A stretch of DNA of 61,041 nucleotides from Hyphomicrobiaceae bacterium (GTDB taxonomy: Bacteria; Pseudomonadota; Alphaproteobacteria; Rhizobiales; Hyphomicrobiaceae): positions 1 to 61,041 of the forward strand of contig JBFWWW010000001.1 of NCBI GenBank assembly GCA_050245975.1, given 5' to 3'. Numbering within the stretch: position 1 is the first letter of the stretch; every line of letters starts with the position of its first letter. The notes under the pieces were generated by a model, which ran no database searches, was not told where the DNA came from, and saw only the letters and a program-made list of their open reading frames with translations. Below, piece after piece: positions 1-61,041 of the stretch. The position numbers were made by a program, and so were the translations under genes.

Positions 1-66
1 CCAGGCAATGGACAACGAGCAGCCCCGCGTTCAATTTCGGCACCAACCCGGACACGCTCGGAGCTT

Positions 67-1203
67 TCACTCCCAGCTCAACGCGCCGCCGTTCTGGTAC
101 TCGATGACGCGCGTCTCGAAGAAGTTCTTCTCCTTCTTCAGGTCCATGGCTTCCGACATCCACGGGAACGGGTTTTCGGTCTCCTTGAAAACGGGCGCGA
201 GGCCAAGCTGGCCGCAGCGGCGGTTCGCAATGAAGTGCATGTAGGTCTCGCATAGCGCCGCGTTGAGGCCGAGAAAACCCCTCGGTATGGTATCGCGCCC
301 ATAGGCGGCCTCCAGCTCGGCAGCATCGCGCAGCATCCCGCGGACTTCGTCCTGAAACGGCTTGTTCCAAAGGTGGGGGTTCTCGGCCTTGATCTGATTG
401 ATGACATCGATGCCGAAGTTCAGGTGAATGCTCTCGTCGCGCAGGATGTACTGATACTGTTCGGCAATCCCGACCATCTTGTTACGCCGGCCCAGCGACA
501 GGATCTGCGCGAAGCCGGTGTAGAACCACATGCCCTCGAACACGACGTAGAACGCCACGAGATCACGGAGGAAGTCCTGGTCGGCCTCCCGCGTGCCCGT
601 CTTGAACCCGGCATCATCGAGGTTTCGGGTGTGCTTGAGAGCCCATGCCGCTTTGTCGGTGATCGACGGCACCTCGCGGTACATATTGAAAAGCTCGCCC
701 TCGTCGAGACCGAGGCTTTCGACGATGTACTGGAATGTGTGGGTGTGCACCGCCTCTTCGAATGCCTGGCGAAGCAGGTACTGCCGGCACTCGGGGTTCG
801 TGAGATGGCGGTAGATCGCCAGCACGATATTGTTGGCAACCAGGGATTCCGAGGCAGCAAAGAATCCCAGGTTGCGCTTGATGGCGCGCCGCTCGTCCTC
901 CGTCAGACCTTCGCGCGACTTCCAAAGCGCAATGTCAGCCTGCATGGAAACCTCGGTCGGCATCCAGTGATTGTTGCAGGCGGCGAGATATTTCTCCCAC
1001 GCCCAGGTGTACTTGAGGGGGAGGAGCTGGTTCACATCGGCGCGGCAGTTGATCATCGCCTTGTCGTCGACGGATACGCGGCCGGCGCCACGGGCGATCT
1101 CACCCAGTCCGGTCGCATCTGTCGGAAGAGCAGGGTCTTTCGCTACGGGTTTACGAGGAGCCGGTGCCGGCGTTGCTGGTTCGGACCAGTCGAGCATTGT
1201 CAT
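67..1203 (-). CDS. nrdB: ribonucleoside-diphosphate reductase class Ia, beta (R2) subunit
   Basis: ORF 67..1263 carries ferritin-like di-iron motifs ([21 protein letters not shown]) and lies directly downstream of nrdA. Start trimmed to ATG 1203 (MTMLDW), which is preceded by GGAGA. Confidence 0.9.
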
Positions 1204-1234
1204 GGTTCTCCGTATCGGGATGTCTGTTGCCGAC

Positions 1235-4123
1235 TTACTGGCAGGCTTCGCAGGTCGGATCATCGATCGAGCACGCCAGTACGGCCGGCTGCTCGTTCTC
1301 CGGTGGCGCCGACACCATGCCGGTGACCGAGACTGCGTTGAGCTTGCCGTCGGTGCCCTTGAGGGTTGATTTCTCGACGTGCGTGGCCGACTGCGTGCGC
1401 AGATAGTATGTCGTCTTCAACCCACGCTCCCATGCCAGCCGATAGAGAGCATCGAGCTTGCGGCCGTTGGGCGCCGCCAGGTACAGGTTCAGCAACTGAG
1501 CCTGATCGATCCACTTCTGCCGGCGCGCCGCCGCCTCGACGAGCCAATGAGCATCGATCTCGAAGGCCGTCGCGTAGAGCGCCTTCAGATCTTCCGGTAC
1601 GCGATCGATGGGCCCGAGCGAACCGTCGAAATACTTGAGATCCGATATCATCACCTCGTCCCACAACCCGCGCGTCTTGAGATCGTGGACAAGGAACGGG
1701 TTCACGACCGTGAAGTCGCCCGACATATTTGCTTTAACGTAAAGGTTGCGGAATGCAGGCTCGATCGACTGCGCCACGCCCACGATGTTGGAGATCGTCG
1801 CCGTTGGCGCGATGGCCATGACATTTGAATTGCGCATGCCGCTTTTCATCACGCGCTGGCGCAGAACGTCCCAGTCGAGCGTCATCGATGCATCGAGCCG
1901 CAGGTACTCGCCGCGCGCCTCCTCGAGCAGCTTGATGGAGTCGATGGGCAGGATGCCGCGGCTCCACAGCGATCCTTCGAAGGAGGCGTACCGCCCGCGC
2001 TCGACGGCAAGATCGACCGACGCCGAGATGGCACAATAGCTGATGGCCTCCATGCTCGCATCGGCGAACGTGACAGCTTCCGCCGAGCCGAACGGGATGC
2101 GCAGAGCATGCAGGGCGTCCTGGAATCCCATCAGGCCGAGACCAACCGGCCGATGCCGCAGATTCGAACGCCGCGCTTCGGGGATCGTGTAGAAATTGAT
2201 GTCGACCACGTTGTCGAGCATGCGCATGGCCGTGTTCACGGTGCGCGTGAGGCGCACCTTGTCCAACCCGGTGTCTGTCACGTGCGCGGCAAGATTGATG
2301 GAGCCGAGGTTGCAGACGGCCACTTCGGCATCCGAGGTGTTGAGCGTGATCTCTGTGCACAGGTTGGATGAGTGAATGACCCCGCAGTGTTGCTGCGGCG
2401 ACCGGATATTGCAGGGGTCCTTGAAAGTGACCCACGGGTGCCCGGTCTCGAACAGCATGGTCAGCATGCGACGCCAGAGGTCCACGGCGCGCACACGCTT
2501 GGCAACCTTCATCTCCATGCGCTCGGCCTTTTGCTCGTAGGCGGCGTAGCGTTCGGCGAAGCCCCTGCCATAGAGATCGTGCAGGTCCGGCGTTTCATCC
2601 GGCGAGAACAGCGTCCACTGGCCATCTTCGGCCACGCGCTGCATGAAGAGGTCCGGCACCCAATTGGCCGTGTTCATGTCATGCGTGCGACGGCGGTCGT
2701 CACCGGTGTTCTTCCTCAAGTCGAGAAACTCTTCGATGTCGATATGCCACGTTTCCAGGTAAGCGCAGACCGCACCCTTGCGCTTGCCGCCCTGGTTGAC
2801 GGCGATTGCCGTGTCATTCGCCACCTTTAGGAACGGCACTACGCCCTGGCTCTGGCCGTTGGTTCCCTTGATGTGCGCACCCAGTCCGCGCACGCGCGAC
2901 CAGTCGTTGCCAAGGCCGCCGGAATACTTGGCCAGCAAGGCATTGTCCTTGATGGACTTGAAGATGCTGTCGAGATCGTCCGAAACGGTCGTCAGGAAAC
3001 AAGACGATAACTGCGGCCGTGTTGTGCCGGCATTGAACAGCGTCGGCGTCGAGCACATGAAATCGAACGAGGAGATCAGATCATAGAACTCGATAGCGCG
3101 CGCCTCCCGATCGATCTCCCGCAAGGCAAGACCCATGGCCACGCGCATGAAGAACGCCTGCGGCAGCTCGAAACGCACGCCACGTGTTTGCAGAAAGTAG
3201 CGGTCGTAAAGCGTCTGCAGGCCGAGGAATTGAAACTGCAGGTCGCGCTCTGGTTTCAAGGCGGCGGCAAGGCGAGCGAGATCGAAGCGGCCCAGCTCGG
3301 GATCAAGCAGCTCGGCCTTGATGCCGGTTGCGACATAGGCCGGAAAGTACTCGGGATAGCGTGCGCTCATGTCGGACTGGGTTGCCTGCTCAGGCCGCCC
3401 GTGGACGAAGCTCAACGCCTCGGATCGCAGCTTGTCGAGCAGAAGACGCGCGGTGACGTAGGCGTAGTTTGGTTCCTGCTCGATCAATGTCCGCGCCGCC
3501 ATGATCGGGGCAAGCACCAACTCCTCGGGGGTGATGCCGTCGTAGAGGTTGCGGTGGGTCTCGGCGAGGATTGGGGCGGCTTCGACATCGCTCAGGCCAC
3601 TGCACGCTTCGGTGACGACCTGCGCCAGCCGCGCATCGTCAAGCGCAACAAGAGTGCCGTCGGCCCGCTTGACATGGAGTGACGGTCCTGCAGCGACGGC
3701 GATCGTGGCGGATTTTGCAGCCGCGCGCTGCCGGGCACGCTCCTCGCGGTACAGCACGTACGCACGTGCGACTTTGTGATGCTCGCCCCGCATCAGCGCG
3801 AGTTCGACCTGGTCCTGTATTTCCTCGACATGGAATGTGCGACCTGCCTCGCCGCGCCGCGTCAGAGCCCCCATCACCTGCTGGGTCACGCCTTCAACCG
3901 CTTCGTGGACACGGCGCGAGGCTGCAGCGCGCCCGCCTTCAACCGCGAGGAATGCTTTGGTAACAGCCACACTGATCTTGCTGGCATCGAACGGCGTGAC
4001 AGAACCGTTGCGGCGGATCACCTGATAGGAGGGTGTCGCGGTTGTCGGAGGTTCACCAGCGACGGCCTTGGCGCCCCCATTGCGGCCCGGCGTTCCCGGC
4101 CGTGCTTCAAGAGTCATAGACAT
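1235..4123 (-). CDS. nrdA: ribonucleoside-diphosphate reductase class Ia, alpha (R1) subunit
   Basis: ORF 1235..4216 has an ATP-cone-like N-terminus ([18 protein letters not shown]), an active-site region ([11 protein letters not shown]) and a C-terminal redox tail (DDPTCEACQ). It is followed by nrdB. Start probably ATG 4123 or 4117 (MSMTLEA). Confidence 0.9.
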
Positions 4124-4239
4124 CGGCATACACCCCATCTTGCTGGGGGCATGGGCCGAGCGGACGCATGCTGGAAGGGCGCAGTATACGCGCCTGCAAG
4201 CCTGGCAAGCGACCACCGGGACACCCCGCCCGAGGACGT

Positions 4240-4432
4240 TTTTCGCTTGTCGAGGCAGGTCTCCTGGCTCGCGGGTCGCTGCTCTCGTCCGGTCTTCCCA
4301 AACCCTCGGGTTCAGTGACTCAGAATGGACGAAAGCTCGCCGCTCACAGTTGCGGGGGCAGCCCCGGAATGGCCCGAAGTAGGCGCACCGGGTTCCCTCT
4401 TAGCCCGGGGCCGAACAGGCCCCGAGAACCAC
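4240..4432 (-). promoter_or_regulatory. cobalamin (B12) riboswitch in the nrdAB leader
   Basis: The minus strand reads AAGAGGGAACCCGGTG ... GGGGCTGCCCCCGCAACTGTGAGCGG ... GAGCCAGGAGACCTGCCTCG. The last segment is the B12 box (plus-strand 4251..4270). These are the conserved core elements of cobalamin riboswitches. Confidence 0.85.
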
Positions 4433-4434
4433 GA

Positions 4435-4450
4435 CATCTATATCTAGATG
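4435..4450. promoter_or_regulatory. 16-bp palindrome CATCTATATCTAGATG, a possible NrdR-box-like operator or -10 region of the nrdAB promoter
   Basis: Perfect 6-4-6 palindrome just upstream of the riboswitch 5' end. Its AT-rich core resembles the NrdR box (acaCwAtATaTwGtgt) in about 9 of 16 positions. No second tandem box was found. Confidence 0.3.
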
Positions 4451-4568
4451 GCGATTCGCATCACGAACGCAACGGGTGGCGGCGGATGGACGGCGGAACC
4501 CCGCCAAATTCGAGTTTACCTGTATCCTTTTGTTGTGTACAACGACGTAATACAGAAATGCATTCAAA

Positions 4569-5318
4569 ATGGCGCCTGCGTTGGGGACTGTGCCGTTTTA
4601 CGAGGAGGGGAATGTGCCACGCGCCTCGGCCGTCAAGCAGATCGTTCCGACGCTTCGCCATCGGCTCTTGGACTGGTCCTATCCACCACGCCATCCGCTG
4701 ACCGAAGAGAGTCTGTGCGCTGAGTTCGGCGTCAGCCGTTCGCCGATCCGTCAGGCTTTGACCGAACTCGCCGCCGAAGGATTGCTCGAGCGTGACCCGC
4801 ACCAAAGCTACCGAGTGCGCCAGCTCTTGCTCACTGATGTCCAGGATCTCTACGAGTTTCGCTACGCCATCGAGGTGCAGGCAGTGCGAGGGCTCGCTCG
4901 AAACGGGCTTGCCAAGGATGTCGACGCGCGGCTGCGCAACCAGTGGGCGAATCCCAAAAAGCTCAAGAAGCTTTCACCGCAGGTCTTGGCTGGCCTCGAC
5001 GAGGCTTTCCATGCCGACCTTGTCGCGGCTCATGGCAACCAGCTGATGGTGGACCAAATCCGGCGCATCAATGAGCGCCTGCATGCGTTCCGCGCGTTCG
5101 ATTTCTCGCACAGTGATCGTGCGCAATCGACCGGCGAGGAACACACGGCCGTTCTTGATCGCATCGCAGCCCGCGATGAGACGGGGGCTGCTGACGCACT
5201 ACGTCAGAACATCACCAGTGGCCTCGACAACGTTGAGATCACCATCATGCATTTGTTGGCGCGGTCTCATTCTTGTGTCGAAAACAGGGAGAAACGACAT
5301 GGACGCCGCAGCCTCTAA
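4569..5318 (+). CDS. GntR-family transcriptional regulator (FCD-type C-terminal domain)
   Basis: Winged-HTH motif LTEESLCAEFGVSRSPIRQALTELAAEGLLERD followed by a helical FCD-like domain. Divergent from nrdA and first gene of a co-directional cluster. Confidence 0.85.
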   Translation: MAPALGTVPFYEEGNVPRASAVKQIVPTLRHRLLDWSYPPRHPLTEESLCAEFGVSRSPIRQALTELAAEGLLERDPHQSYRVRQLLLTDVQDLYEFRYAIEVQAVRGLARNGLAKDVDARLRNQWANPKKLKKLSPQVLAGLDEAFHADLVAAHGNQLMVDQIRRINERLHAFRAFDFSHSDRAQSTGEEHTAVLDRIAARDETGAADALRQNITSGLDNVEITIMHLLARSHSCVENREKRHGRRSL

Positions 5319-6903
5319 AGCTCGCCCCACACTTTGGGCTGCAGGAGACATGAATGCCTTCTTCGGCCTATTCACCAACGTTCTTCTGAACGTCCTGGTT
5401 CTTTCCTCTCTCTGTCTCGGCGTGGCAAGGTTGCCGAGCGACCTTGTGTTCGGGCGCATTCTGCCGGCACTCGGCATTGCACTGCCGATCGGCAATCTCT
5501 ACTACGCCTGGCTCGCCTACCGGCGTGGCATGGCCGACGGCCGCAACGACGTGGCGGCATTGCCCTACGGGCCGAGCGTGCCACAGATGTTCATTGTCAC
5601 CTTCGTGGTGATGCTGCCGACCTACATCGCGACCAACGATGCCATCCTCGGTTGGAAGCTCGGCCTGATCTGGGCGATGATCGTCGGCCTCATCACGCTA
5701 AGCGGAATCCTGGTTGGCCCCGCGATCCGCAAGTACACGCCCCGCGCTGCGATGCTCGGCACACTGGCGGGTGTCTCCATCGCCTTCATATCAATGCGTC
5801 CGGCATTCCTGATCTTCGATACCGCCTGGATCGGGCTGATCTGCTTCATGATCGTGCTGGTCTCATGGGTCGGGCGGACGCGCCTGCCCTTCGGGCTTCC
5901 CGGTGGCCTGGTCATTATCGTGCTCGGCGGCGTCATGGCCTGGGTCGGCGTGTGGATGGGCTGGACCGACATCATGTCGACCAAGAAGGTCAGCGGATCA
6001 CTGGATCTGGTGTCCCTGCATCTGCCGATGTTCTCCTTCGACGTGTTCTCGGTGCCGATGGATAAGGTCTGGCCGCTCCTGGTCACCGCCATTCCGCTCG
6101 GCATCTACAATTTCACCGAAGCGATGAACAACGTCGAATCGGCCGCCGCCAGCGGTGACGAATACGACCTGCGTTACGTGCTGTTTGCCGACGGACTTGG
6201 CGGCGTGGTCGGCGCGCTGCTCGGCTCACCGTTTCCGCCGGCGGTCTATATCGGCCATCCGGGTTGGAAGGCGATGGGCGGCCGTGTTGGCTATTCGCTG
6301 TTCACCGGCATCTTCGTGTCCATCGTCTGCTTCTTCGGCCTAGCCGCGTTCCTCCTGTCGGTCGTGCCGTTGGTCGCCATCCTGCCTATCCTGCTGTTTA
6401 TCGGGCTGGTGATCGGGGCGCAGGCGTTCCAGGCTTGTCCGCGCCGGCACGCGCCGGCCATCGTGTTGGCGCTCGTGCCCAGCATCGCCGAGTGGGCGCG
6501 GGGGCAGGTCTCCGGCACGCTGAGCGCCGCAGGCGTCGCCACAAATCCGGTGCCGCCCGACACGATCAAGGCTCTGGCCGGCAACGGCGTGATCTATCAT
6601 GGCATGGAGCTTGCCGGCGGCGGTGCGGTCCTTGCCGGCCTGATGCTCGGTGCGATCGCGGTGTTCGTGATCGACCGCCGCTTCAACTGGGCGGCTGTAT
6701 TCGCGATGTTCGCGGCCGCGCTGTCGTTTTTCGGCTTCATCAACGGCTCTCACCTCGCGATCAATGCCTCGCCTGCCGTGAGTGCGGCCTATTTCATGGC
6801 GTCGCTGATGTTCTCGTTTCTTGCCTGGCGTCAGCTGAAGGACGGCGAGGGCATCAGCTGGCTCCCTGTCGACAACGATGAAGAAGGTGTCCTTCATTCA
6901 TGA
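5299..6903 (+). CDS. NCS2/AzgA-like (xanthine/uracil/vitamin C permease superfamily) transporter
   Basis: Polytopic membrane protein within ORF 5071..6903. ATG 5299 (MDAAASK) is preceded by AGGGAGA. Motifs such as NFTEAMNNVESAAASGD and YIGHPGWKAMGGRVGYS are typical of this family. Confidence 0.75.
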   Translation: MDAAASKARPTLWAAGDMNAFFGLFTNVLLNVLVLSSLCLGVARLPSDLVFGRILPALGIALPIGNLYYAWLAYRRGMADGRNDVAALPYGPSVPQMFIVTFVVMLPTYIATNDAILGWKLGLIWAMIVGLITLSGILVGPAIRKYTPRAAMLGTLAGVSIAFISMRPAFLIFDTAWIGLICFMIVLVSWVGRTRLPFGLPGGLVIIVLGGVMAWVGVWMGWTDIMSTKKVSGSLDLVSLHLPMFSFDVFSVPMDKVWPLLVTAIPLGIYNFTEAMNNVESAAASGDEYDLRYVLFADGLGGVVGALLGSPFPPAVYIGHPGWKAMGGRVGYSLFTGIFVSIVCFFGLAAFLLSVVPLVAILPILLFIGLVIGAQAFQACPRRHAPAIVLALVPSIAEWARGQVSGTLSAAGVATNPVPPDTIKALAGNGVIYHGMELAGGGAVLAGLMLGAIAVFVIDRRFNWAAVFAMFAAALSFFGFINGSHLAINASPAVSAAYFMASLMFSFLAWRQLKDGEGISWLPVDNDEEGVLHS

Positions 6904-7280
6904 GCAAAACACTGTTCGTCAACGGCACCCTGATGAAGGGCCTCGCTCTGCACAAAAATCTGGAAGGTGCCGAATTCCTCGGTGCCTTCCACACGGCCCC
7001 GATCTACCGCATCTACTCCATCAACGACGTGCATCCGGGCATGTACGAAGTCGCGAGCGGTGGCGTGTCGGTCGCCGGCGAGCTGTACAAAATGAGCGAC
7101 GAGACCTGGGCCAAGGTCGAGGCCGGTGAACCGCCGCACCTCTACTGTGGGCCGGTCAAGCTCAACAACGGGCGCATTGTCGAGGGCATCCTGTATCCCG
7201 CGGACAAGATCAAGCCGGAGCACGTCGATATTTCGCGCTTCGGCGACTGGCGCGTCTACATGGCATCCAAGGACAAGTGA
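6900..7280 (+). CDS. gamma-glutamylcyclotransferase / AIG2-like family protein
   Basis: 126 aa. The N-terminal LFVNGTLMKG and the later GELY are typical of the GGCT/AIG2-like fold. ATGA overlap with the permease stop. Confidence 0.65.
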   Translation: MSKTLFVNGTLMKGLALHKNLEGAEFLGAFHTAPIYRIYSINDVHPGMYEVASGGVSVAGELYKMSDETWAKVEAGEPPHLYCGPVKLNNGRIVEGILYPADKIKPEHVDISRFGDWRVYMASKDK

Positions 7281-7352
7281 ATGCCCAGGCGGAGGAGGCA
7301 TCCTCCTCCGCCTGCATCGACCGTAAGGACCGCGAACGTCTGGAGTGGCGTC

Positions 7353-8018
7353 ATGACAAAAATTTTCAAGGCCGAGCCTTGCGATCTGGGTTTTGATCTG
7401 GCGAGTACCGCGCTCGTCATCATCGACATGCAGCGCGACTTCCTTGAGCCCGGCGGGTTTGGTTCGATGCTCGGCAACGACGTTTCGCTGCTGCGCTCGT
7501 CCATTGCCCCGTGCAAGGCGGTGCTGGAAGCGGCACGCAAGGCGAAGATGCTCGTAATCCATACCCGCGAGGGCCATGCGCCCGACATGGCAGACTGCCC
7601 GCCATCGAAGAAGGTGCGGGGAGGCCTGAAGGTCGGCATCGGCGATGAAGGTCCGATGGGTCGCGTGCTGATCCGCGGCGAGAAGGGGCACGACATCATT
7701 CCGGAACTCAGTCCGGCACCGAACGAGCCGGTGATCGACAAGCCGGGCAAGGGTGCGTTCTTCGCCACAGACCTCGAGTTGATGCTGCGTAATCGCGGCA
7801 TCAAGACACTGATCGTCTGCGGCGTGACCACGGAGGTCTGCGTCAATACCACGGTGCGCGAAGCCAACGATCGCGGCTTCGAATGCCTTGTCGTATCGGA
7901 TGCGGTCGGTTCCTATTTTCCTGAGTTCAATCGCATCGCCCTGGAAATGATCAAGGCGCAGGGCGGGATCTTCGGTTGGGTCGCGCCGTCTGCGGCCGTC
8001 ATAGCCGCCATCGGCTGA
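7353..8018 (+). CDS. isochorismatase-family cysteine hydrolase (biuret hydrolase / ureidoacrylate amidohydrolase-like)
   Basis: Contains IIDMQRDFLEPGG, LVIHTREGH and LIVCGVTTEVCV (catalytic Cys context). ATG 7353 is preceded by GGAG. Confidence 0.8.
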   Translation: MTKIFKAEPCDLGFDLASTALVIIDMQRDFLEPGGFGSMLGNDVSLLRSSIAPCKAVLEAARKAKMLVIHTREGHAPDMADCPPSKKVRGGLKVGIGDEGPMGRVLIRGEKGHDIIPELSPAPNEPVIDKPGKGAFFATDLELMLRNRGIKTLIVCGVTTEVCVNTTVREANDRGFECLVVSDAVGSYFPEFNRIALEMIKAQGGIFGWVAPSAAVIAAIG

Positions 8019-8029
8019 CGCGGCACACC

Positions 8030-9004
8030 GTGATCCACCTCCAGGCAAAACATGCCGGCGCGGACATCTCGGCCTCGCCCTTCACGGGGACCGTCGAGGC
8101 GGTGTTTGCCAATGCTTGCGCCTTCACGCTCGACGACGGGCGTCGCCTCACCTTGCTCGCCGGAACGAAAGAGCAGGGCATGCGCATCATCGCTCTCTCC
8201 AGGGAAGATTGGTGCAGGCTTCATCCGCTCCTGCAGGTCGGCCGGCGTATCGTGGGAGACGATGGCGTCCTGTCCGGCCCCGGCTTCCGTGTCGGCTACC
8301 GGAGTAACACCACCCTGTGGCACGCGCCGGCGTTCCCAGGCCATGTCCCCGCAAACGGTTGGCAGCCGGGTCTCGTCGAAGCGAAGGCGTGCCTCGACGT
8401 TGCGATGCAGGAATTGACGCCGGAGATGACACGGACGGCGGCGTATCGGCGCTTCGCGGATCTGTGCGGCAAGCTGCATCGGCAGGAAGCTGCGGATCGG
8501 GAAGTGTTTCGGCTGGTTGGCCTCGGCACGGGGCTCACGCCGAGCGGCGACGATCTCCTTTGCGGTTTACTTGGAGCGCTCGCGGCCGCGGGCGACGCGC
8601 GCTTCGAAGCCGTACGCCGAGAAGTGATGCAGCATCTCGATCGCACCACGTCGGCCAGCAGAGACTATCTCGCTCAGGCTTGCACACCGTGGTGGACCGG
8701 CCTGCTCTACGAGTTCTTCGCCGCGATCGGCGGGCCGGACGGCGACATTGCCGGCAGCTTCAGGCGCCTTGCTGCGCGGGGCCACAGTTCCGGCATCGAT
8801 CAGGCCGCTGGCCTCGTGGCCGGCCTCGCCCTCGCTGCCGGCGATGCCGATTTTTTCCCCCCGCATTTAGGCGCGGCACTTCCGCGACCGCTGTTCTCAA
8901 GGAGTTCCCATGGCCCTGCTCGTTCATTTCTTTCCGAACATGTATCGGGACTCGGTCGCGCTGATGCAGCTCTCGGCCAAGATCGTGAATTTGCCTGGCA
9001 TTGA
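8030..9004 (+). CDS. DUF2877 (YlbF-like) protein
   Basis: ORF 7976..9004. Position and composition match the YlbF partner of FdrA/YlbE. Start uncertain (GTG 8030 is the first start after the preceding stop). The 3' end overlaps fdrA by 95 nt. Confidence 0.55.
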   Translation: MIHLQAKHAGADISASPFTGTVEAVFANACAFTLDDGRRLTLLAGTKEQGMRIIALSREDWCRLHPLLQVGRRIVGDDGVLSGPGFRVGYRSNTTLWHAPAFPGHVPANGWQPGLVEAKACLDVAMQELTPEMTRTAAYRRFADLCGKLHRQEAADREVFRLVGLGTGLTPSGDDLLCGLLGALAAAGDARFEAVRREVMQHLDRTTSASRDYLAQACTPWWTGLLYEFFAAIGGPDGDIAGSFRRLAARGHSSGIDQAAGLVAGLALAAGDADFFPPHLGAALPRPLFSRSSHGPARSFLSEHVSGLGRADAALGQDREFAWH

Positions 9005-10469
9005 GGTGGCCTCGGCTCAGATGGCGACCGAGGCCAACATCGACTTGATGGCCCAAGCCGGACTGCTCGACGAACGGCCCGCCACGCGCCCCAACGACAT
9101 GCTGCTCGTCGTACGTGGGGAGGAGGCCGGTCTGCAGGCTGCCCTCGACTTTGCTGAGGCGGCCCTGTCAAGGAAGGCCACGAACGACGACGGCACTGTG
9201 CAGAAAGCACCGCCGAAAGCCATCGTCATGGCGCTTCAGGATGAGGCCAAGGGGGCCAATCTCGCGCTGATCTCAACCCCTGGCTCGTTTGCTGCCGCCG
9301 AGGCGATGAAGGCGCTGAAACTCGGTCTCGACGTGATGATCTTCTCCGACAATGTGCCGGTAGATGAGGAAGTCGCGATCAAGCGTTATGGCCACTCCCG
9401 CAACCTTCTGGTGATGGGGCCCGATTGCGGCACCGCGATCATCAACGGTGTGCCGCTCGCTTTCGCCAATGTGGTTCGCAAGGGTGGGATTGGCGTTGTC
9501 GGGGCCTCTGGCACCGGCTTGCAGCAGGTGACTTGCCTGATCCACCAGGCGGGCGAGGGCGTGACCCAGGCGATCGGCACCGGCGGCCACGATCTCTCGG
9601 AAGCGGTCGGCGGCCTGACCATGCTCACCGCCCTCCAGCAGCTCGGCGCTGATCCCGCAACCAAGGTCATCGTGCTCATCTCCAAGCCGCCGGCCAAGGC
9701 GGTGGCAGACAAGGTGCTGGCAGCGGCCCGCGGCACCGGAAAGCCGGTGGTTGTGTGCTTCCTCGGCGCCACGCTGGCCGACGTCGAATCGCAAGGCTTC
9801 GATGGTGCGCTGACCCTGGAGGAGGCAGCGCTGCGCGCCGTCGAGACCCTGAAATCCGGCAAGGCAAAATTTCGCTCCGACCACGGCGCCACTGCGGAGC
9901 TGAAGGCGCGAGCGAAGCGGCTCGCCGCCTCGATCGGCCCGGGCCGCAGATACCTGCGTGGCCTCTATAGCGGTGGCACCTTCTGCTACGAAGCGCTGAT
10001 TCTGTTGCAGGATGTGCTGCCCGGCTTGCAATCGAATACGCCGACCAAGAAGACGGCACGCATGTCCGATCTTTGGCGGAGCAGCGGCCACACGATCATG
10101 GACCTTGGCGACGACGATTTCACACGCGGACGGGCACATCCGATGATCGATCCGGCGTTACGCCTGGAGCGCATCGGTCAGGAAGCGGCGGACCCAGAAA
10201 CCGCAATCATTCTCCTGGACGTCGTGCTTGGTTACGGCGCCCATGCAAATCCCGCAGGCGTTCTGGCGCCAGCCATCGAAAAGGCACGGGCCGGGACCGG
10301 CGGAAAAGGGGCTCCGGCCTTCGTCGCCCAGATATGCGGCACCGATGCCGATCCGCAGGATATGGACCGGCAGGCCGAGATCCTGCGCGCCGCCGGCGTC
10401 GACGTTTCCTTCAGCAATGCCGAAGCGGTCGCACTCATTCGCGCTGCTTTTGAAAACATCAAAGGGTGA
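8910..10469 (+). CDS. fdrA: FdrA-family protein (succinyl-CoA-ligase-alpha-like acyl-CoA synthetase fold)
   Basis: N-terminus MALLVHFFPNMYRDSVALMQLS resembles the FdrA N-terminus, with CoA-ligase-like glycine-rich segments (GIGVVGASGTG). Strong RBS AAGGAG 5 nt upstream of the ATG. Confidence 0.8.
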   Translation: MALLVHFFPNMYRDSVALMQLSAKIVNLPGIEVASAQMATEANIDLMAQAGLLDERPATRPNDMLLVVRGEEAGLQAALDFAEAALSRKATNDDGTVQKAPPKAIVMALQDEAKGANLALISTPGSFAAAEAMKALKLGLDVMIFSDNVPVDEEVAIKRYGHSRNLLVMGPDCGTAIINGVPLAFANVVRKGGIGVVGASGTGLQQVTCLIHQAGEGVTQAIGTGGHDLSEAVGGLTMLTALQQLGADPATKVIVLISKPPAKAVADKVLAAARGTGKPVVVCFLGATLADVESQGFDGALTLEEAALRAVETLKSGKAKFRSDHGATAELKARAKRLAASIGPGRRYLRGLYSGGTFCYEALILLQDVLPGLQSNTPTKKTARMSDLWRSSGHTIMDLGDDDFTRGRAHPMIDPALRLERIGQEAADPETAIILLDVVLGYGAHANPAGVLAPAIEKARAGTGGKGAPAFVAQICGTDADPQDMDRQAEILRAAGVDVSFSNAEAVALIRAAFENIKG

Positions 10470-11887
10470 ACGCCATGCCCGGTCTCATCAGCCAGGACCT
10501 CAATGTCGTGAATGTCGGGCTTGCGAGCTTCGGCGACGTCATTCGCGAACAGGGCGCGAAAGCCACCGATCTGCAATGGCAGCCGCCGGCGGGAGGCAAC
10601 CCAAAGGATGCGTGGAACCTGGCACTTCTGACTGGCGATCCGCGCGTCGCCGAGGCCAACACGGTGGCCTATGGCCGCTTCCTGGCGGCTCAGCCGGTGC
10701 TCGTCGGCGTCAAGACTGCCCGCGAGGCGCTGCCGGACATGAATGGCAAGATCATCCTGCATTCAGGGCCGCCCGTGACATGGGAGAATATGTGCGGGCC
10801 GCAGCAGGGCGCGGTGCTTGGCGCCGTGCTGTTCGAGGGCTGGGCCGGCGATCTCGACGAGGCCGGCCGTTTGATGGCATCCGGCAGTATCCGTCTGGAG
10901 CCGTGTCACCATCATAAGGCTGTGGGCCCGATGGCGGGCATCACCAGCCCGAGCATGCCGGTATGGGTCGTGCGCGACGCCACCTCCGGTGGCGAGGCCT
11001 ATTCGAACATGAACGAAGGTCTCGGCAAAGTATTGCGTTTCGGCGCCAACGGTCCGGACGTCATCGCCCGCCTGAAATGGATGGCCGCGACGATGGGGCC
11101 GACATTGGCCGTGATCGTCGAGGAAATGGGCGGCCTGGAGCTGAAGCCAATCATGGCCCAGGCGCTGCACATGGGCGATGAAGTCCACAACCGCAATGCG
11201 GCTGCGTCTTCGCTGCTGTTCCGAAAACTGACGACGACTGCGCTCGCCGCGAAGCGGCTCGACGCCAAAGCGGTTGCGGAAACGCTAACCTTCATCGCCG
11301 GCAACGATCACTTCTTTCTCAATCTTTCGATGGCCGCCTGCAAGACCATGCTGGACGCCGCCCACAATGTGCCGTGTTCGACGCTGGTCACGGCGATGGC
11401 GCGCAACGGCGTCGAGTTCGGCATCAAGATCTCCGGACTCGATCGCTGGTTCACCGCCGAGGCGCCGTTCATCGAAGGCCTGTTCTTTCCCGGCTATAGC
11501 CAGGCCGACGCCGCACGCGACCTCGGCGACAGCGCCATCACGGAGACGGCAGGCGTCGGCGGCTTCGCGATGGCGGCCGCGCCGGCCATCGTGCAGTTCG
11601 TCGGCGGCACGCCGCGGGATGCCCTCGCTAATACGCAGCGCATGCTGCACATCACGCTCGGCCAGAATGCGGCATTCACCCTGCCGGCCCTCGATTTCAC
11701 AGGCGCGCCGGCGGGTATCGATGCGCGTCTCGTTGCCGATACCGGCATTCAACCGGTCATCAATACCGGCATCGCCCATCGTCAGGCCGGCATTGGCCAG
11801 GTGGGTGCCGGACTGACCTATGCGCCCCTCGCCTGCTTTGCCCAGGCGGTATCGGCGCTGGCCGCGACCATGACCTTCGACATTTGA
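10466..11887 (+). CDS. DUF1116 (YlbE-like) protein
   Basis: 473-aa ORF with a GTGA overlap on the fdrA stop. Its position between fdrA and carbamate kinase matches the E. coli fdrA-ylbE-ylbF-ybcF block. Confidence 0.65.
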   Translation: MNAMPGLISQDLNVVNVGLASFGDVIREQGAKATDLQWQPPAGGNPKDAWNLALLTGDPRVAEANTVAYGRFLAAQPVLVGVKTAREALPDMNGKIILHSGPPVTWENMCGPQQGAVLGAVLFEGWAGDLDEAGRLMASGSIRLEPCHHHKAVGPMAGITSPSMPVWVVRDATSGGEAYSNMNEGLGKVLRFGANGPDVIARLKWMAATMGPTLAVIVEEMGGLELKPIMAQALHMGDEVHNRNAAASSLLFRKLTTTALAAKRLDAKAVAETLTFIAGNDHFFLNLSMAACKTMLDAAHNVPCSTLVTAMARNGVEFGIKISGLDRWFTAEAPFIEGLFFPGYSQADAARDLGDSAITETAGVGGFAMAAAPAIVQFVGGTPRDALANTQRMLHITLGQNAAFTLPALDFTGAPAGIDARLVADTGIQPVINTGIAHRQAGIGQVGAGLTYAPLACFAQAVSALAATMTFDI

Positions 11888-11897
11888 GGAGTGCATA

Positions 11898-12842
11898 ATG
11901 AACAAAGTCGCAGTGATCGCGGTCGGTGGCAATGCGTTGGCCTCCGAGGGGGGAGGTACCTCGATCCCCGATCAGGCACTGGCCGCTGCACGCACGGCGC
12001 AATACGTGGTCGATGTTGCTGCTGCCGGCTGGCAAGTGGTGCTGACCCACGGTAACGGCCCGCAGGTCGGCTACATCCTGCGCCGTTCCGAGATCGCTGC
12101 CGCCGAGGTGCCGGTGGTGCCGATGGATTATGCGACCGCCGATACCCAGGGAGCGATCGGCGTCATGTTCCAACGCGCCTTCATTAACGAGCTGAACCGG
12201 CGCGGATTGAAGAAGCCGGTCGCTACGGTCGTCACGCAGGTGCGAGTCGATCCCGCCGACAAGGCTTTCACCAACCCGACCAAACCAATCGGTTCGGTCA
12301 TGACCAAAGGCGTCGCCGACGCGCTGGCAGCGCGGAATGGCTGGTCGCTGGTGGAGGAGACCGGTCGCGGCTGGCGCCGTTGTGTCGCCTCACCGCAACC
12401 GCAGGAAGTGATCGAGGTCGAAACTGTCCGCGCCCTGCTGAGCAGCGGCCATATCGTTATCGCCTGTGGGGGAGGCGGCATACCGGTGGTGACTGATGCC
12501 GCCGGCCGTCTGTCGAGCCGCGAAGCGGTGATCGACAAGGATCTCGCCTCGTCACTGCTCGCCCGCCAGCTCGAGGCGGGGAAGCTTCTTATCGCCACGG
12601 CGGTGCCCCAGGTGGCAATCAATTTCGGCAAGCCGGACGTCAAGTGGCTTTCCCGCCTGCCTCTTGCCGAAGCTGCCCGCTATATGGACGAGGGGCACTT
12701 CGGCAAGGGTTCGATGGGCCCGAAAGTGGCAGCGGTCATGGAGTACGTCGCAGCCTGCGACGGCGAGGGGATCATCACCGACATTGAGAATATGGGTAAG
12801 GCTATCGTCGGCGAGGCTGGTACGCGCATCGTGCGCGGGTAG
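11898..12842 (+). CDS. arcC: carbamate kinase
   Basis: MNKVAVIAVGGNAL, VLTHGNGPQVG and ACGGGGIPV are canonical carbamate-kinase (amino acid kinase fold) motifs. Confidence 0.9.
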   Translation: MNKVAVIAVGGNALASEGGGTSIPDQALAAARTAQYVVDVAAAGWQVVLTHGNGPQVGYILRRSEIAAAEVPVVPMDYATADTQGAIGVMFQRAFINELNRRGLKKPVATVVTQVRVDPADKAFTNPTKPIGSVMTKGVADALAARNGWSLVEETGRGWRRCVASPQPQEVIEVETVRALLSSGHIVIACGGGGIPVVTDAAGRLSSREAVIDKDLASSLLARQLEAGKLLIATAVPQVAINFGKPDVKWLSRLPLAEAARYMDEGHFGKGSMGPKVAAVMEYVAACDGEGIITDIENMGKAIVGEAGTRIVRG

Positions 12843-12879
12843 AAGGGGGTGATGACGGCGGCGCGGCCGCGGGTTCGCC

Positions 12880-13095
12880 TCGCGTAACCACTATCCTGGC
12901 CGCCGGGACATGTCTGTATAGAGTGCTCGGCGCAACACCAAGCCGGCGCGCCACCTCGCCGATCGAAATGCGCGTGTCTCTCAGCATAGCACGCGCCACC
13001 AGACCGGCCGGTCCAGCTTCCACACCACGACGGTGCCGCCCTTCCGGGCGTACTTCAGCGCTGCCTTGAGCGAGGACGACCGAACGGTAGGCCCG
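12880..13095 (-). pseudogene. serine recombinase (resolvase/invertase) remnant
   Basis: Minus-strand fragments read LKAALKYARKGGTVVVWKLDRP and, in another frame, ISIGEVARRLGVAPSTLYRHV (C-terminal HTH). No catalytic N-terminus and no intact ORF. Confidence 0.6.
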
Positions 13096-13099
13096 CGCC

Positions 13100-13564
13100 T
13101 CAGACCGAAGGATATGCATCAAGCGAGCGCCGCAATGCGGCGACGTCCTCCAGCATCCGCGCCATCTGCTTGTCCTTGAGACCCGTCGCCGATCGGACAC
13201 AGCAGATGATCTCAGCTGCCTTGGCCTGCAGACTGCGTCCCCTCGTCGTCAACTTGATCCCGACCTGGCGCTCATCGGCGCGATCGCGGCGACGGTCGAT
13301 GTAGCCTAGAGCCTCCAAGCGCTTCAACAAGGGCGTCAGCGTATTCGATTGCAGGAAAAGCTTTCGCCCCAGCTCGCCGACCGTCTGGTCGTCCTCAGCC
13401 CAAAGCAGGATCATGGCAATGAACTGAGGATAGGTCAGACCAAGCTTGACAAGGAGAGGTTGATAGACGCGGTTGAAGGCGTGATTTGCCGAGTAGATCG
13501 CGAAGCAAAGGAACTCGTCGAGCTTCAATGGGCTCTCCGCAATTTCTTGTTTTTCACGTGCCAT
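13100..13564 (-). CDS. ohrR: MarR-family regulator, OhrR-like
   Basis: LDEFLCFAIYSANHAF...LGLTYPQFIAMILLW...LQSNTLTPLLKRLEALGYIDRRR..DERQV matches the OhrR pattern, including the N-terminal sensing Cys. Start at ATG 13564 (MAREKQ). Confidence 0.7.
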   Translation of the reverse strand: MAREKQEIAESPLKLDEFLCFAIYSANHAFNRVYQPLLVKLGLTYPQFIAMILLWAEDDQTVGELGRKLFLQSNTLTPLLKRLEALGYIDRRRDRADERQVGIKLTTRGRSLQAKAAEIICCVRSATGLKDKQMARMLEDVAALRRSLDAYPSV

Positions 13565-13678
13565 GGAACTACTCCCGTCGCGCCTCGTTCTGAGATGTAT
13601 CGCACGCGATTTACTCGCAAGCAATGTTTGTGACGGCCGCAAGCTCAGAATGAGCGGCCTTCGGCAGAGGAACACGGC

Positions 13679-14782
13679 ATGTTCAAGCACCTTCGGCGCA
13701 CGACTGCGCCGCCCACGCCAACGCTTACTCGTCAATCGGATTCGATTTCGGGCAAAACAGCCCGCGGCACCGAACTTCCCTCCGCCGTCCCTCTCATGGC
13801 GCTTTCAACCGGCTTCTGGGCGTTCAAGACCCTGGCCGCAGCTCACGAGCTAGGCTTGTTTGATCACCTTGCGGATGGCGCCGGCACCACGGTCGCAGAG
13901 TTCGCGCAAGCGTCCCATCTGCATCCACGTCCGGCCGAGATGCTGTTGACCGGCTGCGCTGCACTTGGGCTCCTGGCGAAAACGGACGGTCGCTATCGCA
14001 ACACGCCCTTGAGCGAGGCCTATCTGGTGCGCGGCAAGCCTTATTACTTCGGTGGCTTCGTGCAAATGGCCGACAAGCGGCTCTACGCGGGCTGGGACAA
14101 GCTTGCCGAAGCGCTGCGCACGAACCGGCCGACCACGTGGGACCCGGAGGTACAGTCCTCGATGTTCGACGGCGAGGATCCGATAGTGCTGGCGCTGTTC
14201 TGGGAAGCGATGCATTCGCTCTCCACCATGACGTCGCGGAAGCTCGGCGAAACTCTAGATCTCGGACATTCCCACCGCCTTCTGGACATCGGCGGCGGAT
14301 CGGGCGCGTACGACATCGAGCTTTGCAAACAATATGAGGGGCTGCGTGCGACGGTGTTTGACCTGCCGCATGTGGCTGAGATCGCCGCGGGAAAGATCGC
14401 CGAGGCGGGCTTGAGCGACCGGATTGAGACGATAGGAGGCAGCTTCTTCGAGCAGCTTCCGAAGGATCACGAGGTGCATCTCCTGTCGATGATCCTGCAC
14501 GATTGGGACGAGCCGAGGAACCGCGCCCTGCTGCGCCGCTCCTTCGAGGCTTTGCCGAGCGGCGGCGCAATCGTCATCAGCGAGCTTCTCGTCAATGACG
14601 AGAAGACCGGACCGGCGCCGGCTGCTCTGATGAGCCTCAACATGCTGATCGAGACGGAAGGGAGAAATTATACGCCCGGCGAGTACTCGTCGTGGCTCGA
14701 GGAAGCTGGATTCCGGCACATCGAGACGGTCTGGTTCGATGCGCCCGCCGCGAATGGCGCTGTGATCGGCCACAAGCCGTAA
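13679..14782 (+). CDS. class I SAM-dependent O-methyltransferase (dimerisation domain plus Methyltransf_2-like)
   Basis: LLDIGGGSGAY (SAM motif I), then VFDLPHV and ILHDWDE, typical of O-methyltransferases. The N-terminal start is uncertain. Confidence 0.75.
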   Translation: MFKHLRRTTAPPTPTLTRQSDSISGKTARGTELPSAVPLMALSTGFWAFKTLAAAHELGLFDHLADGAGTTVAEFAQASHLHPRPAEMLLTGCAALGLLAKTDGRYRNTPLSEAYLVRGKPYYFGGFVQMADKRLYAGWDKLAEALRTNRPTTWDPEVQSSMFDGEDPIVLALFWEAMHSLSTMTSRKLGETLDLGHSHRLLDIGGGSGAYDIELCKQYEGLRATVFDLPHVAEIAAGKIAEAGLSDRIETIGGSFFEQLPKDHEVHLLSMILHDWDEPRNRALLRRSFEALPSGGAIVISELLVNDEKTGPAPAALMSLNMLIETEGRNYTPGEYSSWLEEAGFRHIETVWFDAPAANGAVIGHKP

Positions 14783-15029
14783 AGCGCAAGGTCGCAGGCG
14801 ACGACATGGACCGGCTTCACTGACGTCGGAGCATGTTCCTATTCCATGGTCTGTCTCCTTTCAAGAGAGACAGACGAACATGCGCCGCTTCAGAACCCAC
14901 GGCCTGAGCCGATGACCAATTTCGGATCAAATCTTCCATGACTCGGTTGCCAGTCAACACGATTGATCCACAATGTCCCTCAGCAGGTGCAGCATGTATG
15001 AGGCCGATGTCTTCGCGGATGAGCCGGGA

Positions 15030-16341
15030 TCAGGCTGACCCATCGGCAAGCGCGGCCTCGACCCACGCTGCGATCTCCAGAAGATGGCGGTCCGCGTTTC
15101 TGCGGCCAATCAGCATCAGGCCAACGGGCAAGCCGGAAACCGGAACGGGCAGCGACACCGACGGACAGTCCAGCAGGTTCGCGATGCGCGGATTGCGCAG
15201 GACCAGACCGTTGGCTGCGTGAAACGCGTCGCTGCCGTCCACCGATGCCAGCATTGGCGCGCGGATCGGCGTTGTCGGCAGCACGAATACCTCGTTCGGC
15301 GCCACCGCGTTCGCGAATGACTGAATGGCTGCTTCGCGCAGCCTCGTCATACGGACATAGTCGACAGCCAGGGCCCCTGCGCCAGCCTCGATGCGCACGC
15401 GCGTTTTAGGATCGACCCCGTCAAGCGCGGCAATGCCAAGGCTGCGCAGGGTGGCACCGACCTCGATGGACGGGAATGTCCCGATGCGGTCGATCGCGGC
15501 CAACTCGTCCAAAGACGCGTCCATCGAGCCGTCGACAACGTCCGCCCCCGCGGCGTGGAGCGAGGCGATTTGCAGCCTCGAAAGCCATCAGGACGGCCTG
15601 CTCGGCGCGCTCGAAAAGGCGCCCTCGCGCCACAACGAGACGGAACGTCCCGGGCGCTGCGGGCGAGATTGCCGCCGCCGGCTCTCCCGCGAGGATTTGG
15701 TCCGCCAGCCCGCAGTCGGCGACGCTGGATGCGATGGGCCCGATCGTGTCGAGGCTCGACGACAGGGAGAACGCGCCCCTGGTCGGCACGCGTCCGCTGG
15801 TCGGTTTGAAGCCGACGGCGCCCGATAGCGCGGCCGGAATGCGGATCGATCCGCCCGTGTCACTGCCGATCGCAATTTCGGCCATGCCATCAATGACCGA
15901 CACGACCGCGCCCGAGGACGACCCTCCCGGCGCGCGGGCGCGATCCCTGGGATTGCCCGGCACACCATCATGCGGGTTGGTGCCGAGCGCGGAGAACGCA
16001 AACTCAGTCATCTGCGTCTTTCCGATGATGACGGCGCCAGCCGCCCGCAGACGTTGCACGGCCAAAGCGTCCTCGACGGCAGTCGGCTGGCTCCGCAGGA
16101 TCGCGGACCCCGCATGCGTGACTTCGCCGGCGACATCAAACAGCGCCTTGATCGAAACGATACGTCCGTCGAGCCGCCCGATGGCGCGACCGTGAGCCAG
16201 GCGCGCGTCGGCCGCGGCCGCTTCGCGCCTCGCACTGTCCGCGAACACATGAGTGAACGCCTTCCCCCCTTCGAGATCGGGAGACGCGATGCGGCCAAGC
16301 GCCATCTCCAGCCGCTCGGATGCAGGACGCTGCGTGGTCAT
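15030..16341 (-). pseudogene. amidase-signature (AS) family amidase, frameshifted
   Basis: The N-terminal part (ORF 15421..16428, start ATG 16341 MTTQRP) contains GGSSSGAVVSV and IGSDTGGSIRIPAA. The C-terminal part continues in another frame (ORF 15030..15524). The reading frame switches near 15570..15600. Confidence 0.8.
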
Positions 16342-16372
16342 ATGGGCCGCTCCTCGTGCACATGATCGATCG

Positions 16373-17056
16373 TCAGGATACGACCGGAAGGATATCGATG
16401 CCGTAAGCGTGTTCCAGGCTGCGGCCAAGGATCGGATCCACGATCTCCATTTCGAAGCGGCTGCCGGGCCGGATACCGCCGATGGCGCCTGGCGTGCCGC
16501 AGAACATCAGCGTGCCGGGCTCCAACATGCCTGCTCCGGTGTATCGATCGATCAGGTCACGCGGCGTGCGCAGCGCCGAGATCGGGCTGTCCTGATACAG
16601 CACCCGATTGCCGTCGATGGTCGTCCAAGCGCGAATCCTCAGCTCGTCCCAGTGTTTCTCGACATCGGCATAGCGCCACAGCGTCGCCCCCACCGGCTTG
16701 CCGCAAAGCTGTTTCGAGAGTGCGATGCCCTGCGCCTCGGCCTTGCGGTCGGTGTGGTCAGAGCCGATGCCGATCCAAAGCCCGTCGGCCATCGCCACGA
16801 CGATCGGCTCGACCTCGCCGGAACTGTCGGGGCCGAGGACGGTCAGGCGTTCGGCCTGGGTCAGCGTCTGCGCGGCGACGCGATAGTAGAGCGGTGTCGT
16901 GGACGGCCGGGGTATGCCGAGCGCGGCGAGCTCCTCAATGTGATGCTCGATAGCCTCCACGTTGCGGCCCGCCCACCCGGCAATGACCAGCCGGTCAACA
17001 TGTACGCCGACATGGTCCTCGCCGGCCGTTGCTATGCGATGGAAGTGCAGGAGCAT
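16373..17056 (-). CDS. DUF2848-family protein
   Basis: 227 aa. VIAGWAGRNVEAIEHHIEELAALGIPRPS matches my recollection of the DUF2848 N-terminal pattern. Lies between the ABC ATPase and the amidase. Confidence 0.55.
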   Translation of the reverse strand: MLLHFHRIATAGEDHVGVHVDRLVIAGWAGRNVEAIEHHIEELAALGIPRPSTTPLYYRVAAQTLTQAERLTVLGPDSSGEVEPIVVAMADGLWIGIGSDHTDRKAEAQGIALSKQLCGKPVGATLWRYADVEKHWDELRIRAWTTIDGNRVLYQDSPISALRTPRDLIDRYTGAGMLEPGTLMFCGTPGAIGGIRPGSRFEMEIVDPILGRSLEHAYGIDILPVVS

Positions 17057-17068
17057 CGTTGTTCCTCC

Positions 17069-17737
17069 TCAATGGGTCCGGCTGGAGACGATTTCGCCGC
17101 GCTCGATCTGGAGAGTCCTGTCAGCAATCTCGTCGAGCAGCTTGGGGCTGGATTCGGTGATCAGCAGCATCAGCTCCGGCCGGCGCCGGCGCAACTCGCC
17201 AAGCGTGCGCGCGTAGTCGAGCGCCAGCGCCGGTGCGAGCCCCTGAAAGGGTTCGTCGAGCAGCAGCACCTTTTGCGCGACCATCAGGGCCCTGCCGAGC
17301 GCGATCATCTTTCCCTGACCGCCGGAGACGCCTCCGCCCGGCCGTGCGCGCATGGCGTGCAGTTGCGGCAGCAGCGCGTAGACCTCGTCCAGCCGGCGCC
17401 GCATCTCGCCCGCATCCAGGCCGAGCGCCAGCGCCGGAAGGCGCACATTGTCCTCGACACTGAAATCCGCGACCAGACGGCGATCCTCCGGCGCATAGCC
17501 GATGCCGGCGCGGGCGCGATGATGTGCGGGGTGCTGGCGGAGATCATCGCCCCCCAGCTTCACGGAACCCTGGTCGATGCGGACCAATCCCATGACGGCA
17601 CGCAATGTCGTGGTCTTGCCGGCGCCGTTGCGGCCGATCAGCACCGTCGTCATACGGTCGGCCAAGTCGCAGGTGACGCCGCGCAGAACCCGGACGCCGT
17701 CGATCGATACCTGGACATCCTGCAGGGCGAGCATCAC
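17069..17737 (-). CDS. branched-chain-amino-acid-type ABC transporter ATP-binding protein (LivF-like)
   Basis: Walker A GRNGAGKTT, signature VSGGQGKM, Walker B LLLDEP. Confidence 0.85.
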   Translation of the reverse strand: MMLALQDVQVSIDGVRVLRGVTCDLADRMTTVLIGRNGAGKTTTLRAVMGLVRIDQGSVKLGGDDLRQHPAHHRARAGIGYAPEDRRLVADFSVEDNVRLPALALGLDAGEMRRRLDEVYALLPQLHAMRARPGGGVSGGQGKMIALGRALMVAQKVLLLDEPFQGLAPALALDYARTLGELRRRRPELMLLITESSPKLLDEIADRTLQIERGEIVSSRTH

Positions 17738-18480
17738 GCCACTCCCACCACCGACCGCCGCACCTCTGGATCCTCAAGGACCTTGTCCGGTGGACCCTCA
17801 GCCATGATGGTTCCAGAGTTCCAGACCAGCACGCGCATTGCATAGCGGGCCACCACGTCCATGTCGTGCTCCACGAACAGCGCCGTCATCTTGCGTTGCC
17901 GCAGAGCACCCATCAGCGCCTCCATCAGAGGAAAGCGCTCCAGCGCACTGACGCCGCTGGTGGGTTCGTCGAGCAGCAGTAGCCGCGGCTTCAGAGCCAG
18001 CGCGACGGCGATGTCGAGCAGTTTGCGATGGCCCTCGGGCAGCGTGCTGCTGATGCGGTTGCCATCGTCCCCGAGACCGAACAGCGCGAGCAGCGCAAGC
18101 GCCTCCTGCCTACGGTCGACCCGATCGAGCGGGCGCACCATCGTCCACAGGCCGTCATTGGCGGCCAGAGCGAGCATCATGTTGTCGATGACCCGCTGAT
18201 CGGAGAACAGCTGCGGAATCTGGAACGCCCGGGCCACGCCCCTTTGCGTGATGGCGCGCGGCGAGAGGCGGGTGATGTCCTGCCCGTCGAGAAGGACGTT
18301 CCCGGAGCTGGGCTTCACATAGCCCGTGCACAGGTTGAGTAATGTCGTCTTGCCCGATCCATTGGGGCCGATCACCGCGAGAAATTCACCTTCGTCGATG
18401 GCGAGACTGACGCCGTCGGCAGCCTTGACGCCGTTGAAGGCGACGCGAAGGTCCTTCGCCTCCAAGATGGATTTGCTCAT
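17734..18480 (-). CDS. branched-chain-amino-acid-type ABC transporter ATP-binding protein (LivG-like)
   Basis: Start ATG 18480 (MSKSILEAKDLRV). Walker A GPNGSGKTT, Walker B LLLLDEPTSG. ATGA overlaps with both neighbouring genes. Confidence 0.85.
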   Translation of the reverse strand: MSKSILEAKDLRVAFNGVKAADGVSLAIDEGEFLAVIGPNGSGKTTLLNLCTGYVKPSSGNVLLDGQDITRLSPRAITQRGVARAFQIPQLFSDQRVIDNMMLALAANDGLWTMVRPLDRVDRRQEALALLALFGLGDDGNRISSTLPEGHRKLLDIAVALALKPRLLLLDEPTSGVSALERFPLMEALMGALRQRKMTALFVEHDMDVVARYAMRVLVWNSGTIMAEGPPDKVLEDPEVRRSVVGVA

Positions 18481-19403
18481 TCGACGGCCACCTTCTTGCG
18501 CGTCACGAGACCGTAGAGTCCTTGAGGCAGGAACACGATGACGAGGATCAGCGCCGCGCCGACGATCAGGTTCCAGGCATCCGTCACCGTGACCGCGAGC
18601 GTGTGCAGCAGCTCCAGGAACAATGCGCTGATGAAGGCGCCGGGAACACCGCCGATGCCACCCAGCACCGCGACGAGGACGAGGTGGCCCGAGGCGGTCC
18701 AGAAGGCGAACTCCGGCACCACGCGGCCGATCGCGAAACTCGTCAACACGCCACCGAGGCCGGCCAGCGCCGCCGAGACCACGTAGGCGACGAGAAGCAC
18801 GGCCCAAACCGGTACGCCGAGATACTCAAGCCGAACCTCGTTGGTGTGCACGGCCGACAAGGCATGCCCGAGCGGGCTGTCCAGATAGCGGTGCACCGCC
18901 AGCCCGACGACGATCATGAGCACGACGCTCAAATAGAACAGCACAGTCTTGAATGCGACCTCGTGCATCTGGATGCCGAAGACCGACGGGATGGGGACCG
19001 GCATTCCGTCCGTGCCGCCCGTGATGCCGTAAAGCTTGGACAGCAGCGCATAGAAGACCATCGAAGCCGCGAGATTGAGCATCGCAAAGAAGATCGCGCG
19101 GTAGCGGACCATGAACGCACCGACGATCGCGCCTAACACCGCGGCAAGCGCTACCGAGAGCACGACCAGCGAGGCAAAGTCGGCGATGCCGGCCCGCGCG
19201 AGAAAAGCAATGCCGTAGGCGCTCGCCGCGACGAACATGGCGTGCCCGATGGAGATCAGCCCGGCGCGCAGAAGGACGGCGACCCCCAGCGCCGCAAAGC
19301 CTTTCGCGATCGCAACCGTAAGCACGAACTGCAGCCAGGGGGCCGCCAGCGGGAGCGCCACGAGCACGGCGACAGCGATGGCGAGAATTATGATGCGTGT
19401 CAT
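18477..19403 (-). CDS. branched-chain-amino-acid-type ABC transporter permease (LivM-like)
   Basis: 308-aa polytopic membrane ORF translationally coupled to the LivH-like and LivG-like genes. Confidence 0.8.
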   Translation of the reverse strand: MTRIIILAIAVAVLVALPLAAPWLQFVLTVAIAKGFAALGVAVLLRAGLISIGHAMFVAASAYGIAFLARAGIADFASLVVLSVALAAVLGAIVGAFMVRYRAIFFAMLNLAASMVFYALLSKLYGITGGTDGMPVPIPSVFGIQMHEVAFKTVLFYLSVVLMIVVGLAVHRYLDSPLGHALSAVHTNEVRLEYLGVPVWAVLLVAYVVSAALAGLGGVLTSFAIGRVVPEFAFWTASGHLVLVAVLGGIGGVPGAFISALFLELLHTLAVTVTDAWNLIVGAALILVIVFLPQGLYGLVTRKKVAVE

Positions 19404-20299
19404 ATGCGCCTCGCCTGAACCGAGCCGAACAGTCCGTAGGGGCGGATCAGCAAAACCAGCAGCATCGCCGCATAGGGAGCGACTGCGTCAAACGCCGGGA
19501 AGAAGTAGATCGCCAGAACACGCGCTGCGCCGACGATCAGCGCCGCGAGCGCCGCCCCTTCGATCTGGCCGAGACCACCGATGGCGGCCACCGCGAAGGC
19601 GAGAACCATGATGTCGGCCCCGAGGCCCGGCGCCACGCCGGATGTCGGCGTGGCAAGTGCCCCGCCTAGTGCTGCGAGAAAGACGCCGAGCGAGAAGGCG
19701 AGCACGAAGATGCGGTTGGTGTCGATGCCCACCGACTGGGCCATCTCGCGGTCGGCCACGACGGCCGTGATCAGCATGCCAAGGCGGGTTCGCTTGATGA
19801 GCAGCCTGAGGCCGATCAGCACCGCCATTGCCAGCGCGATGAGGACAATCTGGTAATTCAGGTAGGTGATGCCGCCGACCTGCGACGTGCCGAGCAGGCG
19901 CATCGGGGTGTCCTCGTAAAGAGACTGCACTCCGAACACCATGCGTTGCACGTCCTCCAGCACCAGGAACAGGCCGAAGGTGACCAGGATCTGGATCGCC
20001 TCCGATTTTCCATAGGTCCAACGCACCAGGGTGCGTTCTATCAGCGGCCCGAGAACGGCGGCGACCAGCACTGCAGCGAGGAAGAGCGACACGAAGGACA
20101 GATAGGGGTTCAACCCCCAGCTCGCGATGAGCAGCCCGGTGGACGCCGCGACATAGGCTCCTATAGAATAGAAGCTACCGTGCGCGACGTTGAGAACACG
20201 CAGGACGCTGAACACCAGGGTTAGCCCCACCGCCGCGAAGAAGATCAAAGCGGCATTGGCAAGGCTATCCACCAGGAGCGGCACGATCGCTGAGATCAT
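19400..20299 (-). CDS. branched-chain-amino-acid-type ABC transporter permease (LivH-like)
   Basis: 299-aa polytopic membrane ORF immediately downstream of the substrate-binding-protein remnant. Confidence 0.8.
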   Translation of the reverse strand: MISAIVPLLVDSLANAALIFFAAVGLTLVFSVLRVLNVAHGSFYSIGAYVAASTGLLIASWGLNPYLSFVSLFLAAVLVAAVLGPLIERTLVRWTYGKSEAIQILVTFGLFLVLEDVQRMVFGVQSLYEDTPMRLLGTSQVGGITYLNYQIVLIALAMAVLIGLRLLIKRTRLGMLITAVVADREMAQSVGIDTNRIFVLAFSLGVFLAALGGALATPTSGVAPGLGADIMVLAFAVAAIGGLGQIEGAALAALIVGAARVLAIYFFPAFDAVAPYAAMLLVLLIRPYGLFGSVQARRI

Positions 20300-20335
20300 G
20301 TGACCCTCGGTCGCTCTTCGGAGGTGGCGCTCTGT

Positions 20336-20958
20336 CTACTTATAGCTTCCCGGTTTCGGCAACTGCCGCGCGAACTCGGGCTTCAGTGTCGAGATCCAGG
20401 CGATCGGATCCTGGCCGGCCGGGGGCATGAGACTGTCGCCCTTGTAGCGGACCATGTCGCCGATGATCGGGAACGGCTGACCGGCGCCCTTCACGGTGAC
20501 GCCGACGATCTGATCGACCAAACCGTCATTGTCGGCGCGGGTCTGGGTCGAGCCGGTCAGGGTTTTGACGGTGCTGCCCTTCATCGCCCCGGCAAGCTCC
20601 GCGCGCGTCGGCCACTTGCCGCCGTTCTTCTGCATCGCGGTTTCGTAGGCCGCCTTCACATAGATCAGCGCATTCGCCATCTTGATCGACGGGAAGACGG
20701 GGTACTCGCCGAACCGCGCCTTGTAGGTTTCCGCGAGCTTGGCGGTGTCCGGATTGGCCTTACCGTCGGGAGACATCCACCAGCCGTCGCCCAGCACGCC
20801 GACGATCACGCCGTCGGGCAGCGGCACGCGCTGCAGGATCGTCTCGCCCAGCGCCAGAACGACCTGGCTCGACGCGAAGAGGCCGCGCGGCGAGGCCTGA
20901 CGCACGAAGTTCTCGAGATCGGCTCCCCACAGATTCGAGAAGATCACGTCCGGCCGCG
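20336..20958 (-). pseudogene. Leu/Ile/Val-type periplasmic substrate-binding protein, 5'-truncated (C-terminal half only)
   Basis: About 205 codons (...RPDVIFSNLWGADLENFVRQA...), with no signal peptide or N-terminal lobe. The frame runs into a stop a few codons upstream, where the aldehyde dehydrogenase remnant ends. Confidence 0.75.
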
Positions 20959-21966
20959 CGCGCCGGTGTCCGTGCTTTCATCCATCGGATCACCTATCCG
21001 AAGGGCCTCGACGGCCTCAACAACCCGGGACACCACGTCATCATAGATTTTTTCATGTATCAGCAGGCGTGAACCCGCCGAACAGGATTGGCCCTGCCGA
21101 GTAAAACGCATCCCTGTGACGATGCCGGGAACCACGAGATCCAGGTCGGCATCCGGCATCACGATATTTGGTGATTTTCCCCCGAGTTCCAAAGTGACGG
21201 GGCAGAGCTTGTCTGCCGCATAGTGCATGATCATCTTGCCGACCGAACTGGAGCCGGTAAACGTGACCTTCTTGACGAACGCATGCTCGACAAGCGGTCG
21301 ACCCGCCTCTTCACCGAAGCCCGTAATGGCGTTGGCCACGCCGGGCGGCAGAACCTCCTGCAAAATTTCAAAGAACCGTATGACGCAGAGAGGAGCTTGC
21401 TCAGCCGCCTTAAGAACAAGCGTGTTGCCTGCTGCCAGCGCGGGGCCCAATTTACACGCAGCCAGAAAAAGCGGGGCATTCCAGGGAATAATCGCACCGA
21501 CGACGCCGATCGGCTCTCGTGTCGTGTAGCAGAGCTTACCCGCTTCCCAAGGAATGGTTTGACCCTTTAGCTCGGGCGCGATTCCGGCAAAGTGACGGAT
21601 CGTCTCCAGCATTGCCCCTATTTCCGGTCGCGCCTGTGTCCTGAGCGCGTTTCCGGTTTCCAGGCACACAAGCAACGCGAGCTCTTCCGCCTTTGCTTCG
21701 AGTGCGTCGGCAGCCTTGCGTAAAAGATCTCCGCGCTCCCGCGCCGAGGTTCGACTCCAAGCCGCGAATGCTCGATGCGCGGCCGTAACCGCGCGATCCA
21801 CATCGGCCTGCCCACATCGAGGAGAGCATCCGACCTCGGATTCATCAGCCGGGTTCTCTACAGGAAAAACTTCCGTCGCCAGAGCACGGGTAAGCATGCC
21901 GTCAACTACGACGCGGCCAGATACCCGACGAGCACTTTCTAATGTCGAGAGAAGAGCGTTTGCCAT
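20944..21966 (-). pseudogene. NAD(P)-dependent aldehyde dehydrogenase, 3'-truncated
   Basis: The N-terminal ~335 aa are intact (FTGSSSVG, ELGGKSP, catalytic GQSCSAGSR, RIGDPMDESTDTGA). The sequence then ends abruptly (..ARGRT*). About 150 C-terminal residues are missing. Confidence 0.8.
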
Positions 21967-22151
21967 TTAGATGCCCATTGATCTGCATTGCAGAACAACC
22001 AGATTGATTTTGTAGTTCACTATAGACGCAGTGTATGCTCACCTACATAAACTTCAAGACGTCATAGTTCTGCATAGCAGACCGCCTATCAAACCAATGG
22101 TCCGCATTAGAACGGGCACAGAAAAGATCCAACATACGGAGGAGTTCGTTC

Positions 22152-23417
22152 ATGGCATCTCACAACAAAACTCGTCGCGAGTTCTTGAAGGATGGCGCCC
22201 TCGCAACTGGGGCAATGGGACTTTCACTGGGAGGGCTAGTGGCTCCCGCGGTCGGTCAGAGTCAATTTTCGGAATGGGGATGGCCGCAGCCGCGCGGCCA
22301 GGTTTTGGCCAAGTCTGTGGATTGGCTCAAGTCGAAGGGCTGGTGGCCGCTGCAGGTCGCGTGGAATCCGCTTTGGTCGGATGGGAACATCGTTCTATTC
22401 GCGATGCAGCACTACAAGCTCCTGCAGGCTCGAGGAATTGAAGCTCAGTTTCCGGAGTTTTTGATCGCAGGCCTCATGAACGAGGTGTTCGTGCCGGCAA
22501 AAATCCAGGTTGCACAAGCCGGCTCCCTGGGACTTCTCAGGATCATCGAGCTCAAAGTTCCCGTCGTCGCTCCGATTTGCTATCCGGCTCAGCGCCAGGG
22601 CTTCATGGTTCCCATTGACTCCCCCTTGAAAGGTTTGGCTGATCTCAAGGGTCAGAAGGTCCTCGGTCGCCCAGCTCAATGGGGCACTGCAATCGGAAGC
22701 GCCGTACACACCGGGCTCTTGGTTGCGGCAAAAGTTCTCGGACTCCGGGAAGGCGAGGATTTCCAGATAAAAAATATGTCCGCGGCAGACATGATGGCGA
22801 TGCCGAAGGGTGTTGATCTTGTGTGCATGTGGGAACCGAATATTACGTTGATGACCGAGTTCAGAAAGAACGCGCGCATCCTCGAGACGATGGCCGCGTA
22901 CACAATTTTTAACGGATACTCCTATCTTCGCGGCGAAATCGAAGAGAATGCTCCCGACGTTGTGCAAGCTTACGTCGACGCATTCATCGAGGCGCGCCTC
23001 CTTGTGAAGCTTAAGAGCCAGGAAGTGCTTGCCGCATTTGCTGCACACGACAGTCAGCGCGGGCGCGACCCAAAGTTGATCGCACGGGATGCAGAGACAC
23101 ACGTGCTGAACCCAAAACCCACGCTTAGCTATCCGTTTGAAGATACGCGAGGGTTCTGGGCTCCGCTCGAAACGTACCAGGCCAATATAATGACCGATGC
23201 CAATGTCCTGAAACGTCGCTTTACCGAAAACGACTTCAAGTCGGCATTGCGAACGAAATACCAGGCGGACACTTTCAGTCGCTTGGGTTGGTCGGTGCCA
23301 AAGCAACCGACATTCCTGCCAGCCAACTGGACAGGCGAGGTCGGGAAGCCCCCTACCCTCCATCCGGGCTTGAGGTTGCTGGAAAGCAGGAATTTCCTGA
23401 ACCAGGCGATCTCGTAA
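22152..23417 (+). CDS. NitT/TauT-family (NMT1-like) ABC substrate-binding protein with Tat signal
   Basis: N-terminal twin-arginine motif TRREFLKDGALATGAMG. RBS GGAG upstream. Followed by the cognate permease and ATPase. Confidence 0.7.
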   Translation: MASHNKTRREFLKDGALATGAMGLSLGGLVAPAVGQSQFSEWGWPQPRGQVLAKSVDWLKSKGWWPLQVAWNPLWSDGNIVLFAMQHYKLLQARGIEAQFPEFLIAGLMNEVFVPAKIQVAQAGSLGLLRIIELKVPVVAPICYPAQRQGFMVPIDSPLKGLADLKGQKVLGRPAQWGTAIGSAVHTGLLVAAKVLGLREGEDFQIKNMSAADMMAMPKGVDLVCMWEPNITLMTEFRKNARILETMAAYTIFNGYSYLRGEIEENAPDVVQAYVDAFIEARLLVKLKSQEVLAAFAAHDSQRGRDPKLIARDAETHVLNPKPTLSYPFEDTRGFWAPLETYQANIMTDANVLKRRFTENDFKSALRTKYQADTFSRLGWSVPKQPTFLPANWTGEVGKPPTLHPGLRLLESRNFLNQAIS

Positions 23418-23536
23418 GGGACTGGAGCTTCGGGGGCAAAACCTTCAAGGCTTAGCACAGTGTGGATCACGCGTTTTGCAGCTGGCGCAATACGTGGTCC
23501 ACGCACCACCTTCACTCTCCGGAGTTCCAAACTCTG

Positions 23537-24346
23537 ATGGCCGATATTGGCGAACCCAAAGCCGACGCGGGATTGGGACAGTCCCGGCTGGCCGATGCGG
23601 CCTATTCTTTAGCGCGCTACATTCCGCTACTTTTGTTTTTTCTTGCGTGGGAGATCGTCGCCCGCAACTTGCCGCTCTTGCAAAACATGCTCCCGCCACC
23701 GTCTGAGGTTCTCTATGGAGGGTGGCAGCTGCTCAGACAAGGAACACTGCAACGCGATATCGTTGCCAGTCTCAATCGCGTAGGCGTTGCACTCGCCTTT
23801 GCATCTTTGATAGGGTTTCCGCTCGGCGCAGCTTTAGGGGCGTCCGCTCGATTTGCGTGGTTCGCCGAGCCTATTGTCAATTTTTTCCGGCCCATACCTC
23901 CGTTAGCCTGGATTCCCCTATCGATCCTCTGGTTCGGGATTGGCGACGCTCAGAACGAGTTCATTATATTTCTGGCAGCCTTCTTTCCGATCGTCCTGAA
24001 CACGATGGAGGGAGTTCGGGACGTCGATAGGCGGCTTATCCGTGCCGCATCCACATTGGGTGCCGGCCGGGTCGCCATCGCACTTACAGTGATCCTGCCG
24101 GCGGCGCTCCCCTCAATGTTCGTCGGGTTCAGGATTGGCACCGGCATAGCCTGGATGGCGCTGGTTGCAGGAGAACTCGTGGCAGCGACATCAGGTCTCG
24201 GTTTCCTGATAAGCCAGGGGCGTTTGCTGTACCGAAGTGATTTCATCGTTGTCGGGATGTTGATGATTGGGTTGATCGGGCTCTTGCTCGATGCGCTCAT
24301 TCGTTTCCTGCAGGCTCGCGTGACCCCGTGGAGGGCAGATCAATGA
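23537..24346 (+). CDS. NitT/TauT-family ABC transporter permease
   Basis: ATG 23537 (MADIGEPK). Polytopic, with an EAA-like loop (EGVRDVDRRLIRAASTLGAG). Confidence 0.8.
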   Translation: MADIGEPKADAGLGQSRLADAAYSLARYIPLLLFFLAWEIVARNLPLLQNMLPPPSEVLYGGWQLLRQGTLQRDIVASLNRVGVALAFASLIGFPLGAALGASARFAWFAEPIVNFFRPIPPLAWIPLSILWFGIGDAQNEFIIFLAAFFPIVLNTMEGVRDVDRRLIRAASTLGAGRVAIALTVILPAALPSMFVGFRIGTGIAWMALVAGELVAATSGLGFLISQGRLLYRSDFIVVGMLMIGLIGLLLDALIRFLQARVTPWRADQ

Positions 24347-25116
24347 CGGGCCTTGTATCCGCTGTTGACGTTCGTGGTGTAACAAAGCTTTTTGGAACAG
24401 GCGGAGCTGCGACGCGAGCCTTAGATAATGTTTCGCTCAGCATTGGGCCTGATGAATTTGTATGCATCATCGGGCCAAGCGGGTGCGGAAAGACGACGCT
24501 CCTAAATATGGTGGCGGGGTTTGACTTTCCGACTGGTGGCTCAGTGAATGCGTTTGGGCATAAAATTACCGGCCCCGGTTCCGACCGCACGATGATGTTT
24601 CAGGACTATGCGTTATTTCCCTGGCTGACGGTCACAGGAAATATCGAGTACGGGCTCAAGCGCAATGGAACGCCCAAGGCGCACCGCAACGAGATCGTTC
24701 GTCACTACATTGAACTTATTGATCTCGGCGGATTCGAGGACAAATATCCCCATCAGCTGTCGGGCGGAATGCGCCAACGCGTGGCGCTCGCCCGGGCGCT
24801 GGCTGTCAAACCTGCAATGCTGTTGATGGACGAGCCGTTCGCTGCTCTTGATTCATTCACACGCGAGCGCATGCAGGATGAACTGGTTCGTGTGTGGCAA
24901 ACCGAGCGCAAGGCTGTTCTATTTATTACTCACAGCATCGACGAAGCACTCAAGTTGGCCGACCGGCTTGTGATCATGTCGGCCCGTCCCGGTCGCATCA
25001 CTGAAACGATCCGGATCCAGGCAGATCGTCCGCGGAACACCTTGAGCGCCGAGAATGTTGCTTTGGCGCAGAAGATCCGGGATCTCCTCCAGCAAGGAGG
25101 CAATGGTCAGTGCTAG
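24343..25116 (+). CDS. NitT/TauT-family ABC transporter ATP-binding protein
   Basis: Walker A GPSGCGKTT, signature LSGGMRQR, Walker B LLMDEPF. ATGA overlap with the permease stop. Confidence 0.85.
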   Translation: MTGLVSAVDVRGVTKLFGTGGAATRALDNVSLSIGPDEFVCIIGPSGCGKTTLLNMVAGFDFPTGGSVNAFGHKITGPGSDRTMMFQDYALFPWLTVTGNIEYGLKRNGTPKAHRNEIVRHYIELIDLGGFEDKYPHQLSGGMRQRVALARALAVKPAMLLMDEPFAALDSFTRERMQDELVRVWQTERKAVLFITHSIDEALKLADRLVIMSARPGRITETIRIQADRPRNTLSAENVALAQKIRDLLQQGGNGQC

Positions 25117-25161
25117 CTGGTCCAGCCAATTGGCCCGCACATAACTCAAAATGGACGCTGC

Positions 25162-26793
25162 ATGACCGCTGATGAATACGACTTCATAATCGTGGGAGCC
25201 GGTTCGGCGGGAAGCGTACTTGCGACGCGGCTGGCAGCAAGCAAGCGCTTCCGCGTCCTTCTCCTGGAGGCTGGAGGCAGCGACGCCAGATTGTGGGTGC
25301 GTATTCCACTCGGCATTGGCCGAATTCTCAACGACAGCCGCTACATCTGGGAAGCGCAAACCGAACCTGAAGTCGAACTGCACGGCAATCGCATTAGCCT
25401 GCAAAGCGGTCGACTGATTGGCGGCTCCAGTTCCGTAAACGGCATGGTTGTTGTCCGCGGCCACCCGAAAAAATATGACGCTTGGCGCGACATGGGCTGT
25501 CCAGGTTGGGGATGGGAAGACGTCCGTCCCTATTTCAAGCGACTCGAGGACTGCTCGTTCGGAAATCCCGAGCTGCGCGGACGAGGCGGACCCGTTTCAG
25601 TTACGCGCCTTGGTGGCGATCCTCTGGCCGATGCCTTCCTGCAAGCCAGCGTCGCAACCGGGATTGATCGGACCGAAGATTACAATGACGAGCAAGCGGA
25701 GGGAGCTGCACACATCCAGCTAAACACGCGCAACGGAATTCGTTGCAGTACAGGTTTGGCTTACCTGAAACCCGCGCGCGCATTGCCCAATTTTCACGTC
25801 ACCACCAATGCCATAGCCGAGCGGGTTGTCTTTGACGGCAGGCGAGCCGTTGGAGTGTCATTCATTCAAGGTGGGAGGCGCACGAATGCGCGTGCCCGCT
25901 GTGAAGTCGTTCTTTGTGCGGGCTCGATCCGCTCTCCACAACTTCTGGAACTCTCGGGTGTGGGACAACCCGACAGACTGTGCCGTCTAGGCATCGATGT
26001 TGTGTCCGAGCTGTCGGGGGTCGGTGAAAACCTCCAAGACCATCTCATGCCGAGGTTCTGCTACGAATCCTAAATTGCTACTTTAATTACGATGGTGACC
26101 AGCCGATCGCGGCTTGCTCGCGAACTTGCTCGATATCTATTATTCAGAGCTGGAGCTGTTGCTACGCCCTCCCTTACGGCCCTCGCATATGTCCGAAGCC
26201 ATCCGGGTGTTGAGTGTCCTGATATCCGTCTTCAACTTGGGTTGACGTCCGGCACCAGCCGCCTTGCTGCCAACAAGACCGGCGGCCTCGATAGTTTTCC
26301 GGGATTCCATATCGGGGGCTATCTCCTCTATCCCGAATCCAGAGGCAGTGTTCACAGCCGGTCTACGGACCCGACCCAAGCGCCCGAAATTCGGGTGAAC
26401 TATTTGTCAAACAAACTGGATCGCGACGTCACCGTCCGGGTGCTGCGAATGATCCGCCAGATCGCATCAATGCGCCCGCTCAGCGATTTTATCGTCCGCG
26501 AAGTGCGGCCTGGAAGTGCCGCGCAGGACGATCAGGAGCTCCTGGATTTCGCCCGTCGAACAGGATCAACATGCTGGCATCCCACCGGCACCTGCAAAAT
26601 GGGCAACGGACCTGATGCTGTGGTTGACAGCAGCTGCAAGGTTCATGGTCTTTTTGGGTTGCGTGTGATCGATGCTTCGGTTGTTCCGCGCATGGTTGCA
26701 AGCAACACTAATTTTCCCACCATGATGATCGCCGAGAAGATGGCTGACGCAATCCAAAGGGAATTTTGTACGGGCGACGCGAAGGCAAACTAG
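25162..26793 (+). pseudogene. GMC-family (choline-dehydrogenase-like) FAD oxidoreductase interrupted by an in-frame TAA
   Basis: The N-terminal ORF has the FAD motif [18 protein letters not shown]. The C-terminal ORF has HPTGTCKMG and VIDASVVP. Both ORFs (25162.. and 26092..) are in the same frame and are separated only by the TAA at 26071..26073. Confidence 0.8.
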
Positions 26794-26810
26794 GTTCTGT
26801 GAGGTGCGAC

Positions 26811-27797
26811 GTGGCGCTGCGAACGCGGCTTACCAGGAAGTTGGGTATTCAGCATCCGATTGTATTGGCGCCGATGCGCGGAATGGCGGGCGGCGCACTG
26901 GCGCGAGCTGTCAGTCGTGCCGGCGCATTCGGCATGGTTGGCGTAGGCGGATGGCATCATTCTGATTCAGACATCATGGATCGCGAGCTTCCGCTGGTCC
27001 ATGGTGAGAAGTTTGGGATTGGTCTGATTACGTGGGCTCTTGCGAATAGGCCTCACTTACTTGCGGAGGCCATCGAGCGGAGTCCAACGGCAATTATGTT
27101 CTCGTTCGGGAGCCCAGCGCCTTATCTTTCAAAGGTGCGGGATGCCGGCATCCTATCAATATGTCAGGTTCAGACTGTTCGCATGGCTCGCGAAGCTTTG
27201 GATCAAGGAGCCGACATCATTGTCGCGCAGGGAGCCGAAGCTGGCGGACACGGGGGATCTCGCTCGACATTTCCACTTGTGCCGGCGATTGCGGATGCAG
27301 TGGCCCGAGAAAACTCAGATTCAATCGTCGTTGCCGCGGGAGGGATCGCTGATGGCCGGGGCCTCGCAGCGGCTCTTATGCTTGGAGCGGAAGGCGTGCT
27401 GATGGGCACGAGATTTGCCGCAGCTTTGGAGTGCAGAATTGACGCTTTCACTCAATCCATCATGGTTTCCGCGGACGGCGACGAAACGCTTCGTTCCAAC
27501 GTCTTTGATGTGATCCGAGAGGCGAACTGGCCGAAGGAATTTACGGGCCGCGCAGTTGCAAACGGGATGAGCCATCAGTGGGAAAGGTGCCAGGAAAAAT
27601 TGGAAAGAGACGAGGCGGCGAAGGAGCGCTTCCGTCAAGCATTTGAGAAGCGAGATAGAGAGTACTGGACCGTTTGGGCTGGCGAAGCGCTGGACCTGAT
27701 CCACTCCATCCCCTCAGCCGCAAGCATAGTCGAGAATACGATCAGGGAAGCGGAAGCTACCATTGCGGAACGTTGCCGCGCCATAGAACGGCTTTAG
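26811..27797 (+). CDS. nitronate monooxygenase (NMO / 2-nitropropane dioxygenase-like, FMN TIM barrel)
   Basis: LGIQHPIVLAPM, IVAQGAEAGGH and VVAAGGIADGRG are canonical NMO motifs. Start assigned to GTG 26811, after GAGGTG. Confidence 0.8.
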   Translation: MALRTRLTRKLGIQHPIVLAPMRGMAGGALARAVSRAGAFGMVGVGGWHHSDSDIMDRELPLVHGEKFGIGLITWALANRPHLLAEAIERSPTAIMFSFGSPAPYLSKVRDAGILSICQVQTVRMAREALDQGADIIVAQGAEAGGHGGSRSTFPLVPAIADAVARENSDSIVVAAGGIADGRGLAAALMLGAEGVLMGTRFAAALECRIDAFTQSIMVSADGDETLRSNVFDVIREANWPKEFTGRAVANGMSHQWERCQEKLERDEAAKERFRQAFEKRDREYWTVWAGEALDLIHSIPSAASIVENTIREAEATIAERCRAIERL

Positions 27798-27980
27798 TCT
27801 GCTCCGAATTGAGGCCTGAAGAAGCGGACTTGGACGCGGACACCGGACAGCGCCGTAGGGCGGAGACGTCTGCTATCTCTGCCAAGCAATCGTATAGGGA
27901 CCAGATGCTGATACGGGGCTGGGTCAGAGAGCATGGTCGATGCTAAAAACACCAAGCTGTACAATAAGATATACTGAAAT

Positions 27981-28001
27981 ATTGGCGGAGACGGAGGGAT
28001 T
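27981..28001. repeat. attL: 21-bp direct repeat of the tRNA-Ser(GCT) 3' end
   Basis: ATTGGCGGAGACGGAGGGATT at 27981..28001 is identical to 53902..53922, which covers the 3' acceptor/T-arm end of the tRNA gene. Confidence 0.85.
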
Positions 28002-28047
28002 TTTCCGCCGCGATAGAGACCTGATATCGCGAGCACAACGCGTGCTT

Positions 28048-28068
28048 GTCTCGAGCCATCCCCCAACT
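28048..28068. repeat. pair of ATCCCCCA(A/G) motifs 12 bp apart (putative integrase arm-type sites, attL side)
   Basis: ATCCCCCAA at 28048 and ATCCCCCAG at 28060. The same motif pair, with the same 12-bp spacing and orientation, occurs at 53748/53760 near attR. Confidence 0.5.
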
Positions 28069-28140
28069 GATCCCCCAGTGCATCACGCCTTATAAGCCAG
28101 ACGCGCAATTGGGCCCCGGAAACGCAATCACACAACACGC

Positions 28141-28163
28141 AAAAAAGACGTTCCCTTCGGACG
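28141..28163 (-). terminator. Rho-independent terminator candidate downstream of the beta-lactamase-like gene
   Basis: The minus strand reads CGTCCGAAGGGAACG (short GC stem with a GAAG loop) followed by TCTTTTTT, about 20 nt after the stop at 28183. Confidence 0.5.
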
Positions 28164-28182
28164 ACAAGAGATTTCCACGTCT

Positions 28183-29037
28183 TTAGAGCTGCACCCAGCT
28201 CTGGCGCGCAAGCTCTGCAATGTGATCACGCGCTATGGCGCGTCCAGGCAGGCCGTCTTTCAGAGTCACCGGGATTGCATGGGTATAGACCGCCAGCGCG
28301 AAGATTGGGATCCCATCGCGATAGACGACGCCGGCGTCGCTCTCGTTGGACGGCCCCACGCCGGTCTTATGCGCGACCCGTGTCCCGGTCGGCAGAAGGC
28401 GCGGCAACCCACAGCGGAATTGCTGGCCGGCCAGAATGTCCAGCGCCATGCGGCACAGGCGCGTGTCGCACCCGAGGCGCGCGGCAGCCGCTTCATCGCG
28501 CGAGCCCGCGACAATCGCTGCCAGCAATCCGGCCACGTCATTCGCCGTCGTCGTGTTGATGCCGTCGAGCCCCGCAGGCGTCGGCTCGTTCAACAGGGAG
28601 CTGGCCGGCGCGACCGCCACGTGCCGCGTCCGCACCATGCCGGCGGCGCGCGAGTAGCGGTTGATTTCGTCAAGGTCGATCAGCTCGAGGATGGCCGCCG
28701 TGCAGCAGTTGTCGCTGACGATGATCATCAGGGTGAGCGCATCGAACAAGGTCAGCGACAGGCCCGGACGAAGAAAGCGCAGGCATCCGCTGTCGTTGTT
28801 CTGGTGGCGCGCCTCGATGACGAGGCGCTGATCGAGACACATCGTACCGGCAGCGACACGCGCCAGGCACGCCATGAGGATCGCGATCTTCCGCGTGCTC
28901 GCCGCCGGGACGACGGCATCACCGCCAAGATCGAGTTGCGCTGCCGTACGCAGGTCCACGAGCGACCACGTCACCGAAAACGGCTGCTTCCTGCTCAGGG
29001 CTGCGAGCCGATCAAGGAGGGCAGGCGGCGCGGTCAT
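28183..29037 (-). CDS. class A beta-lactamase-fold serine hydrolase, no signal peptide
   Basis: SxxK (ASTRK), SDN (VSDN) and KTG (HKTG) motifs occur in the correct order. The N-terminus MTAPPALLDRLAAL is not signal-like. ATGA overlap with the upstream DUF4387 gene. Confidence 0.75.
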   Translation of the reverse strand: MTAPPALLDRLAALSRKQPFSVTWSLVDLRTAAQLDLGGDAVVPAASTRKIAILMACLARVAAGTMCLDQRLVIEARHQNNDSGCLRFLRPGLSLTLFDALTLMIIVSDNCCTAAILELIDLDEINRYSRAAGMVRTRHVAVAPASSLLNEPTPAGLDGINTTTANDVAGLLAAIVAGSRDEAAAARLGCDTRLCRMALDILAGQQFRCGLPRLLPTGTRVAHKTGVGPSNESDAGVVYRDGIPIFALAVYTHAIPVTLKDGLPGRAIARDHIAELARQSWVQL

Positions 29038-29423
29038 CGAACATCGGGCGCGGGCAGCGTCACTTCCAGCGCCGTCAATGGCATGTGCTGCTGGCAGCCG
29101 TAGACATCGGTCTCGCCGGAATCACCCGACCCGACGGGCCGGCGTACAGTGATCTTGAATGCCAGCGCCGGGTCGTAGGCTCGACACACCAGCACCTCAT
29201 TGTGCGAGACGCCGTACAGGCTCGCGACGCGCTCCGCCGTTATGGCGCCGCTGGCCTTCACTGCCTCATAGGTCTCGCGCCTGTCGAACATGATGTCGAA
29301 CGTCAGCTCGAAGGGACCTGCGTTCTTGCTACGGATCACCGTCGCCAGGTCGGCAAGCCGGTGGATATTGGCGGGGGGCTTCAATTGCGCACCTCGACGA
29401 TCTGCATGGGAAAGATCTCGCAC
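29034..29423 (-). CDS. DUF4387-family protein (equivalent to the C-terminal module of long AtuA proteins)
   Basis: LADLATVIRSKNAGPFELTFDIMF is the characteristic DUF4387 N-terminal motif. The true start may be the TTG at 29384, which overlaps the AtuA-like stop (TTGA). Confidence 0.65.
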   Translation of the reverse strand: MRDLSHADRRGAQLKPPANIHRLADLATVIRSKNAGPFELTFDIMFDRRETYEAVKASGAITAERVASLYGVSHNEVLVCRAYDPALAFKITVRRPVGSGDSGETDVYGCQQHMPLTALEVTLPAPDVR

Positions 29424-30745
29424 GGATCCGCCAGCGGAAGCAGGTGATAGACCGAGAACTTGTAGCCGGGTCCGACCGGCACGTTGAACGGCGAGAACGG
29501 ATAGGCGAGGTTGCCTGCCGTATTGAGAATCCCCGGATAGCTGATGTGCTGCAGGGTGCCGCGCACGTACATGGCGATGCTGTTGGCGAGCTCCTGCTCC
29601 TTGGCCAGGACATTGATCAGCAGGCCAACCTCATGGGGACGCGCATCGCGCACCGGCTCGAGGCTGCGCATCACGGCGTTCTTGCCGTAGACGTGGAATT
29701 CGATCCTGTAGTCGGTGTCCGCGTTCCATTTCGCAAAGCGTGTCGCCGCACGTGTGCGCGCCTGCTCCAGCAGGCTGTCGAGCTGCGCGATCATCGCCGC
29801 ATCGCGAATGCCGACCATGACGATGCTGCGGTAGCCGACGAGTTCGGCGCCTTCGAGCTTGACCTTGTAGGGCGTAGATATGAAGCGGCTTCCCGAAACG
29901 GAAACGGTCGCCTCGTCCTCCTGCCGGAAGACCGAGTTGGTCAGGTCGTTGATCCCGCCGGGGCCCGGCTGGATACAAGGATCGCCGCGCTCATAGAGGG
30001 AGTGGGCCGCGACCGAGACCGTCGTGCATTTCAGGTCTTCGCTGCCGGGCCTGACGACAAAATGGTCATTGCGGATGCGTCCGATCATCGGTTCGGCAAG
30101 GTCGCAGGGTACCGCTGAAATCCCCGCGCATTCGAGGACCTTGCCCATGTGGAAGGCAAGACCGCGATCGAACCCGCGCAGGATCGGTAGCGCTGCAAAC
30201 ACCGCGTCGTCGCACGCCCGCCCGGCGATGATGACATCGGCACCCGCATCGAGCGCTCGCATCAGGGGCTCGGCCCCCATTTGCGCGCAGATCGGTCCGC
30301 AGCGATCGACCATTTCAGGCGTCAAGGCATGGTCGACACCCAGCGGTTCGATCCCGCCGCGCGCGATGCGCCGCTTCAGGTCGGCCTTGTCGAGTTCGGC
30401 ATCGACGATCGCCATGCGGAAGGAGAGCCCCTCCTCGCGCGCGATCTCCTGAATGATGTCGACGGCCTGCAGCAACGTCTCACGCGAGCCGCTGGTCAGC
30501 GCCGAGCCGACGATCAACGGAATACCGCGCTCGCGCGCGGCCTTGAGCATGATCGCCAGGTCGTGCTTGTAGGTCGCGCGCGGCAGGAACGGCTTGGACG
30601 ACCCGTGATAGTAGGGGCCCATATCCGTGGACCCGGCATCCTGGCCGATGAAATCAGGATCCTGATCCAAGGCGCGCCGAAACGCTGCCAGATCGAACCC
30701 GCTGCCAAGCGATCCCGAAGGCGCCAGACCAACGACTTCCTTCAT
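29381..30745 (-). CDS. AtuA-like (DUF1446, acyclic terpene utilisation family) protein
   Basis: About 454 aa. ATG 30745 (MKEVVGLAPSGSLGSG) follows GGAG. The size, N-terminal G-rich motif and pairing with DUF4387 are typical of the family. Confidence 0.65.
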   Translation of the reverse strand: MKEVVGLAPSGSLGSGFDLAAFRRALDQDPDFIGQDAGSTDMGPYYHGSSKPFLPRATYKHDLAIMLKAARERGIPLIVGSALTSGSRETLLQAVDIIQEIAREEGLSFRMAIVDAELDKADLKRRIARGGIEPLGVDHALTPEMVDRCGPICAQMGAEPLMRALDAGADVIIAGRACDDAVFAALPILRGFDRGLAFHMGKVLECAGISAVPCDLAEPMIGRIRNDHFVVRPGSEDLKCTTVSVAAHSLYERGDPCIQPGPGGINDLTNSVFRQEDEATVSVSGSRFISTPYKVKLEGAELVGYRSIVMVGIRDAAMIAQLDSLLEQARTRAATRFAKWNADTDYRIEFHVYGKNAVMRSLEPVRDARPHEVGLLINVLAKEQELANSIAMYVRGTLQHISYPGILNTAGNLAYPFSPFNVPVGPGYKFSVYHLLPLADPCEIFPMQIVEVRN

Positions 30746-30795
30746 CCTGGACTCCACAGGCTTCTGCCGGTCGAAATGCCTTAATCCTGAGCTGC

Positions 30796-30841
30796 ATTCA
30801 GATTATCATGCGGTTCTGAATAGTGACAACCTCTGTCGACA
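30796..30841. promoter_or_regulatory. candidate GntR operators in the divergent intergenic region
   Basis: Inverted repeat ATTCAGA-N12-TCTGAAT (30796..30821) and palindrome TGTCGACA (30834..30841) lie between the divergent atuA-like and gntR genes. Confidence 0.25.
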
Positions 30842-30910
30842 ACATTTCGCGCGTCTGCACCATCCATTGCGTTTTTGACAACTGCCGGACATACACGCAT
30901 TCAGCCTTGT

Positions 30911-31621
30911 ATGCGGAGGAGCCTTTTGGATAGCCCAAGCGACAGCTTCGTCGACCGTGCCTACGAGCAACTTCGGCGCATGGCGATCGGTTACCACCTC
31001 AAGCCGGGCGAGCGGCTGAATGAAGGCGAGCTGGCCAAGCAGCTCGGCGTCAGCCGCACACCGCTCCGGGAAGCCTTGAACAGGCTCGCCACCGAGGGGT
31101 TTCTTCGGTTCAGCCCCGGCAAGGGCTTCTTCTGCCGGGAGCTCGATCCCAAGGAGATCTACGATCTCTACCAGTTGCGCAAGGCGCTGGAGATCGGCGG
31201 CATAAAGCTGTCGGTCGAGAGAGCCAAGGATGCCGAGATCGACACGCTCGAGCGCTTCCTCATGGAGACGGGCCCCGACGCGGACGGGCGTACCACCGAG
31301 GAGCTCGTCAAGCTCGACGAGACGTTCCACGAGGGCCTGATGAAGCTCTCGGGCAACAACGAGATGCTCCAGGTGCTACGCAACGTCAATGCGCGCATTC
31401 AATTCGTGCGTTGGGTCGACATGGATCGCGTCAGCCGACCGGTGACGCAAGCGGAGCATCGCCGGGTGGTGGAATGTCTGCGCGCGCGCGACATCGCGGG
31501 TTGCATCGCCGCCCTCGAAAAGCACATCGATCGCCGCCAGGACCAGATCACCTCCGCCATAAAGGAAGGATTTGCCCAGATCTACCTGGCGCGCCGGCCG
31601 CCGGTTGCGGCAACCCTTTAG
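30911..31621 (+). CDS. GntR-family transcriptional regulator (FCD type)
   Basis: LNEGELAKQLGVSRTPLREALNRLATEGFL, followed by an FCD-like helical domain. First ATG at 30911. Confidence 0.85.
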   Translation: MRRSLLDSPSDSFVDRAYEQLRRMAIGYHLKPGERLNEGELAKQLGVSRTPLREALNRLATEGFLRFSPGKGFFCRELDPKEIYDLYQLRKALEIGGIKLSVERAKDAEIDTLERFLMETGPDADGRTTEELVKLDETFHEGLMKLSGNNEMLQVLRNVNARIQFVRWVDMDRVSRPVTQAEHRRVVECLRARDIAGCIAALEKHIDRRQDQITSAIKEGFAQIYLARRPPVAATL

Positions 31622-31623
31622 GC

Positions 31624-33492
31624 TCAGGCCTGCTTCACGTCCGGGGCCACCGTTCTGCCCAGCGCCTGCATCGCCGATACGGCGACAAGCATGACGATCG
31701 AGACCGCGACAAAGACCGTCGATACGACCGAAATTGTCGGATCGATCGAGTAGACCAGGCTGACCCACATCTTCTTGGGCAGCGTCGCGGCGGTCGTGCC
31801 GGCGATGAACTCCGCGATCACCACATCATCGAACGCGTGGATGAAGGCAAACAAGCCGGCCGCGACGATGGAGGGCCAGATCGCCGGCACGGTGACGAAG
31901 AAAAAGGCCTTGATCGGCGAGGCGCCAAGGATCGTCGCCGAGCGTTCGAGAGAGACGTTCACGCGCCGCAGCGCGCTCGTCACCACCAGCACGACGATCG
32001 GCAAACCCTGCACCGTGTAGGCAAGCATGAACGACCAGATCGTGCCGAGCAGACGCAGCTCGATGAACAGGAAATAGACGCCGACCGCCATCACGATCGT
32101 CGGCACGATCATGGGCGCCAGGATGAGAAGATAGATGCCTTGCCGGCCTGCAAAGCGGCCGCGCACCAGGCACAGGGCTGCCAGCGTCCCAAGCACGACC
32201 GCCGAAATCGCGCTCAGCGACGCGGCTTTGAGCGACAGCACCGCGGCATCGATCCAGGCACGGTCGCCGAGAACGGCCTGATACCACTTCAGGCTCCAGC
32301 CCTGCGGCGGGAACGCGATATAGGGCGAGGCCGTGAACGACGATCCGGCGATGACCAGGATCGGCAGGAACAGCACGAAGAGGATCGTCAGCGAGAACAC
32401 CCATAACAGGGCCGGGCCCGCCGTGCCTGCCCGCCGGGGATAGTCATTCGCCGGCACGGTCTGGCCTGCCATCGGGCCGAGCCGGCGCGCGGCCGCGGTG
32501 TCGAGCGCGCCGGCAGCGGCTGGGGCTTCCTCGGCGACCGCCGGAGGCGACCGCTTCTGAAAGCCGAGGGCTTCCACATCGAGCACGCCGATGCTGATCG
32601 CCATCACGCCCGCCACGATCAGAAACAGGACTGTCGACAGCGCGGCGCCGAACCCCCAGTTGGTCAGCAGGTTCATCTGTACGTCGATCTGCGGCGCGAT
32701 CATCTCCACGTGGCCGCCACCCAGCATGGCCGGCGTGATGAAGAAACCGATGGCGATGATGAAGACGAGGAGGAAACCGGCGCTTACGGCCGGCATGCTG
32801 AGCGGGAAGTATATGCGAAGGAAAGCCTGCACCGGATTGGCGCCCAGCCCCTGCGCCGCGGATACGAGCCGGCGATCGATGCTGCGCATCGAGTTGTAGA
32901 GCGTGAAGACCATGTAGGGCAGGAGCGTGTAGATCATGCCCAGGATGACGGTCGCCTCGGTGTACAGCAGGTTGGGCGTCCCCAGCCCAAGCGCCTCGAA
33001 GGCGTCCGAAACCGGACCGCCGCGACGCAGCACGATGATCCACGCGTAGTTGCGCACCAGTGCGCTCGTCCATAGCGGCATCATCACGAGGATCAGGCCG
33101 AAGGAGAGCGCGGCTCCATGTAGCCGCCCGAGCCACGCCGCGATCGGGTATCCAATCAGCAGCGTGCCGACCGCGACCTCGAACGAGATGCGGATCGTGT
33201 TCCAGATCAGGGAAAGGTAGGTTGGCTGGCCGAGAATCTTTTCATAGTTGGACAACGAGAAGTACGGCGTGAAGACGCTCTGCAGCAGCACCTTGAGCAG
33301 CGGATAGAGAAAGAAGACGGCGAGGAAGACGACCACCGGCAGCAACAGGAGCAGCCACATGCGATCGGGGCGTCTCTGCCACCAGCCCGGCGCCGCATAG
33401 CGCGCGCGCGATAAGGCAGAGGCGAACGGCTCGCCCGAGCCGTTCGCCTGCGCTGAAACCGGTTTTGCGACCGCAGATTCCTGCAGGCTCAC
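31624..33492 (-). CDS. fused two-domain ABC permease (PotB-like plus PotC-like in one ORF)
   Basis: The continuous frame has no stop between two BPD-transporter-type membrane domains (EAA-like loops SAAQGLGANPVQAF and RSATILGASPIKAF), joined by an Ala/Pro-rich linker. Start proposed at GTG 33492, which overlaps the ADC-like stop (GTGA). ATG 33359 is an alternative. Confidence 0.7.
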   Translation of the reverse strand: MSLQESAVAKPVSAQANGSGEPFASALSRARYAAPGWWQRRPDRMWLLLLLPVVVFLAVFFLYPLLKVLLQSVFTPYFSLSNYEKILGQPTYLSLIWNTIRISFEVAVGTLLIGYPIAAWLGRLHGAALSFGLILVMMPLWTSALVRNYAWIIVLRRGGPVSDAFEALGLGTPNLLYTEATVILGMIYTLLPYMVFTLYNSMRSIDRRLVSAAQGLGANPVQAFLRIYFPLSMPAVSAGFLLVFIIAIGFFITPAMLGGGHVEMIAPQIDVQMNLLTNWGFGAALSTVLFLIVAGVMAISIGVLDVEALGFQKRSPPAVAEEAPAAAGALDTAAARRLGPMAGQTVPANDYPRRAGTAGPALLWVFSLTILFVLFLPILVIAGSSFTASPYIAFPPQGWSLKWYQAVLGDRAWIDAAVLSLKAASLSAISAVVLGTLAALCLVRGRFAGRQGIYLLILAPMIVPTIVMAVGVYFLFIELRLLGTIWSFMLAYTVQGLPIVVLVVTSALRRVNVSLERSATILGASPIKAFFFVTVPAIWPSIVAAGLFAFIHAFDDVVIAEFIAGTTAATLPKKMWVSLVYSIDPTISVVSTVFVAVSIVMLVAVSAMQALGRTVAPDVKQA

Positions 33493-34355
33493 TCGATCGC
33501 CCGCATATCGCTCAGGTCCTTTCCGCCCCTGGTGTACGTGAGGCTGGCACCACGGAATTCCAGAAAATCGAGACTGGCAAGCGCATTGACGACGTGGAAG
33601 TACTTCGGAAGATCCTGCCAGGTCGAATGAATGAAGCCGGCCTTGCCGCTCTTGGCGCGGAAGACCTTCTCCACCGTCAGGTTGGGATAGTCGCTGGGCA
33701 GCAGCACCGCGTGCTCGACGTCGGCCACGCCCGGCGCATTGATGCGCGGCAGATACTTGTAATAGAGCAGCCCCTGGCTCTTGACGCCGTTCACGTCGGG
33801 TTTGCCGACGAACGGCCGGTCGCCGCTCGACTGCGCCGTGACCTCCTCCAGATCGTGAAGCTCGAGGCCGAAGAATTTTCGGCCATAAAGGCTCGCATGA
33901 TAATAATAGCTTCCCTGGACCATGCGCGGCACCGGCAGCTCGCAATAGAGCTTGTGACACCCAAGATCCTCGCGGCCGCTGTTGATGACATCCGGCGGAT
34001 CCTCGAAGGTCACGGAGCGGAACATGCCATGCACGGTTTCCTTCTTGCCGACATAGCGTGCGGGATAGTTCACGCCAAAGGCGCAGTAGCCGCGCCCGCC
34101 GAGCCATTGCACTTCCGTGTGATGGCTGAGCTCGAAGCTTATGACGGGTTCGCCCCAAAGCTCGAAATTCGGTGGCAGGATTTCCGCAAGCTGCTCCGCG
34201 CGCGTCAGATAGTGGATGAACGCGGTGCGACGCTTGGGAAAGTTCTTGTGGTCGGGGATGAGGCCGCCAACCGGCTCCCGAAATCCGGGCTGCGGACCGA
34301 ATTGGATCGGCATCAGATAGTGCTTGCCGGGTATGTACTCGAATTTGGATTTCAT
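33489..34355 (-). CDS. acetoacetate decarboxylase (ADC)-family protein
   Basis: 288 aa. The overall pattern (MPIQFGP.., YYYHASLYG.., LLYYKYLP) is that of ADC-like beta-cone proteins. Embedded between transporter genes. Confidence 0.6.
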   Translation of the reverse strand: MKSKFEYIPGKHYLMPIQFGPQPGFREPVGGLIPDHKNFPKRRTAFIHYLTRAEQLAEILPPNFELWGEPVISFELSHHTEVQWLGGRGYCAFGVNYPARYVGKKETVHGMFRSVTFEDPPDVINSGREDLGCHKLYCELPVPRMVQGSYYYHASLYGRKFFGLELHDLEEVTAQSSGDRPFVGKPDVNGVKSQGLLYYKYLPRINAPGVADVEHAVLLPSDYPNLTVEKVFRAKSGKAGFIHSTWQDLPKYFHVVNALASLDFLEFRGASLTYTRGGKDLSDMRAIE

Positions 34356-34383
34356 GTGCTCGTTCTCCGCTCAGCTGGCAGCG

Positions 34384-35454
34384 TCAGGTGCGTTTCGCTT
34401 TCCATTCCGTCCAACGCGCCTGCAGCTCGGGCTGGTTCTCGGCAAGCCACTTCGCGTTGGCCCGGTACATTTTGGCGAAGTTGGCCGGATAGGTGGGCAG
34501 CGACTTGGCCTTGGCTGGGCTCAGGTAGTCGGTCGCGTGGCTGTTGGTCGGACCCGCACCCGTTGTCGATTCCGCCTGCCGCTTCGCGTCCATCGAGAAC
34601 TCGATGAACTTGAGCGCCAGCTCCTTGTTCTTGGCGCCCTTCGGTATCACCCAGCCCTCGTGATTGACGCTGCCGTCCTGCCACTGGATCTCGACCTTCG
34701 CACCATCGTCGACGGCCGCCGCAATGCGGTTGGCAAAGCCCTCGAGCAGATCGACCTCATCATTGACGAGAAGCTGATGCTGTTGGGCCGAAGAGGACGT
34801 CCAGACCGTGACGTGCGGCCGGATCTCGTCGAGCTTGGCCAGCGCCCGTTTGACGTCCAGCGGATAGAGCTTGTCGCGCGGCACGCCATCGGCCAGCAGC
34901 GCCTGCTCCATCGGGCCGTAGGCGAAGCCGATCATCGAGCGGCGCCCCGCAAAGCGCTTCACATCCCAGAAATCCGCCCAGTTGCGCGGGCCCTCGCCCA
35001 CCGGCCACTTCTTGGTGTTGTAGCACTGGACGGTGCCGAACATGCTCCCGGACGTCACATACTTGCCGGCCGTACCGGGAAGAAGCTCGGCCACCAGCTG
35101 CTTGTCCATCTTCGAGTAGTCGATCTCATCGAGGAGGCCGTCCTTCACCGCGAGCTCGACCAGGTAGTCGGTGAGATACGTAAGGTCCCACTCGACGTTG
35201 TTGGCCATGACCATCGACTTGAGCTGACCCATGGCGAGGTTCGGCCGCGCGGCATAGGCGACGGTGTTGCCCGTCTGCTCCTCGAAGGGTTTGTAGAACG
35301 CCTTGATGTAGGCGGCCTGTGTGGACCCGCCGGGGTCTGTCAGAACGATGCGACCGGCCGCTGCCGCGCGGTTCGTCAAGGACCTGGTCGCAACGCCGGC
35401 CGAGATGGCCGCTAGGCCTCCCTTGAGAACCTGACGCCTGCCGAACTTCTTCAT
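34384..35454 (-). CDS. PotD/PotF-like ABC substrate-binding protein with Tat-type signal
   Basis: MKKFGRRQVLKGGLAAISAGVATRS signal peptide. Family-1 solute-binding-protein length and composition. Confidence 0.75.
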   Translation of the reverse strand: MKKFGRRQVLKGGLAAISAGVATRSLTNRAAAAGRIVLTDPGGSTQAAYIKAFYKPFEEQTGNTVAYAARPNLAMGQLKSMVMANNVEWDLTYLTDYLVELAVKDGLLDEIDYSKMDKQLVAELLPGTAGKYVTSGSMFGTVQCYNTKKWPVGEGPRNWADFWDVKRFAGRRSMIGFAYGPMEQALLADGVPRDKLYPLDVKRALAKLDEIRPHVTVWTSSSAQQHQLLVNDEVDLLEGFANRIAAAVDDGAKVEIQWQDGSVNHEGWVIPKGAKNKELALKFIEFSMDAKRQAESTTGAGPTNSHATDYLSPAKAKSLPTYPANFAKMYRANAKWLAENQPELQARWTEWKAKRT

Positions 35455-35481
35455 ATCGCTCTCCCTTTGGCTGCTGCTGGT

Positions 35482-36591
<1,110 letters not shown>

Positions 36592-36787
36592 CGTTTCCGC
36601 TCGGCTTGCGTCATCAACCTGCCGGTACCAACGATCTGAATACTGATCTTTATTTCACCCAGTATGCCAAATAAAAATCCCGCCCAGCAACCCCAAACTG
36701 CGCGCTTCCGCAGCTTGCACACATACGTATTCTATGCTGTATGCAAATTTGCATGTTGGCCATGGACTTGCCAACCTGGAGATAGCC

Positions 36788-38482
36788 ATGAACGAAATGA
36801 CCGGCGCGGAAGCCGCCGTCCGCATGCTCCAACTCTATGGCGTGAAACATATATTTGGCTTGTGCGGCGACACGAGCCTGCCCTTCTACGACGCGCTTTA
36901 CCGCCTCGATCACGGCATGGAGCATGTGCTGACGCGCGATGAACGCAGCGCGGCCTACATGGCGGACGGCTATGCGCGGGTGACGGGAAAAGTCGGCATC
37001 TGCGAAGGACCGAGCGGAGGCGGCGCGACCTATCTCCTGCCCGGGATCGTCGAGGCGAGCGAGTCCTCGATCCCGGTGCTCGGCATTACGTCAGACGTCC
37101 CCGTGACATCGCGCGGCAGGTTTCCCCTGACCGAGCTCGATCAGACCGCGCTCTATCGTCCGCTCACCAAGTGGAATGCCGTCATCGACAGGCCCGATCA
37201 ACTGCCCGGCATCTTCAGGACGGCCTTCCGCGCCATGACGACGGGCAAGCCGGGCGCGGCGCACATCGGCTTGCCCTACGACGTCCAGAAGCAACCCGTC
37301 GCACCCGATCTTGTCTGGGCGCAGTCCGAGCACGGGCGTTATCCGGCCTGGCGTACCGGTCCGGACCCCGCCGACATCGCGCGCGCCGCCGACGTCATCC
37401 TGGCCGCCCGCGCGCCCGTCTTCATCGTCGGCGGCGGTGTCGTCATTTCCGGCGCCATGGACGAACTGGCGCGCCTTGCCTCGCTCCTCAACGCTCCCGT
37501 CTGCACCACGATCAGCGGTCAGGGCGCCCTGCCGGCCAACCATCCGCTCTGCGTCGGTGTTGTCGGGACCAACGGCGGCGTTGTCGCGACGCGCGAGGTC
37601 GTCGAGATGGCCGACCTCGTCATCTTCATCGGCGCACGCGCCGGATCAACGACGACCGAACACTGGAAATACCCTTCGACGAAAACCAGGATCGTGCATA
37701 TCGACGCCGATCCGATGGTGCTGTCGGCCAACTACAAAACGGATGTCGCTTTGCTTGGCGACGCAAAACTCGCTTTGGCCGCCCTGATCGGCGCCGTCGA
37801 GGCTCTTGGGGTACCGAGTTCGACAAAACGCCTCAATGGCGAGGCCGTCACAGCCGCCGCCAAAGCCAAGCGCAAGGCCGCATTCGACAAATTCGCCTGC
37901 AGCAACGAGACGCCGATCCGGCCGGAACGTTTGCTGCGCGAGATGCATGCCATCATGCCGCGCGACGCGATTGTCGTCGCCGATCCGGGCACCCCCTGCC
38001 CCTACTTCTCCGGCTACTACGATTTCCTGGAGCCGGGCCGCCAGTTCATCACCAACCGCGCGCATGGCGCGCTCGGTTACTCGATGGCTGCAGCCATGGG
38101 AGCCTGGTACGGTCGTCCCGATCGGTTGTGCGTTTCCGTCATGGGCGATGGCAGCTTCGGCTTCACGGTTGGCGAACTCGAGACGATCGTTCGCAAAAAA
38201 ATCCCGCTCATGATGATCGTCTTCTCCAACTCCGTGTTCGGCTGGATCAAAGCCAGCCAGAAGGTCGGTTACGGCCAGCGCTATTTCTCGGTCGATTTTT
38301 CGCGCACGGACCACAGCAAGGTCGCGGAGGCCTATGGCGTCAAGGCGTTCACCGTGCGCGCGCCGGACGAAATTGCGCCCGCCCTGAAGACTGCTTTGGA
38401 ACACGGAGGCCCGACGCTGCTGGATGTGATATCGCAGCCGCTGGAAGAGACGGAGGTTCCCGTGAGCCAATGGATGGGTTGA
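36788..38482 (+). CDS. thiamine-diphosphate-dependent enzyme (acetolactate-synthase-like family)
   Basis: MNEMTGAEAAVRMLQLYGVKHIFGLCGD, and the ThDP motif GDGSFGFTVGELETIVRKKIPLMMIVFSN. ATG 36788 follows GGAGA. Confidence 0.8.
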   Translation: MNEMTGAEAAVRMLQLYGVKHIFGLCGDTSLPFYDALYRLDHGMEHVLTRDERSAAYMADGYARVTGKVGICEGPSGGGATYLLPGIVEASESSIPVLGITSDVPVTSRGRFPLTELDQTALYRPLTKWNAVIDRPDQLPGIFRTAFRAMTTGKPGAAHIGLPYDVQKQPVAPDLVWAQSEHGRYPAWRTGPDPADIARAADVILAARAPVFIVGGGVVISGAMDELARLASLLNAPVCTTISGQGALPANHPLCVGVVGTNGGVVATREVVEMADLVIFIGARAGSTTTEHWKYPSTKTRIVHIDADPMVLSANYKTDVALLGDAKLALAALIGAVEALGVPSSTKRLNGEAVTAAAKAKRKAAFDKFACSNETPIRPERLLREMHAIMPRDAIVVADPGTPCPYFSGYYDFLEPGRQFITNRAHGALGYSMAAAMGAWYGRPDRLCVSVMGDGSFGFTVGELETIVRKKIPLMMIVFSNSVFGWIKASQKVGYGQRYFSVDFSRTDHSKVAEAYGVKAFTVRAPDEIAPALKTALEHGGPTLLDVISQPLEETEVPVSQWMG

Positions 38483-38492
38483 GGGGTATGCG

Positions 38493-39668
38493 ATGACAAA
38501 CTATCGCCTTGCCAACCGCGGTCGGCATATTTCGGGGCACAAGACCATGCCGGCGGGCACCCTCAATATGAGCGGCGGCTTTGCATTCGGCCCGACGATC
38601 CCGAACATTTCGCGCGAGGCCGAGATTGCGGCTCGCAGCTTTCGCACGGAATCTCTGCAATATTCGAGCGTGCTCGGGCTTCCCGAACTCAGGGACGCCA
38701 TTGCGGCATATGTCGCATCGGACGGCATCAGCTGCATGCGCGACGAAATCATGGTCGTTAACGGAGCCAAGCACGCTATCGATCTTGTCGCGCGCATCTT
38801 TCTCGAGCCCGGCGACGCGGTCATCGTAACTTCGCCGACCTACATCACCGCCATATCGATATTTCGCGCGAACGAGGCTTCATTTCTTTGCATCCCGCAC
38901 GATCTCGAGGGCATGCTGACGGACCACCTGGAGATGCGACTTACGGAGCTGGAAGCCAGCGAGGCGCCGCTGCCGAAGCTGCTTTATGACGTTCCGGACT
39001 TTCACAATCCTACCGGCGTCACTCTCAGCGCGGAGCGCCGGCGCCATCTCGTCGACCTTGCAAAGCGTTTCGGCTTCGTCATCATCGAGGACGATCCCTA
39101 TCGACGCATCCGTTTTGAAGGGGTCGACGTCCCGACCATCAAAAGCTTCGACGACGCCGGCGTTGTGATCTCCGTCGGCACATCCTCCAAGATCGTTGCC
39201 CCCGGCCTCCGGCTCGGCTGGGTTATCGCCGCACGAGATCTGATCGCCCGCATGGCGGCGCAAAAAGCGGACGGTGGCACCAGCGCATTCACGCAACGCA
39301 TTCTGGTCGAGCTGTTTCGCGGCAACCGCATCGCGGCGCATATAGACGAGCTCAAAGAAACCATGGGCGCGCACCGCGATGCCATGCTCGCTGCCTGCGC
39401 GCGCTACTTACCCGACGCACGCATTCACAGGCCGCAAGGCGGATATTTTCTTTGGGTCGAACTACCCGAGAACATCGATTCCGATGCGCTTGCCGCAGCC
39501 GCACTCGAACGCGGCGCTGGCATCCACTCCGGCAAGGTCTGCTTTGCTACCGAACCAGCGAGCAACTTTCTGCGCGTGTGCTACTCGTTTGTCTCCCCGC
39601 AGGAAATCGAGCGCGGCATCTCTGCTGTCGGCGCGGCCTTTCGGGCTGTGGCGCAAGCGCGATCCTAG
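38493..39668 (+). CDS. PLP-dependent aminotransferase, class I/II fold
   Basis: 391 aa. The pattern (VNGAKHAIDL, IIEDDPY, SVGTSSKIVAPGLRLGW with the PLP lysine) is typical of fold-type I aminotransferases. Confidence 0.8.
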   Translation: MTNYRLANRGRHISGHKTMPAGTLNMSGGFAFGPTIPNISREAEIAARSFRTESLQYSSVLGLPELRDAIAAYVASDGISCMRDEIMVVNGAKHAIDLVARIFLEPGDAVIVTSPTYITAISIFRANEASFLCIPHDLEGMLTDHLEMRLTELEASEAPLPKLLYDVPDFHNPTGVTLSAERRRHLVDLAKRFGFVIIEDDPYRRIRFEGVDVPTIKSFDDAGVVISVGTSSKIVAPGLRLGWVIAARDLIARMAAQKADGGTSAFTQRILVELFRGNRIAAHIDELKETMGAHRDAMLAACARYLPDARIHRPQGGYFLWVELPENIDSDALAAAALERGAGIHSGKVCFATEPASNFLRVCYSFVSPQEIERGISAVGAAFRAVAQARS

Positions 39669-40023
39669 CTCCCTCAGTTCACATCTTAGCGCCGCTCGGC
39701 GTGCCCTTCGCGAAGTGAAGGCCCGACTGCACGGCCTGATCCCGTCGGTCGTCGAGATAGGCGATTGTTCCTCCAGCTGAATGCGCGGCACTTCCGCTCA
39801 ATCCCCCAACGCGTCCCCCAAACCGCGCGCGTCCGGACGGCTGGTTCGAGTGAAGCAGCGATGTCCCGAGAGCACGCGACATGAAGTCGGCATTTCGCCG
39901 CTCTTGCACTGAGAGCAAGCCTGCGAGCCGGCATCCGATGCTCGCTGTCCGGAACCGCCGATCTTCGCGCGCCGGCGGTTCGCAAGTTTTCCACAAGATC
40001 GTGGCGCGGCGAATCTCGCTTCC

Positions 40024-40040
40024 GTCTACATAATGTAGAC
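40024..40040. promoter_or_regulatory. perfect palindrome GTCTACA-TAA-TGTAGAC (candidate operator) upstream of the replication module
   Basis: Seen directly in the AT-rich 39.7-40.16 kb gap. A further GTCTAC half-site lies at 40090..40095. Confidence 0.35.
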
Positions 40041-40101
40041 AATAATTATCAAGAATATCAAAGCTCGTTGCTTTTTCGTGCCATAGTTTGTCTACCAAGC
40101 G

Positions 40102-40131
40102 TTGACAAGCTATTGTAATGACGCGTATTTT
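40102..40131 (+). promoter_or_regulatory. sigma70-like promoter candidate (TTGACA-N18-TATTTT)
   Basis: TTGACA at 40102..40107 and TATTTT at 40126..40131, about 30 nt upstream of the PrimPol ORF. Confidence 0.35.
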
Positions 40132-40163
40132 GCGCCTTGCAAATCTGCAGGGGCTCGCATCCG

Positions 40164-41000
40164 ATGGCCGCCGAAAGGCGACCCATGCGACGGCCACTCT
40201 CTACCAACAGCATCGACCCGGCACTGCTAGACGCGATCATCGCGGCCGTCCGTGACGGCGTGCGGCAAGAGCTTGCGGCCGGGCCCAACACCCTCAACGG
40301 TGGTCCACAGCCCCAGCTGATGCGGCTGCAGGACGCGATGAAGGTGCTCGCGGTCAGCCGGTCAGGGATCTATCGCCTGTTCGGCTCCGGCGACCTCACG
40401 CCGGTCAAGCGCGGTCGCTCGACCTTGATCGCTCGCGCTGAGATCGAAGCACATGTCGCGCGCCTCAGAAATCCGAACGGCGGCGTGCCCACAGGCCCCT
40501 TTGCCCGCTGTGCCGAATCGCTACGTGCCCTCGGCCTCGCCATTATACCGTGCGATGCCGCATCCAAGCGCCCTCTGGTCGGCGGATTTACGAAGTGGCG
40601 TGCGTCACCAGCCGCTGTGACCGTCGCCAACTGGGCCCGCAGGTTTCCGGCCGCGAACCTCGGCATTGCATGCGGCCTCAGCGGTGTGGTCGTTGTAGAC
40701 ATCGACGACGTGACCATGATCGATGCCGCCATCTTGCACTTCGGCCCCACCCCATTACGCGTGCGCACACCGTCCGGCGGCGCGCATCTTTACTATCGGA
40801 ACGCGACAGGGCAGCGGAGCCGTAACCTGCGTTCCAGCCACGGTGCGGCCATTGATCTTAAGGCCGTCGGCGGCTTCGTCCTCGTGCCGCCTTCCGTTGG
40901 CGCAGAAGGGGCGCGCTACGAATTCGAAAGCGGCGATTTCACCCTGCTCGACAGCGTTCCGCCGTTCGATCCTGCGGCGCTCGCACGGCCATTCCCATGA
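40164..41000 (+). CDS. AlpA/excisionase-type HTH fused to a bifunctional primase-polymerase (PrimPol) domain
   Basis: LMRLQDAMKVLAVSRSGIYRLFGSGDLTPVKRGRSTL (MerR/AlpA-like HTH) is followed by LAIIPC..KRP, GVVVVDIDD, TPSGGAHLYY and GGFVLVPPS (PrimPol motifs). Start ATG 40164 or 40185. Confidence 0.75.
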   Translation: MAAERRPMRRPLSTNSIDPALLDAIIAAVRDGVRQELAAGPNTLNGGPQPQLMRLQDAMKVLAVSRSGIYRLFGSGDLTPVKRGRSTLIARAEIEAHVARLRNPNGGVPTGPFARCAESLRALGLAIIPCDAASKRPLVGGFTKWRASPAAVTVANWARRFPAANLGIACGLSGVVVVDIDDVTMIDAAILHFGPTPLRVRTPSGGAHLYYRNATGQRSRNLRSSHGAAIDLKAVGGFVLVPPSVGAEGARYEFESGDFTLLDSVPPFDPAALARPFP

Positions 41001-41572
41001 GCGTGGGCCGCATTCCCGAAGGCCGGCGCAACGATGCTTTGTTCGCGCACATGCTCCGCGTTGCCAGAACAGCAGAGAGCATGGACGCGCTCCTTCAGGC
41101 CGCGCGCGCCTTTAATCGCGACTACCTGGAGCCGCCGCTGTTGGAGGACGAGGTCGAGCGGACTGCGGGCAGCGCGTGGCGTTATCAACGGGAGGGACGG
41201 AACTTCGTCGGCCAGGGGGGAGTGGTGCTCATCACGCATGAGGAACTGGACGATCTGCTCCGGCAGCGTCATGGCGCCGAAGCGGTTGCGCTCCTGGCCC
41301 TTCTCCGGCGCCAGCACGGTGCGAGGCAGCAGCCGTTCGCCGTCTCCTGCGACGCCATGGCCGCCGCGCGCACCATCGCCTGTTGGCCGAACCCGCGCAA
41401 ATACCGCCGCGCCCGAAACCTGCTGCATCGGCGCGGCCACCTGGAGCTGGTGTCGCCGTCCGGCACGAACCCGGACGGAACGTTCCGGCCCGCACAGTGG
41501 CGGCATCCATCGGCAAAATTTACCCGGAATAGAACCAACATCCCCGCCCCCTGCCCCCGAGGCAGAAGATGA
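40997..41572 (+). CDS. primase C-terminal (PriCT-1-like) domain protein
   Basis: IPEGRRNDALFAHMLRVAR...DEVERTAGSAWRY is the PriCT-1 pattern. ATGA overlap with the PrimPol stop. Confidence 0.65.
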   Translation: MSVGRIPEGRRNDALFAHMLRVARTAESMDALLQAARAFNRDYLEPPLLEDEVERTAGSAWRYQREGRNFVGQGGVVLITHEELDDLLRQRHGAEAVALLALLRRQHGARQQPFAVSCDAMAAARTIACWPNPRKYRRARNLLHRRGHLELVSPSGTNPDGTFRPAQWRHPSAKFTRNRTNIPAPCPRGRR

Positions 41573-42618
41573 ACGAGCGCGCGCGTGAGCATCCAAGACG
41601 CGGAGCCCCTATGGCCGTCGTGACGCCGGAACGCATCATCGTGAGGCTGGCGGCGGTGGCGTCTGCAGCATTGCTCATCATCAGCATCGCCATCACGTTC
41701 GAGGTCGGCAAGTCGTTCGGCCGCACGGACGTCGAGGCGCAGCTTTACGGCGCCGCCTGCGCGTTCGCCGATGCGCTCAAGGCGCTGTTGTTCACACTGT
41801 CGGCCTCTGCCTTCCGCAAACGCCGCCGCACCATGGCCATCACAGGGTTCGCGCTGTTCCTGTTGCTGACGACGTTTTCGTTCTCGTCGACAGTCAGCTT
41901 CGGGCTCGCGGCCCGCACTTTCGCTGGCGACGTACAGATCCTTCAGGCCGAACAGAACAAGTCGGCGATCTCCGCCTTGCGTGACGATCAGGGTGAGCTG
42001 GCGCGCATCCGCAACCGACTCCGCGAACCTGACCTGTCCATCCGCGAGCGTCGCGAACTCGAACGGCGTAATCATGATCTCGCCACCGCTGTTGCCGACC
42101 GCCAGCGTCAGCTTGCCCTTGCACCCCGCATTATCACAGCCACCACACAGTCGGACGCACTTGCCCGCATGCTAGGCGTCGCACCCGAAACCGCCACGGT
42201 CGGACTGGCCATGCTGCTCGCGCTGGCGATGGACCTGGGGCCAGGCATCGGTCTGGCGATTGCGACCGCGATGCTCGGTGCGGACAAGCCTTCGCGGCGG
42301 CCGGCGAAGGTTCGGGCCCTGCGGTCCGACCAGAAGCAGCAGCCGAAGGTCCGGCCGAATGCCGAACGGTCCAAGGTCGAAAGGTCCGTCAGCAATTTCC
42401 TGCACGAGCGCACGGTCAAGAGCGGAACTACTGCCGCCACTGAACTGTTCAGCGCGCATCTGACCTACTGCGCAAGCCAGGGCTTGCCGTCCATCACCCA
42501 GCGCGCCTTCGGCGACGCCATGCGGCAACTCGGATACGAAAAGGACCGGCGCACGGCATCAGGACGCGTGCGCTATCTGGGGCTGACGCTGGTCGAAGAA
42601 GCGCGCACCGCAGCCTGA
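41569..42618 (+). CDS. membrane / coiled-coil protein with a C-terminal soluble domain, unknown function
   Basis: Hydrophobic segments (AAVASAALLIISIAITF, ITGFALFLLLTTFSF, LAMLLALAMDLGPGIGLAIATAML), a central Arg/Glu-rich helical stretch and a conserved C-terminus (...FGDAMRQLGYEKDRRTASGRVRYLGL). ATGA-coupled to the PriCT gene. Confidence 0.6.
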   Translation: MNERAREHPRRGAPMAVVTPERIIVRLAAVASAALLIISIAITFEVGKSFGRTDVEAQLYGAACAFADALKALLFTLSASAFRKRRRTMAITGFALFLLLTTFSFSSTVSFGLAARTFAGDVQILQAEQNKSAISALRDDQGELARIRNRLREPDLSIRERRELERRNHDLATAVADRQRQLALAPRIITATTQSDALARMLGVAPETATVGLAMLLALAMDLGPGIGLAIATAMLGADKPSRRPAKVRALRSDQKQQPKVRPNAERSKVERSVSNFLHERTVKSGTTAATELFSAHLTYCASQGLPSITQRAFGDAMRQLGYEKDRRTASGRVRYLGLTLVEEARTAA

Positions 42619-42872
42619 CCGGCCGTCGCGAGCCGCAGGGTGAACGGGGTGTGAAGGTTCGGCCGAATGTTCGACCCGATGACCATTTGACGAACCGTGC
42701 GCCGCGAATGTTCGGGAGCCTTGAAGGTTCAGGAGCAGGAACCAGAAGGATCAAGGATTTTCAAAACGCTGAACCTTCGGGCAGGGCGGTCGCAAGATCC
42801 AGGCTGATCGCCGCGCACGTCGCTCCTTACAGGCCCGGTCGTGGTTTAGACTTCACCAACAGGAGATCCCTC

Positions 42873-43643
42873 GTGACGACACCCCCAACGCCCGCCCACA
42901 AGGAAATTCCACAGTCAGAGAAAGCCCGCCGCGGGCCCGAACCCCAACCGAAGAGGGCCGGCCGGCCGCGGAAGAAAACCACAGGACCCGCCGTCTGCCT
43001 CGTGCTCGACAAGTCGGGGTCGATGGAAGGGATGGCAGGCCAAGCGCTGACGGCGGTCAACAACTATATCTCGGCGGCGAAGGCCGATAAGAACCTACGC
43101 AAGGGCACGCTCTCGATCCTGCTCTTCGACAGCGCTTCGCTCGAGTGGATACGCAAGACCGTACCGATGGCCAAGATCGAGATCGTGACCGACAAGGAGT
43201 ACATTCCGCACGGGCTCACGCCGCTCTATGATGCCATCGGCGCCGGCATTGATCATTTGGGCGATGCGGAAAAGGCCGTGCTGGTCATTATGACGGACGG
43301 GCACGAGAACGACAGCAAGACCTACAACTTGAAGCAGATACAGGACCGTATCGAGGCGGCCAAAGCCAAGGGCTGGCTGGTCCTGTTCCTTGGCGCCAAT
43401 CTGTCCGTTGCTTGTCAGGGCGCGGTGATGGGTATGGGGCCGAACTCGGTCGCCGCTTATGCCGGCGCGCCTGGTTTGCGCGCCTCAGGCATCGCGCTGT
43501 GCCAAACCCTGAGCAACTACGCGGCCGCACGATCCTTTGACGAACAGCTTGTCGCGTCCAGTGCTGGATGGACGGCACAAGCCCGTGCGCTGATGAGCGA
43601 CGCGAACCGGCCCGTGCGTTCGAGGGGCCGCGACCACAAGTAA
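42873..43643 (+). CDS. von Willebrand factor type A (vWA) domain protein
   Basis: MIDAS motif LVLDKSGSM, later TPLYDAIG and VIMTDGHEN. Basic N-terminal GRPRKK stretch. GTG 42873 follows AGGAGA. Confidence 0.75.
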   Translation: MTTPPTPAHKEIPQSEKARRGPEPQPKRAGRPRKKTTGPAVCLVLDKSGSMEGMAGQALTAVNNYISAAKADKNLRKGTLSILLFDSASLEWIRKTVPMAKIEIVTDKEYIPHGLTPLYDAIGAGIDHLGDAEKAVLVIMTDGHENDSKTYNLKQIQDRIEAAKAKGWLVLFLGANLSVACQGAVMGMGPNSVAAYAGAPGLRASGIALCQTLSNYAAARSFDEQLVASSAGWTAQARALMSDANRPVRSRGRDHK

Positions 43644-43997
43644 GGTTCACTGCTGAGGTCGTCTCGCTTCACCAGATCGCGGTCTGCATGGCATGGCTGA
43701 TCAGGCGGCGCGATATAGCAGCAAGGTCCGGGATGGGCAGCTCGCCGGTACGATTTCAGGAGCGCACACCCTTCGCTTGGCCCCTAGCTCCGGCGGGGCG
43801 GCGCGCTCACGCTGCCGAAATCCTGTTGCGCGTGCGCTCTTTTTCTGGCTCGGCTTTGGCACACAGGCAAGCATGGTATGGAGACGATCAGCGCAAGGAT
43901 CGTCACATGTGGCCCAACAGACGCGGCATGGTCCAGGCCCAAATTGCTTGGTACTCTTGGTACTGTTGTATCGTTGCTGACAATTTGGGAGGGTCTC

Positions 43998-44225
43998 ATG
44001 CGCATCGTGATTGCCTTCATTGTGCTGATGGGGTCCGTCACATTCGCAGAAGCCGCATGCAAGGGCCAAACGGTGATGCGGCCCACCAAGAACGGCGCCA
44101 TGCGTGAAGTCTGTTTGGACGGCAAATACACGACTTGTATTCGAGACAGCCGGACGGGCGGTTGGACGCAGGCCGAGGCGAAGGCATTTTGCGACAAACG
44201 GAGGGCTGCTGGCGCCATCAAGTAG
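43998..44225 (+). CDS. small secreted Cys-containing protein (75 aa)
   Basis: MRIVIAFIVLMGSVTFAEA signal peptide, four cysteines in the mature part, and GGGAGGG RBS before ATG 43998. Confidence 0.5.
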   Translation: MRIVIAFIVLMGSVTFAEAACKGQTVMRPTKNGAMREVCLDGKYTTCIRDSRTGGWTQAEAKAFCDKRRAAGAIK

Positions 44226-44380
44226 CGCCTGCAGGGCCGGCCGAACGGACCGCATGCCCGCCGACCTGCCGCGTGCGGCCTGGACGGTGTGGCTCAGCGA
44301 AATCGACGCATCGGACATGGACGTAAAGACGCTGGTGCAGACCTATGACGATGCGGGCACCTGGAGCATGTCTCGCGCTT

Positions 44381-45054
44381 CGTGATGATCAACATGAGCT
44401 GGCACGCATCCGACAAGACTGAGCGAACCAGACCTATCGGCTCGCGAACGCCGTGATCTTGATCATCGCAATCAGGATCTGGCTGCGACTGTTGCCGACC
44501 GCCAGCGGCAGCTTGAGCTTGCGCCGCGCATCATAACAGCAACGACCCAATCAGATGACCTGGCGCACATGGTGGGCCTCGCGCCGGAGATAGTGACGTT
44601 CGCGCTCTCTGGTCTCCTGGCCCTGAGCCTGGATGTCGGTCCCGCCATCGGATTCGCGCTCGCGGGCGCGCTTCCGAACCACAGCGAACCTTCAAGATCG
44701 AAGCCGAAGGTTCGTCCCCGGAAGCCACCTGCACCGCCGCCGATGTCAAACGCCGCCGCCCGACCGTCCGGCACCATGCCGAACCATGCAGTCCGGGTTG
44801 ATCATTCGAACATCGACCGTTCGGTGTCGAACTTTCTGCGCGGACACGCGGTTGGACGCGGAGCAATCGACGCAACCGAACTGTTCGGCACCTATCAGGC
44901 CTACCGCGATACCCTCGAGCTGGCACCCGTTAGCCAGCGATCCTTCGGCGACGCCATGCGCCGGCTCGGGCATGCCAAGGATCGCCGAACCGCATCCGGA
45001 CGCGTCCGCTATCTGGGCATATCGCTGACCAGGGAAGCGCGCGTCGCCGCCTGA
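44381..45054 (+). pseudogene. 5'-truncated, degenerate paralogue of the 41569..42618 gene
   Basis: The nucleotide and protein similarity is visible by eye (e.g. DRSVSNFL..., FGDAMRRLGHAKDRRTASGRVRYLGI vs FGDAMRQLGYEKDRRTASGRVRYLGL). In-frame stops occur at the 5' end (TGATGA at ~44384). Only ORF 44569..45054 is open. Confidence 0.7.
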
Positions 45055-45725
45055 CTGGCCGTCCCTCGCACGCCCCCGAAACTTCGGCCGAATATTCGCT
45101 CCCGACGACTGTTGAGTAGCGCTACCCGAATATCTTGCAAGCTTGAAGGACTTAGGAACAGCAAGCCGAATGTTCAATAAAATTCAAAGGATTGAACCTT
45201 CGAACAGTGCGGTCGGACCACATCCGGCGGAGCGTTCTGCCGGGCCCGCCGCGTCTGCAGGCTGGGGGCTCGGTCATGGTCCAATGGCGAGAGCCTACAC
45301 GACGACGCGAAGGCGGAATTTCCGTCAGCGCCACGCCGGCATTCACGGCCTCCGAAAAACGACCGTTTGTGGGAGGCTGTGCGAACTGGGGAAGACGCGA
45401 TTGACCCAAAGCTGTCCAAGCTCTTCGCGAGATGCGGATGGCCATATGCGTTCCGCACTCGTCGCAACATGCAGCCGGGATCTCGACCGGCCTAAACCGA
45501 TACAGGTGGACTGGTAGACAACGGCGCGGGATATCGTTCTCTGGCCGCGTTGGCTACACTGTCGTGTTCGCAGCCGCCCTCGCGCTTTCATGCAGTTTGC
45601 ATCGGTGGACACGTGCGTCTCCAGGCGCCATGATCAGAAAGGGCTTGCGGACTGCCTTGCAAAAATCCCACTGGGGCTCCATCTGGCGCCCAGACATCGA
45701 GAGCAGAACGTTGCTCCTCGCCAAC

Positions 45726-47363
45726 CTACGCTGCTGCTTCTCTCGCCATCGTTCCCAGAAGCGCGGGCGCAAACATCTGATGAAAGCGGACGCTAGACTC
45801 TGGAACCAGTTCGGAATCTTCAACTGTTGGCGTGTCGGTGTGCGCGTACCTAATTTTATCTTCTGGTGATTTGCGAACGCCTATGGCCCCGATCCGATAA
45901 AGCACCCGAACCATGCGCCTCACCAAATTGAACTCTGAGTTCTCGCTCGACAACAGATACGCTTCAGCAAACGAGTAGAATGGGTCGCGGCGGTTTTGAT
46001 CCTCAATGAGGATTGCTTGCACTAGATCTTGCAGCTCTGGCCCCTTGGACAGCACCTCAAGCGTCGTTGGCTGCGGGAATTTCGCGAAGTACTCGATTGC
46101 TAGGGGCATGCAGGGATAGGTCGTTGCCCACTCGTCCTTCAACGCGCCATATCTTCCGATGGAATATTCCCGCTCTACCTCCCTGACAATGCTTGCACTG
46201 ATTTCTTTCTTCCCCTCCGCCGCTTGCAAGCAGAGATTTACATAGGCGAGAAAATCGCGAGGTCGATGGAGCGTGCGGTCAACTATGAAACCAGCCAAAG
46301 TTTGATTCCCAATCTTGCGCGGGAAAAGGTCAGCGAAGGTCAGCTTGACGCCCCGCAGCTTCCTATTCGACATATGTTGAAGGCGCTCAGACACCATGTG
46401 CATCAGCAGAACTGGCGTCCACTTCAGTTCAACCGCGTAATCGTCATGCTTCTCTCGCTGAAAACCAGCGTCTTTAGTCTCTTGCAGAACTCGCTCAAGA
46501 ACATCTGTTCGCAACGCAACAACAATTTTTAGCTTCCGAATTTTCCGAAATCCACGAAGCGTCTCGATGAGCGCTCGGATCATGCGGAACCTGATTTTGT
46601 CGTCGACCCACTGCTCGTCCAATCGATCAATCAGGATGAAGTGCTTAACATTCTTGTCTTCATCATCAGCCAATAGTCCGACGAGGTTGGACAGCTGCGA
46701 TAATTGCTCAGCCGTTACTATCTTTCTAAATCGAACTCCGATCTCTTTCTTTTCTTCTGTCGTCAGATCTCGTGCGGAACTGGCCTTGCTTTCGTTGTAG
46801 CCAATCGCGCCTTCAAGTTTCTTCGTTATCCTCTGCATTACCTCCTTCATGTTCTCATCGATTGCGATCCAAAATTTACCTTCGTACTGCTGAAGGTAGG
46901 TCAACGCGGCGGCGCGCCTTTCGTCTTTTGAGATCATCTTCTCAAGACGCGAGAGAAACACCAACCACTTTTTTTGATCTTTGACGTTATAGCGAAGCCG
47001 TATGTACTCCACGCAAAGTACGTGCTTCCAAATCACCTGGAAGAGCAGGTCGATATCCGCGCCAACTTCATTGAGATACGTGAGCACAGTCGAGTTGGAG
47101 ATGTACTCCATCGATATGCTTATCGGATCGATCTCAGAGATTTTTCCGAAGTTATTCTGTATGCCGTTCAGGATGGCGGTCTTCCCGGCCCCGGTACGGC
47201 CGAGTGCGATCATTCTGGGCGAATCGAAATTCGTGAGGTCGTCGTAGGCAGGCGTGCGGATGAAGCACGACTGAAGGAATTCATCGTCCGCTTCCGCCGA
47301 GTTCTTGCCTATCGATAAGCCCGGCGGAAGAGTGTCTGCTGGGCCGGATGGAGAATCCGCCAT
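45726..47363 (-). CDS. stand-alone P-loop NTPase (545 aa), unknown function, AT-rich
   Basis: Walker A GRTGAGKT, Walker B HFILIDRLDEQW, downstream KIVVALRTDV and a RPRDFLAYVN motif, plus a long alpha-helical C-terminal half. Codon usage is visibly AT-richer than all flanking genes. Confidence 0.8.
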   Translation of the reverse strand: MADSPSGPADTLPPGLSIGKNSAEADDEFLQSCFIRTPAYDDLTNFDSPRMIALGRTGAGKTAILNGIQNNFGKISEIDPISISMEYISNSTVLTYLNEVGADIDLLFQVIWKHVLCVEYIRLRYNVKDQKKWLVFLSRLEKMISKDERRAAALTYLQQYEGKFWIAIDENMKEVMQRITKKLEGAIGYNESKASSARDLTTEEKKEIGVRFRKIVTAEQLSQLSNLVGLLADDEDKNVKHFILIDRLDEQWVDDKIRFRMIRALIETLRGFRKIRKLKIVVALRTDVLERVLQETKDAGFQREKHDDYAVELKWTPVLLMHMVSERLQHMSNRKLRGVKLTFADLFPRKIGNQTLAGFIVDRTLHRPRDFLAYVNLCLQAAEGKKEISASIVREVEREYSIGRYGALKDEWATTYPCMPLAIEYFAKFPQPTTLEVLSKGPELQDLVQAILIEDQNRRDPFYSFAEAYLLSSENSEFNLVRRMVRVLYRIGAIGVRKSPEDKIRYAHTDTPTVEDSELVPESSVRFHQMFAPALLGTMAREAAA

Positions 47364-47403
47364 CTCGAACCTCTCCTCAGTATCAGTTAAGCAAATTAGC
47401 TCA

Positions 47404-47720
47404 CTAAGAGAGTAGCAAAGAGGACGTTTGCACCAAAGCCGACGTAACTACTATGCTGCCCGTATCCACAAAGAAGTCGAGCGGGACTGGTTTGCGGGCG
47501 ACACGGGCACGGGCTGCCGACAGGCCGGCAACGCTCCCGGATGATGCCCCGCTCGAACTCCGCCAATGCAGCAAAGTATGTAAACGCCAGCCGCCTGACA
47601 GGAAGTCGGTCGGTATCGGTGGATTCCGGTCCCTTACGTTGGGCGCGCAGAGGAGTGGCTTGCAAAGAGCGTAAGCAGACCGGCGAGCCTTGCATTGGAC
47701 ATCCACCGGCGGCAATGGTG
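47404..47720 (-). pseudogene. serine recombinase (resolvase) remnant
   Basis: Fragments FAALAEFERGIIRER and, in a second frame, AGLSAARARVARKP. There is no catalytic N-terminal domain and the frames are broken. Confidence 0.5.
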
Positions 47721-48092
47721 GCTCGCGCGGCGGCCACGACTAAGTCAGTCTGGCGGCAGAGGAAGGCGGGGATCTGAACCAAATTCGCTACAGCCGCTAG
47801 GCGCTAGAGGGCAATCCTTTCATAATCGGCTAGTTCGTAGCGCATGCGCCGAGTGCCCAGTTTGGAAGCTTGAAAATCACAGGGGCCTGGCCAGACGCAA
47901 CGCTTTCGGACACGCCTCGATTGGACGCTTCCGGGTAGAAGCGGGCATCATGCAGCCGACAATCGCTGCTGAAACCGTCGAAAATGACCCGTCACGACTA
48001 TTCATAATTCGTTCCATGCCCGTCTGGTTCTCATCTCATTACGGTCGGGCTGCACGTGAAAGGACTAGGCACCATAGCTCAGCGCCGGTCGC

Positions 48093-48640
48093 CTATTCCG
48101 GCGTATTTACGATCAATCTCATCCCCGCGTCGAATGCGTCGAGTTTCCGCAGTTCACCGTGGCGGCGGTCCCATATGCCGGTAGCCAAATCATGCTCGAT
48201 CGCAGCCACGACCCGGTCGACGACCTCGGGCTGCATACGCGCAAATCCAGATGTCCCCTGGCGTGCCCGAGCATCCAACACACGGTCGGGGTGCGCCCAG
48301 AACGACATCAGCGACCAATCAGGGGTGTCCCGGCGCACAGGCAGTACCACAACGTGGGTGTTCCCCCCAACCAAGTGGCGAACTGCTCGATCGGCGGAAA
48401 GATCTTTCGATCAAGCTCCGCTACTTCGGGAAGGTACTCAGCCATCAGCCACATCGCCCCGTGGACCTCGGCATCGGCTGTCAAGACAACGATGGGTCCG
48501 GTCGCAACACGGCGCATCTCGCGAACCCCTCGCTCCTGCTCTTGGTCCCAGTGATGGACCGTGAGCACTGCCATGGCAGCGACGGACGGGCATCGCGCGG
48601 CACCGTTGTGCATCGACGGTGGTCAGGCCTAGACCCCACG
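48093..48640 (-). pseudogene. class I SAM-dependent methyltransferase remnant (frameshifted, motif I region lost)
   Basis: ORF 48308..48613 (AVLTVHHWDQEQERGVREMRRVATGPIVVLT) and ORF 48093..48374 (the C-terminal part) lie in different frames. Confidence 0.5.
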
Positions 48641-48870
48641 GTGTTCGTCCAAAACCAGGGCATCCAGCTTGATATAACGTGCAGACCCCCGACCAAGGGA
48701 CTGCACGACAAGATCCCGTATGCTTTGGCCGTCACATTGGAAGTTGGAATTACCTCTGCGATCGATGTCTATGCCGATTTCAATGTGCGTGTGCACGCTG
48801 GTGAGCCCATCGTCATTCGCCCAGGTGGCCGACCGCCTGAATGATTTGGAGAACGCCGACCGGGCATCGC

Positions 48871-49458
48871 TCAGTATTTGGAGTCGTCGAGCACGCTGCG
48901 CGCTTCCGGCCAACCCGCCGCGATCGCAGCCTGTATGTGCTCAATTAGCTCAGTCTTGGATGGTTGATTGCTTAAGCTGCCGGCGTTGATGCTATGCGTA
49001 TGGATGCCTGCCCTAAGTTCAGCGGGGGAAAGCTTCTCTAGCTCAATCCGCCGTTGCAACGGGTTAGCAAGTCGCAACACATCTTCGAGCGGGCGCCCAG
49101 GAGCTTTGGTTTTTCCTTTAGGCGCTTTCACCGCTTTCGGCGTCGGCTGCGCCTTTCCCGAAATAAGCAGGCTCAAATGACCGCGCAGAGCAGATGCCCC
49201 AAGGTCTTTGAGACCCGGCAGATTCGGATCGAGCTTCTTGGCTAGGGCGGGAATGTCCTTGTCAACTTGCCGCTTCAGGTACCAGACGATGAAATCGTCA
49301 CCTGCTGCCTTCTGTACTTCCTGATAGCGTTGCAGTGCAGCGCCTTTCAACGCGGTGGACTTTAGCCACTTTGCGATCGTGTCTTGAAACGCTGTGTTAA
49401 GGTCGGGCTTCGTGCGGATGATGTCCGCGAGGGCCTTGGCTAGCTGGGATCCGTCCAT
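48871..49458 (-). CDS. 195-aa protein with Lys/Pro-rich linker and C-terminal HeH/Rho-N/SAP-like motif
   Basis: ATG 49458 (MDGSQLAKAL) is preceded by GAGGGGGG. The C-terminal LSPAELRAGIHTHSINAGSLSNQPSKTELIEHIQAAI resembles helix-extension-helix DNA/RNA-binding motifs. Overlaps the ParA-like ORF by 62 nt. Confidence 0.55.
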   Translation of the reverse strand: MDGSQLAKALADIIRTKPDLNTAFQDTIAKWLKSTALKGAALQRYQEVQKAAGDDFIVWYLKRQVDKDIPALAKKLDPNLPGLKDLGASALRGHLSLLISGKAQPTPKAVKAPKGKTKAPGRPLEDVLRLANPLQRRIELEKLSPAELRAGIHTHSINAGSLSNQPSKTELIEHIQAAIAAGWPEARSVLDDSKY

Positions 49459-50380
49459 CTCTACCCCCCTCAGGTTTAAAGACCGTCCATGCCTCGGTGA
49501 CCAGCTTCTCGACGTGCTCATCCACGCCATCATATAGGCGATCGAACAGCGTCCTGTTACGAAGCTGATTGAGTCGACGCTGAATGGCACCTAGTTTCCG
49601 CATATTCCATTCGCGACGGTCCATCGCTTTCTGGAAGCCATCCATATAAGGATAGCCGCACTTCAGCACTTGGTAGCGCGGCTCGAGCTTGTTCTGTTCG
49701 CCACGCACGGCCTTCTCGAATTCGAGCGACGTCTTCGTTCGTCCGGTCATGGTCAAGAACACATGCGCGCGCTCACAGGCATCGCCAATTTCGAGTTCGT
49801 CTTCCATGTATTTCACGAAGGCGGAGAGCCCCTGCGTCCCCAGATTATTCGGCGCCGTCGGCAAAATGACTGTGTCGCTCAGGCCGAGGGCTGCTTCTGT
49901 GAAGATCGAAAAGCCCGGGGGACAGTCGAACAGGATCAAGTCGAAGAGGGACCTCTGCTCATCCAGCAGACCTTGCATTGTGTCGCGTGCAAAATTTAGC
50001 GCCGCATCTACCGTCTGCTTGGGCTTTACCAACAGTCGTCGCTCAAAACTGCGTAGCTCATAGTCTCCAGACATCAGGGAGACAGTGCTGGCAGGCGAAA
50101 AGTCCATCGCATCCTTCAGCACATACGCATCCGCGACGGTATTTGGGTGCGACAGACGCTTTTCAAGAAAGTGCTGTAGGCTGGTGCCGGTCCGCCAAGG
50201 AACGCTGTCTTTCGGCACGGCGCCAGTGAGAAGCGTGCTGGCATTGATCTGCGGATCAAGATCGATCACCAGCACGCGCTTGCTTTTCAGGGCCGCCGTA
50301 CCTTCCGCTAACGACAACGTCAGCGTAGTTTTTCCGACACCGCCCTTCATGCTCGCGATCGCCGCAACATGAGCACGCAT
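49397..50380 (-). CDS. ParA/MinD-family P-loop ATPase with a C-terminal extension
   Basis: Deviant Walker A SMKGGVGKTT, then VLVIDLDPQ and LILFDCPPG. Start ATG 50380, 2 nt after the upstream gene's stop. Confidence 0.8.
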   Translation of the reverse strand: MRAHVAAIASMKGGVGKTTLTLSLAEGTAALKSKRVLVIDLDPQINASTLLTGAVPKDSVPWRTGTSLQHFLEKRLSHPNTVADAYVLKDAMDFSPASTVSLMSGDYELRSFERRLLVKPKQTVDAALNFARDTMQGLLDEQRSLFDLILFDCPPGFSIFTEAALGLSDTVILPTAPNNLGTQGLSAFVKYMEDELEIGDACERAHVFLTMTGRTKTSLEFEKAVRGEQNKLEPRYQVLKCGYPYMDGFQKAMDRREWNMRKLGAIQRRLNQLRNRTLFDRLYDGVDEHVEKLVTEAWTVFKPEGGRDGRIPASQGPRGHHPHEARP

Positions 50381-50382
50381 AC

Positions 50383-50934
50383 TCAAAGCTCCTTGCCAAG
50401 CTGCGTCTGTACCCAATCTAAAAGATCCGGAAGGCGGTCTTCCAAGAAATAGTCTACCGCACGGGGAGCTGGATCGAACCGCTCACTGAACAACGCAATG
50501 TCGTAGTCAGTCTCAGGCGCAGCTGATTTCAGACGAATGACACCGATGCCGTGCTTTTGCGCGTGGTAGCGCACATCGGAGAGACGGTGCTCCCATGTCT
50601 CATCACTAGGACAGTGCACTACAACACTAGAGTAGTTCACATACCGCGTGTGCGCGAGAGCCTGGTGCACGGAGCTGACGTCGAAGCCGACGTCTGTCTT
50701 CAGTTCAAAACCGTACAGCTCCAATTCAGGCACTGCGCGTGACCGGTAGCGGCGAACGCAGCCCAAGATCACATCGGGACGCGACCATTGGCCGACAGCT
50801 GGACCGCCACGGGCAGTGTTTTCTACACGCCAAACCGGCGGCACGCCGGCAGGCTGCAACAAATCTCGTCCAAGCCTTGTCTTGAGGAGAACCGTGAACG
50901 GCTCTTCCAGCTGCGATTCCAATACGCCACCCAC
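50383..50934 (-). CDS. PD-(D/E)xK nuclease-superfamily-like protein (183 aa)
   Basis: RPDVIL ... ELYGFELK ... VHQAL has the spacing of the PD-(D/E)xK core. GTG start at 50934. An in-frame TAG lies in the ACTAGT target site just upstream, so the ORF is not interrupted by the IS. Confidence 0.5.
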   Translation of the reverse strand: MGGVLESQLEEPFTVLLKTRLGRDLLQPAGVPPVWRVENTARGGPAVGQWSRPDVILGCVRRYRSRAVPELELYGFELKTDVGFDVSSVHQALAHTRYVNYSSVVVHCPSDETWEHRLSDVRYHAQKHGIGVIRLKSAAPETDYDIALFSERFDPAPRAVDYFLEDRLPDLLDWVQTQLGKEL

Positions 50935-51002
50935 TGCCCGCCCCGTAGCAAACCGAGAGGTTCTGATTGTCGCGCAAGTGGCATCTGTTGGCGAGGACTA
51001 GT

Positions 51003-52048
51003 TGTGAACTTTCAGGAGGTTGTTCATTCGGTCCGGACCGGGGAAGCTGAAGTTGCGAGACACCAACTTCACACCGGGGGACCGAATGAACGTCCACAAG
51101 AATGCCTCTCTGACGCCTAGAGGTCGAGAGGACATGGTGCTGGCGGTCATGCGAGGCGGCCTGAGCCAGGCCGAAACCGCGCGAGCCTTCAACACCAGCC
51201 CGAAGACCGTCGCCAAATGGGTCCGCCGCTTCTGCCATGGCGGCGTCCAGGCCCTCCGTGACCGCTCGTCACGGCCCCATTCCCTGCCGAGCCAGACCCC
51301 GCTTGCCGTCTGCGATACCGTCGAGGCTCTGCGGCGACAGCGCCGCACGCAAGCTGCGATCGCGGCCGAACTCCGCCTGTCGCCGGCAACCGTCAGCCGC
51401 ATCCTCAAGCGCCGCGGCCTCAGCCTGCTCTCCGCACTCGAGCCCGCCACGCCACGCCCGCGCTATGAACGCGCTACGCCCGGCGAGATCATCCACATCG
51501 ACATCAAAAAACTCGGCCGCTCAATGCCGTCGGCCATCGCATCACCGGCAACCGAGCCCGTCAGAGCAATCAGCGCCAGAACGGCACTGCGCCCGGCTGG
51601 GAATACGTCCACGTCGCCGTCGACGACCACTCCCGCGTCGCCTTCTCGCAGATCAAGCCTAGCGAGAAGAAGGAGCCCGCCGTCGAGCACCTGATCGCCG
51701 CCGTCGCCTACTACCGGCGCCTCGGCATCGAAGTCGAGCGCGTCATGACCGACAACGGACCCTGCTATCAGTCGAAGCTCTGGGCGAAGACGTGCCGCAG
51801 GCTCGGCATCAAGCACCTGCGCACCAAGCCCTATACGCCGCAGACCAACGGCAAGGCCGAGAGATTCATCCAGACCGCCTTGCGCGAATGGGCCTACGCC
51901 ACCGCCTTCGAAACGTCAGACCAGCGACGCGACGAGCTGCCGCGATGGTTGCACCGATACAACTGGCACAGGCCCCATGCCAGCCTCGGCCAGAGGCCGC
52001 CAATCAGCCGTCTCCGCCTGACCAGGAACAACCTCCTGAGGAACCACA
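51003..52048 (+). mobile_element. IS481-family insertion sequence (1046 bp) with 6-bp target duplication ACTAGT
   Basis: Imperfect terminal inverted repeats TGTGAACTTTCAGGAGGTTGTTC / TGTGGTTCCTCAGGAGGTTGTTC. ACTAGT occurs at 50997..51002 and 52049..52054. The transposase stop TAG lies in the duplicated CTAG, as is typical for IS481. Confidence 0.85.
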
Positions 52049-52053
52049 ACTAG
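51086..52053 (+). pseudogene. IS481-family DDE transposase, reading frame broken
   Basis: The N-terminal frame (MNVHKNASLTPRGRE...IHIDIKKLGR) and the C-terminal frame (NAVGHRITGNR...VHVAVDDHSRVAF...TDNGPCY...TNGKAERF...) are offset by -1. The switch lies between the A6 tract (51506..51511) and about 51522. Confidence 0.8.
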
Positions 52054-52402
52054 TCTGCGCTTGGATCGCCTTCGCTGGCCCCGGAGTTCTCCCACGGCTC
52101 AAAACAACGGGTTGCTTTCGCTACTGATGGTCGCACCATCGTGACAGCGGGCTACGGGTGCCGCCCAACCGTCTGCTCGACCTCATCGTCCCATTCAAAC
52201 GTGATCTATATCGCCGCGTCGTAACGGAGTTCACGCCATACCTCTCGGGCGTTTGAAGCCCGGCAGTTAACTTGGCCGCCGATCATTTGCACACGGCCAA
52301 GGGCAGGCGCCGCGCGGCATGACGCCGCCACGCCCAAAAGGCAGAGCTCCAAATCGATCGCGCCCAGTACCGCACTTCCCGCCGGCAGATCGACTAGAGA
52401 AA

Positions 52403-53761
52403 TCACAAAATTTCAATAATATAGGGGTCCGTGCTTATATTCAGTCTGGGGTGCCGGGCAAGATTCGAACCCTCGTCCCGGAGGCAAGAGCAGCTAGCAT
52501 CCTTTCGGGACTTGATCTCCGCGGCCTCATTGTATCCACCGTAAACCGTTTCGACCGTCCCTTTGACGGCTTCACCGCCACGTGCGTGCTCGACCCACTG
52601 CTGCATCAGCCGCCGCCGCTCATCGAGAAAGTCCGACCGCAGGTAGGCCGCCCGCACCTTGTCTGGGATGACGTGCGCGAGCGCTGCCTCCGAAACCTCA
52701 TCCCGGACCTTGGCGACCTCGGCAGCCCACATCTTGAAGCTCGACCGGAAGCCATGGACCGTTGCCCGATCCGCGATGTCCATGTCGCGCAGCGCCTTGG
52801 TCAACGTCATGTCCGACAGCGGCACGTCATCATCGGTGCCAGGGAACACGAGATCGGATTTGCGGCCCAGGACGCGCACACGGGCGAGGACATCAACGCA
52901 TGGTGTAGGGAGTGGCACGACGTGCGGCCGCTTGGCCTTCATGCGTTCAGCCGAAATGGCCCAGAGAGCCGCCTTCTCGTCGATCTCGTCCCAGCGGGCG
53001 CCGCGCGTCTCGCCGCTGCGGCTGGCCGTCAGAATGAGCCACTCCAGCGCCAGCCGCGCCATGGTCGGCGGCAGGGCACGCAGCCGTACAACAAACGCCG
53101 GCACGTCGGCATAGGGCAGCGACCGGTGATGCCGGACAGCACGCGACCGGCCGCCAAGCTCCTGCGCGACACCGATGCAAGGCGAGGCCTGCTCGCGCGC
53201 ACCACGCAAGATCGCGGACTTGAACACGGCTTCGATGCGCTGGAGAACGCGGTGCGCCGTCTCCCGCTTGTCGAACCAGATGGGCGCCAAGATATCGATG
53301 ATCTCGTGTGGCTGGATCAGTGAGACAGCACGGCTGCCGATATGCGGGAAGACGTAGGTCTCCATGGTCGCGCGCCACTGCGCGCTGTGCTTGGGATTGG
53401 CGAGCGTCTGCGCCTTCAATGCGAAGAACGCCTCGAAGGCCTGCCGGAACGTCATGGCCCGCAGATTGCGCGCCTTGTCTTCAGCAACAAGATCGCGCCC
53501 TTCCTTGGCGGCGGACCGGATGGCGTCTGCGCGGCGCCGTGCGGCTTCGAGGGTCACGGCCGGATATGAGCCGAGCCCGAACTCACGGCGCTTGCCACGG
53601 ATCGTGATGCGCATGACCCAGCGTCGGTGTCTGGCGTCCGTCACAACGAAACGCAAGCCGCCACCATCCTCATGGGTCCCGGCTGTCCGGGTTGCCCGGA
53701 TCCTGGCGGAACTCAACCGATACAGACCGCGAACGCCAGCCACGCTGATCCCCCAATCCAT
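52403..53761 (-). CDS. int: P4-type tyrosine integrase (Arm-binding DUF4102-like N-terminus)
   Basis: EDGGGLRFVV..RRWVMRITIRGKRREFGLGSYPAVTLEAARRRA (arm-binding domain), and the catalytic region with HGFRSSF and LAHV...AYLRSD. Adjacent to the tRNA. Start ATG 53761 or GTG 53743. Confidence 0.85.
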   Translation of the reverse strand: MDWGISVAGVRGLYRLSSARIRATRTAGTHEDGGGLRFVVTDARHRRWVMRITIRGKRREFGLGSYPAVTLEAARRRADAIRSAAKEGRDLVAEDKARNLRAMTFRQAFEAFFALKAQTLANPKHSAQWRATMETYVFPHIGSRAVSLIQPHEIIDILAPIWFDKRETAHRVLQRIEAVFKSAILRGAREQASPCIGVAQELGGRSRAVRHHRSLPYADVPAFVVRLRALPPTMARLALEWLILTASRSGETRGARWDEIDEKAALWAISAERMKAKRPHVVPLPTPCVDVLARVRVLGRKSDLVFPGTDDDVPLSDMTLTKALRDMDIADRATVHGFRSSFKMWAAEVAKVRDEVSEAALAHVIPDKVRAAYLRSDFLDERRRLMQQWVEHARGGEAVKGTVETVYGGYNEAAEIKSRKDASCSCLRDEGSNLARHPRLNISTDPYIIEIL

Positions 53762-53769
53762 CCCCCAAT
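53748..53769. repeat. pair of ATCCCCCAAT motifs 12 bp apart (putative arm-type sites, attR side)
   Basis: ATCCCCCAAT at 53748 and 53760. Same motif, spacing and orientation as 28048/28060. Confidence 0.5.
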
Positions 53770-53903
53770 CGGAATGCGATGCCAGGGTGCACCGAGGAGC
53801 GTCAGAACACAAGTCGAACGCAGCAAACAGTTGAAATCAAGCGGCTATTTGGAACAATCCGGAGCATCGAGGCACGACCGGACACATTGCGATTTTTGGG
53901 GAT

Positions 53904-53996
53904 TGGCGGAGACGGAGGGATTCGAACCCTCGATACGCCTTTAGAGCGTATAACGGTTTAGCAAACCGCCGCCTTCAGCCACTCGGCCACGTCTCC
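53904..53996 (-). tRNA. tRNA-Ser (anticodon GCT), class II with long variable arm, encoded CCA
   Basis: The minus strand reads GGAGACGTGGCCGAGTGGCTGAAGGCGGCGGTTTGCTAAACCGT-[variable arm TATACGCTCTAAAGGCGTAT]-CGAGGGTTCGAATCCCTCCGTCTCCGCCA. The 7-bp acceptor stem pairs, the T-loop is GTTCGAATC and the anticodon loop is TTGCTAA. Confidence 0.9.
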
Positions 53997-54302
53997 AGCG
54001 CGATCAGGCTATAAAGAGCGGGTGGCGCAATTGCAAGCCGCGGGAACCTCTGTGGACGAGCGGCGCGGCCGGCAGCGGCTGCGGCAACAGCAAGCGGCGC
54101 GACCGACATCTCGCCGGCAGGCGCCCGCGAGGCCTGCGAGGCGGGACACGCCAGCCGGGCGGCCGGCAGGTGCGCCGATGCCGGCAAGCCGTGCGTCGCG
54201 ACTGTCTCCTCCCGCAACCTCATGCGAGCGGCCGCGGCGCGGTTGCGCATGGACGGAACGGTCGTGGCGGCTAGAATGCGCCAGCCGCAGGGAGAAAACG
54301 TC

Positions 54303-54926
54303 ATGCTCAAGATTTACGGCCGGGCCAATTCCATCAATGTGCGCAAGGTCCTCTGGGTCGCCGATGAACTCGGGCTCAAGTACGAGCGCGAAGACTGGGG
54401 CCGCGGCTTCAAGCCGACCGACAGCCCCGAGTTCAAGAAGCTGAACCCGATGGCCGTCGTGCCGGTGATCGACGATGAGGGATTCATCCTGCGCGAGTCG
54501 AACGCCATCACGCGCTATCTCGCGGCCAAGGGGAAACGGGAAGATCTCTATCCGTCCGAGGTCAAAGCACGCGCCGTCATCAATGCCTGGATGGACTGGG
54601 GCGCGACCGACCTCTATTGGGGCGTGCGGCCGGTGTTCATAGGGCTGTACATGAAGCTGCCGGCGATGAACGATCCCAAGCTGATCGAGGCCGGCCGGTC
54701 GAGCTGGACGCAGCAGATGAAACTTCTGGACGACTATCTGGCCGCAGGCAGCCCCTATCTCGCCGGCACCAACTTCACCATTGCCGATATCCCGACGGGT
54801 CTGGTCGTGAACCGGTGGTTCGGCATCGAGTTCGACAAGCCGAAGCTTCCTGCCGTGAGCGCCTACTACGAGCGGCTGAGCGAGCGGCCGGCCTACCGGG
54901 CGCACGGGCGCAACGGCACGCCGTGA
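54303..54926 (+). CDS. glutathione S-transferase
   Basis: MLKIYGRANSINVRKVLW...VPVIDDEGFILRESNAITRYL (thioredoxin-like GST N-domain) plus a helical C-domain. ATG 54303 follows GGGAGAA. Confidence 0.85.
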   Translation: MLKIYGRANSINVRKVLWVADELGLKYEREDWGRGFKPTDSPEFKKLNPMAVVPVIDDEGFILRESNAITRYLAAKGKREDLYPSEVKARAVINAWMDWGATDLYWGVRPVFIGLYMKLPAMNDPKLIEAGRSSWTQQMKLLDDYLAAGSPYLAGTNFTIADIPTGLVVNRWFGIEFDKPKLPAVSAYYERLSERPAYRAHGRNGTP

Positions 54927-54964
54927 CGCGGCGCAGCAGCACCGGGTTCCGCACTATCTCGGAA

Positions 54965-55540
54965 ATGCCGCATTCGCGGTCCATCTGCGCCTCGATGACC
55001 CGTGGAGCACCTTGGCAACGGCTGACGAAGCTGGCGATGCTGGTGGTGGCGCCCCTGCCAGCCACCGTTCTGGCGCGCCCGGCATCGGCACAGGAATATT
55101 GCATCTCCTGCTCGGGCCCCGAGACCATCTATCGCTGCATCATCGACGGCGCGCGGCCCGGCGGGCGGCAGCCGCTGCAGATGCTGTGCGTGACGACGAT
55201 GGCCAAGCAGGGCGGACACGCGAGCTGCAGCGTCAAGAGCGGCACCGTTTTCGACTGTAACGGCAGCGTGCGGCACATCCCGTTCGAGGCGGCGCAGGGC
55301 GATCAGGTGCCGCCGGTGCAGACGGCTCCCACCGGCGCGCCGGCCAAGCCGACGACGGGGCCCGCCGGCGAGCCGCGCACGATCGTGGATATGGCAAAGC
55401 GCGCCAACAAGGCGACGGAAGAGCAGATCCAGGAAGCCGGCGACGACGTGAAAACTTCCGTCAAGTCGACGGGCGACGCCATCAAGGGCGCGGCCAAGAA
55501 GACGTGGTCCTGCGTCACGTCGCTGTTTTTCAAATGCTGA
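54965..55540 (+). CDS. secreted Cys-rich protein of unknown function
   Basis: Signal-like LAMLVVAPLPATVLARPASA-QE, several cysteines and a Pro/Ala/Lys-rich C-terminal half. Alternative start ATG 54995. Confidence 0.5.
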   Translation: MPHSRSICASMTRGAPWQRLTKLAMLVVAPLPATVLARPASAQEYCISCSGPETIYRCIIDGARPGGRQPLQMLCVTTMAKQGGHASCSVKSGTVFDCNGSVRHIPFEAAQGDQVPPVQTAPTGAPAKPTTGPAGEPRTIVDMAKRANKATEEQIQEAGDDVKTSVKSTGDAIKGAAKKTWSCVTSLFFKC

Positions 55541-55580
55541 GGCGACAAGCCCCGGCGCAGGCCGCGCCGAGGCATCGACG

Positions 55581-55877
55581 TCAGTGGCGGGTGAGCCACT
55601 CGCGGGCCAGCTTCTGCGCGCGCGCGACCTCGGCCTTGGTCATTTCCAGCGCAAGCTCGGAGCGGTAGCGGCGCGCTTCGACGCTGCCGCGCATCGCCGC
55701 GAGATTGAACCACTTGTGGGCCGTGACCAGGTCCAACGCCACCTCGCGGCCGGCGCAATACATGATGCCCAGCGCGAACAGCGCGTCAGGACCCATAGCC
55801 GTGCCCTGACCTCGCCCCTGCGCCGGACCGTAACCGGCATCGATGCTGTCATGACCGGCTGTTTGCAGGCGTGCCAT
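55581..55877 (-). CDS. Sel1-like repeat (TPR-like) protein
   Basis: LFALGIMYCAGREVALDLVTAHKWFNLAAMRGSVEA is a Sel1 repeat. ATG 55877 follows GGAGAG. Confidence 0.7.
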   Translation of the reverse strand: MARLQTAGHDSIDAGYGPAQGRGQGTAMGPDALFALGIMYCAGREVALDLVTAHKWFNLAAMRGSVEARRYRSELALEMTKAEVARAQKLAREWLTRH

Positions 55878-56246
55878 GAAACTCTCCAACACTCGCCGGT
55901 ACAGGGCCGGCATCGTTACTCGGAGCGGAAAATTCCGCCGGCAGCCCGCGGGCCGCTGCAACAAACCTTCTCAGCGATTGGATGAGAACGCGTAAATTTG
56001 TCAGCAAATTCAGCGCTCTTGCGAGGAACTCAGGGTTAGCGCCGCACCACCGGACGCGCCAGATTGGAGCGTTCCGTGCCGGAACGAACGGCGGTTAGGG
56101 AGTTGTTAGCGGTCGCGGTCAGGATCGACTAACCAAGCCGGAAAAATTCTCTGCCGTGGCCGATTTTTCAGGGCGCGCGGCACTGCGGGGCCAAGAGCCG
56201 CCGCCACGCCTCTTGAGAGGCGGCCCGCGCATGCCCAACTGAAGAG

Positions 56247-56657
56247 ATGGATCGTCTTGCGATGCGCGCGGCGATGCCCTTGCCCGTGTGGCGTCCAGGG
56301 GCCGGCACCAGCGTTCCGACGCCGATGGAGGGGTTCATGGCACTGCGCATTTCCGGCCTCATGTCGCGGCTCAACGGGCGCGTGCTCGCAACGCTCGGCC
56401 TCGTGCTGACGATGGGACTGATCGTGTGGTGGCTCGAGACGCACCCGCTGATGCTGCCGATGCTGAGCCTCAAGCTGCTCCTGCTCGCCGTCGTGAGCTT
56501 CGTCATCGACCGCATCTGGCCCGGCGCCATCCTCGCCGGAACCTTCACGCTGAGACACCTGACCGGCGCCCTGGTCTTCGCCGCAATCGTCCTGGCGCTC
56601 GCCGCCGACCCGGAGGACGTGCTGCCCGCGATGGACGGAGCGGCGCCGCCCAAGTAG
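56247..56657 (+). CDS. small membrane protein, unknown function
   Basis: Three hydrophobic segments (LATLGLVLTMGLIVWWL, LKLLLLAVVSFVI, ALVFAAIVLALAA). Start uncertain, and an antisense ORF also exists. Confidence 0.35.
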   Translation: MDRLAMRAAMPLPVWRPGAGTSVPTPMEGFMALRISGLMSRLNGRVLATLGLVLTMGLIVWWLETHPLMLPMLSLKLLLLAVVSFVIDRIWPGAILAGTFTLRHLTGALVFAAIVLALAADPEDVLPAMDGAAPPK

Positions 56658-56710
56658 GGGCGCTCGCTCGGCGGCTCCAAAGGCTCGCCAATATCAAGAC
56701 CGGAACGGCT

Positions 56711-57418
56711 TCAGGACTTGCGGGCACGCTGACCGAAGAGAACCTTCTGGGCTTCCTTGTCCTGCGCCAGGTTGTAGTTGCTGCGCAGTTCCTCGCCGAC
56801 CTTGACGGCCCTGGCGACAGCGGGGCGGTCGTGCATGCGCTTGTACCAGGCCTCGAGGTGGGGGAATTCGGCGATGTCCTGGCCCTGGTTCTTGTAGGGA
56901 CGCACCCAGGGGTAGGACGCCATGTCGGCAATGGAGTAATCGCCGGCGAGATACGGACGATCCGCCAGGCGGATGTTCATCACGCCATAAAGCCGGTGCA
57001 CCTCGTTGGTGTAGCGGTCGATGCCGTAAGCGATCTTCTCCGGCGCGTAGTTGCGGAAGTGATGCGCCTGCCCCGCCATCGGCCCGAGGTTTGCCATCTG
57101 CCAGTAGAGCCATTGCTCAACCTCGACACGCGCGCGCTCCTCGCCGGGATAGAACTTGCCGGTCTTGCGGCCGAGATACTGCAGGATGGCGCCAGACTCG
57201 AAGATGGAGATGGGCTTGCCGCCCGGGCCGTCGGGATCAACGATTGCCGGCATGCGATTGTTGGGCGCGATCGCCAGGAATTCCGGCTTGAACTGCTCGC
57301 CGCGGCCGATGTTCACGGGCTTGATGACATAGGGCAGCCCGCACTCCTCGCACATGATGGTGATCTTGTGCCCGTTCGGCGTGGGCCAGTAGTGGATCTC
57401 GATCGGTCGCTGCGTCAT
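56711..57418 (-). CDS. Nu-class glutathione S-transferase (YfcG/YghU-like)
   Basis: IEIHYWPTPNGHKITIMCEE...NNRMPAIVD...ISIFESGAILQYL is the YfcG-type pattern. Confidence 0.85.
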   Translation of the reverse strand: MTQRPIEIHYWPTPNGHKITIMCEECGLPYVIKPVNIGRGEQFKPEFLAIAPNNRMPAIVDPDGPGGKPISIFESGAILQYLGRKTGKFYPGEERARVEVEQWLYWQMANLGPMAGQAHHFRNYAPEKIAYGIDRYTNEVHRLYGVMNIRLADRPYLAGDYSIADMASYPWVRPYKNQGQDIAEFPHLEAWYKRMHDRPAVARAVKVGEELRSNYNLAQDKEAQKVLFGQRARKS

Positions 57419-57489
57419 GGGCGGTGATCCTTTGTCTTGGGAGCGGGCGGGTCATGGGCCTGCATGGGCCTGCCCGCTCCGGTTCAGCG

Positions 57490-58464
57490 TCAGGGAAGGA
57501 GAACAATGGAACCGGTGGTCTTGCGGCCCTCCAGATCGCGATGAGCCTGCGCGGCATCCTTGAGGGCATAGGTGTGATTGACGTTGATCTTGACGATGCC
57601 CTTGGCGACGACATCGAACAGCTCGTTGGCGTTGGCGAGCAGATCGGCGCGCTTGGCGACATAAGTCTGCAGCGTGGGTCGTGTCGCATATAGAGAGCCC
57701 TTGGCGGCCAGGATGCCGATGTCCATGCCCGTGATGGCGCCGGACGCGTTGCCGAAGCTCACCCACAGGCCGAGCGGCTTGAGACAATCGAGCGAGCCGG
57801 GGAAGGTGTCCTTGCCGATGGAATCGTAGACGACGTCGCATCCCTTGCCGCCGGTTATCTCCTTCACGCGCTCGGGGAAGCTCTCGGTCTTGTAGTTGAT
57901 GACGTGCGCGCAGCCATTGGCCTTGGCCAGCTCCGCCTTCTCCGACGTGCTGACCGTGCCGATGATGGTCGCGCCGAGATGGCGGGCCCACTGGCAGGCG
58001 ATGAGGCCGATGCCTCCCGCGGCGGCATGCATGAGCATCGTCGTGCCCTTGCCGACCTTGTAAGTCTCACGCAGCAGGTAGCGCACCGTCATGCCTTGCA
58101 GCATCATCGCCGCAGCCAGCTTGTCGTCGATGCTGTCCGGAAGCTTGACGAGGCGGTCGGCGGGAATGAGACGCTCCTCGGCGTAGCCGCCGATGACGCC
58201 CGCGTATGCACCGCGGTCGCCGACCTTGAAGTCGGTCACGCCGGGACCGACGGCAACAACTTCGCCGGCACCCTCCGAGCCGATGATGGCCGGCAGCGCG
58301 GCCAGCTTGTAGAGGCCGGAACGGTGATAGGCGTCGAGGAAATTCACTCCGACCGCTTTCTGCTTCAGCTTGACCTGGCCGGGGCCTGGTGCGCCGGCAT
58401 CGACCTCCTCCCACTTCATGACGTCGGGACCGCCCTGCGCATGAATGCGGATAGCGTGTGCCAT
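57490..58464 (-). CDS. qor: NADPH:quinone oxidoreductase (zeta-crystallin-like MDR)
   Basis: GVNFLDAYHRSGLY, AAGGIGLIACQWA and the overall MDR architecture without Zn ligands. Confidence 0.85.
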   Translation of the reverse strand: MAHAIRIHAQGGPDVMKWEEVDAGAPGPGQVKLKQKAVGVNFLDAYHRSGLYKLAALPAIIGSEGAGEVVAVGPGVTDFKVGDRGAYAGVIGGYAEERLIPADRLVKLPDSIDDKLAAAMMLQGMTVRYLLRETYKVGKGTTMLMHAAAGGIGLIACQWARHLGATIIGTVSTSEKAELAKANGCAHVINYKTESFPERVKEITGGKGCDVVYDSIGKDTFPGSLDCLKPLGLWVSFGNASGAITGMDIGILAAKGSLYATRPTLQTYVAKRADLLANANELFDVVAKGIVKINVNHTYALKDAAQAHRDLEGRKTTGSIVLLP

Positions 58465-58650
58465 TTTCTTGTCTCCTCAACCTGTAAGCGGGTTCCAACG
58501 ACGCGCCGGCGGGGGTAAAAGCAATTCCGAGGAACGTGGCACGAACGGGTGGGACCGGCCACGCAATACTTTGTTAGAAGGCGCGAAGGCGCCTTACGGC
58601 CGCCACGCCGGATTTTTATGGGCTTGGCGTCGGGTTCTCAAGAGGGAAGC

Positions 58651-59121
58651 ATGCCAACCGTCCGCCACCGCGCAGGAGGCCGGCCCACAGCCGGCCTGAC
58701 AACGAGCCTCGCCATGATCCTGCTGACCGGAGCGCTCGGCGCCGGCTGCGCCGGCCTTTCGTTCGGCAATTCAGAGCCGGACCAGACCGCCTGCGTCGAC
58801 GACTCGCATGAATGCATCGGGCGGCGTCAGGCAGAGCTCAAGTCGCTGATGGCCGACCGGCAGCGCAAATGGGTGCGCGAGCCGGCAACCCCGCACGCCT
58901 ACGCATCGGGAGTGCGCATGTTCGCATTCCGCGGCAGCCGCCGCATGCTGTCGTGCGACGAGCTGGCCATCGGACGCCGCGAGGCGGACCAGGCTCCGCA
59001 CATCCTGCGCGGACCATCCGCGCAGTCGCTGTCCCCAGCGCAGGTCTCGCGCGGCGTCATGCTGGCGACCGAGGTGAGCCGGGAACTGGCTTCCGAAATG
59101 AAGCGGCGCTGCCGCGCATGA
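58651..59121 (+). CDS. putative lipoprotein
   Basis: Lipobox-like LTGALGAGC after a basic N-terminus. ATG 58651 follows GAGGGAAG. Confidence 0.5.
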   Translation: MPTVRHRAGGRPTAGLTTSLAMILLTGALGAGCAGLSFGNSEPDQTACVDDSHECIGRRQAELKSLMADRQRKWVREPATPHAYASGVRMFAFRGSRRMLSCDELAIGRREADQAPHILRGPSAQSLSPAQVSRGVMLATEVSRELASEMKRRCRA

Positions 59122-59205
59122 CGCGCACGGCACATTGACAAGTCCCACGCGGTCGGGCCTTGCTCTCGCGGGACGTGCCGCCAGCGCCAACGGGGACTTT
59201 CGCGC

Positions 59206-59742
59206 ATGGATATGACGCAGTTTGCCGAGGGCCTGCTGACGTTCGTGCGTGAGCACAACCAGTGGGCCGCGCCGGTGGTGTTCGGGTTAGCGTTCGGCGA
59301 GTCGCTGGCTTTCGTATCGCTGATACTGCCGTTCTGGGCGCTGCTGGTCGGCATCGGCACGCTGCTCGGCGCCGGCAGCGGACTGAACTTCTGGGTCATC
59401 CTCTCCGCTGCCGCCATCGGCGCCGCGATGGGCGACTGGCTCTCCTACTGGCTCGGCTACCACTATCACGAGAAGATCGAGCAGATGTGGCCGCTCAACA
59501 AATATCCGGGCCTCATCGCACGCGGACACGACCTGTTCAAACGCTGGGGCGCGTGGGCGGTCGTGCTCGGTCGTTTCTCCGGTCCGCTGCGTGCGAGCGT
59601 GCCGATCGTCGCCGGCATCGCGCAGATGCCGTGGCTCAGATTCCAGATCGCGAACTTCGGCTCCGCATTCCTGTGGGCGTTCGTGCTGCTGTCGCCGGGC
59701 ACGTTCGGTCTGAAGTGGATGATGGACAAGTTCGGCGGCTGA
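59206..59742 (+). CDS. DedA-family (SNARE-associated) membrane protein
   Basis: FGLAFGESLAFVSLILP...GDWLSYWLG...RFSGPLRASVPIVAG is the DedA pattern. Confidence 0.85.
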   Translation: MDMTQFAEGLLTFVREHNQWAAPVVFGLAFGESLAFVSLILPFWALLVGIGTLLGAGSGLNFWVILSAAAIGAAMGDWLSYWLGYHYHEKIEQMWPLNKYPGLIARGHDLFKRWGAWAVVLGRFSGPLRASVPIVAGIAQMPWLRFQIANFGSAFLWAFVLLSPGTFGLKWMMDKFGG

Positions 59743-59840
59743 TGCCGCGCGCGAAGCGCGCATGACATGCGCACACGACTTGTGCATCTGCGCAAAAATC
59801 CCTAGATGACTGTGCATCAACAGCACAAAGGAGCCCGATC

Positions 59841-60026
59841 ATGGCCACGCGTTCGGCCCGCAATGTCGAGAAGCAGAAGAAGAAGGCGCGTCGGGTGATC
59901 CCGCGCAAGAAGGCAACGCGCTCGAGCGGCAACACGCTCGCCGCACGCCGCCGCCTGAAGAAGATGTCGGGCAAGGTGCGCGCCGCCGGCGCGAAGACGA
60001 AGGCGAAAGCCAAAGCCAAGCGCTGA
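59841..60026 (+). CDS. small, highly basic Lys/Arg-rich protein (61 aa)
   Basis: AAAGGAG RBS 7 nt before the ATG. Followed by a strong terminator hairpin. Confidence 0.5.
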   Translation: MATRSARNVEKQKKKARRVIPRKKATRSSGNTLAARRRLKKMSGKVRAAGAKTKAKAKAKR

Positions 60027-60051
60027 CGGCGCGAGGCTGTCGGTCGTTTTC

Positions 60052-60091
60052 CGATGCCGGTCGCAGACGCTGCGGCCGGCATCGCCGTTTT
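60052..60091 (+). terminator. Rho-independent terminator
   Basis: 15-bp stem CGATGCCGGTCGCAG / CTGCGGCCGGCATCG (one mismatch), 3-nt loop, then CCGTTTT. Confidence 0.65.
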
Positions 60092-60100
60092 CAGGCGGGC

Positions 60101-60724
60101 TCAGCGGGTGGCGATGGCCACGGCGGCCGAGGCGATCACCGCGCCGGTGCCGCGGTTGACGGCGCGCACGAGACGCGGGCTCGACAGCATGCGCCGCGCG
60201 CGCACCGCGAGCAGGATGTAGGCCCCGAAAACGATCGTCAGCACAATCAGCACGACCATCGAGAGCTCGGCCAGGCCCAGCGCGGACAGGTGCGCCAGAT
60301 CGACGATATTGGGCACCAGGGCGAGATAGAAGATCATCACTTTCGGATTGCCGAGCGTGACGGCAAGGCCGGCGAGGAACAGACGCACGGAGCCGGCATC
60401 GAGCGCCGCCTCGGGCCGGGTGTCGCCGACCGGCGCGGTCCACAGCTTCCAGGCGAGAAAGAGCAGATAGGCCGCGCCGCAATACTTGATGACGACGAAC
60501 AGACCCTGGAATGTCTGCGCCATGACCGCGAGGCCGAGCACGGCGCAGACGAGCCAGACGATGTCGCCGATGGCAAGCCCGGCGCAGAAGGCGACGGCGC
60601 CCGAAGGCCCACGCGCCAGCACGCGGGCGACGATGGCGGCAACGGCCGGTCCCGGCGAAGCGGCGGCGACGAACAGCGCGCCCATGAACACCAGCAGGGC
60701 CGACAGCTCCATCGCCTCGCCCAT
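60101..60724 (-). CDS. LysE/RhtB-family amino-acid exporter
   Basis: LLVFMGALFVAAASPGPAV (LysE N-terminal motif), about six TM segments. GAGGAGG RBS 6 nt before ATG 60724. Confidence 0.85.
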   Translation of the reverse strand: MGEAMELSALLVFMGALFVAAASPGPAVAAIVARVLARGPSGAVAFCAGLAIGDIVWLVCAVLGLAVMAQTFQGLFVVIKYCGAAYLLFLAWKLWTAPVGDTRPEAALDAGSVRLFLAGLAVTLGNPKVMIFYLALVPNIVDLAHLSALGLAELSMVVLIVLTIVFGAYILLAVRARRMLSSPRLVRAVNRGTGAVIASAAVAIATR

Positions 60725-60735
60725 GACGGGCCTCC

Positions 60736-61041
60736 TCAGATGCCGAGCTTCGCCTTCAGGATACCGTTCACAGCCTGCGGGTTCGCCTTGCCGCCCGACT
60801 GCTTCATCACCTGGCCGACGAACCAGCCGAGCATGGTGGGCTTGGCCTTCACCTGCGCCACCTTGTCGGGATTGGCCGCGATGATGGCATCCACCGCCTT
60901 CTCGATCGCGCCGGTGTCGGTCACCTGCTTCATGCCGCGCGTTTCGACGATGGCGGCCGGATCGCCGCCTTCGGTCCAGACGATCTCGAACAGGTCCTTG
61001 GCGATCTTGCCGGAGATCGTGCCGCCGGCAATGAGATCGAC
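60736..61041 (-). CDS. gatB: Asp/Glu-tRNA amidotransferase subunit B, C-terminal part (gene continues beyond the window)
   Basis: [30 protein letters not shown] is the GatB/YqeY C-terminal domain. The frame is open to the window edge. Confidence 0.85.

Follow-up and report, generated by a model that had tools for sequence, protein, structure and literature searches.

The ATPase gene and its island

An intact P-loop ATPase gene lies in a tRNA island. The window (the whole stretch of DNA that was analyzed) is 61,041 nt long, and the features of its island that matter here are the following:

45726..47363, minus strand: intact ORF of 545 aa, GC 0.512; predicted Sll1717-family P-loop ATPase gene, main ~545-aa clade
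44416..45051, plus strand: relic, an N-terminally truncated paralogue with 55% amino acid identity to the island gene 41569..42618
47528..47602, minus strand: serine recombinase relic of 25 residues, PVRRLAFTYFAALAEFERGIIRERC, directly 5' of the ATPase gene and on the same strand
52403..53812, minus strand: tyrosine integrase of the island (Arm-DNA-bind_3, Phage_int_M, and Phage_integrase; Pfam)
53904..53996, minus strand: tRNA-Ser(GCT), the integration target, with its 3' end (53902..53922) repeated

The ATPase gene appears complete. The 545-aa ORF reported in a preliminary description of this DNA begins with ATG, has a Shine-Dalgarno sequence (GGAGAG) 7 nt 5' of the start, and encodes a protein that keeps 52/52 positions invariant in the family (alignment with 47 homologues). 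Scans of the flanks of the gene for promoters, terminators, Rfam families, and repeats gave no signal above chance, and the repeat scan found no repeats bounding a cassette.

The predicted product matched the NCBIfam model NF047389 ("P-loop ATPase, Sll1717 family") from end to end, with residues 18-535 aligned to model positions 1-454 of 454. The score was 216.4 bits (E = 8e-64) for a subfamily model with a curated cut-off of 75 bits, and five further members of the ~545-aa clade scored 195-227 bits. The Walker motifs of this family are present as GRTGAGKT (residues 55-62) and FILIDRLDE (residues 242-250), both conserved in 47 homologues. "Sll1717-like" had been one of the guesses made in the preliminary description, and it proved correct. 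Based on its sequence, we can assign the product with confidence as an ordinary Sll1717-family P-loop ATPase, with 357 homologues at E ≤ 1e-5. A search for "Sll1717" in the literature found no searchable paper, and the name was also absent from the DefensePredictor supplements; the family is named and mechanistically unstudied.

The surroundings of the gene are those of an integrated island. The 21-bp 3' end of the tRNA (53902..53922) is repeated exactly at 27981..28001, which together with tRNA-Ser(GCT) and the tyrosine integrase substantiates the earlier reading of a tRNA island. The island also holds a prim-pol, PriCT, a ParA-like ATPase, and a VWA protein, and we recognized no further defense genes in it. 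The decayed paralogue described earlier as flanking the ATPase gene is 44416..45051, a copy of 41569..42618 (which encodes 349 aa) and unrelated to the ATPase gene. A resolvase remnant had been placed at 47404..47720. What stood of this was the 25-residue relic at 47528..47602, similar to the LAEFER motif of serine recombinases (E = 3e-5 for a search space of 1.5 kb). It was recovered by tblastn, the query being the small recombinase that Acidiphilium plasmid L091 has, intact, at this position; Pfam found no resolvase there, and the remnant went undetected at E ≤ 1e-3 against the whole window.

No gene-sized stretch of the window is lower in GC than the ATPase gene. Its GC content is 0.512 compared to 0.622 for the window, the ten lowest-GC segments of 1638 bp each overlap it (z = -3.2), and its GC3 is 0.61 versus ~0.75-0.85 in neighboring genes. 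In a 250-bp GC profile, the low-GC tract falls together with the ORF. These computed values agree with a judgment previously made by eye, that this is the most compositionally foreign gene.

Conserved motifs and predicted domains

The motifs pointed out in the preliminary description (GRTGAGKT, hhhhDRLDE, KIVVALRTD, and RPRDF) are all present, and their key residues are conserved. Conservation was read from an alignment of 47 homologues, with near-invariant meaning at least 90%. From the N terminus, the parts of the protein are:

47262..47309, minus strand: pre-P-loop motif, residues 19-34, GKNSAEADDEFLQSCF
47178..47201, minus strand: Walker A, GRTGAGKT, residues 55-62
46665..47090, minus strand: all-helical insertion of ~140 aa, residues 92-233, separating the Walker A strand from the Walker B strand (by DSSP on the AF2 model)
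46614..46640, minus strand: Walker B, FILIDRLDE, residues 242-250
46503..46529, minus strand: strand KIVVALRTD, residues 279-287 (AF2 strand E278-284)
46221..46415, minus strand: helical lid domain, residues 317-381 (AF2 model)
45729..46217, minus strand: C-terminal domain of ~160 aa, helices and a β-hairpin, residues 383-545

Invariant residues are spread over all of the catalytic parts and the C-terminal domain. They comprise G19, A23, E24, D26, L30, C33, and F34 in the pre-P-loop motif, R56, T57, G58, G60, K61, and T62 in Walker A, and D246, D249, and W252 in the Walker B region, where E250 is near-invariant. R285 and D287 are invariant in the KIVVALRTD strand, which we infer to be the sensor 1 position. 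RPRDF (residues 367-371) lies in the lid; R367-P-R-D370 is invariant, and its arginine is a candidate sensor-2 arginine. In the C-terminal domain, R404, E411, W412, Y489, R490, and M530 are invariant and H508, R526, and H528 near-invariant. The insertion is charged and soluble and has no TM-like segment (maximum 19-residue Kyte-Doolittle mean of 1.34).

The predicted fold class is ORC/Cdc6-, RdrA-, and BrxC-like. The AF2 model of the whole protein had a pLDDT of 83.9, and the C-terminal domain modeled alone had a pLDDT of 92.3 and a pTM of 0.86. Foldseek with the whole model ranked RdrA, then BrxC, then ORC/Cdc6 together with archaeal 2qen/2fna (probability 0.96-1.0). A search of the PDB by sequence gave only spurious NS1 matches (E > 0.3). 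In the model, the C-terminal 160 aa would form one compact helical/β-hairpin domain and not repeats. Foldseek of this domain against the PDB gave no significant match (best E = 0.6); it produced sub-threshold winged-helix and NB-ARC matches only (8bv0, with a TMq of 0.36, was not significant), and the modeled domain weakly resembles a winged helix. Pfam recognized no effector domain in the protein, and both Pfam and the fold search of the C-terminal domain are in keeping with the initial impression that there is no recognizable effector.

Distribution, neighborhoods, and base composition of the family

The family is rare and patchy and occurs on mobile DNA. At E ≤ 1e-30 there were 755 clusters among 1.84 billion representatives, and the ~545-aa clade comprises ~750 clusters at 50% identity, scattered over many phyla. 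Members are carried by 185 plasmids, 142 of them conjugative; among 50,697 phage genome records there were no homologues.

The gene stands alone, as had been described for the window. We compared 80 species-representative loci, with their 1,335 neighbor ORFs clustered all-against-all, and no neighbor family recurs at a fixed position in them; neither is there a conserved transposase neighbor. Among the top 150 cluster representatives, the length is uniform at ~545 aa and fused domains are absent. Plasmid L091 and island L175 each have a small intact serine recombinase directly 5' of the gene and in its orientation; ~89% of the representative loci have no recognizable recombinase within 10 kb.

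The association with defense genes is modest. Some homologues adjoin type I, type ISP, or type IIG R-M genes, GmrSD, JetC, DrmMI, AbiLi, or ThsB. Recognized defense genes were associated with ~2-3 of 12 annotated contexts, and lone insertions among housekeeping genes made up 6 of the 12 Pfam-annotated contexts. Proximal neighbor proteins matched defense genes in ~8% of cases and distal control neighbors also carry some defense matches, a comparison that is qualitative only, as the PADLOC and Pfam scans via pseudo-alignments count families and not single proteins. For the enrichment in defense islands that the preliminary description proposed to look for, these scans gave no clean statistic; the overall association is modest and many copies are alone. 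Some of the neighbor matches are probably generic helicase or ABC proteins: PbeA (5 members, likely including 4 UvrBs) and AriA.

Genes of DNA metabolism also recur nearby. In five of the ~80 loci, those of Parvibaculum, Mycoplana, Devosia, Micavibrio, and Brevundimonas, the gene follows the uvrB 3' end at a distance of 54-1450 bp, with at least two independent arrangements. Four loci, each from a different phylum or class, have it 3' of the ribonucleotide reductase large subunit and on the same strand, and these reductases are only 22-36% identical to one another. In one further locus (L174), uvrC is 5.7 kb from the gene.

The gene is AT-rich compared to its surroundings in 75 of 75 family loci, with a mean ΔGC of -0.146. 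This family-wide AT-richness was unexpected. Over the 75 genomes, with host GC of 37-70%, the deficit of the gene is 3-27 GC points per locus, GC3 is 22 points under the surroundings, and the GC content of the gene follows that of the host with a slope of ~0.7; the R-M genes adjoining family members have host GC. Recent transfer alone can hardly account for this pattern. Because the shift occurs in 75/75 genomes and tracks the host, and because R-M neighbors are at host GC, it suggests selection for keeping the gene AT-rich. Among the non-embedding predictors of defense genes in DefensePredictor, a GC content below that of the genome ranks first (PMC13092281).

A possible purpose of the AT-richness is control by xenogeneic silencers (MucR in Alphaproteobacteria; H-NS, MvaT, and Lsr2 elsewhere). 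If so, silencing would be lifted and the ATPase expressed only once infection or DNA damage disturbs the silencers, and the repeated independent siting 3' of damage-responsive uvrB and ribonucleotide reductase would fit such conditional expression. The shift may bear on how potentially toxic defense genes are kept quiet. The further idea that the ~545-aa clade is an effector-less immune or DNA-surveillance ATPase in which the extreme composition is itself functional is a long shot.

Possible functions and comparison with known systems

We believe, by a narrow judgment, that the gene probably encodes a single-gene anti-phage defense factor on mobile DNA, a self-sufficient AAA+ ATPase of the ORC/Cdc6-STAND-like branch that would work as an NTP-driven switch. 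DS-41 (clone AAA2, WP_033812887.1) is a single 502-aa anti-phage protein from E. coli ECOR, reported with DefensePredictor (Science 2026; PMC13092281). It lowers plating of Bas63, Bas19, Bas3, and Bas25 by 1.4-3.6 logs in E. coli, with protection obtained with the gene cloned alone and shown only for WP_033812887.1; by HHblits its nearest known defense relative is Avs1B (PMC13092281). DS-41 thus represents phage resistance from an ATPase that has no nuclease, protease, TIR, or other effector and no partner gene. Because this distant member of the same NCBIfam family protects E. coli, we consider 45726..47363 a plausible single-gene defense gene rather than a system of a new type, and the candidate defense module proposed in the preliminary description gains support by extension from DS-41 (PMC13092281). 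The RdrA- and BrxC-like fold, the invariant catalytic residues, the intact ORF, the stand-alone organization, the accessory and mobile setting, the patchy spread, and the AT shift also favor this reading; the weak PADLOC matches and the window island, in which we recognized no other defense gene, count against it. We word the defense role of the ~545-aa clade as probable since the DS-41 clade is remote and the association with defense genes is modest.

If the gene does act in defense, ATP would be bound and hydrolyzed by the N-terminal P-loop module, made up of Walker A, Walker B, R285, and the R369-bearing lid. The lid and the ~140-aa helical insertion may join the protein into a ring-shaped oligomer like those of RdrA, BrxC, and ORC, and the C-terminal domain would sense infection by recognizing a phage protein or else a DNA or nucleoprotein structure. 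As the system has neither an enzymatic effector domain nor a partner gene, the effector might be the assembled ATPase. Our preferred guess is that it would bind or remodel phage DNA or replication complexes in an ATP-dependent, ORC/Cdc6-like manner; alternatively, runaway ATP hydrolysis could cause abortive infection. The ~545-aa clade offers three handles on such a mechanism: a confidently modeled C-terminal domain with invariant Arg, Tyr, and Glu, near-invariant His, and no structural relative found; a clean stand-alone architecture; and the AT shift seen throughout the family.

Counting against defense, the recurrent placement beside uvrB and ribonucleotide reductase could indicate a role in DNA metabolism. 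The protein would then be an accessory, ORC/Cdc6-like ATPase for DNA metabolism or repair, tied to nucleotide-excision repair or dNTP synthesis and not immune. The five uvrB loci, the four ribonucleotide reductase loci, and the uvrC of L174 fit this account, as do the ORC/Cdc6-like fold, the C-terminal winged-helix matches (sub-threshold only), and the names "DNA repair ATPase" or "ATPase involved in DNA repair" that some sources give to members. However, such siting is seen in only ~11% of loci, the orientation relative to uvrB varies, unlike in an operon, and the gene is always compositionally foreign beside uvrB or ribonucleotide reductase genes that have host GC (e.g., 0.37 versus 0.63). 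The rarity and patchiness of the family, and its presence on conjugative plasmids and in integrase/R-M islands, also argue against this role, and core genes beside variable insertion hotspots would presumably give the same pattern with no functional link. We therefore regard the DNA-metabolism role as unlikely. We give slightly less credence to a gene that serves its element, whether in island or plasmid replication or maintenance, in exclusion of or addiction against competing plasmids or islands, or as cargo of a resolvase-plus-NTPase module. The prim-pol, PriCT, and ParA-like ATPase of the window island, the serine recombinase directly 5' in L091 and L175 and its relic in the window, the 185 mostly conjugative plasmids, and the 0/50,697 phage records all point that way. 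Yet ~89% of the representative loci have no recombinase within 10 kb, in half of the annotated contexts the gene is alone among housekeeping genes, and a gene so placed cannot replicate or maintain an element; replication or partition genes are not recurrent in the 80 loci, and the relative DS-41 protects against phages when cloned alone (PMC13092281).

Two other explanations appear very unlikely. In one, the ATPase would belong to a multi-gene system with the ParA-like ATPase at 49397..50416 and small proteins at 50383..50934 and 48871..49590, a distant variant of PDC-M28. With PADLOC 2023 the window protein had weak matches only, to PDC-M28C (E = 3.9e-5), PbeC, and mad8; the ParA-like neighbor weakly matches PDC-M28B (E = 1.2e-6), and the genes concerned share the minus strand and a somewhat reduced GC content. 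The ParA match, however, is confined to the P-loop (residues 13-54), the genes are set apart by ~1.5 kb of decayed DNA with resolvase and methyltransferase-like relics, and no ParA-like or other partner recurs in the 80 homologue loci. In the other, the gene would be a recently acquired, non-functional passenger heading for decay, its frame intact by chance. Relics do flank it on both sides, homologues on enterobacterial IncF-type plasmids are split into 2-3 pieces, and the copies in L019 and L073 are frameshifted, but the full 545-aa frame, the 52/52 invariant positions, the canonical Shine-Dalgarno sequence, and the confident AF2 model count against this account.

We compared the protein of the preferred defense reading to known ATPases. 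It shares with KAP NTPases a large insertion that splits the P-loop domain between Walker A and B. We set the KAP alternative aside since the insertion is not membrane-like: it has no transmembrane helices (maximum hydropathy 1.34), and there was no Pfam KAP match. TniB-like, ABC, and AAA_23 readings were also set aside, their Pfam P-loop matches being sub-threshold only; no TniB/IstB-type model matched at E ≤ 1 in Pfam or NCBIfam, and HMM searches brought up neither the TniB-like nor the housekeeping NTPase that the preliminary description had considered as an opposing outcome. The labels DNA-repair ATPase, KAP, TniB-like, and novel system are unsuited to 45726..47363. The likeness to STAND/Avs proteins consists of nSTAND1 (16.3 bits) and nSTAND3 (14.2 bits) matches over the Walker B to sensor region (Pfam cut-off ~27), faint nSTAND3 or AAA_16 matches on homologues, and the arginine in the sensor-1 position. 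The protein has only 545 aa, with no TPR, WD40, or LRR sensor and no N-terminal effector domain. Pfam scores under threshold, no PADLOC Avs match, and neither a repeat sensor nor a fused effector speak against membership in the STAND NTPases. With regard to their NBD-HD1-WHD core, in which a conserved winged-helix histidine contacts the nucleotide, the C-terminal domain gave the sub-threshold winged-helix and NB-ARC matches and has the near-invariant H508 and H528.

The structural relatives have a similar core in different settings. RdrA of RADAR (PDB 8hr8, 8fnt) was the best Foldseek match (E = 4e-4, probability 0.99) and shares the Cdc6-like AAA+ core and a large helical insertion between the Walker motifs. 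In RdrA this insertion is a helical "crown," and an α-helical C-terminal domain with no known homologues is the proposed sensor (PMC9994260). RdrA differs in its size (~830-850 aa), its adenosine deaminase partner RdrB, and a whole-chain TM-score of ~0.2 to our model; for the ATPase and the island genes there was no RdrB-like partner and no PADLOC RdrA/RADAR match. BrxC/PglY of BREX (PDB 9zll, 9zdx) is likewise an ORC/Cdc6-like defense P-loop ATPase (Foldseek E = 1e-3, probability 0.99), but it works in a 6-gene BREX cluster with BrxB and PglZ and has a TM-score of ~0.26-0.31 to our model; around the window gene, brx and pgl genes are absent, and there are instead the integrase, ParA-like ATPase, prim-pol, VWA protein, and relics. 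Orc1/Cdc6 and the archaeal PAB2304/SSO1545 ATPases (7tjh_I, 7jgr_A, 1w5t, 2qen, 2fna) matched with Foldseek probabilities of 0.98-1.0 and a best target-normalized TM of 0.43, and have in common with the model an AAA+ base, a helical lid, and a small, possibly winged-helix, C-terminal domain. The window protein adds the ~140-aa insertion and a ~85-aa helical linker, and its gene is bacterial, accessory, AT-rich, and has no link to a replication origin. The likeness is structural only: TIGR02928 (orc1/cdc6) did not match the window protein and matched the P-loop of one homologue with 20.6 bits (cut-off 181), and neither Pfam nor NCBIfam gave an above-cut-off Orc1/Cdc6-type match.

DS-41 is the closest known system in kind, and a remote one in sequence, in which only the NTPase and lid align with the window protein (20-57 bits across clades). 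NCBI annotates the DS-41 clade as "Sll1717 family," and DS-41 scored 92 bits on NF047389, even as a truncated sequence. On NF053860 ("DS41_1 anti-phage protein"), an equivalog model with a cut-off of 370 bits, the window protein falls far short with 56.7 bits (E = 2e-15, residues 21-389 only); DS-41 itself scored 326 bits from 399/502 residues. Pairwise BLASTP of the two proteins gave no significant alignment, hhalign to DS-41 as a single sequence reached a probability of 51% for the lid only, and hhalign of the profiles of the two clades (A2 for the window clade, A6 for the DS-41 clade) gave 91.5%, again for the lid only. Clade-specific HMMs match across clades in the stretch from Walker B to the lid, with no more than 20-30 bits, and the lid is the segment best conserved between the clades. 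Because direct and clade-profile comparisons are weak or limited to the lid, the link to DS-41 comes mainly from the broader NCBIfam models. The C-terminal domains differ in size (~110 aa in DS-41 versus ~160 aa) and in their invariant residues, and homology between them is not demonstrable. In other respects the two are alike: both are effector-less single-gene P-loop ATPases of ~500 aa, with an AE-x-[DE] motif (in the DS-41 clade consensus) ~32-33 residues from the P-loop, a long helical insertion (~190 residues from Walker A to B), an hhhhD+LDE Walker B, and an (S/R)PR(E/D) lid motif. The window gene, not exceptional among ~2,000 relatives, is a new member of this known family, in which the ~545-aa clade forms a further branch beside DS-41.

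Family assignment, motifs and predicted structure

The window protein, a 545-aa P-loop ATPase, was assigned by sequence to the Sll1717 family, and NCBIfam was decisive. The model NF047389 ("P-loop ATPase, Sll1717 family") matched it end to end (residues 18-535; 216 bits versus a cut-off of 75). Pfam gave sub-threshold matches only (nSTAND1, nSTAND3 and generic P-loop models), and matches to PADLOC-DB 2023 were all weak (PDC-M28C, 3.9e-5; PbeC; mad8). Full-length relatives number in the hundreds, at about 40% identity, and when 1.84 billion cluster representatives were searched with a profile, 755 clusters had E <= 1e-30 and 2,200 had E <= 1e-10. The best 150 representatives were about 531-585 aa unless truncated, and none of these 150 had a fused domain. 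The gene is typical for the named family, and NCBI's pipeline would label such a gene automatically.

The ORF claimed in the preliminary description was borne out by our reading of the window: it occupies 45726..47363 (minus strand), begins with ATG and codes for 545 aa, and a Shine-Dalgarno site (GGAGAG) lies 7 nt 5' of its start. Every motif that had been quoted was recovered in the protein.

Residues 55-62: GRTGAGKT
Residues 242-250: FILIDRLDE
Residues 279-287: KIVVALRTD
Residues 367-371: RPRDF

An alignment of 47 sequences had 52 invariant columns. These included the Walker A residues, D246 and D249 of Walker B, R285 and D287, R367-P-R-D370, an N-terminal motif (G19...A23-E24-x-D26...C33-F34), and R404, E411, W412, Y489, R490 and M530 in the C-terminal domain. 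E250 (Walker B), H508, R526 and H528 were conserved in at least 90% of the 47. The window protein keeps all of the invariant family positions and therefore looks functional.

AlphaFold2, given the family alignment, produced a confident model of the window protein (pLDDT 83.9, pTM 0.81) with four parts.

Core: P-loop alpha/beta
Residues 92-233: insertion of ~140 aa, entirely helical, separating the Walker A strand from the Walker B strand
Residues 317-381: helical lid
C-terminal domain: helices, then a closing beta-hairpin

In Foldseek searches of the PDB, whole-chain superpositions were weak (TM 0.2-0.43) and their ranking was coherent: RdrA of RADAR, BrxC of BREX, Cdc6/ORC, and the archaeal ATPases PAB2304 and SSO1545. 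Among AAA+ ATPases, all of these belong to the ORC/Cdc6-STAND-like branch. RdrA has been described as a Cdc6-like AAA+ protein with a helical 'crown' insertion between its Walker motifs, and its helical C-terminal domain is uncharacterised and has been proposed to be a sensor (PMC9994260). The C-terminal 163 residues of the window protein, modelled alone, were predicted with higher scores (pLDDT 92.3, pTM 0.86), and no PDB fold matched them significantly (lowest E, 0.6). Below the threshold, most entries were winged-helix proteins and NB-ARC winged-helix modules, which is suggestive only of a winged-helix-like domain. A KAP-type architecture was ruled out, as the protein has no membrane-like segment.

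Composition and surroundings of the gene in the window

The gene had been called AT-rich and compositionally foreign by eye, and computation showed this to be correct: the GC content of the ORF is 0.512, versus 0.622 for the window. When the 61 kb is scanned in windows of 1638 bp, the ten with the lowest GC all overlap the ORF (z = -3.2), the low-GC tract has the same extent as the coding sequence, and GC3 is 0.61 versus about 0.75-0.85 in neighbouring genes.

This compositional difference extends to the whole ~545-aa clade. We surveyed loci carrying homologues (L002-L084, with the gene at about 10001-11600 in most), and the family gene was AT-richer than its flanks in all 75 loci with usable flanks (mean gene-minus-flank ΔGC of -0.146; range -0.034 to -0.268). 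In 70 of 72 loci, no gene-sized window within the ~20 kb had a lower GC than the family gene. The shift was present across hosts of 37% to 70% GC, with a slope of 0.69 for family-gene GC against host GC. It affected synonymous sites (GC3, -0.225) and also amino-acid composition (GC2, -0.107; K, I, N and E up, G, A and P down), each in 67/67 loci. Only about 1% of 821 neighbouring ORFs were shifted as far as the family median, several of them being fragments of the family gene, and restriction-modification (R-M) genes adjoining the family gene were at host GC. A uniform, family-wide AT shift is not explained by recent transfer alone. Among the features of DefensePredictor other than embeddings, low relative GC predicted defence genes best (PMC13092281).

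At a few loci, another ORF 85-2400 bp upstream of the family gene was equally AT-shifted (ΔGC -0.16 to -0.29; L052 9122-9916, L040 6563-7597, L083 8739-9509 and L016 8625-9131). These may be co-transferred genes.

The NTPase gene lies in an island of a Hyphomicrobiales alphaproteobacterium, between a tRNA-Ser(GCT) and tyrosine integrase on one side and a prim-pol/PriCT module on the other. The flanks are as the preliminary description had them, a decayed paralogue and a resolvase remnant, with two refinements: the truncated paralogue resembles an island gene, and the remnant amounts to 25 residues.

41569..42618: 349-aa gene with its truncated paralogue 1.8 kb downstream; no Pfam or PADLOC match
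44416..45051 (+): N-terminally truncated paralogue, 55% aa identity to the 41569..42618 gene and unrelated to the NTPase
47528..47602 (-): serine-recombinase relic of 25 residues, the sole surviving trace upstream of the NTPase
48871..49590 (-): small protein without a family match
49397..50416 (-): ParA/CbiA-like ATPase, between two small proteins
50383..50934 (-): small protein without a family match

The 3' end of the tRNA-Ser at 53902..53922 is repeated exactly, as a 21-bp direct repeat, at 27981..28001; the repeat would bound an integrated element of at most ~26 kb. A second database contig (L001) has a sequence identical to that of window 44480..53453 and contributes no independent context.

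Several other features of this region were observed. The left 12 kb of the ~26-kb span (28.2-39.7 kb) carries metabolic genes at host GC (a beta-lactamase-family gene, AtuA, an ABC transporter, a TPP enzyme and an aminotransferase), and the 27981-53922 span could be either a single element or a tandem accretion. Directly left of the att-like repeat at 27981 is a second lower-GC stretch (21000..28000; 0.54-0.58) that holds the permease and ATPase of an ABC transporter and a 421-aa ORF lacking annotation; this stretch may represent an earlier insertion at this site. A pair of short ORFs at ~48093..48613 (-), overlapping but in different frames, looks, from the translations only, like a methyltransferase-like C-terminal part split by a frameshift; neither had a PADLOC match. 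Between the integrase and the remaining island, consecutive ORFs of 224 and 102 aa with high GC (0.63-0.66) are inserted at 51020..52053 (+). By eye, they resemble a frameshifted IS481/IS3-type DDE transposase, the 102-aa piece being a typical 'rve' C-terminal end. A 183-aa neighbour of the ParA-like ATPase has, also by eye, a D...E-x-K pattern recalling PD-(D/E)XK nucleases.

Genomic context of relatives

The family gene is stand-alone. When 1,335 neighbour ORFs from 80 species-representative loci were clustered all against all, no family kept a constant position, and even the most widespread clusters spanned at most 10 loci, at scattered positions. We annotated twelve contexts with Pfam, using homologues picked solely for long contigs. 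The family gene was directly beside restriction systems inside integrase/VapE elements in two (type I R-M in one; type ISP R-M with GmrSD in the other), in other recombinase-bearing elements in four (the window among them), and a lone insertion amid housekeeping genes in six. PADLOC gave strong defence matches for roughly 8% of 139 sampled proximal neighbour proteins (<=3 kb): type I and type IIG R-M, JetC, DrmMI, AbiLi, ThsB, IetA and PDC-S40. The distal control (>7 kb) also had DrmA, an MTase_I, mad3 and PDC candidates, and the proximal/distal comparison is qualitative. A recombinase was detectable within 10 kb in about 11% of the 80 loci. No family members were found in phages (50,697 records), and 185 plasmids, 142 of them conjugative, carried the gene; there were 86 Bacillus plasmid matches. 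Overall, the family gene is accessory and horizontally mobile, and its association with defence islands is real but modest.

At two loci, L091 (a conjugative Acidiphilium plasmid; recombinase 8177-8722, NTPase 8968-10602) and L175 (a genomic island; recombinase 9315-9869, NTPase 10001-11653), a small serine recombinase of the resolvase/invertase type (~181-184 aa) is 131-246 bp upstream of the NTPase and co-stranded with it. The recombinase relic in the window is at the matching position. The recombinase and NTPase may form a two-gene mobile module, which is rare among the 80 representative loci.

Plasmid matches H3-H20 (for example L092 8962-10634, NZ_CP011600.1) have a homologue 33% identical to the window protein; the H3/L092 plasmid type is IncFIB/IncFIC. 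The homologue is split into 2-3 pieces, each annotated as a hypothetical protein in its own right, on many conjugative plasmids from Klebsiella, Escherichia, Raoultella and Serratia. It looks like a widespread pseudogene near the replication/partition region.

Two housekeeping genes recurred next to the family gene: uvrB five times and ribonucleotide reductase (RNR) four times, far above a rough chance estimate of ~0.1 cases per housekeeping gene. The uvrB loci (L013, L015, L022, L040, L049) are all alphaproteobacterial, with the family gene 54-1450 bp past the uvrB 3' end in both orientations. The five uvrB genes are orthologous (65-76% identity), and the adjoining family genes are merely 31-58% identical. 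The RNR loci (L029, L051, L054, L066) are from Gammaproteobacteria, Betaproteobacteria, Acidobacteriota and Eremiobacterota; the family gene is downstream of and co-oriented with the RNR large subunit, and identity among these RNRs is only 22-36%. We prefer the reading that highly conserved core genes flank insertion hotspots. Alternatively, there may be a functional or regulatory tie to DNA damage or dNTP metabolism, a link that may be the reason for the label 'DNA repair ATPase' in some sources.

Proposed function and comparison with DS-41

Our results establish the family and fold of the protein, its motifs, and the stand-alone architecture, mobility and composition of its gene; all that follows on function is inferred. 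We lean towards the window protein being a stand-alone anti-phage NTPase switch. It would be an ORC/Cdc6-STAND-like module in which ATP binding and hydrolysis govern oligomerisation, and an infection cue would be sensed through the conserved C-terminal domain. Since neither a partner gene nor an enzymatic domain is present, the effector would be the assembled ATPase itself. It might act by exhausting ATP, leading to abortive infection; we prefer a mode in which it binds or remodels phage DNA or replication complexes in an ATP-dependent manner.

The main rival is an accessory role in DNA metabolism, which is fed by the functional or regulatory reading of the uvrB and RNR neighbours and is unlikely. 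A function serving the mobile element itself would suit a horizontally mobile gene and is also improbable; half of the annotated contexts were lone insertions. We give very little weight to the idea that the NTPase and its ParA-like neighbour belong to a multi-gene system resembling PDC-M28: the ParA-like protein matched PADLOC PDC-M28B weakly and through the P-loop alone, and the pairing of this match with that of the NTPase to PDC-M28C is probably coincidental. It is equally hard to see a decaying passenger in a gene whose product looks functional, even with broken homologues on plasmids.

A second NCBIfam model, NF053860 ('DS41_1 anti-phage protein'), matched residues 21-389 of the window protein (56.7 bits, E = 2e-15; cut-off 370). 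DS-41 is clone 'AAA2' of the DefensePredictor study (Science 2026), a lone protein of 502 aa (WP_033812887.1) encoded by an ECOR strain; it cut plating of Bas63, Bas19, Bas3 and Bas25 by about 1.4-3.6 logs, and its nearest known defence relative in the authors' HHblits search was Avs1B (PMC13092281). With the 399 residues of DS-41 printed in the supplement, the Sll1717 model gave 92 bits, which exceeds its cut-off, and NCBI and UniRef label its close relatives 'P-loop ATPase, Sll1717 family'. Therefore, the family already holds a validated single-gene anti-phage protein. What was already known is thus a named family with a defence-validated remote member; of interest are the ~545-aa clade, whose C-terminal domain is both structurally novel and highly conserved, an effector-less mechanism, and the universal AT shift.

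The two clades are only remotely related. A pairwise BLASTP comparison of the window protein and DS-41 was insignificant, clade-specific HMMs gave cross-matches of 20-30 bits confined to the Walker B-to-lid segment, and in a profile-to-profile comparison the lid alone aligned (91.5% probability). Given this distance, the defence function of DS-41 carries over to the window clade by inference only. The C-terminal domains of the two clades have no detectable relationship; both clades have an N-terminal AE-x-[DE] motif at an equal distance from the P-loop, a long inter-Walker insertion, and a (S/R)PR(E/D) lid motif.

Follow-up and report, generated by a model that had tools for sequence, protein, structure and literature searches.

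The 61,041-nucleotide stretch of Hyphomicrobiaceae DNA analysed here (the window) carries at positions 48871-50934 three intact minus-strand genes, encoding a nuclease-like protein (g1, 183 residues), a ParA-type ATPase (g2, 327 residues) and a third protein of 195 residues (g3), which comparison with related loci identifies as a conserved, undescribed, self-contained and horizontally mobile module. The literature on ParA in defence, PDC-M28 and Sll1717 gave no description of such a module. We tentatively favour the explanation, based on genomic association, that the triad is a candidate NTP-dependent nuclease complex directed against the incoming DNA of phages and other mobile elements. Gene structure, conservation, strict co-occurrence, motifs and genomic context are what the analysis itself shows. 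The g1 gene (50383..50934, minus strand, called as an ORF with a GTG start) ends in a TGA stop separated by 2 nt from the ATG of the ParA gene (49397..50380, minus strand, ATG at 50380), for which an AAGGAG Shine-Dalgarno lies within the 3' end of g1. The g3 gene (48871..49458, minus strand) begins at ATG 49458, preceded by the Shine-Dalgarno GAGGGGGG, and its 5' end overlaps the 3' end of the ParA gene by 62 nt (49397..49458, minus strand). This start is backed both by the Shine-Dalgarno and by a conserved N-terminus, M-x-G-[SA]-Q-L-A, and the overlap is kept, as read from gene calls, in the subfamily-1 loci L001/L002, L003/L004, L006/L007, L015/L016, L017, L018 and L019/L020. Within the overlap the ParA tail is poorly conserved and the g3 N-terminus encoded by the same stretch is conserved. 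As judged from this gene structure the three genes form a genuine operon with translational coupling; the tight packing, 2-nt gap and 62-nt overlap of the original prediction agree with these coordinates, and its statements on motifs in all three genes hold on re-reading. A promoter and terminator scan of the locus gave nothing informative.

The triad is placed, as had been proposed, between the replication module and the integrase of an island. A PrimPol gene occupies 40137-41000, and a P4-type tyrosine integrase (52403-53812, minus strand) adjoins a tRNA-Ser(GCT) gene (53904-53996, minus strand); the 21 nt of the tRNA 3' end at 53902-53922 are repeated at 27981-28001. GC content is about 0.58 in the triad region and 0.63-0.66 in the surrounding host DNA, which argues for a foreign origin. 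The flanking IS481 element and decayed genes described earlier are both present, with families assigned by eye. The IS481-like transposase is split into two ORFs (51020..52053, plus strand), the second of which contains KPYTPQTNGKAERF; it approaches g1 from upstream to within about 85 nt, and the insertion may have displaced the native promoter of the operon. Decayed fragments on the minus strand, recognised by eye in translation, are serine-recombinase-like (47396-47782) and, with frameshifts, methyltransferase-like (48093-48613), the AALAEFERGIIRER motif being read in the translated fragments of 47396..48613. Next to these is a Sll1717-family P-loop ATPase of 545 residues (45726..47363, minus strand; NCBIfam NF047389, 8e-64), with weak matches to PADLOC PDC-M28C (4e-5) and, below cutoff, to the DS41_1 anti-phage protein (2e-15). 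By its profile matches it is a neighbouring defence-type gene; as a fourth component of the module it was rejected, no homologue being found beside other triads.

The gene order recurs wherever there is sequence to hold it. All 10 non-redundant subfamily-1 loci have the genes for g1, ParA and g3 side by side, so that the synteny on which the original prediction depended extends to other genomes. In a second subfamily, whose g1 is about 30-40% identical to that of subfamily 1 (identities from the A9 members), ParA directly follows g1 in all 27 loci with downstream sequence, equivalent to 19 of 19 non-redundant groups, and a conserved SAP/HeH-like protein of about 122 residues follows ParA in every group except the divergent L054, the relatives of which, L052 and L053, end at the contig end. 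Since the three-gene order is seen in every related locus examined with room for the triad, the arrangement is, on this comparison, far beyond chance; only g1, ParA and g3 are common to the different triad contexts. A 547-residue protein (P0030) joining g1-like and ParA sequence was rejected as a Rosetta-stone fusion, being an artefact of a 1-nt frameshift; in the +1 frame the genuine C-terminal end of g1 and its stop codon can be read. The long contigs that hold a triad are chromosome-sized and the neighbourhoods varied, and a scan of GTDB species gave only 2 loci.

A compact and translationally coupled operon, sporadic in occurrence and located on integrative elements and also found as isolated inserts between housekeeping genes, would also be expected of a stabilising, toxin-antitoxin-like function. 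Here g1 would be a DNA-cleaving toxin restrained by ParA and/or g3, such that loss of the module, or of its island, sets the nuclease free and kills the cell, and the island or small chromosomal insert would thereby be retained in the population. The triad is indeed intact in the window among decayed neighbours, in three related elements (L001, L017 and L018) it and a resolvase are constant and the genes between the two vary, and in L009 a MazF-like gene (read by eye) lies upstream. We nevertheless regard this explanation as unlikely. Neutralisation would not call for as many as three conserved components, one of them an active-looking ATPase, and we know of no ParA-class antitoxin. Relatives of g1 that stand alone, with no partner, have the same catalytic residues, which indicates that the g1 domain is not intrinsically lethal. 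Addiction moreover overlaps with abortive-infection defence and so does not exclude a defensive role.

On motifs and profiles the central component is a ParA/MinD-class deviant Walker A ATPase, as first assigned. Its Walker A, A' and B motifs (KGGVGKTT, DLDPQ, FDCPPG) are invariant in 6 orthologues, and it matches Pfam AAA_31 (4e-29, 102 bits, cutoff 27) and CbiA (5e-14, 52.8 bits, cutoff 25.4) above cutoff, and PHROG 164 (ParA-like, 5e-36). Its best profile matches are partition ATPases; the score against the NCBIfam ParA_partition equivalog NF041546 (1.4e-20, 73.7 bits) is below the curated cutoff of 180 bits, and identity to plasmid ParAs is at most about 33%. A bona fide ParA-class protein with such matches would suit a three-component system that partitions or positions the excised, replicating island, in which ParA is the motor, g3 a DNA-binding adaptor that stimulates ParA, and g1 a site-specific binder or nicker at a centromere-like site. 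The compact operon layout is that of Type I ParA-ParB loci (type Ib, e.g. ParF-ParG and delta-omega), where the gene behind that of the deviant Walker A ATPase likewise encodes a small, translationally coupled partner whose basic region is flexible, and ParA adaptors are typically small proteins of this kind, encoded downstream and carrying a disordered basic stretch. The PrimPol replication module of the window's island, the AAA_25 helicase-like gene of L019 and the frequent proximity of a resolvase, as in stability regions, would be consistent with this. However, the triad differs from Type I loci in its additional, strictly coupled upstream gene with a nuclease-type signature, in which the invariant E/D/E/K residues favour catalysis over mere binding, and in its third protein, for which no ParB or RHH profile match was found in Pfam, NCBIfam or PHROG. 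The ParABS pattern of a ParB beside parA and a segregation-dependent replicon was not found, triad positions are scattered over chromosomes and islands, and in many of the chromosomal cases the nearest 5 kb contain neither an integrase nor a replication gene. No centromere-like arrays were found beside five triads, where only two-copy short matches and no repeat family above two copies occur, and the DNA upstream of triads is not conserved; a more distant or degenerate site is conceivable. PLSDB (72,556 plasmids), INPHARED (50,697 phages) and IMG/VR yielded no g1 or g3 homologue; the triad is thus not a plasmid par locus, although its absence from plasmids is weak evidence against partition because the g1/g3 family is rare overall. 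ParA-class ATPases do act with two or more accessory DNA-binding proteins or assist in assembling DNA-processing complexes, as in the archaeal three-component partition system AspA-ParB-ParA of pNOB8 and in VirC1-VirC2. Compared with these, g1 and g3 have no known homology to AspA, ParB or VirC2, the gene order differs and g1 looks catalytic. We consider a partition role distinctly unlikely.

The identification of g1 as a PD-(D/E)xK nuclease has support in its signature; the fold itself is putative. The protein is the short form, without a winged helix, of a large uncharacterised family: a search of 1.84 billion cluster representatives brought up 783 relatives at E<=1e-3, and the family amounts to about 780 clusters at 50% identity. 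Its motifs are R52-P53-D54-VIL, E72-LYGF-E77-L-K79 and Q91-AL; in 190 relatives E6, D54 and K79 are conserved in 100% and E77 and P53 in 99%, and position 91 is E or Q. The catalytic signature of an acidic helix-1 residue, (P)D and (D/E)xK is thus present, and the conserved residues fit a putative PD-(D/E)xK site. The AlphaFold2 model (pLDDT 49) is poor because it was built on a shallow 17-sequence alignment; its order of secondary structure elements is compatible with the alpha-beta-beta-beta-alpha-beta core of the PD-(D/E)xK fold, and Foldseek with this low-confidence model returned scattered weak nuclease matches (best E 0.03 in the PDB and 0.003 in BFVD), with nothing at E<=0.001 in either. 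No match to g1 was found in Pfam, NCBIfam, PADLOC, PHROGs or PDB sequences, the last searched with the single sequence and two profiles. Pfam scans of 45 and 101 relatives gave only N-terminal winged-helix or HTH matches, no Pfam nuclease family appearing in the 101 members at E<=1. A relationship to Hjc, suspected from the E...R-x-G-G...PD...ExK pattern, was rejected when the 190-sequence g1 core was aligned by hhalign with four PDB-verified Hjc/Hje sequences (probability 1.8%).

Where g1 has a long form, with a winged helix at its N-terminus, it is usually solo (L010-L013, L050, L055), and this succession of winged helix and E/D/ExK domain reproduces the layout of the Mrr-type type IV enzymes. 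In contrast, g1 of the window has no winged helix, hhalign of the family with a genuine Mrr sequence (from L017) gave a probability of only 0.4%, and neither Mrr_cat nor Mrr_N is matched in the 101 members. The solo forms also invite a reading of the winged-helix and nuclease family as structure- or lesion-specific endonucleases of accessory DNA repair or recombination, the ParA/g3-coupled forms being a variant that ParA delivers to the nucleoid. In Actinobacteria and Proteobacteria such solo forms have ordinary chromosomal surroundings; that of Arthrobacter, a protein common to several species, adjoins heme biosynthesis genes, and another is near a giant UvrA-like gene. The triad forms, however, are rare and of patchy distribution, they occur in association with mobile elements, in the window their GC content differs from that of the host, and none is linked to a known repair operon, making a repair function of the triad highly improbable.

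The third protein is modelled with more confidence (AlphaFold2 pLDDT 79), as a helical domain at the N-terminus, a disordered linker rich in Lys and Pro (about residues 101-123) and a C-terminal helix-loop-helix in which a 13-residue loop separates helices 145-154 and 168-180. Foldseek of this model against the PDB gave nothing significant and nothing at E<=0.001, and g3 has no match in Pfam (E<=1), NCBIfam, PADLOC, PHROGs or PDB sequences. Residues 135-175 align by hhalign to the SAP-like motif of the subfamily-2 third gene (E 9e-4, with a probability of only 23%), and one subfamily-2 third-gene paralogue matches Pfam SAP at E 0.018, below cutoff. Model geometry and these weak profile matches suggest a SAP/HeH-like motif at the g3 C-terminus. 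The linker and the HeH-like motif of the original prediction are retained on this evidence. Presence of the motif follows the architecture of g1: a SAP/HeH-like motif is present in the third protein where g1 is without the winged helix, and in L009 and L014 g1 keeps its winged helix and g3 is without the HeH domain.

Known defence genes often lie beside triads in a raw tally of neighbours. The triad of L015 adjoins IetA/IetS and a multi-ubiquitin/E1 operon, Hhe is near that of L003, a KAP NTPase and Mrr neighbour that of L017, and an ABC-type ATPase is found beside that of L019. The subfamily-2 neighbours (78 from 12 loci) include PDC-M54B, a retron-type RT, LmuB and a type II methyltransferase. 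The earlier suggestion of defence cargo is to this extent borne out, defence genes being frequent beside triads; a putative defence function is suggested by this context. Some observations weigh on the other side. Many subfamily-2 neighbours are housekeeping genes (enolase, histidine kinases, prephenate dehydratase), the constant triad and resolvase of L001, L017 and L018 would also be expected of an element backbone (maintenance) function, and no modification gene or other discriminator of self from non-self is evident. In PADLOC-DB v2 and the NCBIfam r20 anti-phage families neither g1 nor g3 of either subfamily has a match. The window ParA matches PADLOC PDC-M28B (2e-6), which would pair with the PDC-M28C match of the neighbouring 545-residue ATPase, but the PDC-M28B match spans only the 40-residue Walker A region. 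This agrees with the original view that the arrangement fits no described family.

In the favoured explanation of the triad as a defence nuclease, we infer a physical complex with nuclease activity that is licensed by ATP. ParA-class proteins form ATP-sandwich dimers that bind DNA non-specifically, and the ParA-type ATPase of the triad would do likewise. The basic linker and SAP/HeH-like motif of g3 would tether the complex to DNA, and its conserved N-terminal domain may contact ParA and regulate its ATPase. The catalytic subunit would be g1, as a PD-(D/E)xK-type endonuclease that has lost the winged helix of its stand-alone relatives and would reach DNA only via the ParA-g3 scaffold. The proposed logic is that of McrBC and other NTPase and PD-(D/E)xK pairs, in which a nuclease subunit without a DNA-binding domain of its own needs a DNA-binding NTPase, and with which the triad has defence-island neighbourhoods in common. 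It differs from these pairs in that the NTPase is a SIMIBI-class ParA/MinD protein rather than an AAA+ GTPase or ABC ATPase, in its third, SAP/HeH-like subunit and in having no sequence relationship to McrC.

To our knowledge ParA-class ATPases do not occur in any validated defence system. It is possible, if somewhat doubtful, that a ParA/MinD-class ATPase, of a class otherwise familiar as mover and positioner of nucleoid cargo, has here been recruited as the DNA-binding and licensing subunit of a restriction-like immune nuclease, with the SAP/HeH protein as tether. If so, a SIMIBI-class ATPase would for the first time form the basis of a defence system, and foreign and resident DNA might be told apart by nucleoid occupancy or DNA composition and not by modification. 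The contrast between winged-helix forms that are usually solo and forms without the winged helix that always accompany ParA and a SAP/HeH protein offers a hypothesis on how the complex assembles. A defensive triad would add a new NTPase class to bacterial immunity and extend the role of ParA-type proteins beyond segregation and positioning, and would give a function to two families, the g1 nuclease-like proteins and the SAP-like third subunits, that have no coverage in Pfam, NCBIfam or PADLOC. Should the triad instead stabilise the island, it would represent a new kind of three-component maintenance system.

The three minus-strand ORFs between 48871 and 50934 are arranged as originally described, the ORF coordinates bearing out both the 2 nt gap and the 62 nt overlap. 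The first gene, g1 (50383-50934, 183 aa, GTG start), ends in a TGA stop followed after 2 nt by the ATG, at 50380, of the ATPase gene g2 (49397-50380, 327 aa, ending ...EARP-TAA), for which an AAGGAG Shine-Dalgarno lies within the 3' end of g1. The third gene, g3, has its ATG at 49458, preceded by GAGGGGGG, and therefore overlaps the ATPase gene by 62 nt; this start is backed by an N-terminus kept among g3 homologues. GC content of the triad region is ~0.58, against 0.63-0.66 in the flanking host DNA.

By sequence, g2 is unambiguously a ParA/MinD-class ATPase, as first proposed (Pfam AAA_31 4e-29, CbiA 5e-14; PHROG ParA-like 5e-36), with Walker A, A' and B residues invariant among orthologues. 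It reaches the curated cutoff of none of the NCBIfam partition equivalogs, and its identity to any plasmid ParA is at most ~33%. The nuclease-like g1 has no match in Pfam, NCBIfam, PADLOC, PHROGs or PDB sequences, and its close family numbers only 19 clusters among 5.8 billion, with members in 2 of 185,579 GTDB species. When 1.84 billion representatives were searched with a profile, 783 relatives emerged; most are ~260 aa long and have a winged helix or HTH at the N-terminus, ahead of the g1-like domain. Over 190 relatives E6, D54 and K79 are conserved in 100% and P53 and E77 in 99%, position 91 being E or Q, a residue pattern that is the classic E...PD...(D/E)xK layout. The predicted PD-(D/E)xK nuclease is thus supported by its signature residues, whereas structure prediction gave no confident fold: the AlphaFold2 model, built from the shallow close family, has pLDDT 49, and Foldseek returned nothing under E 0.003. 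We nevertheless regard a nuclease fold as likely. Kinship with Hjc and with Mrr was rejected, hhalign being negative against verified Hjc sequences and against one genuine Mrr sequence. A large family lacking a Pfam or NCBIfam model (~780 clusters at 50% identity, including contigs L010-L013, L050 and L055 and proteins P0026-P0273) typically comprises ~260 aa proteins joining a winged helix to an E/PD/ExK domain, encoded by solo genes in Actinobacteria (Frankia, Microbispora, Arthrobacter, Curtobacterium) and Proteobacteria.

In the g3 model (pLDDT 79), residues 1-100 form a helical domain, which a disordered, Lys/Pro-rich linker joins to a helix-loop-helix at the C-terminus; the protein has no Pfam match and no structural neighbour. 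The linker and C-terminal helices of the original prediction are therefore seen in the model, while the HeH-like motif is a weaker call: the SAP/HeH reading combines model geometry, a sub-threshold SAP match in a paralogue and weak similarity between the two subfamilies by hhalign.

Synteny in other genomes, proposed as a check on the prediction, is kept in 10/10 non-redundant loci of subfamily 1, i.e. the window's triad and its close relatives (the window and contigs L001, L003, L006, L009, L014, L015, L017, L018 and L019), all in the order g1-ParA-g3. The 62 nt overlap recurs in the closer members, and no fourth gene is common to these contexts. Short g1 forms of a second group, which share ~30-40% identity with the g1 of the window, came up at 35 loci in a metagenome scan; in this subfamily 2 the ParA gene lies immediately 3' of g1 in all 27 loci having downstream sequence (19 non-redundant groups), and is followed, one divergent group excepted, by a conserved ~122 aa protein with a SAP-like motif. 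Long g1, bearing the winged helix, is solo in Frankia, Arthrobacter, a Proteobacteria MAG, a Nannocystaceae MAG and contigs L050 and L055, and ParA-coupled in two loci (L009, L014), where the HeH domain is missing from the third protein. The DNA-binding module is therefore borne by one or other of g1 and g3, an arrangement suggesting that the triad products act as one complex. The database protein P0030 (547 aa; L014 3059-4702), which looks like a fusion of g1 and ParA, is an artefact of a 1 nt frameshift in the metagenome contig, the true g1 C-terminus being legible in the +1 frame.

The window's integrase (52403-53812) is a tyrosine recombinase of the P4 type, with Arm-DNA-bind_3, Phage_int_M and Phage_integrase domains, and abuts tRNA-Ser(GCT) (53904-53996), the 3' end of which is repeated perfectly and directly over 21 nt (53902-53922 and 27981-28001), delimiting a possible island of 25.9 kb. 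Besides the PrimPol-integrase part, this stretch holds ordinary metabolic genes (beta-lactamase-like, AtuA, ABC transporter, TPP enzyme, aminotransferase); the island may be composite, or the true mobile element may cover no more than ~14 kb (40-54 kb). A replication-type module (40137-43643, plus strand) contains the PrimPol/HTH_17 gene (40137-41000, 287 aa), ORFs of 191 and 349 aa that carry no annotation, and a gene for a 330 aa protein with a weak VWA-domain match. Directly left of the distal att-like repeat, a low-GC stretch (22000-28000; 0.55-0.58 against ~0.63 elsewhere) may be a second, adjoining island. Between the integrase and g1, an IS481-like transposase split into two ORFs (51020-52053, plus strand, by eye) ends ~85 nt ahead of g1, and the promoter native to the triad may thus be absent or replaced here. 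Downstream of g3, two minus-strand remnants identified by eye, a decayed serine-recombinase-like fragment (47396-47782) and a decayed, frameshifted methyltransferase-like gene (48093-48613), separate the triad from an intact 545 aa Sll1717-family P-loop ATPase (45726-47363, minus strand; NF047389, 8e-64). This ATPase, in the island's lowest-GC part (0.53), weakly resembles a DS41 anti-phage protein as well as PADLOC PDC-M28C, PbeC and mad8. It is probably a single-gene defence candidate in its own right, and a 104 aa ORF in L003 (7765-8079) resembles its last 75 residues.

The module was not found in 72,556 plasmids, 50,697 phage genomes or IMG/VR, and is carried on chromosome-sized contigs, so the triads are not plasmid par loci. 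Neither flanking iteron-like arrays nor conserved upstream DNA was present at the triads examined, and a three-component partition system serving the excised island, for all that g2 is ParA-class, seems quite improbable. L001, L017, L018 and L019 have an intact resolvase 3-5 kb away from the triad, and in the first three, which are related elements, triad and resolvase are constant and the genes between them variable, a pattern expected identically of a backbone maintenance function; an addiction module is, even so, an unlikely reading.

Known defence genes lie within ~5 kb of the module in many loci. The region 1522-7434 of L015, a Hyphomicrobiaceae MAG, is a dense defence-island-like region, with a multi-ubiquitin/ThiF(E1) operon and an IetA/IetS pair directly upstream of the triad and a 696 aa RelA_SpoT-domain protein downstream. 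Hhe is found near the triad in L003, a KAP NTPase and Mrr in L017 and an ABC-type ATPase in L019, the Sll1717-family ATPase being the defence-type neighbour in the window. Subfamily-2 neighbours include PDC-M54B, a retron-type RT, LmuB and a type II methyltransferase; a 548 aa reverse-transcriptase-like gene with a YxDD motif (L046 6899-8545, minus strand), ~65 nt past the end of a subfamily-2 triad, is probably the source of the PADLOC retron-type RT matches. Housekeeping genes make up many of the subfamily-2 neighbours, however, which counts against the defence-neighbour argument. An accessory repair factor is a very doubtful reading of the module.

The best-supported reading, which we hold tentatively, is that the module is a ParA-licensed nuclease directed against foreign DNA. 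Literature text searches turned up no description of it and, in keeping with the original prediction, it belongs to no described partition, toxin-antitoxin or defence family among those tested. Its proposed functional analogues are the pairs of an NTPase with a PD-(D/E)xK nuclease, McrBC among them, from which it would differ in having another NTPase class and a putative SAP/HeH tether.
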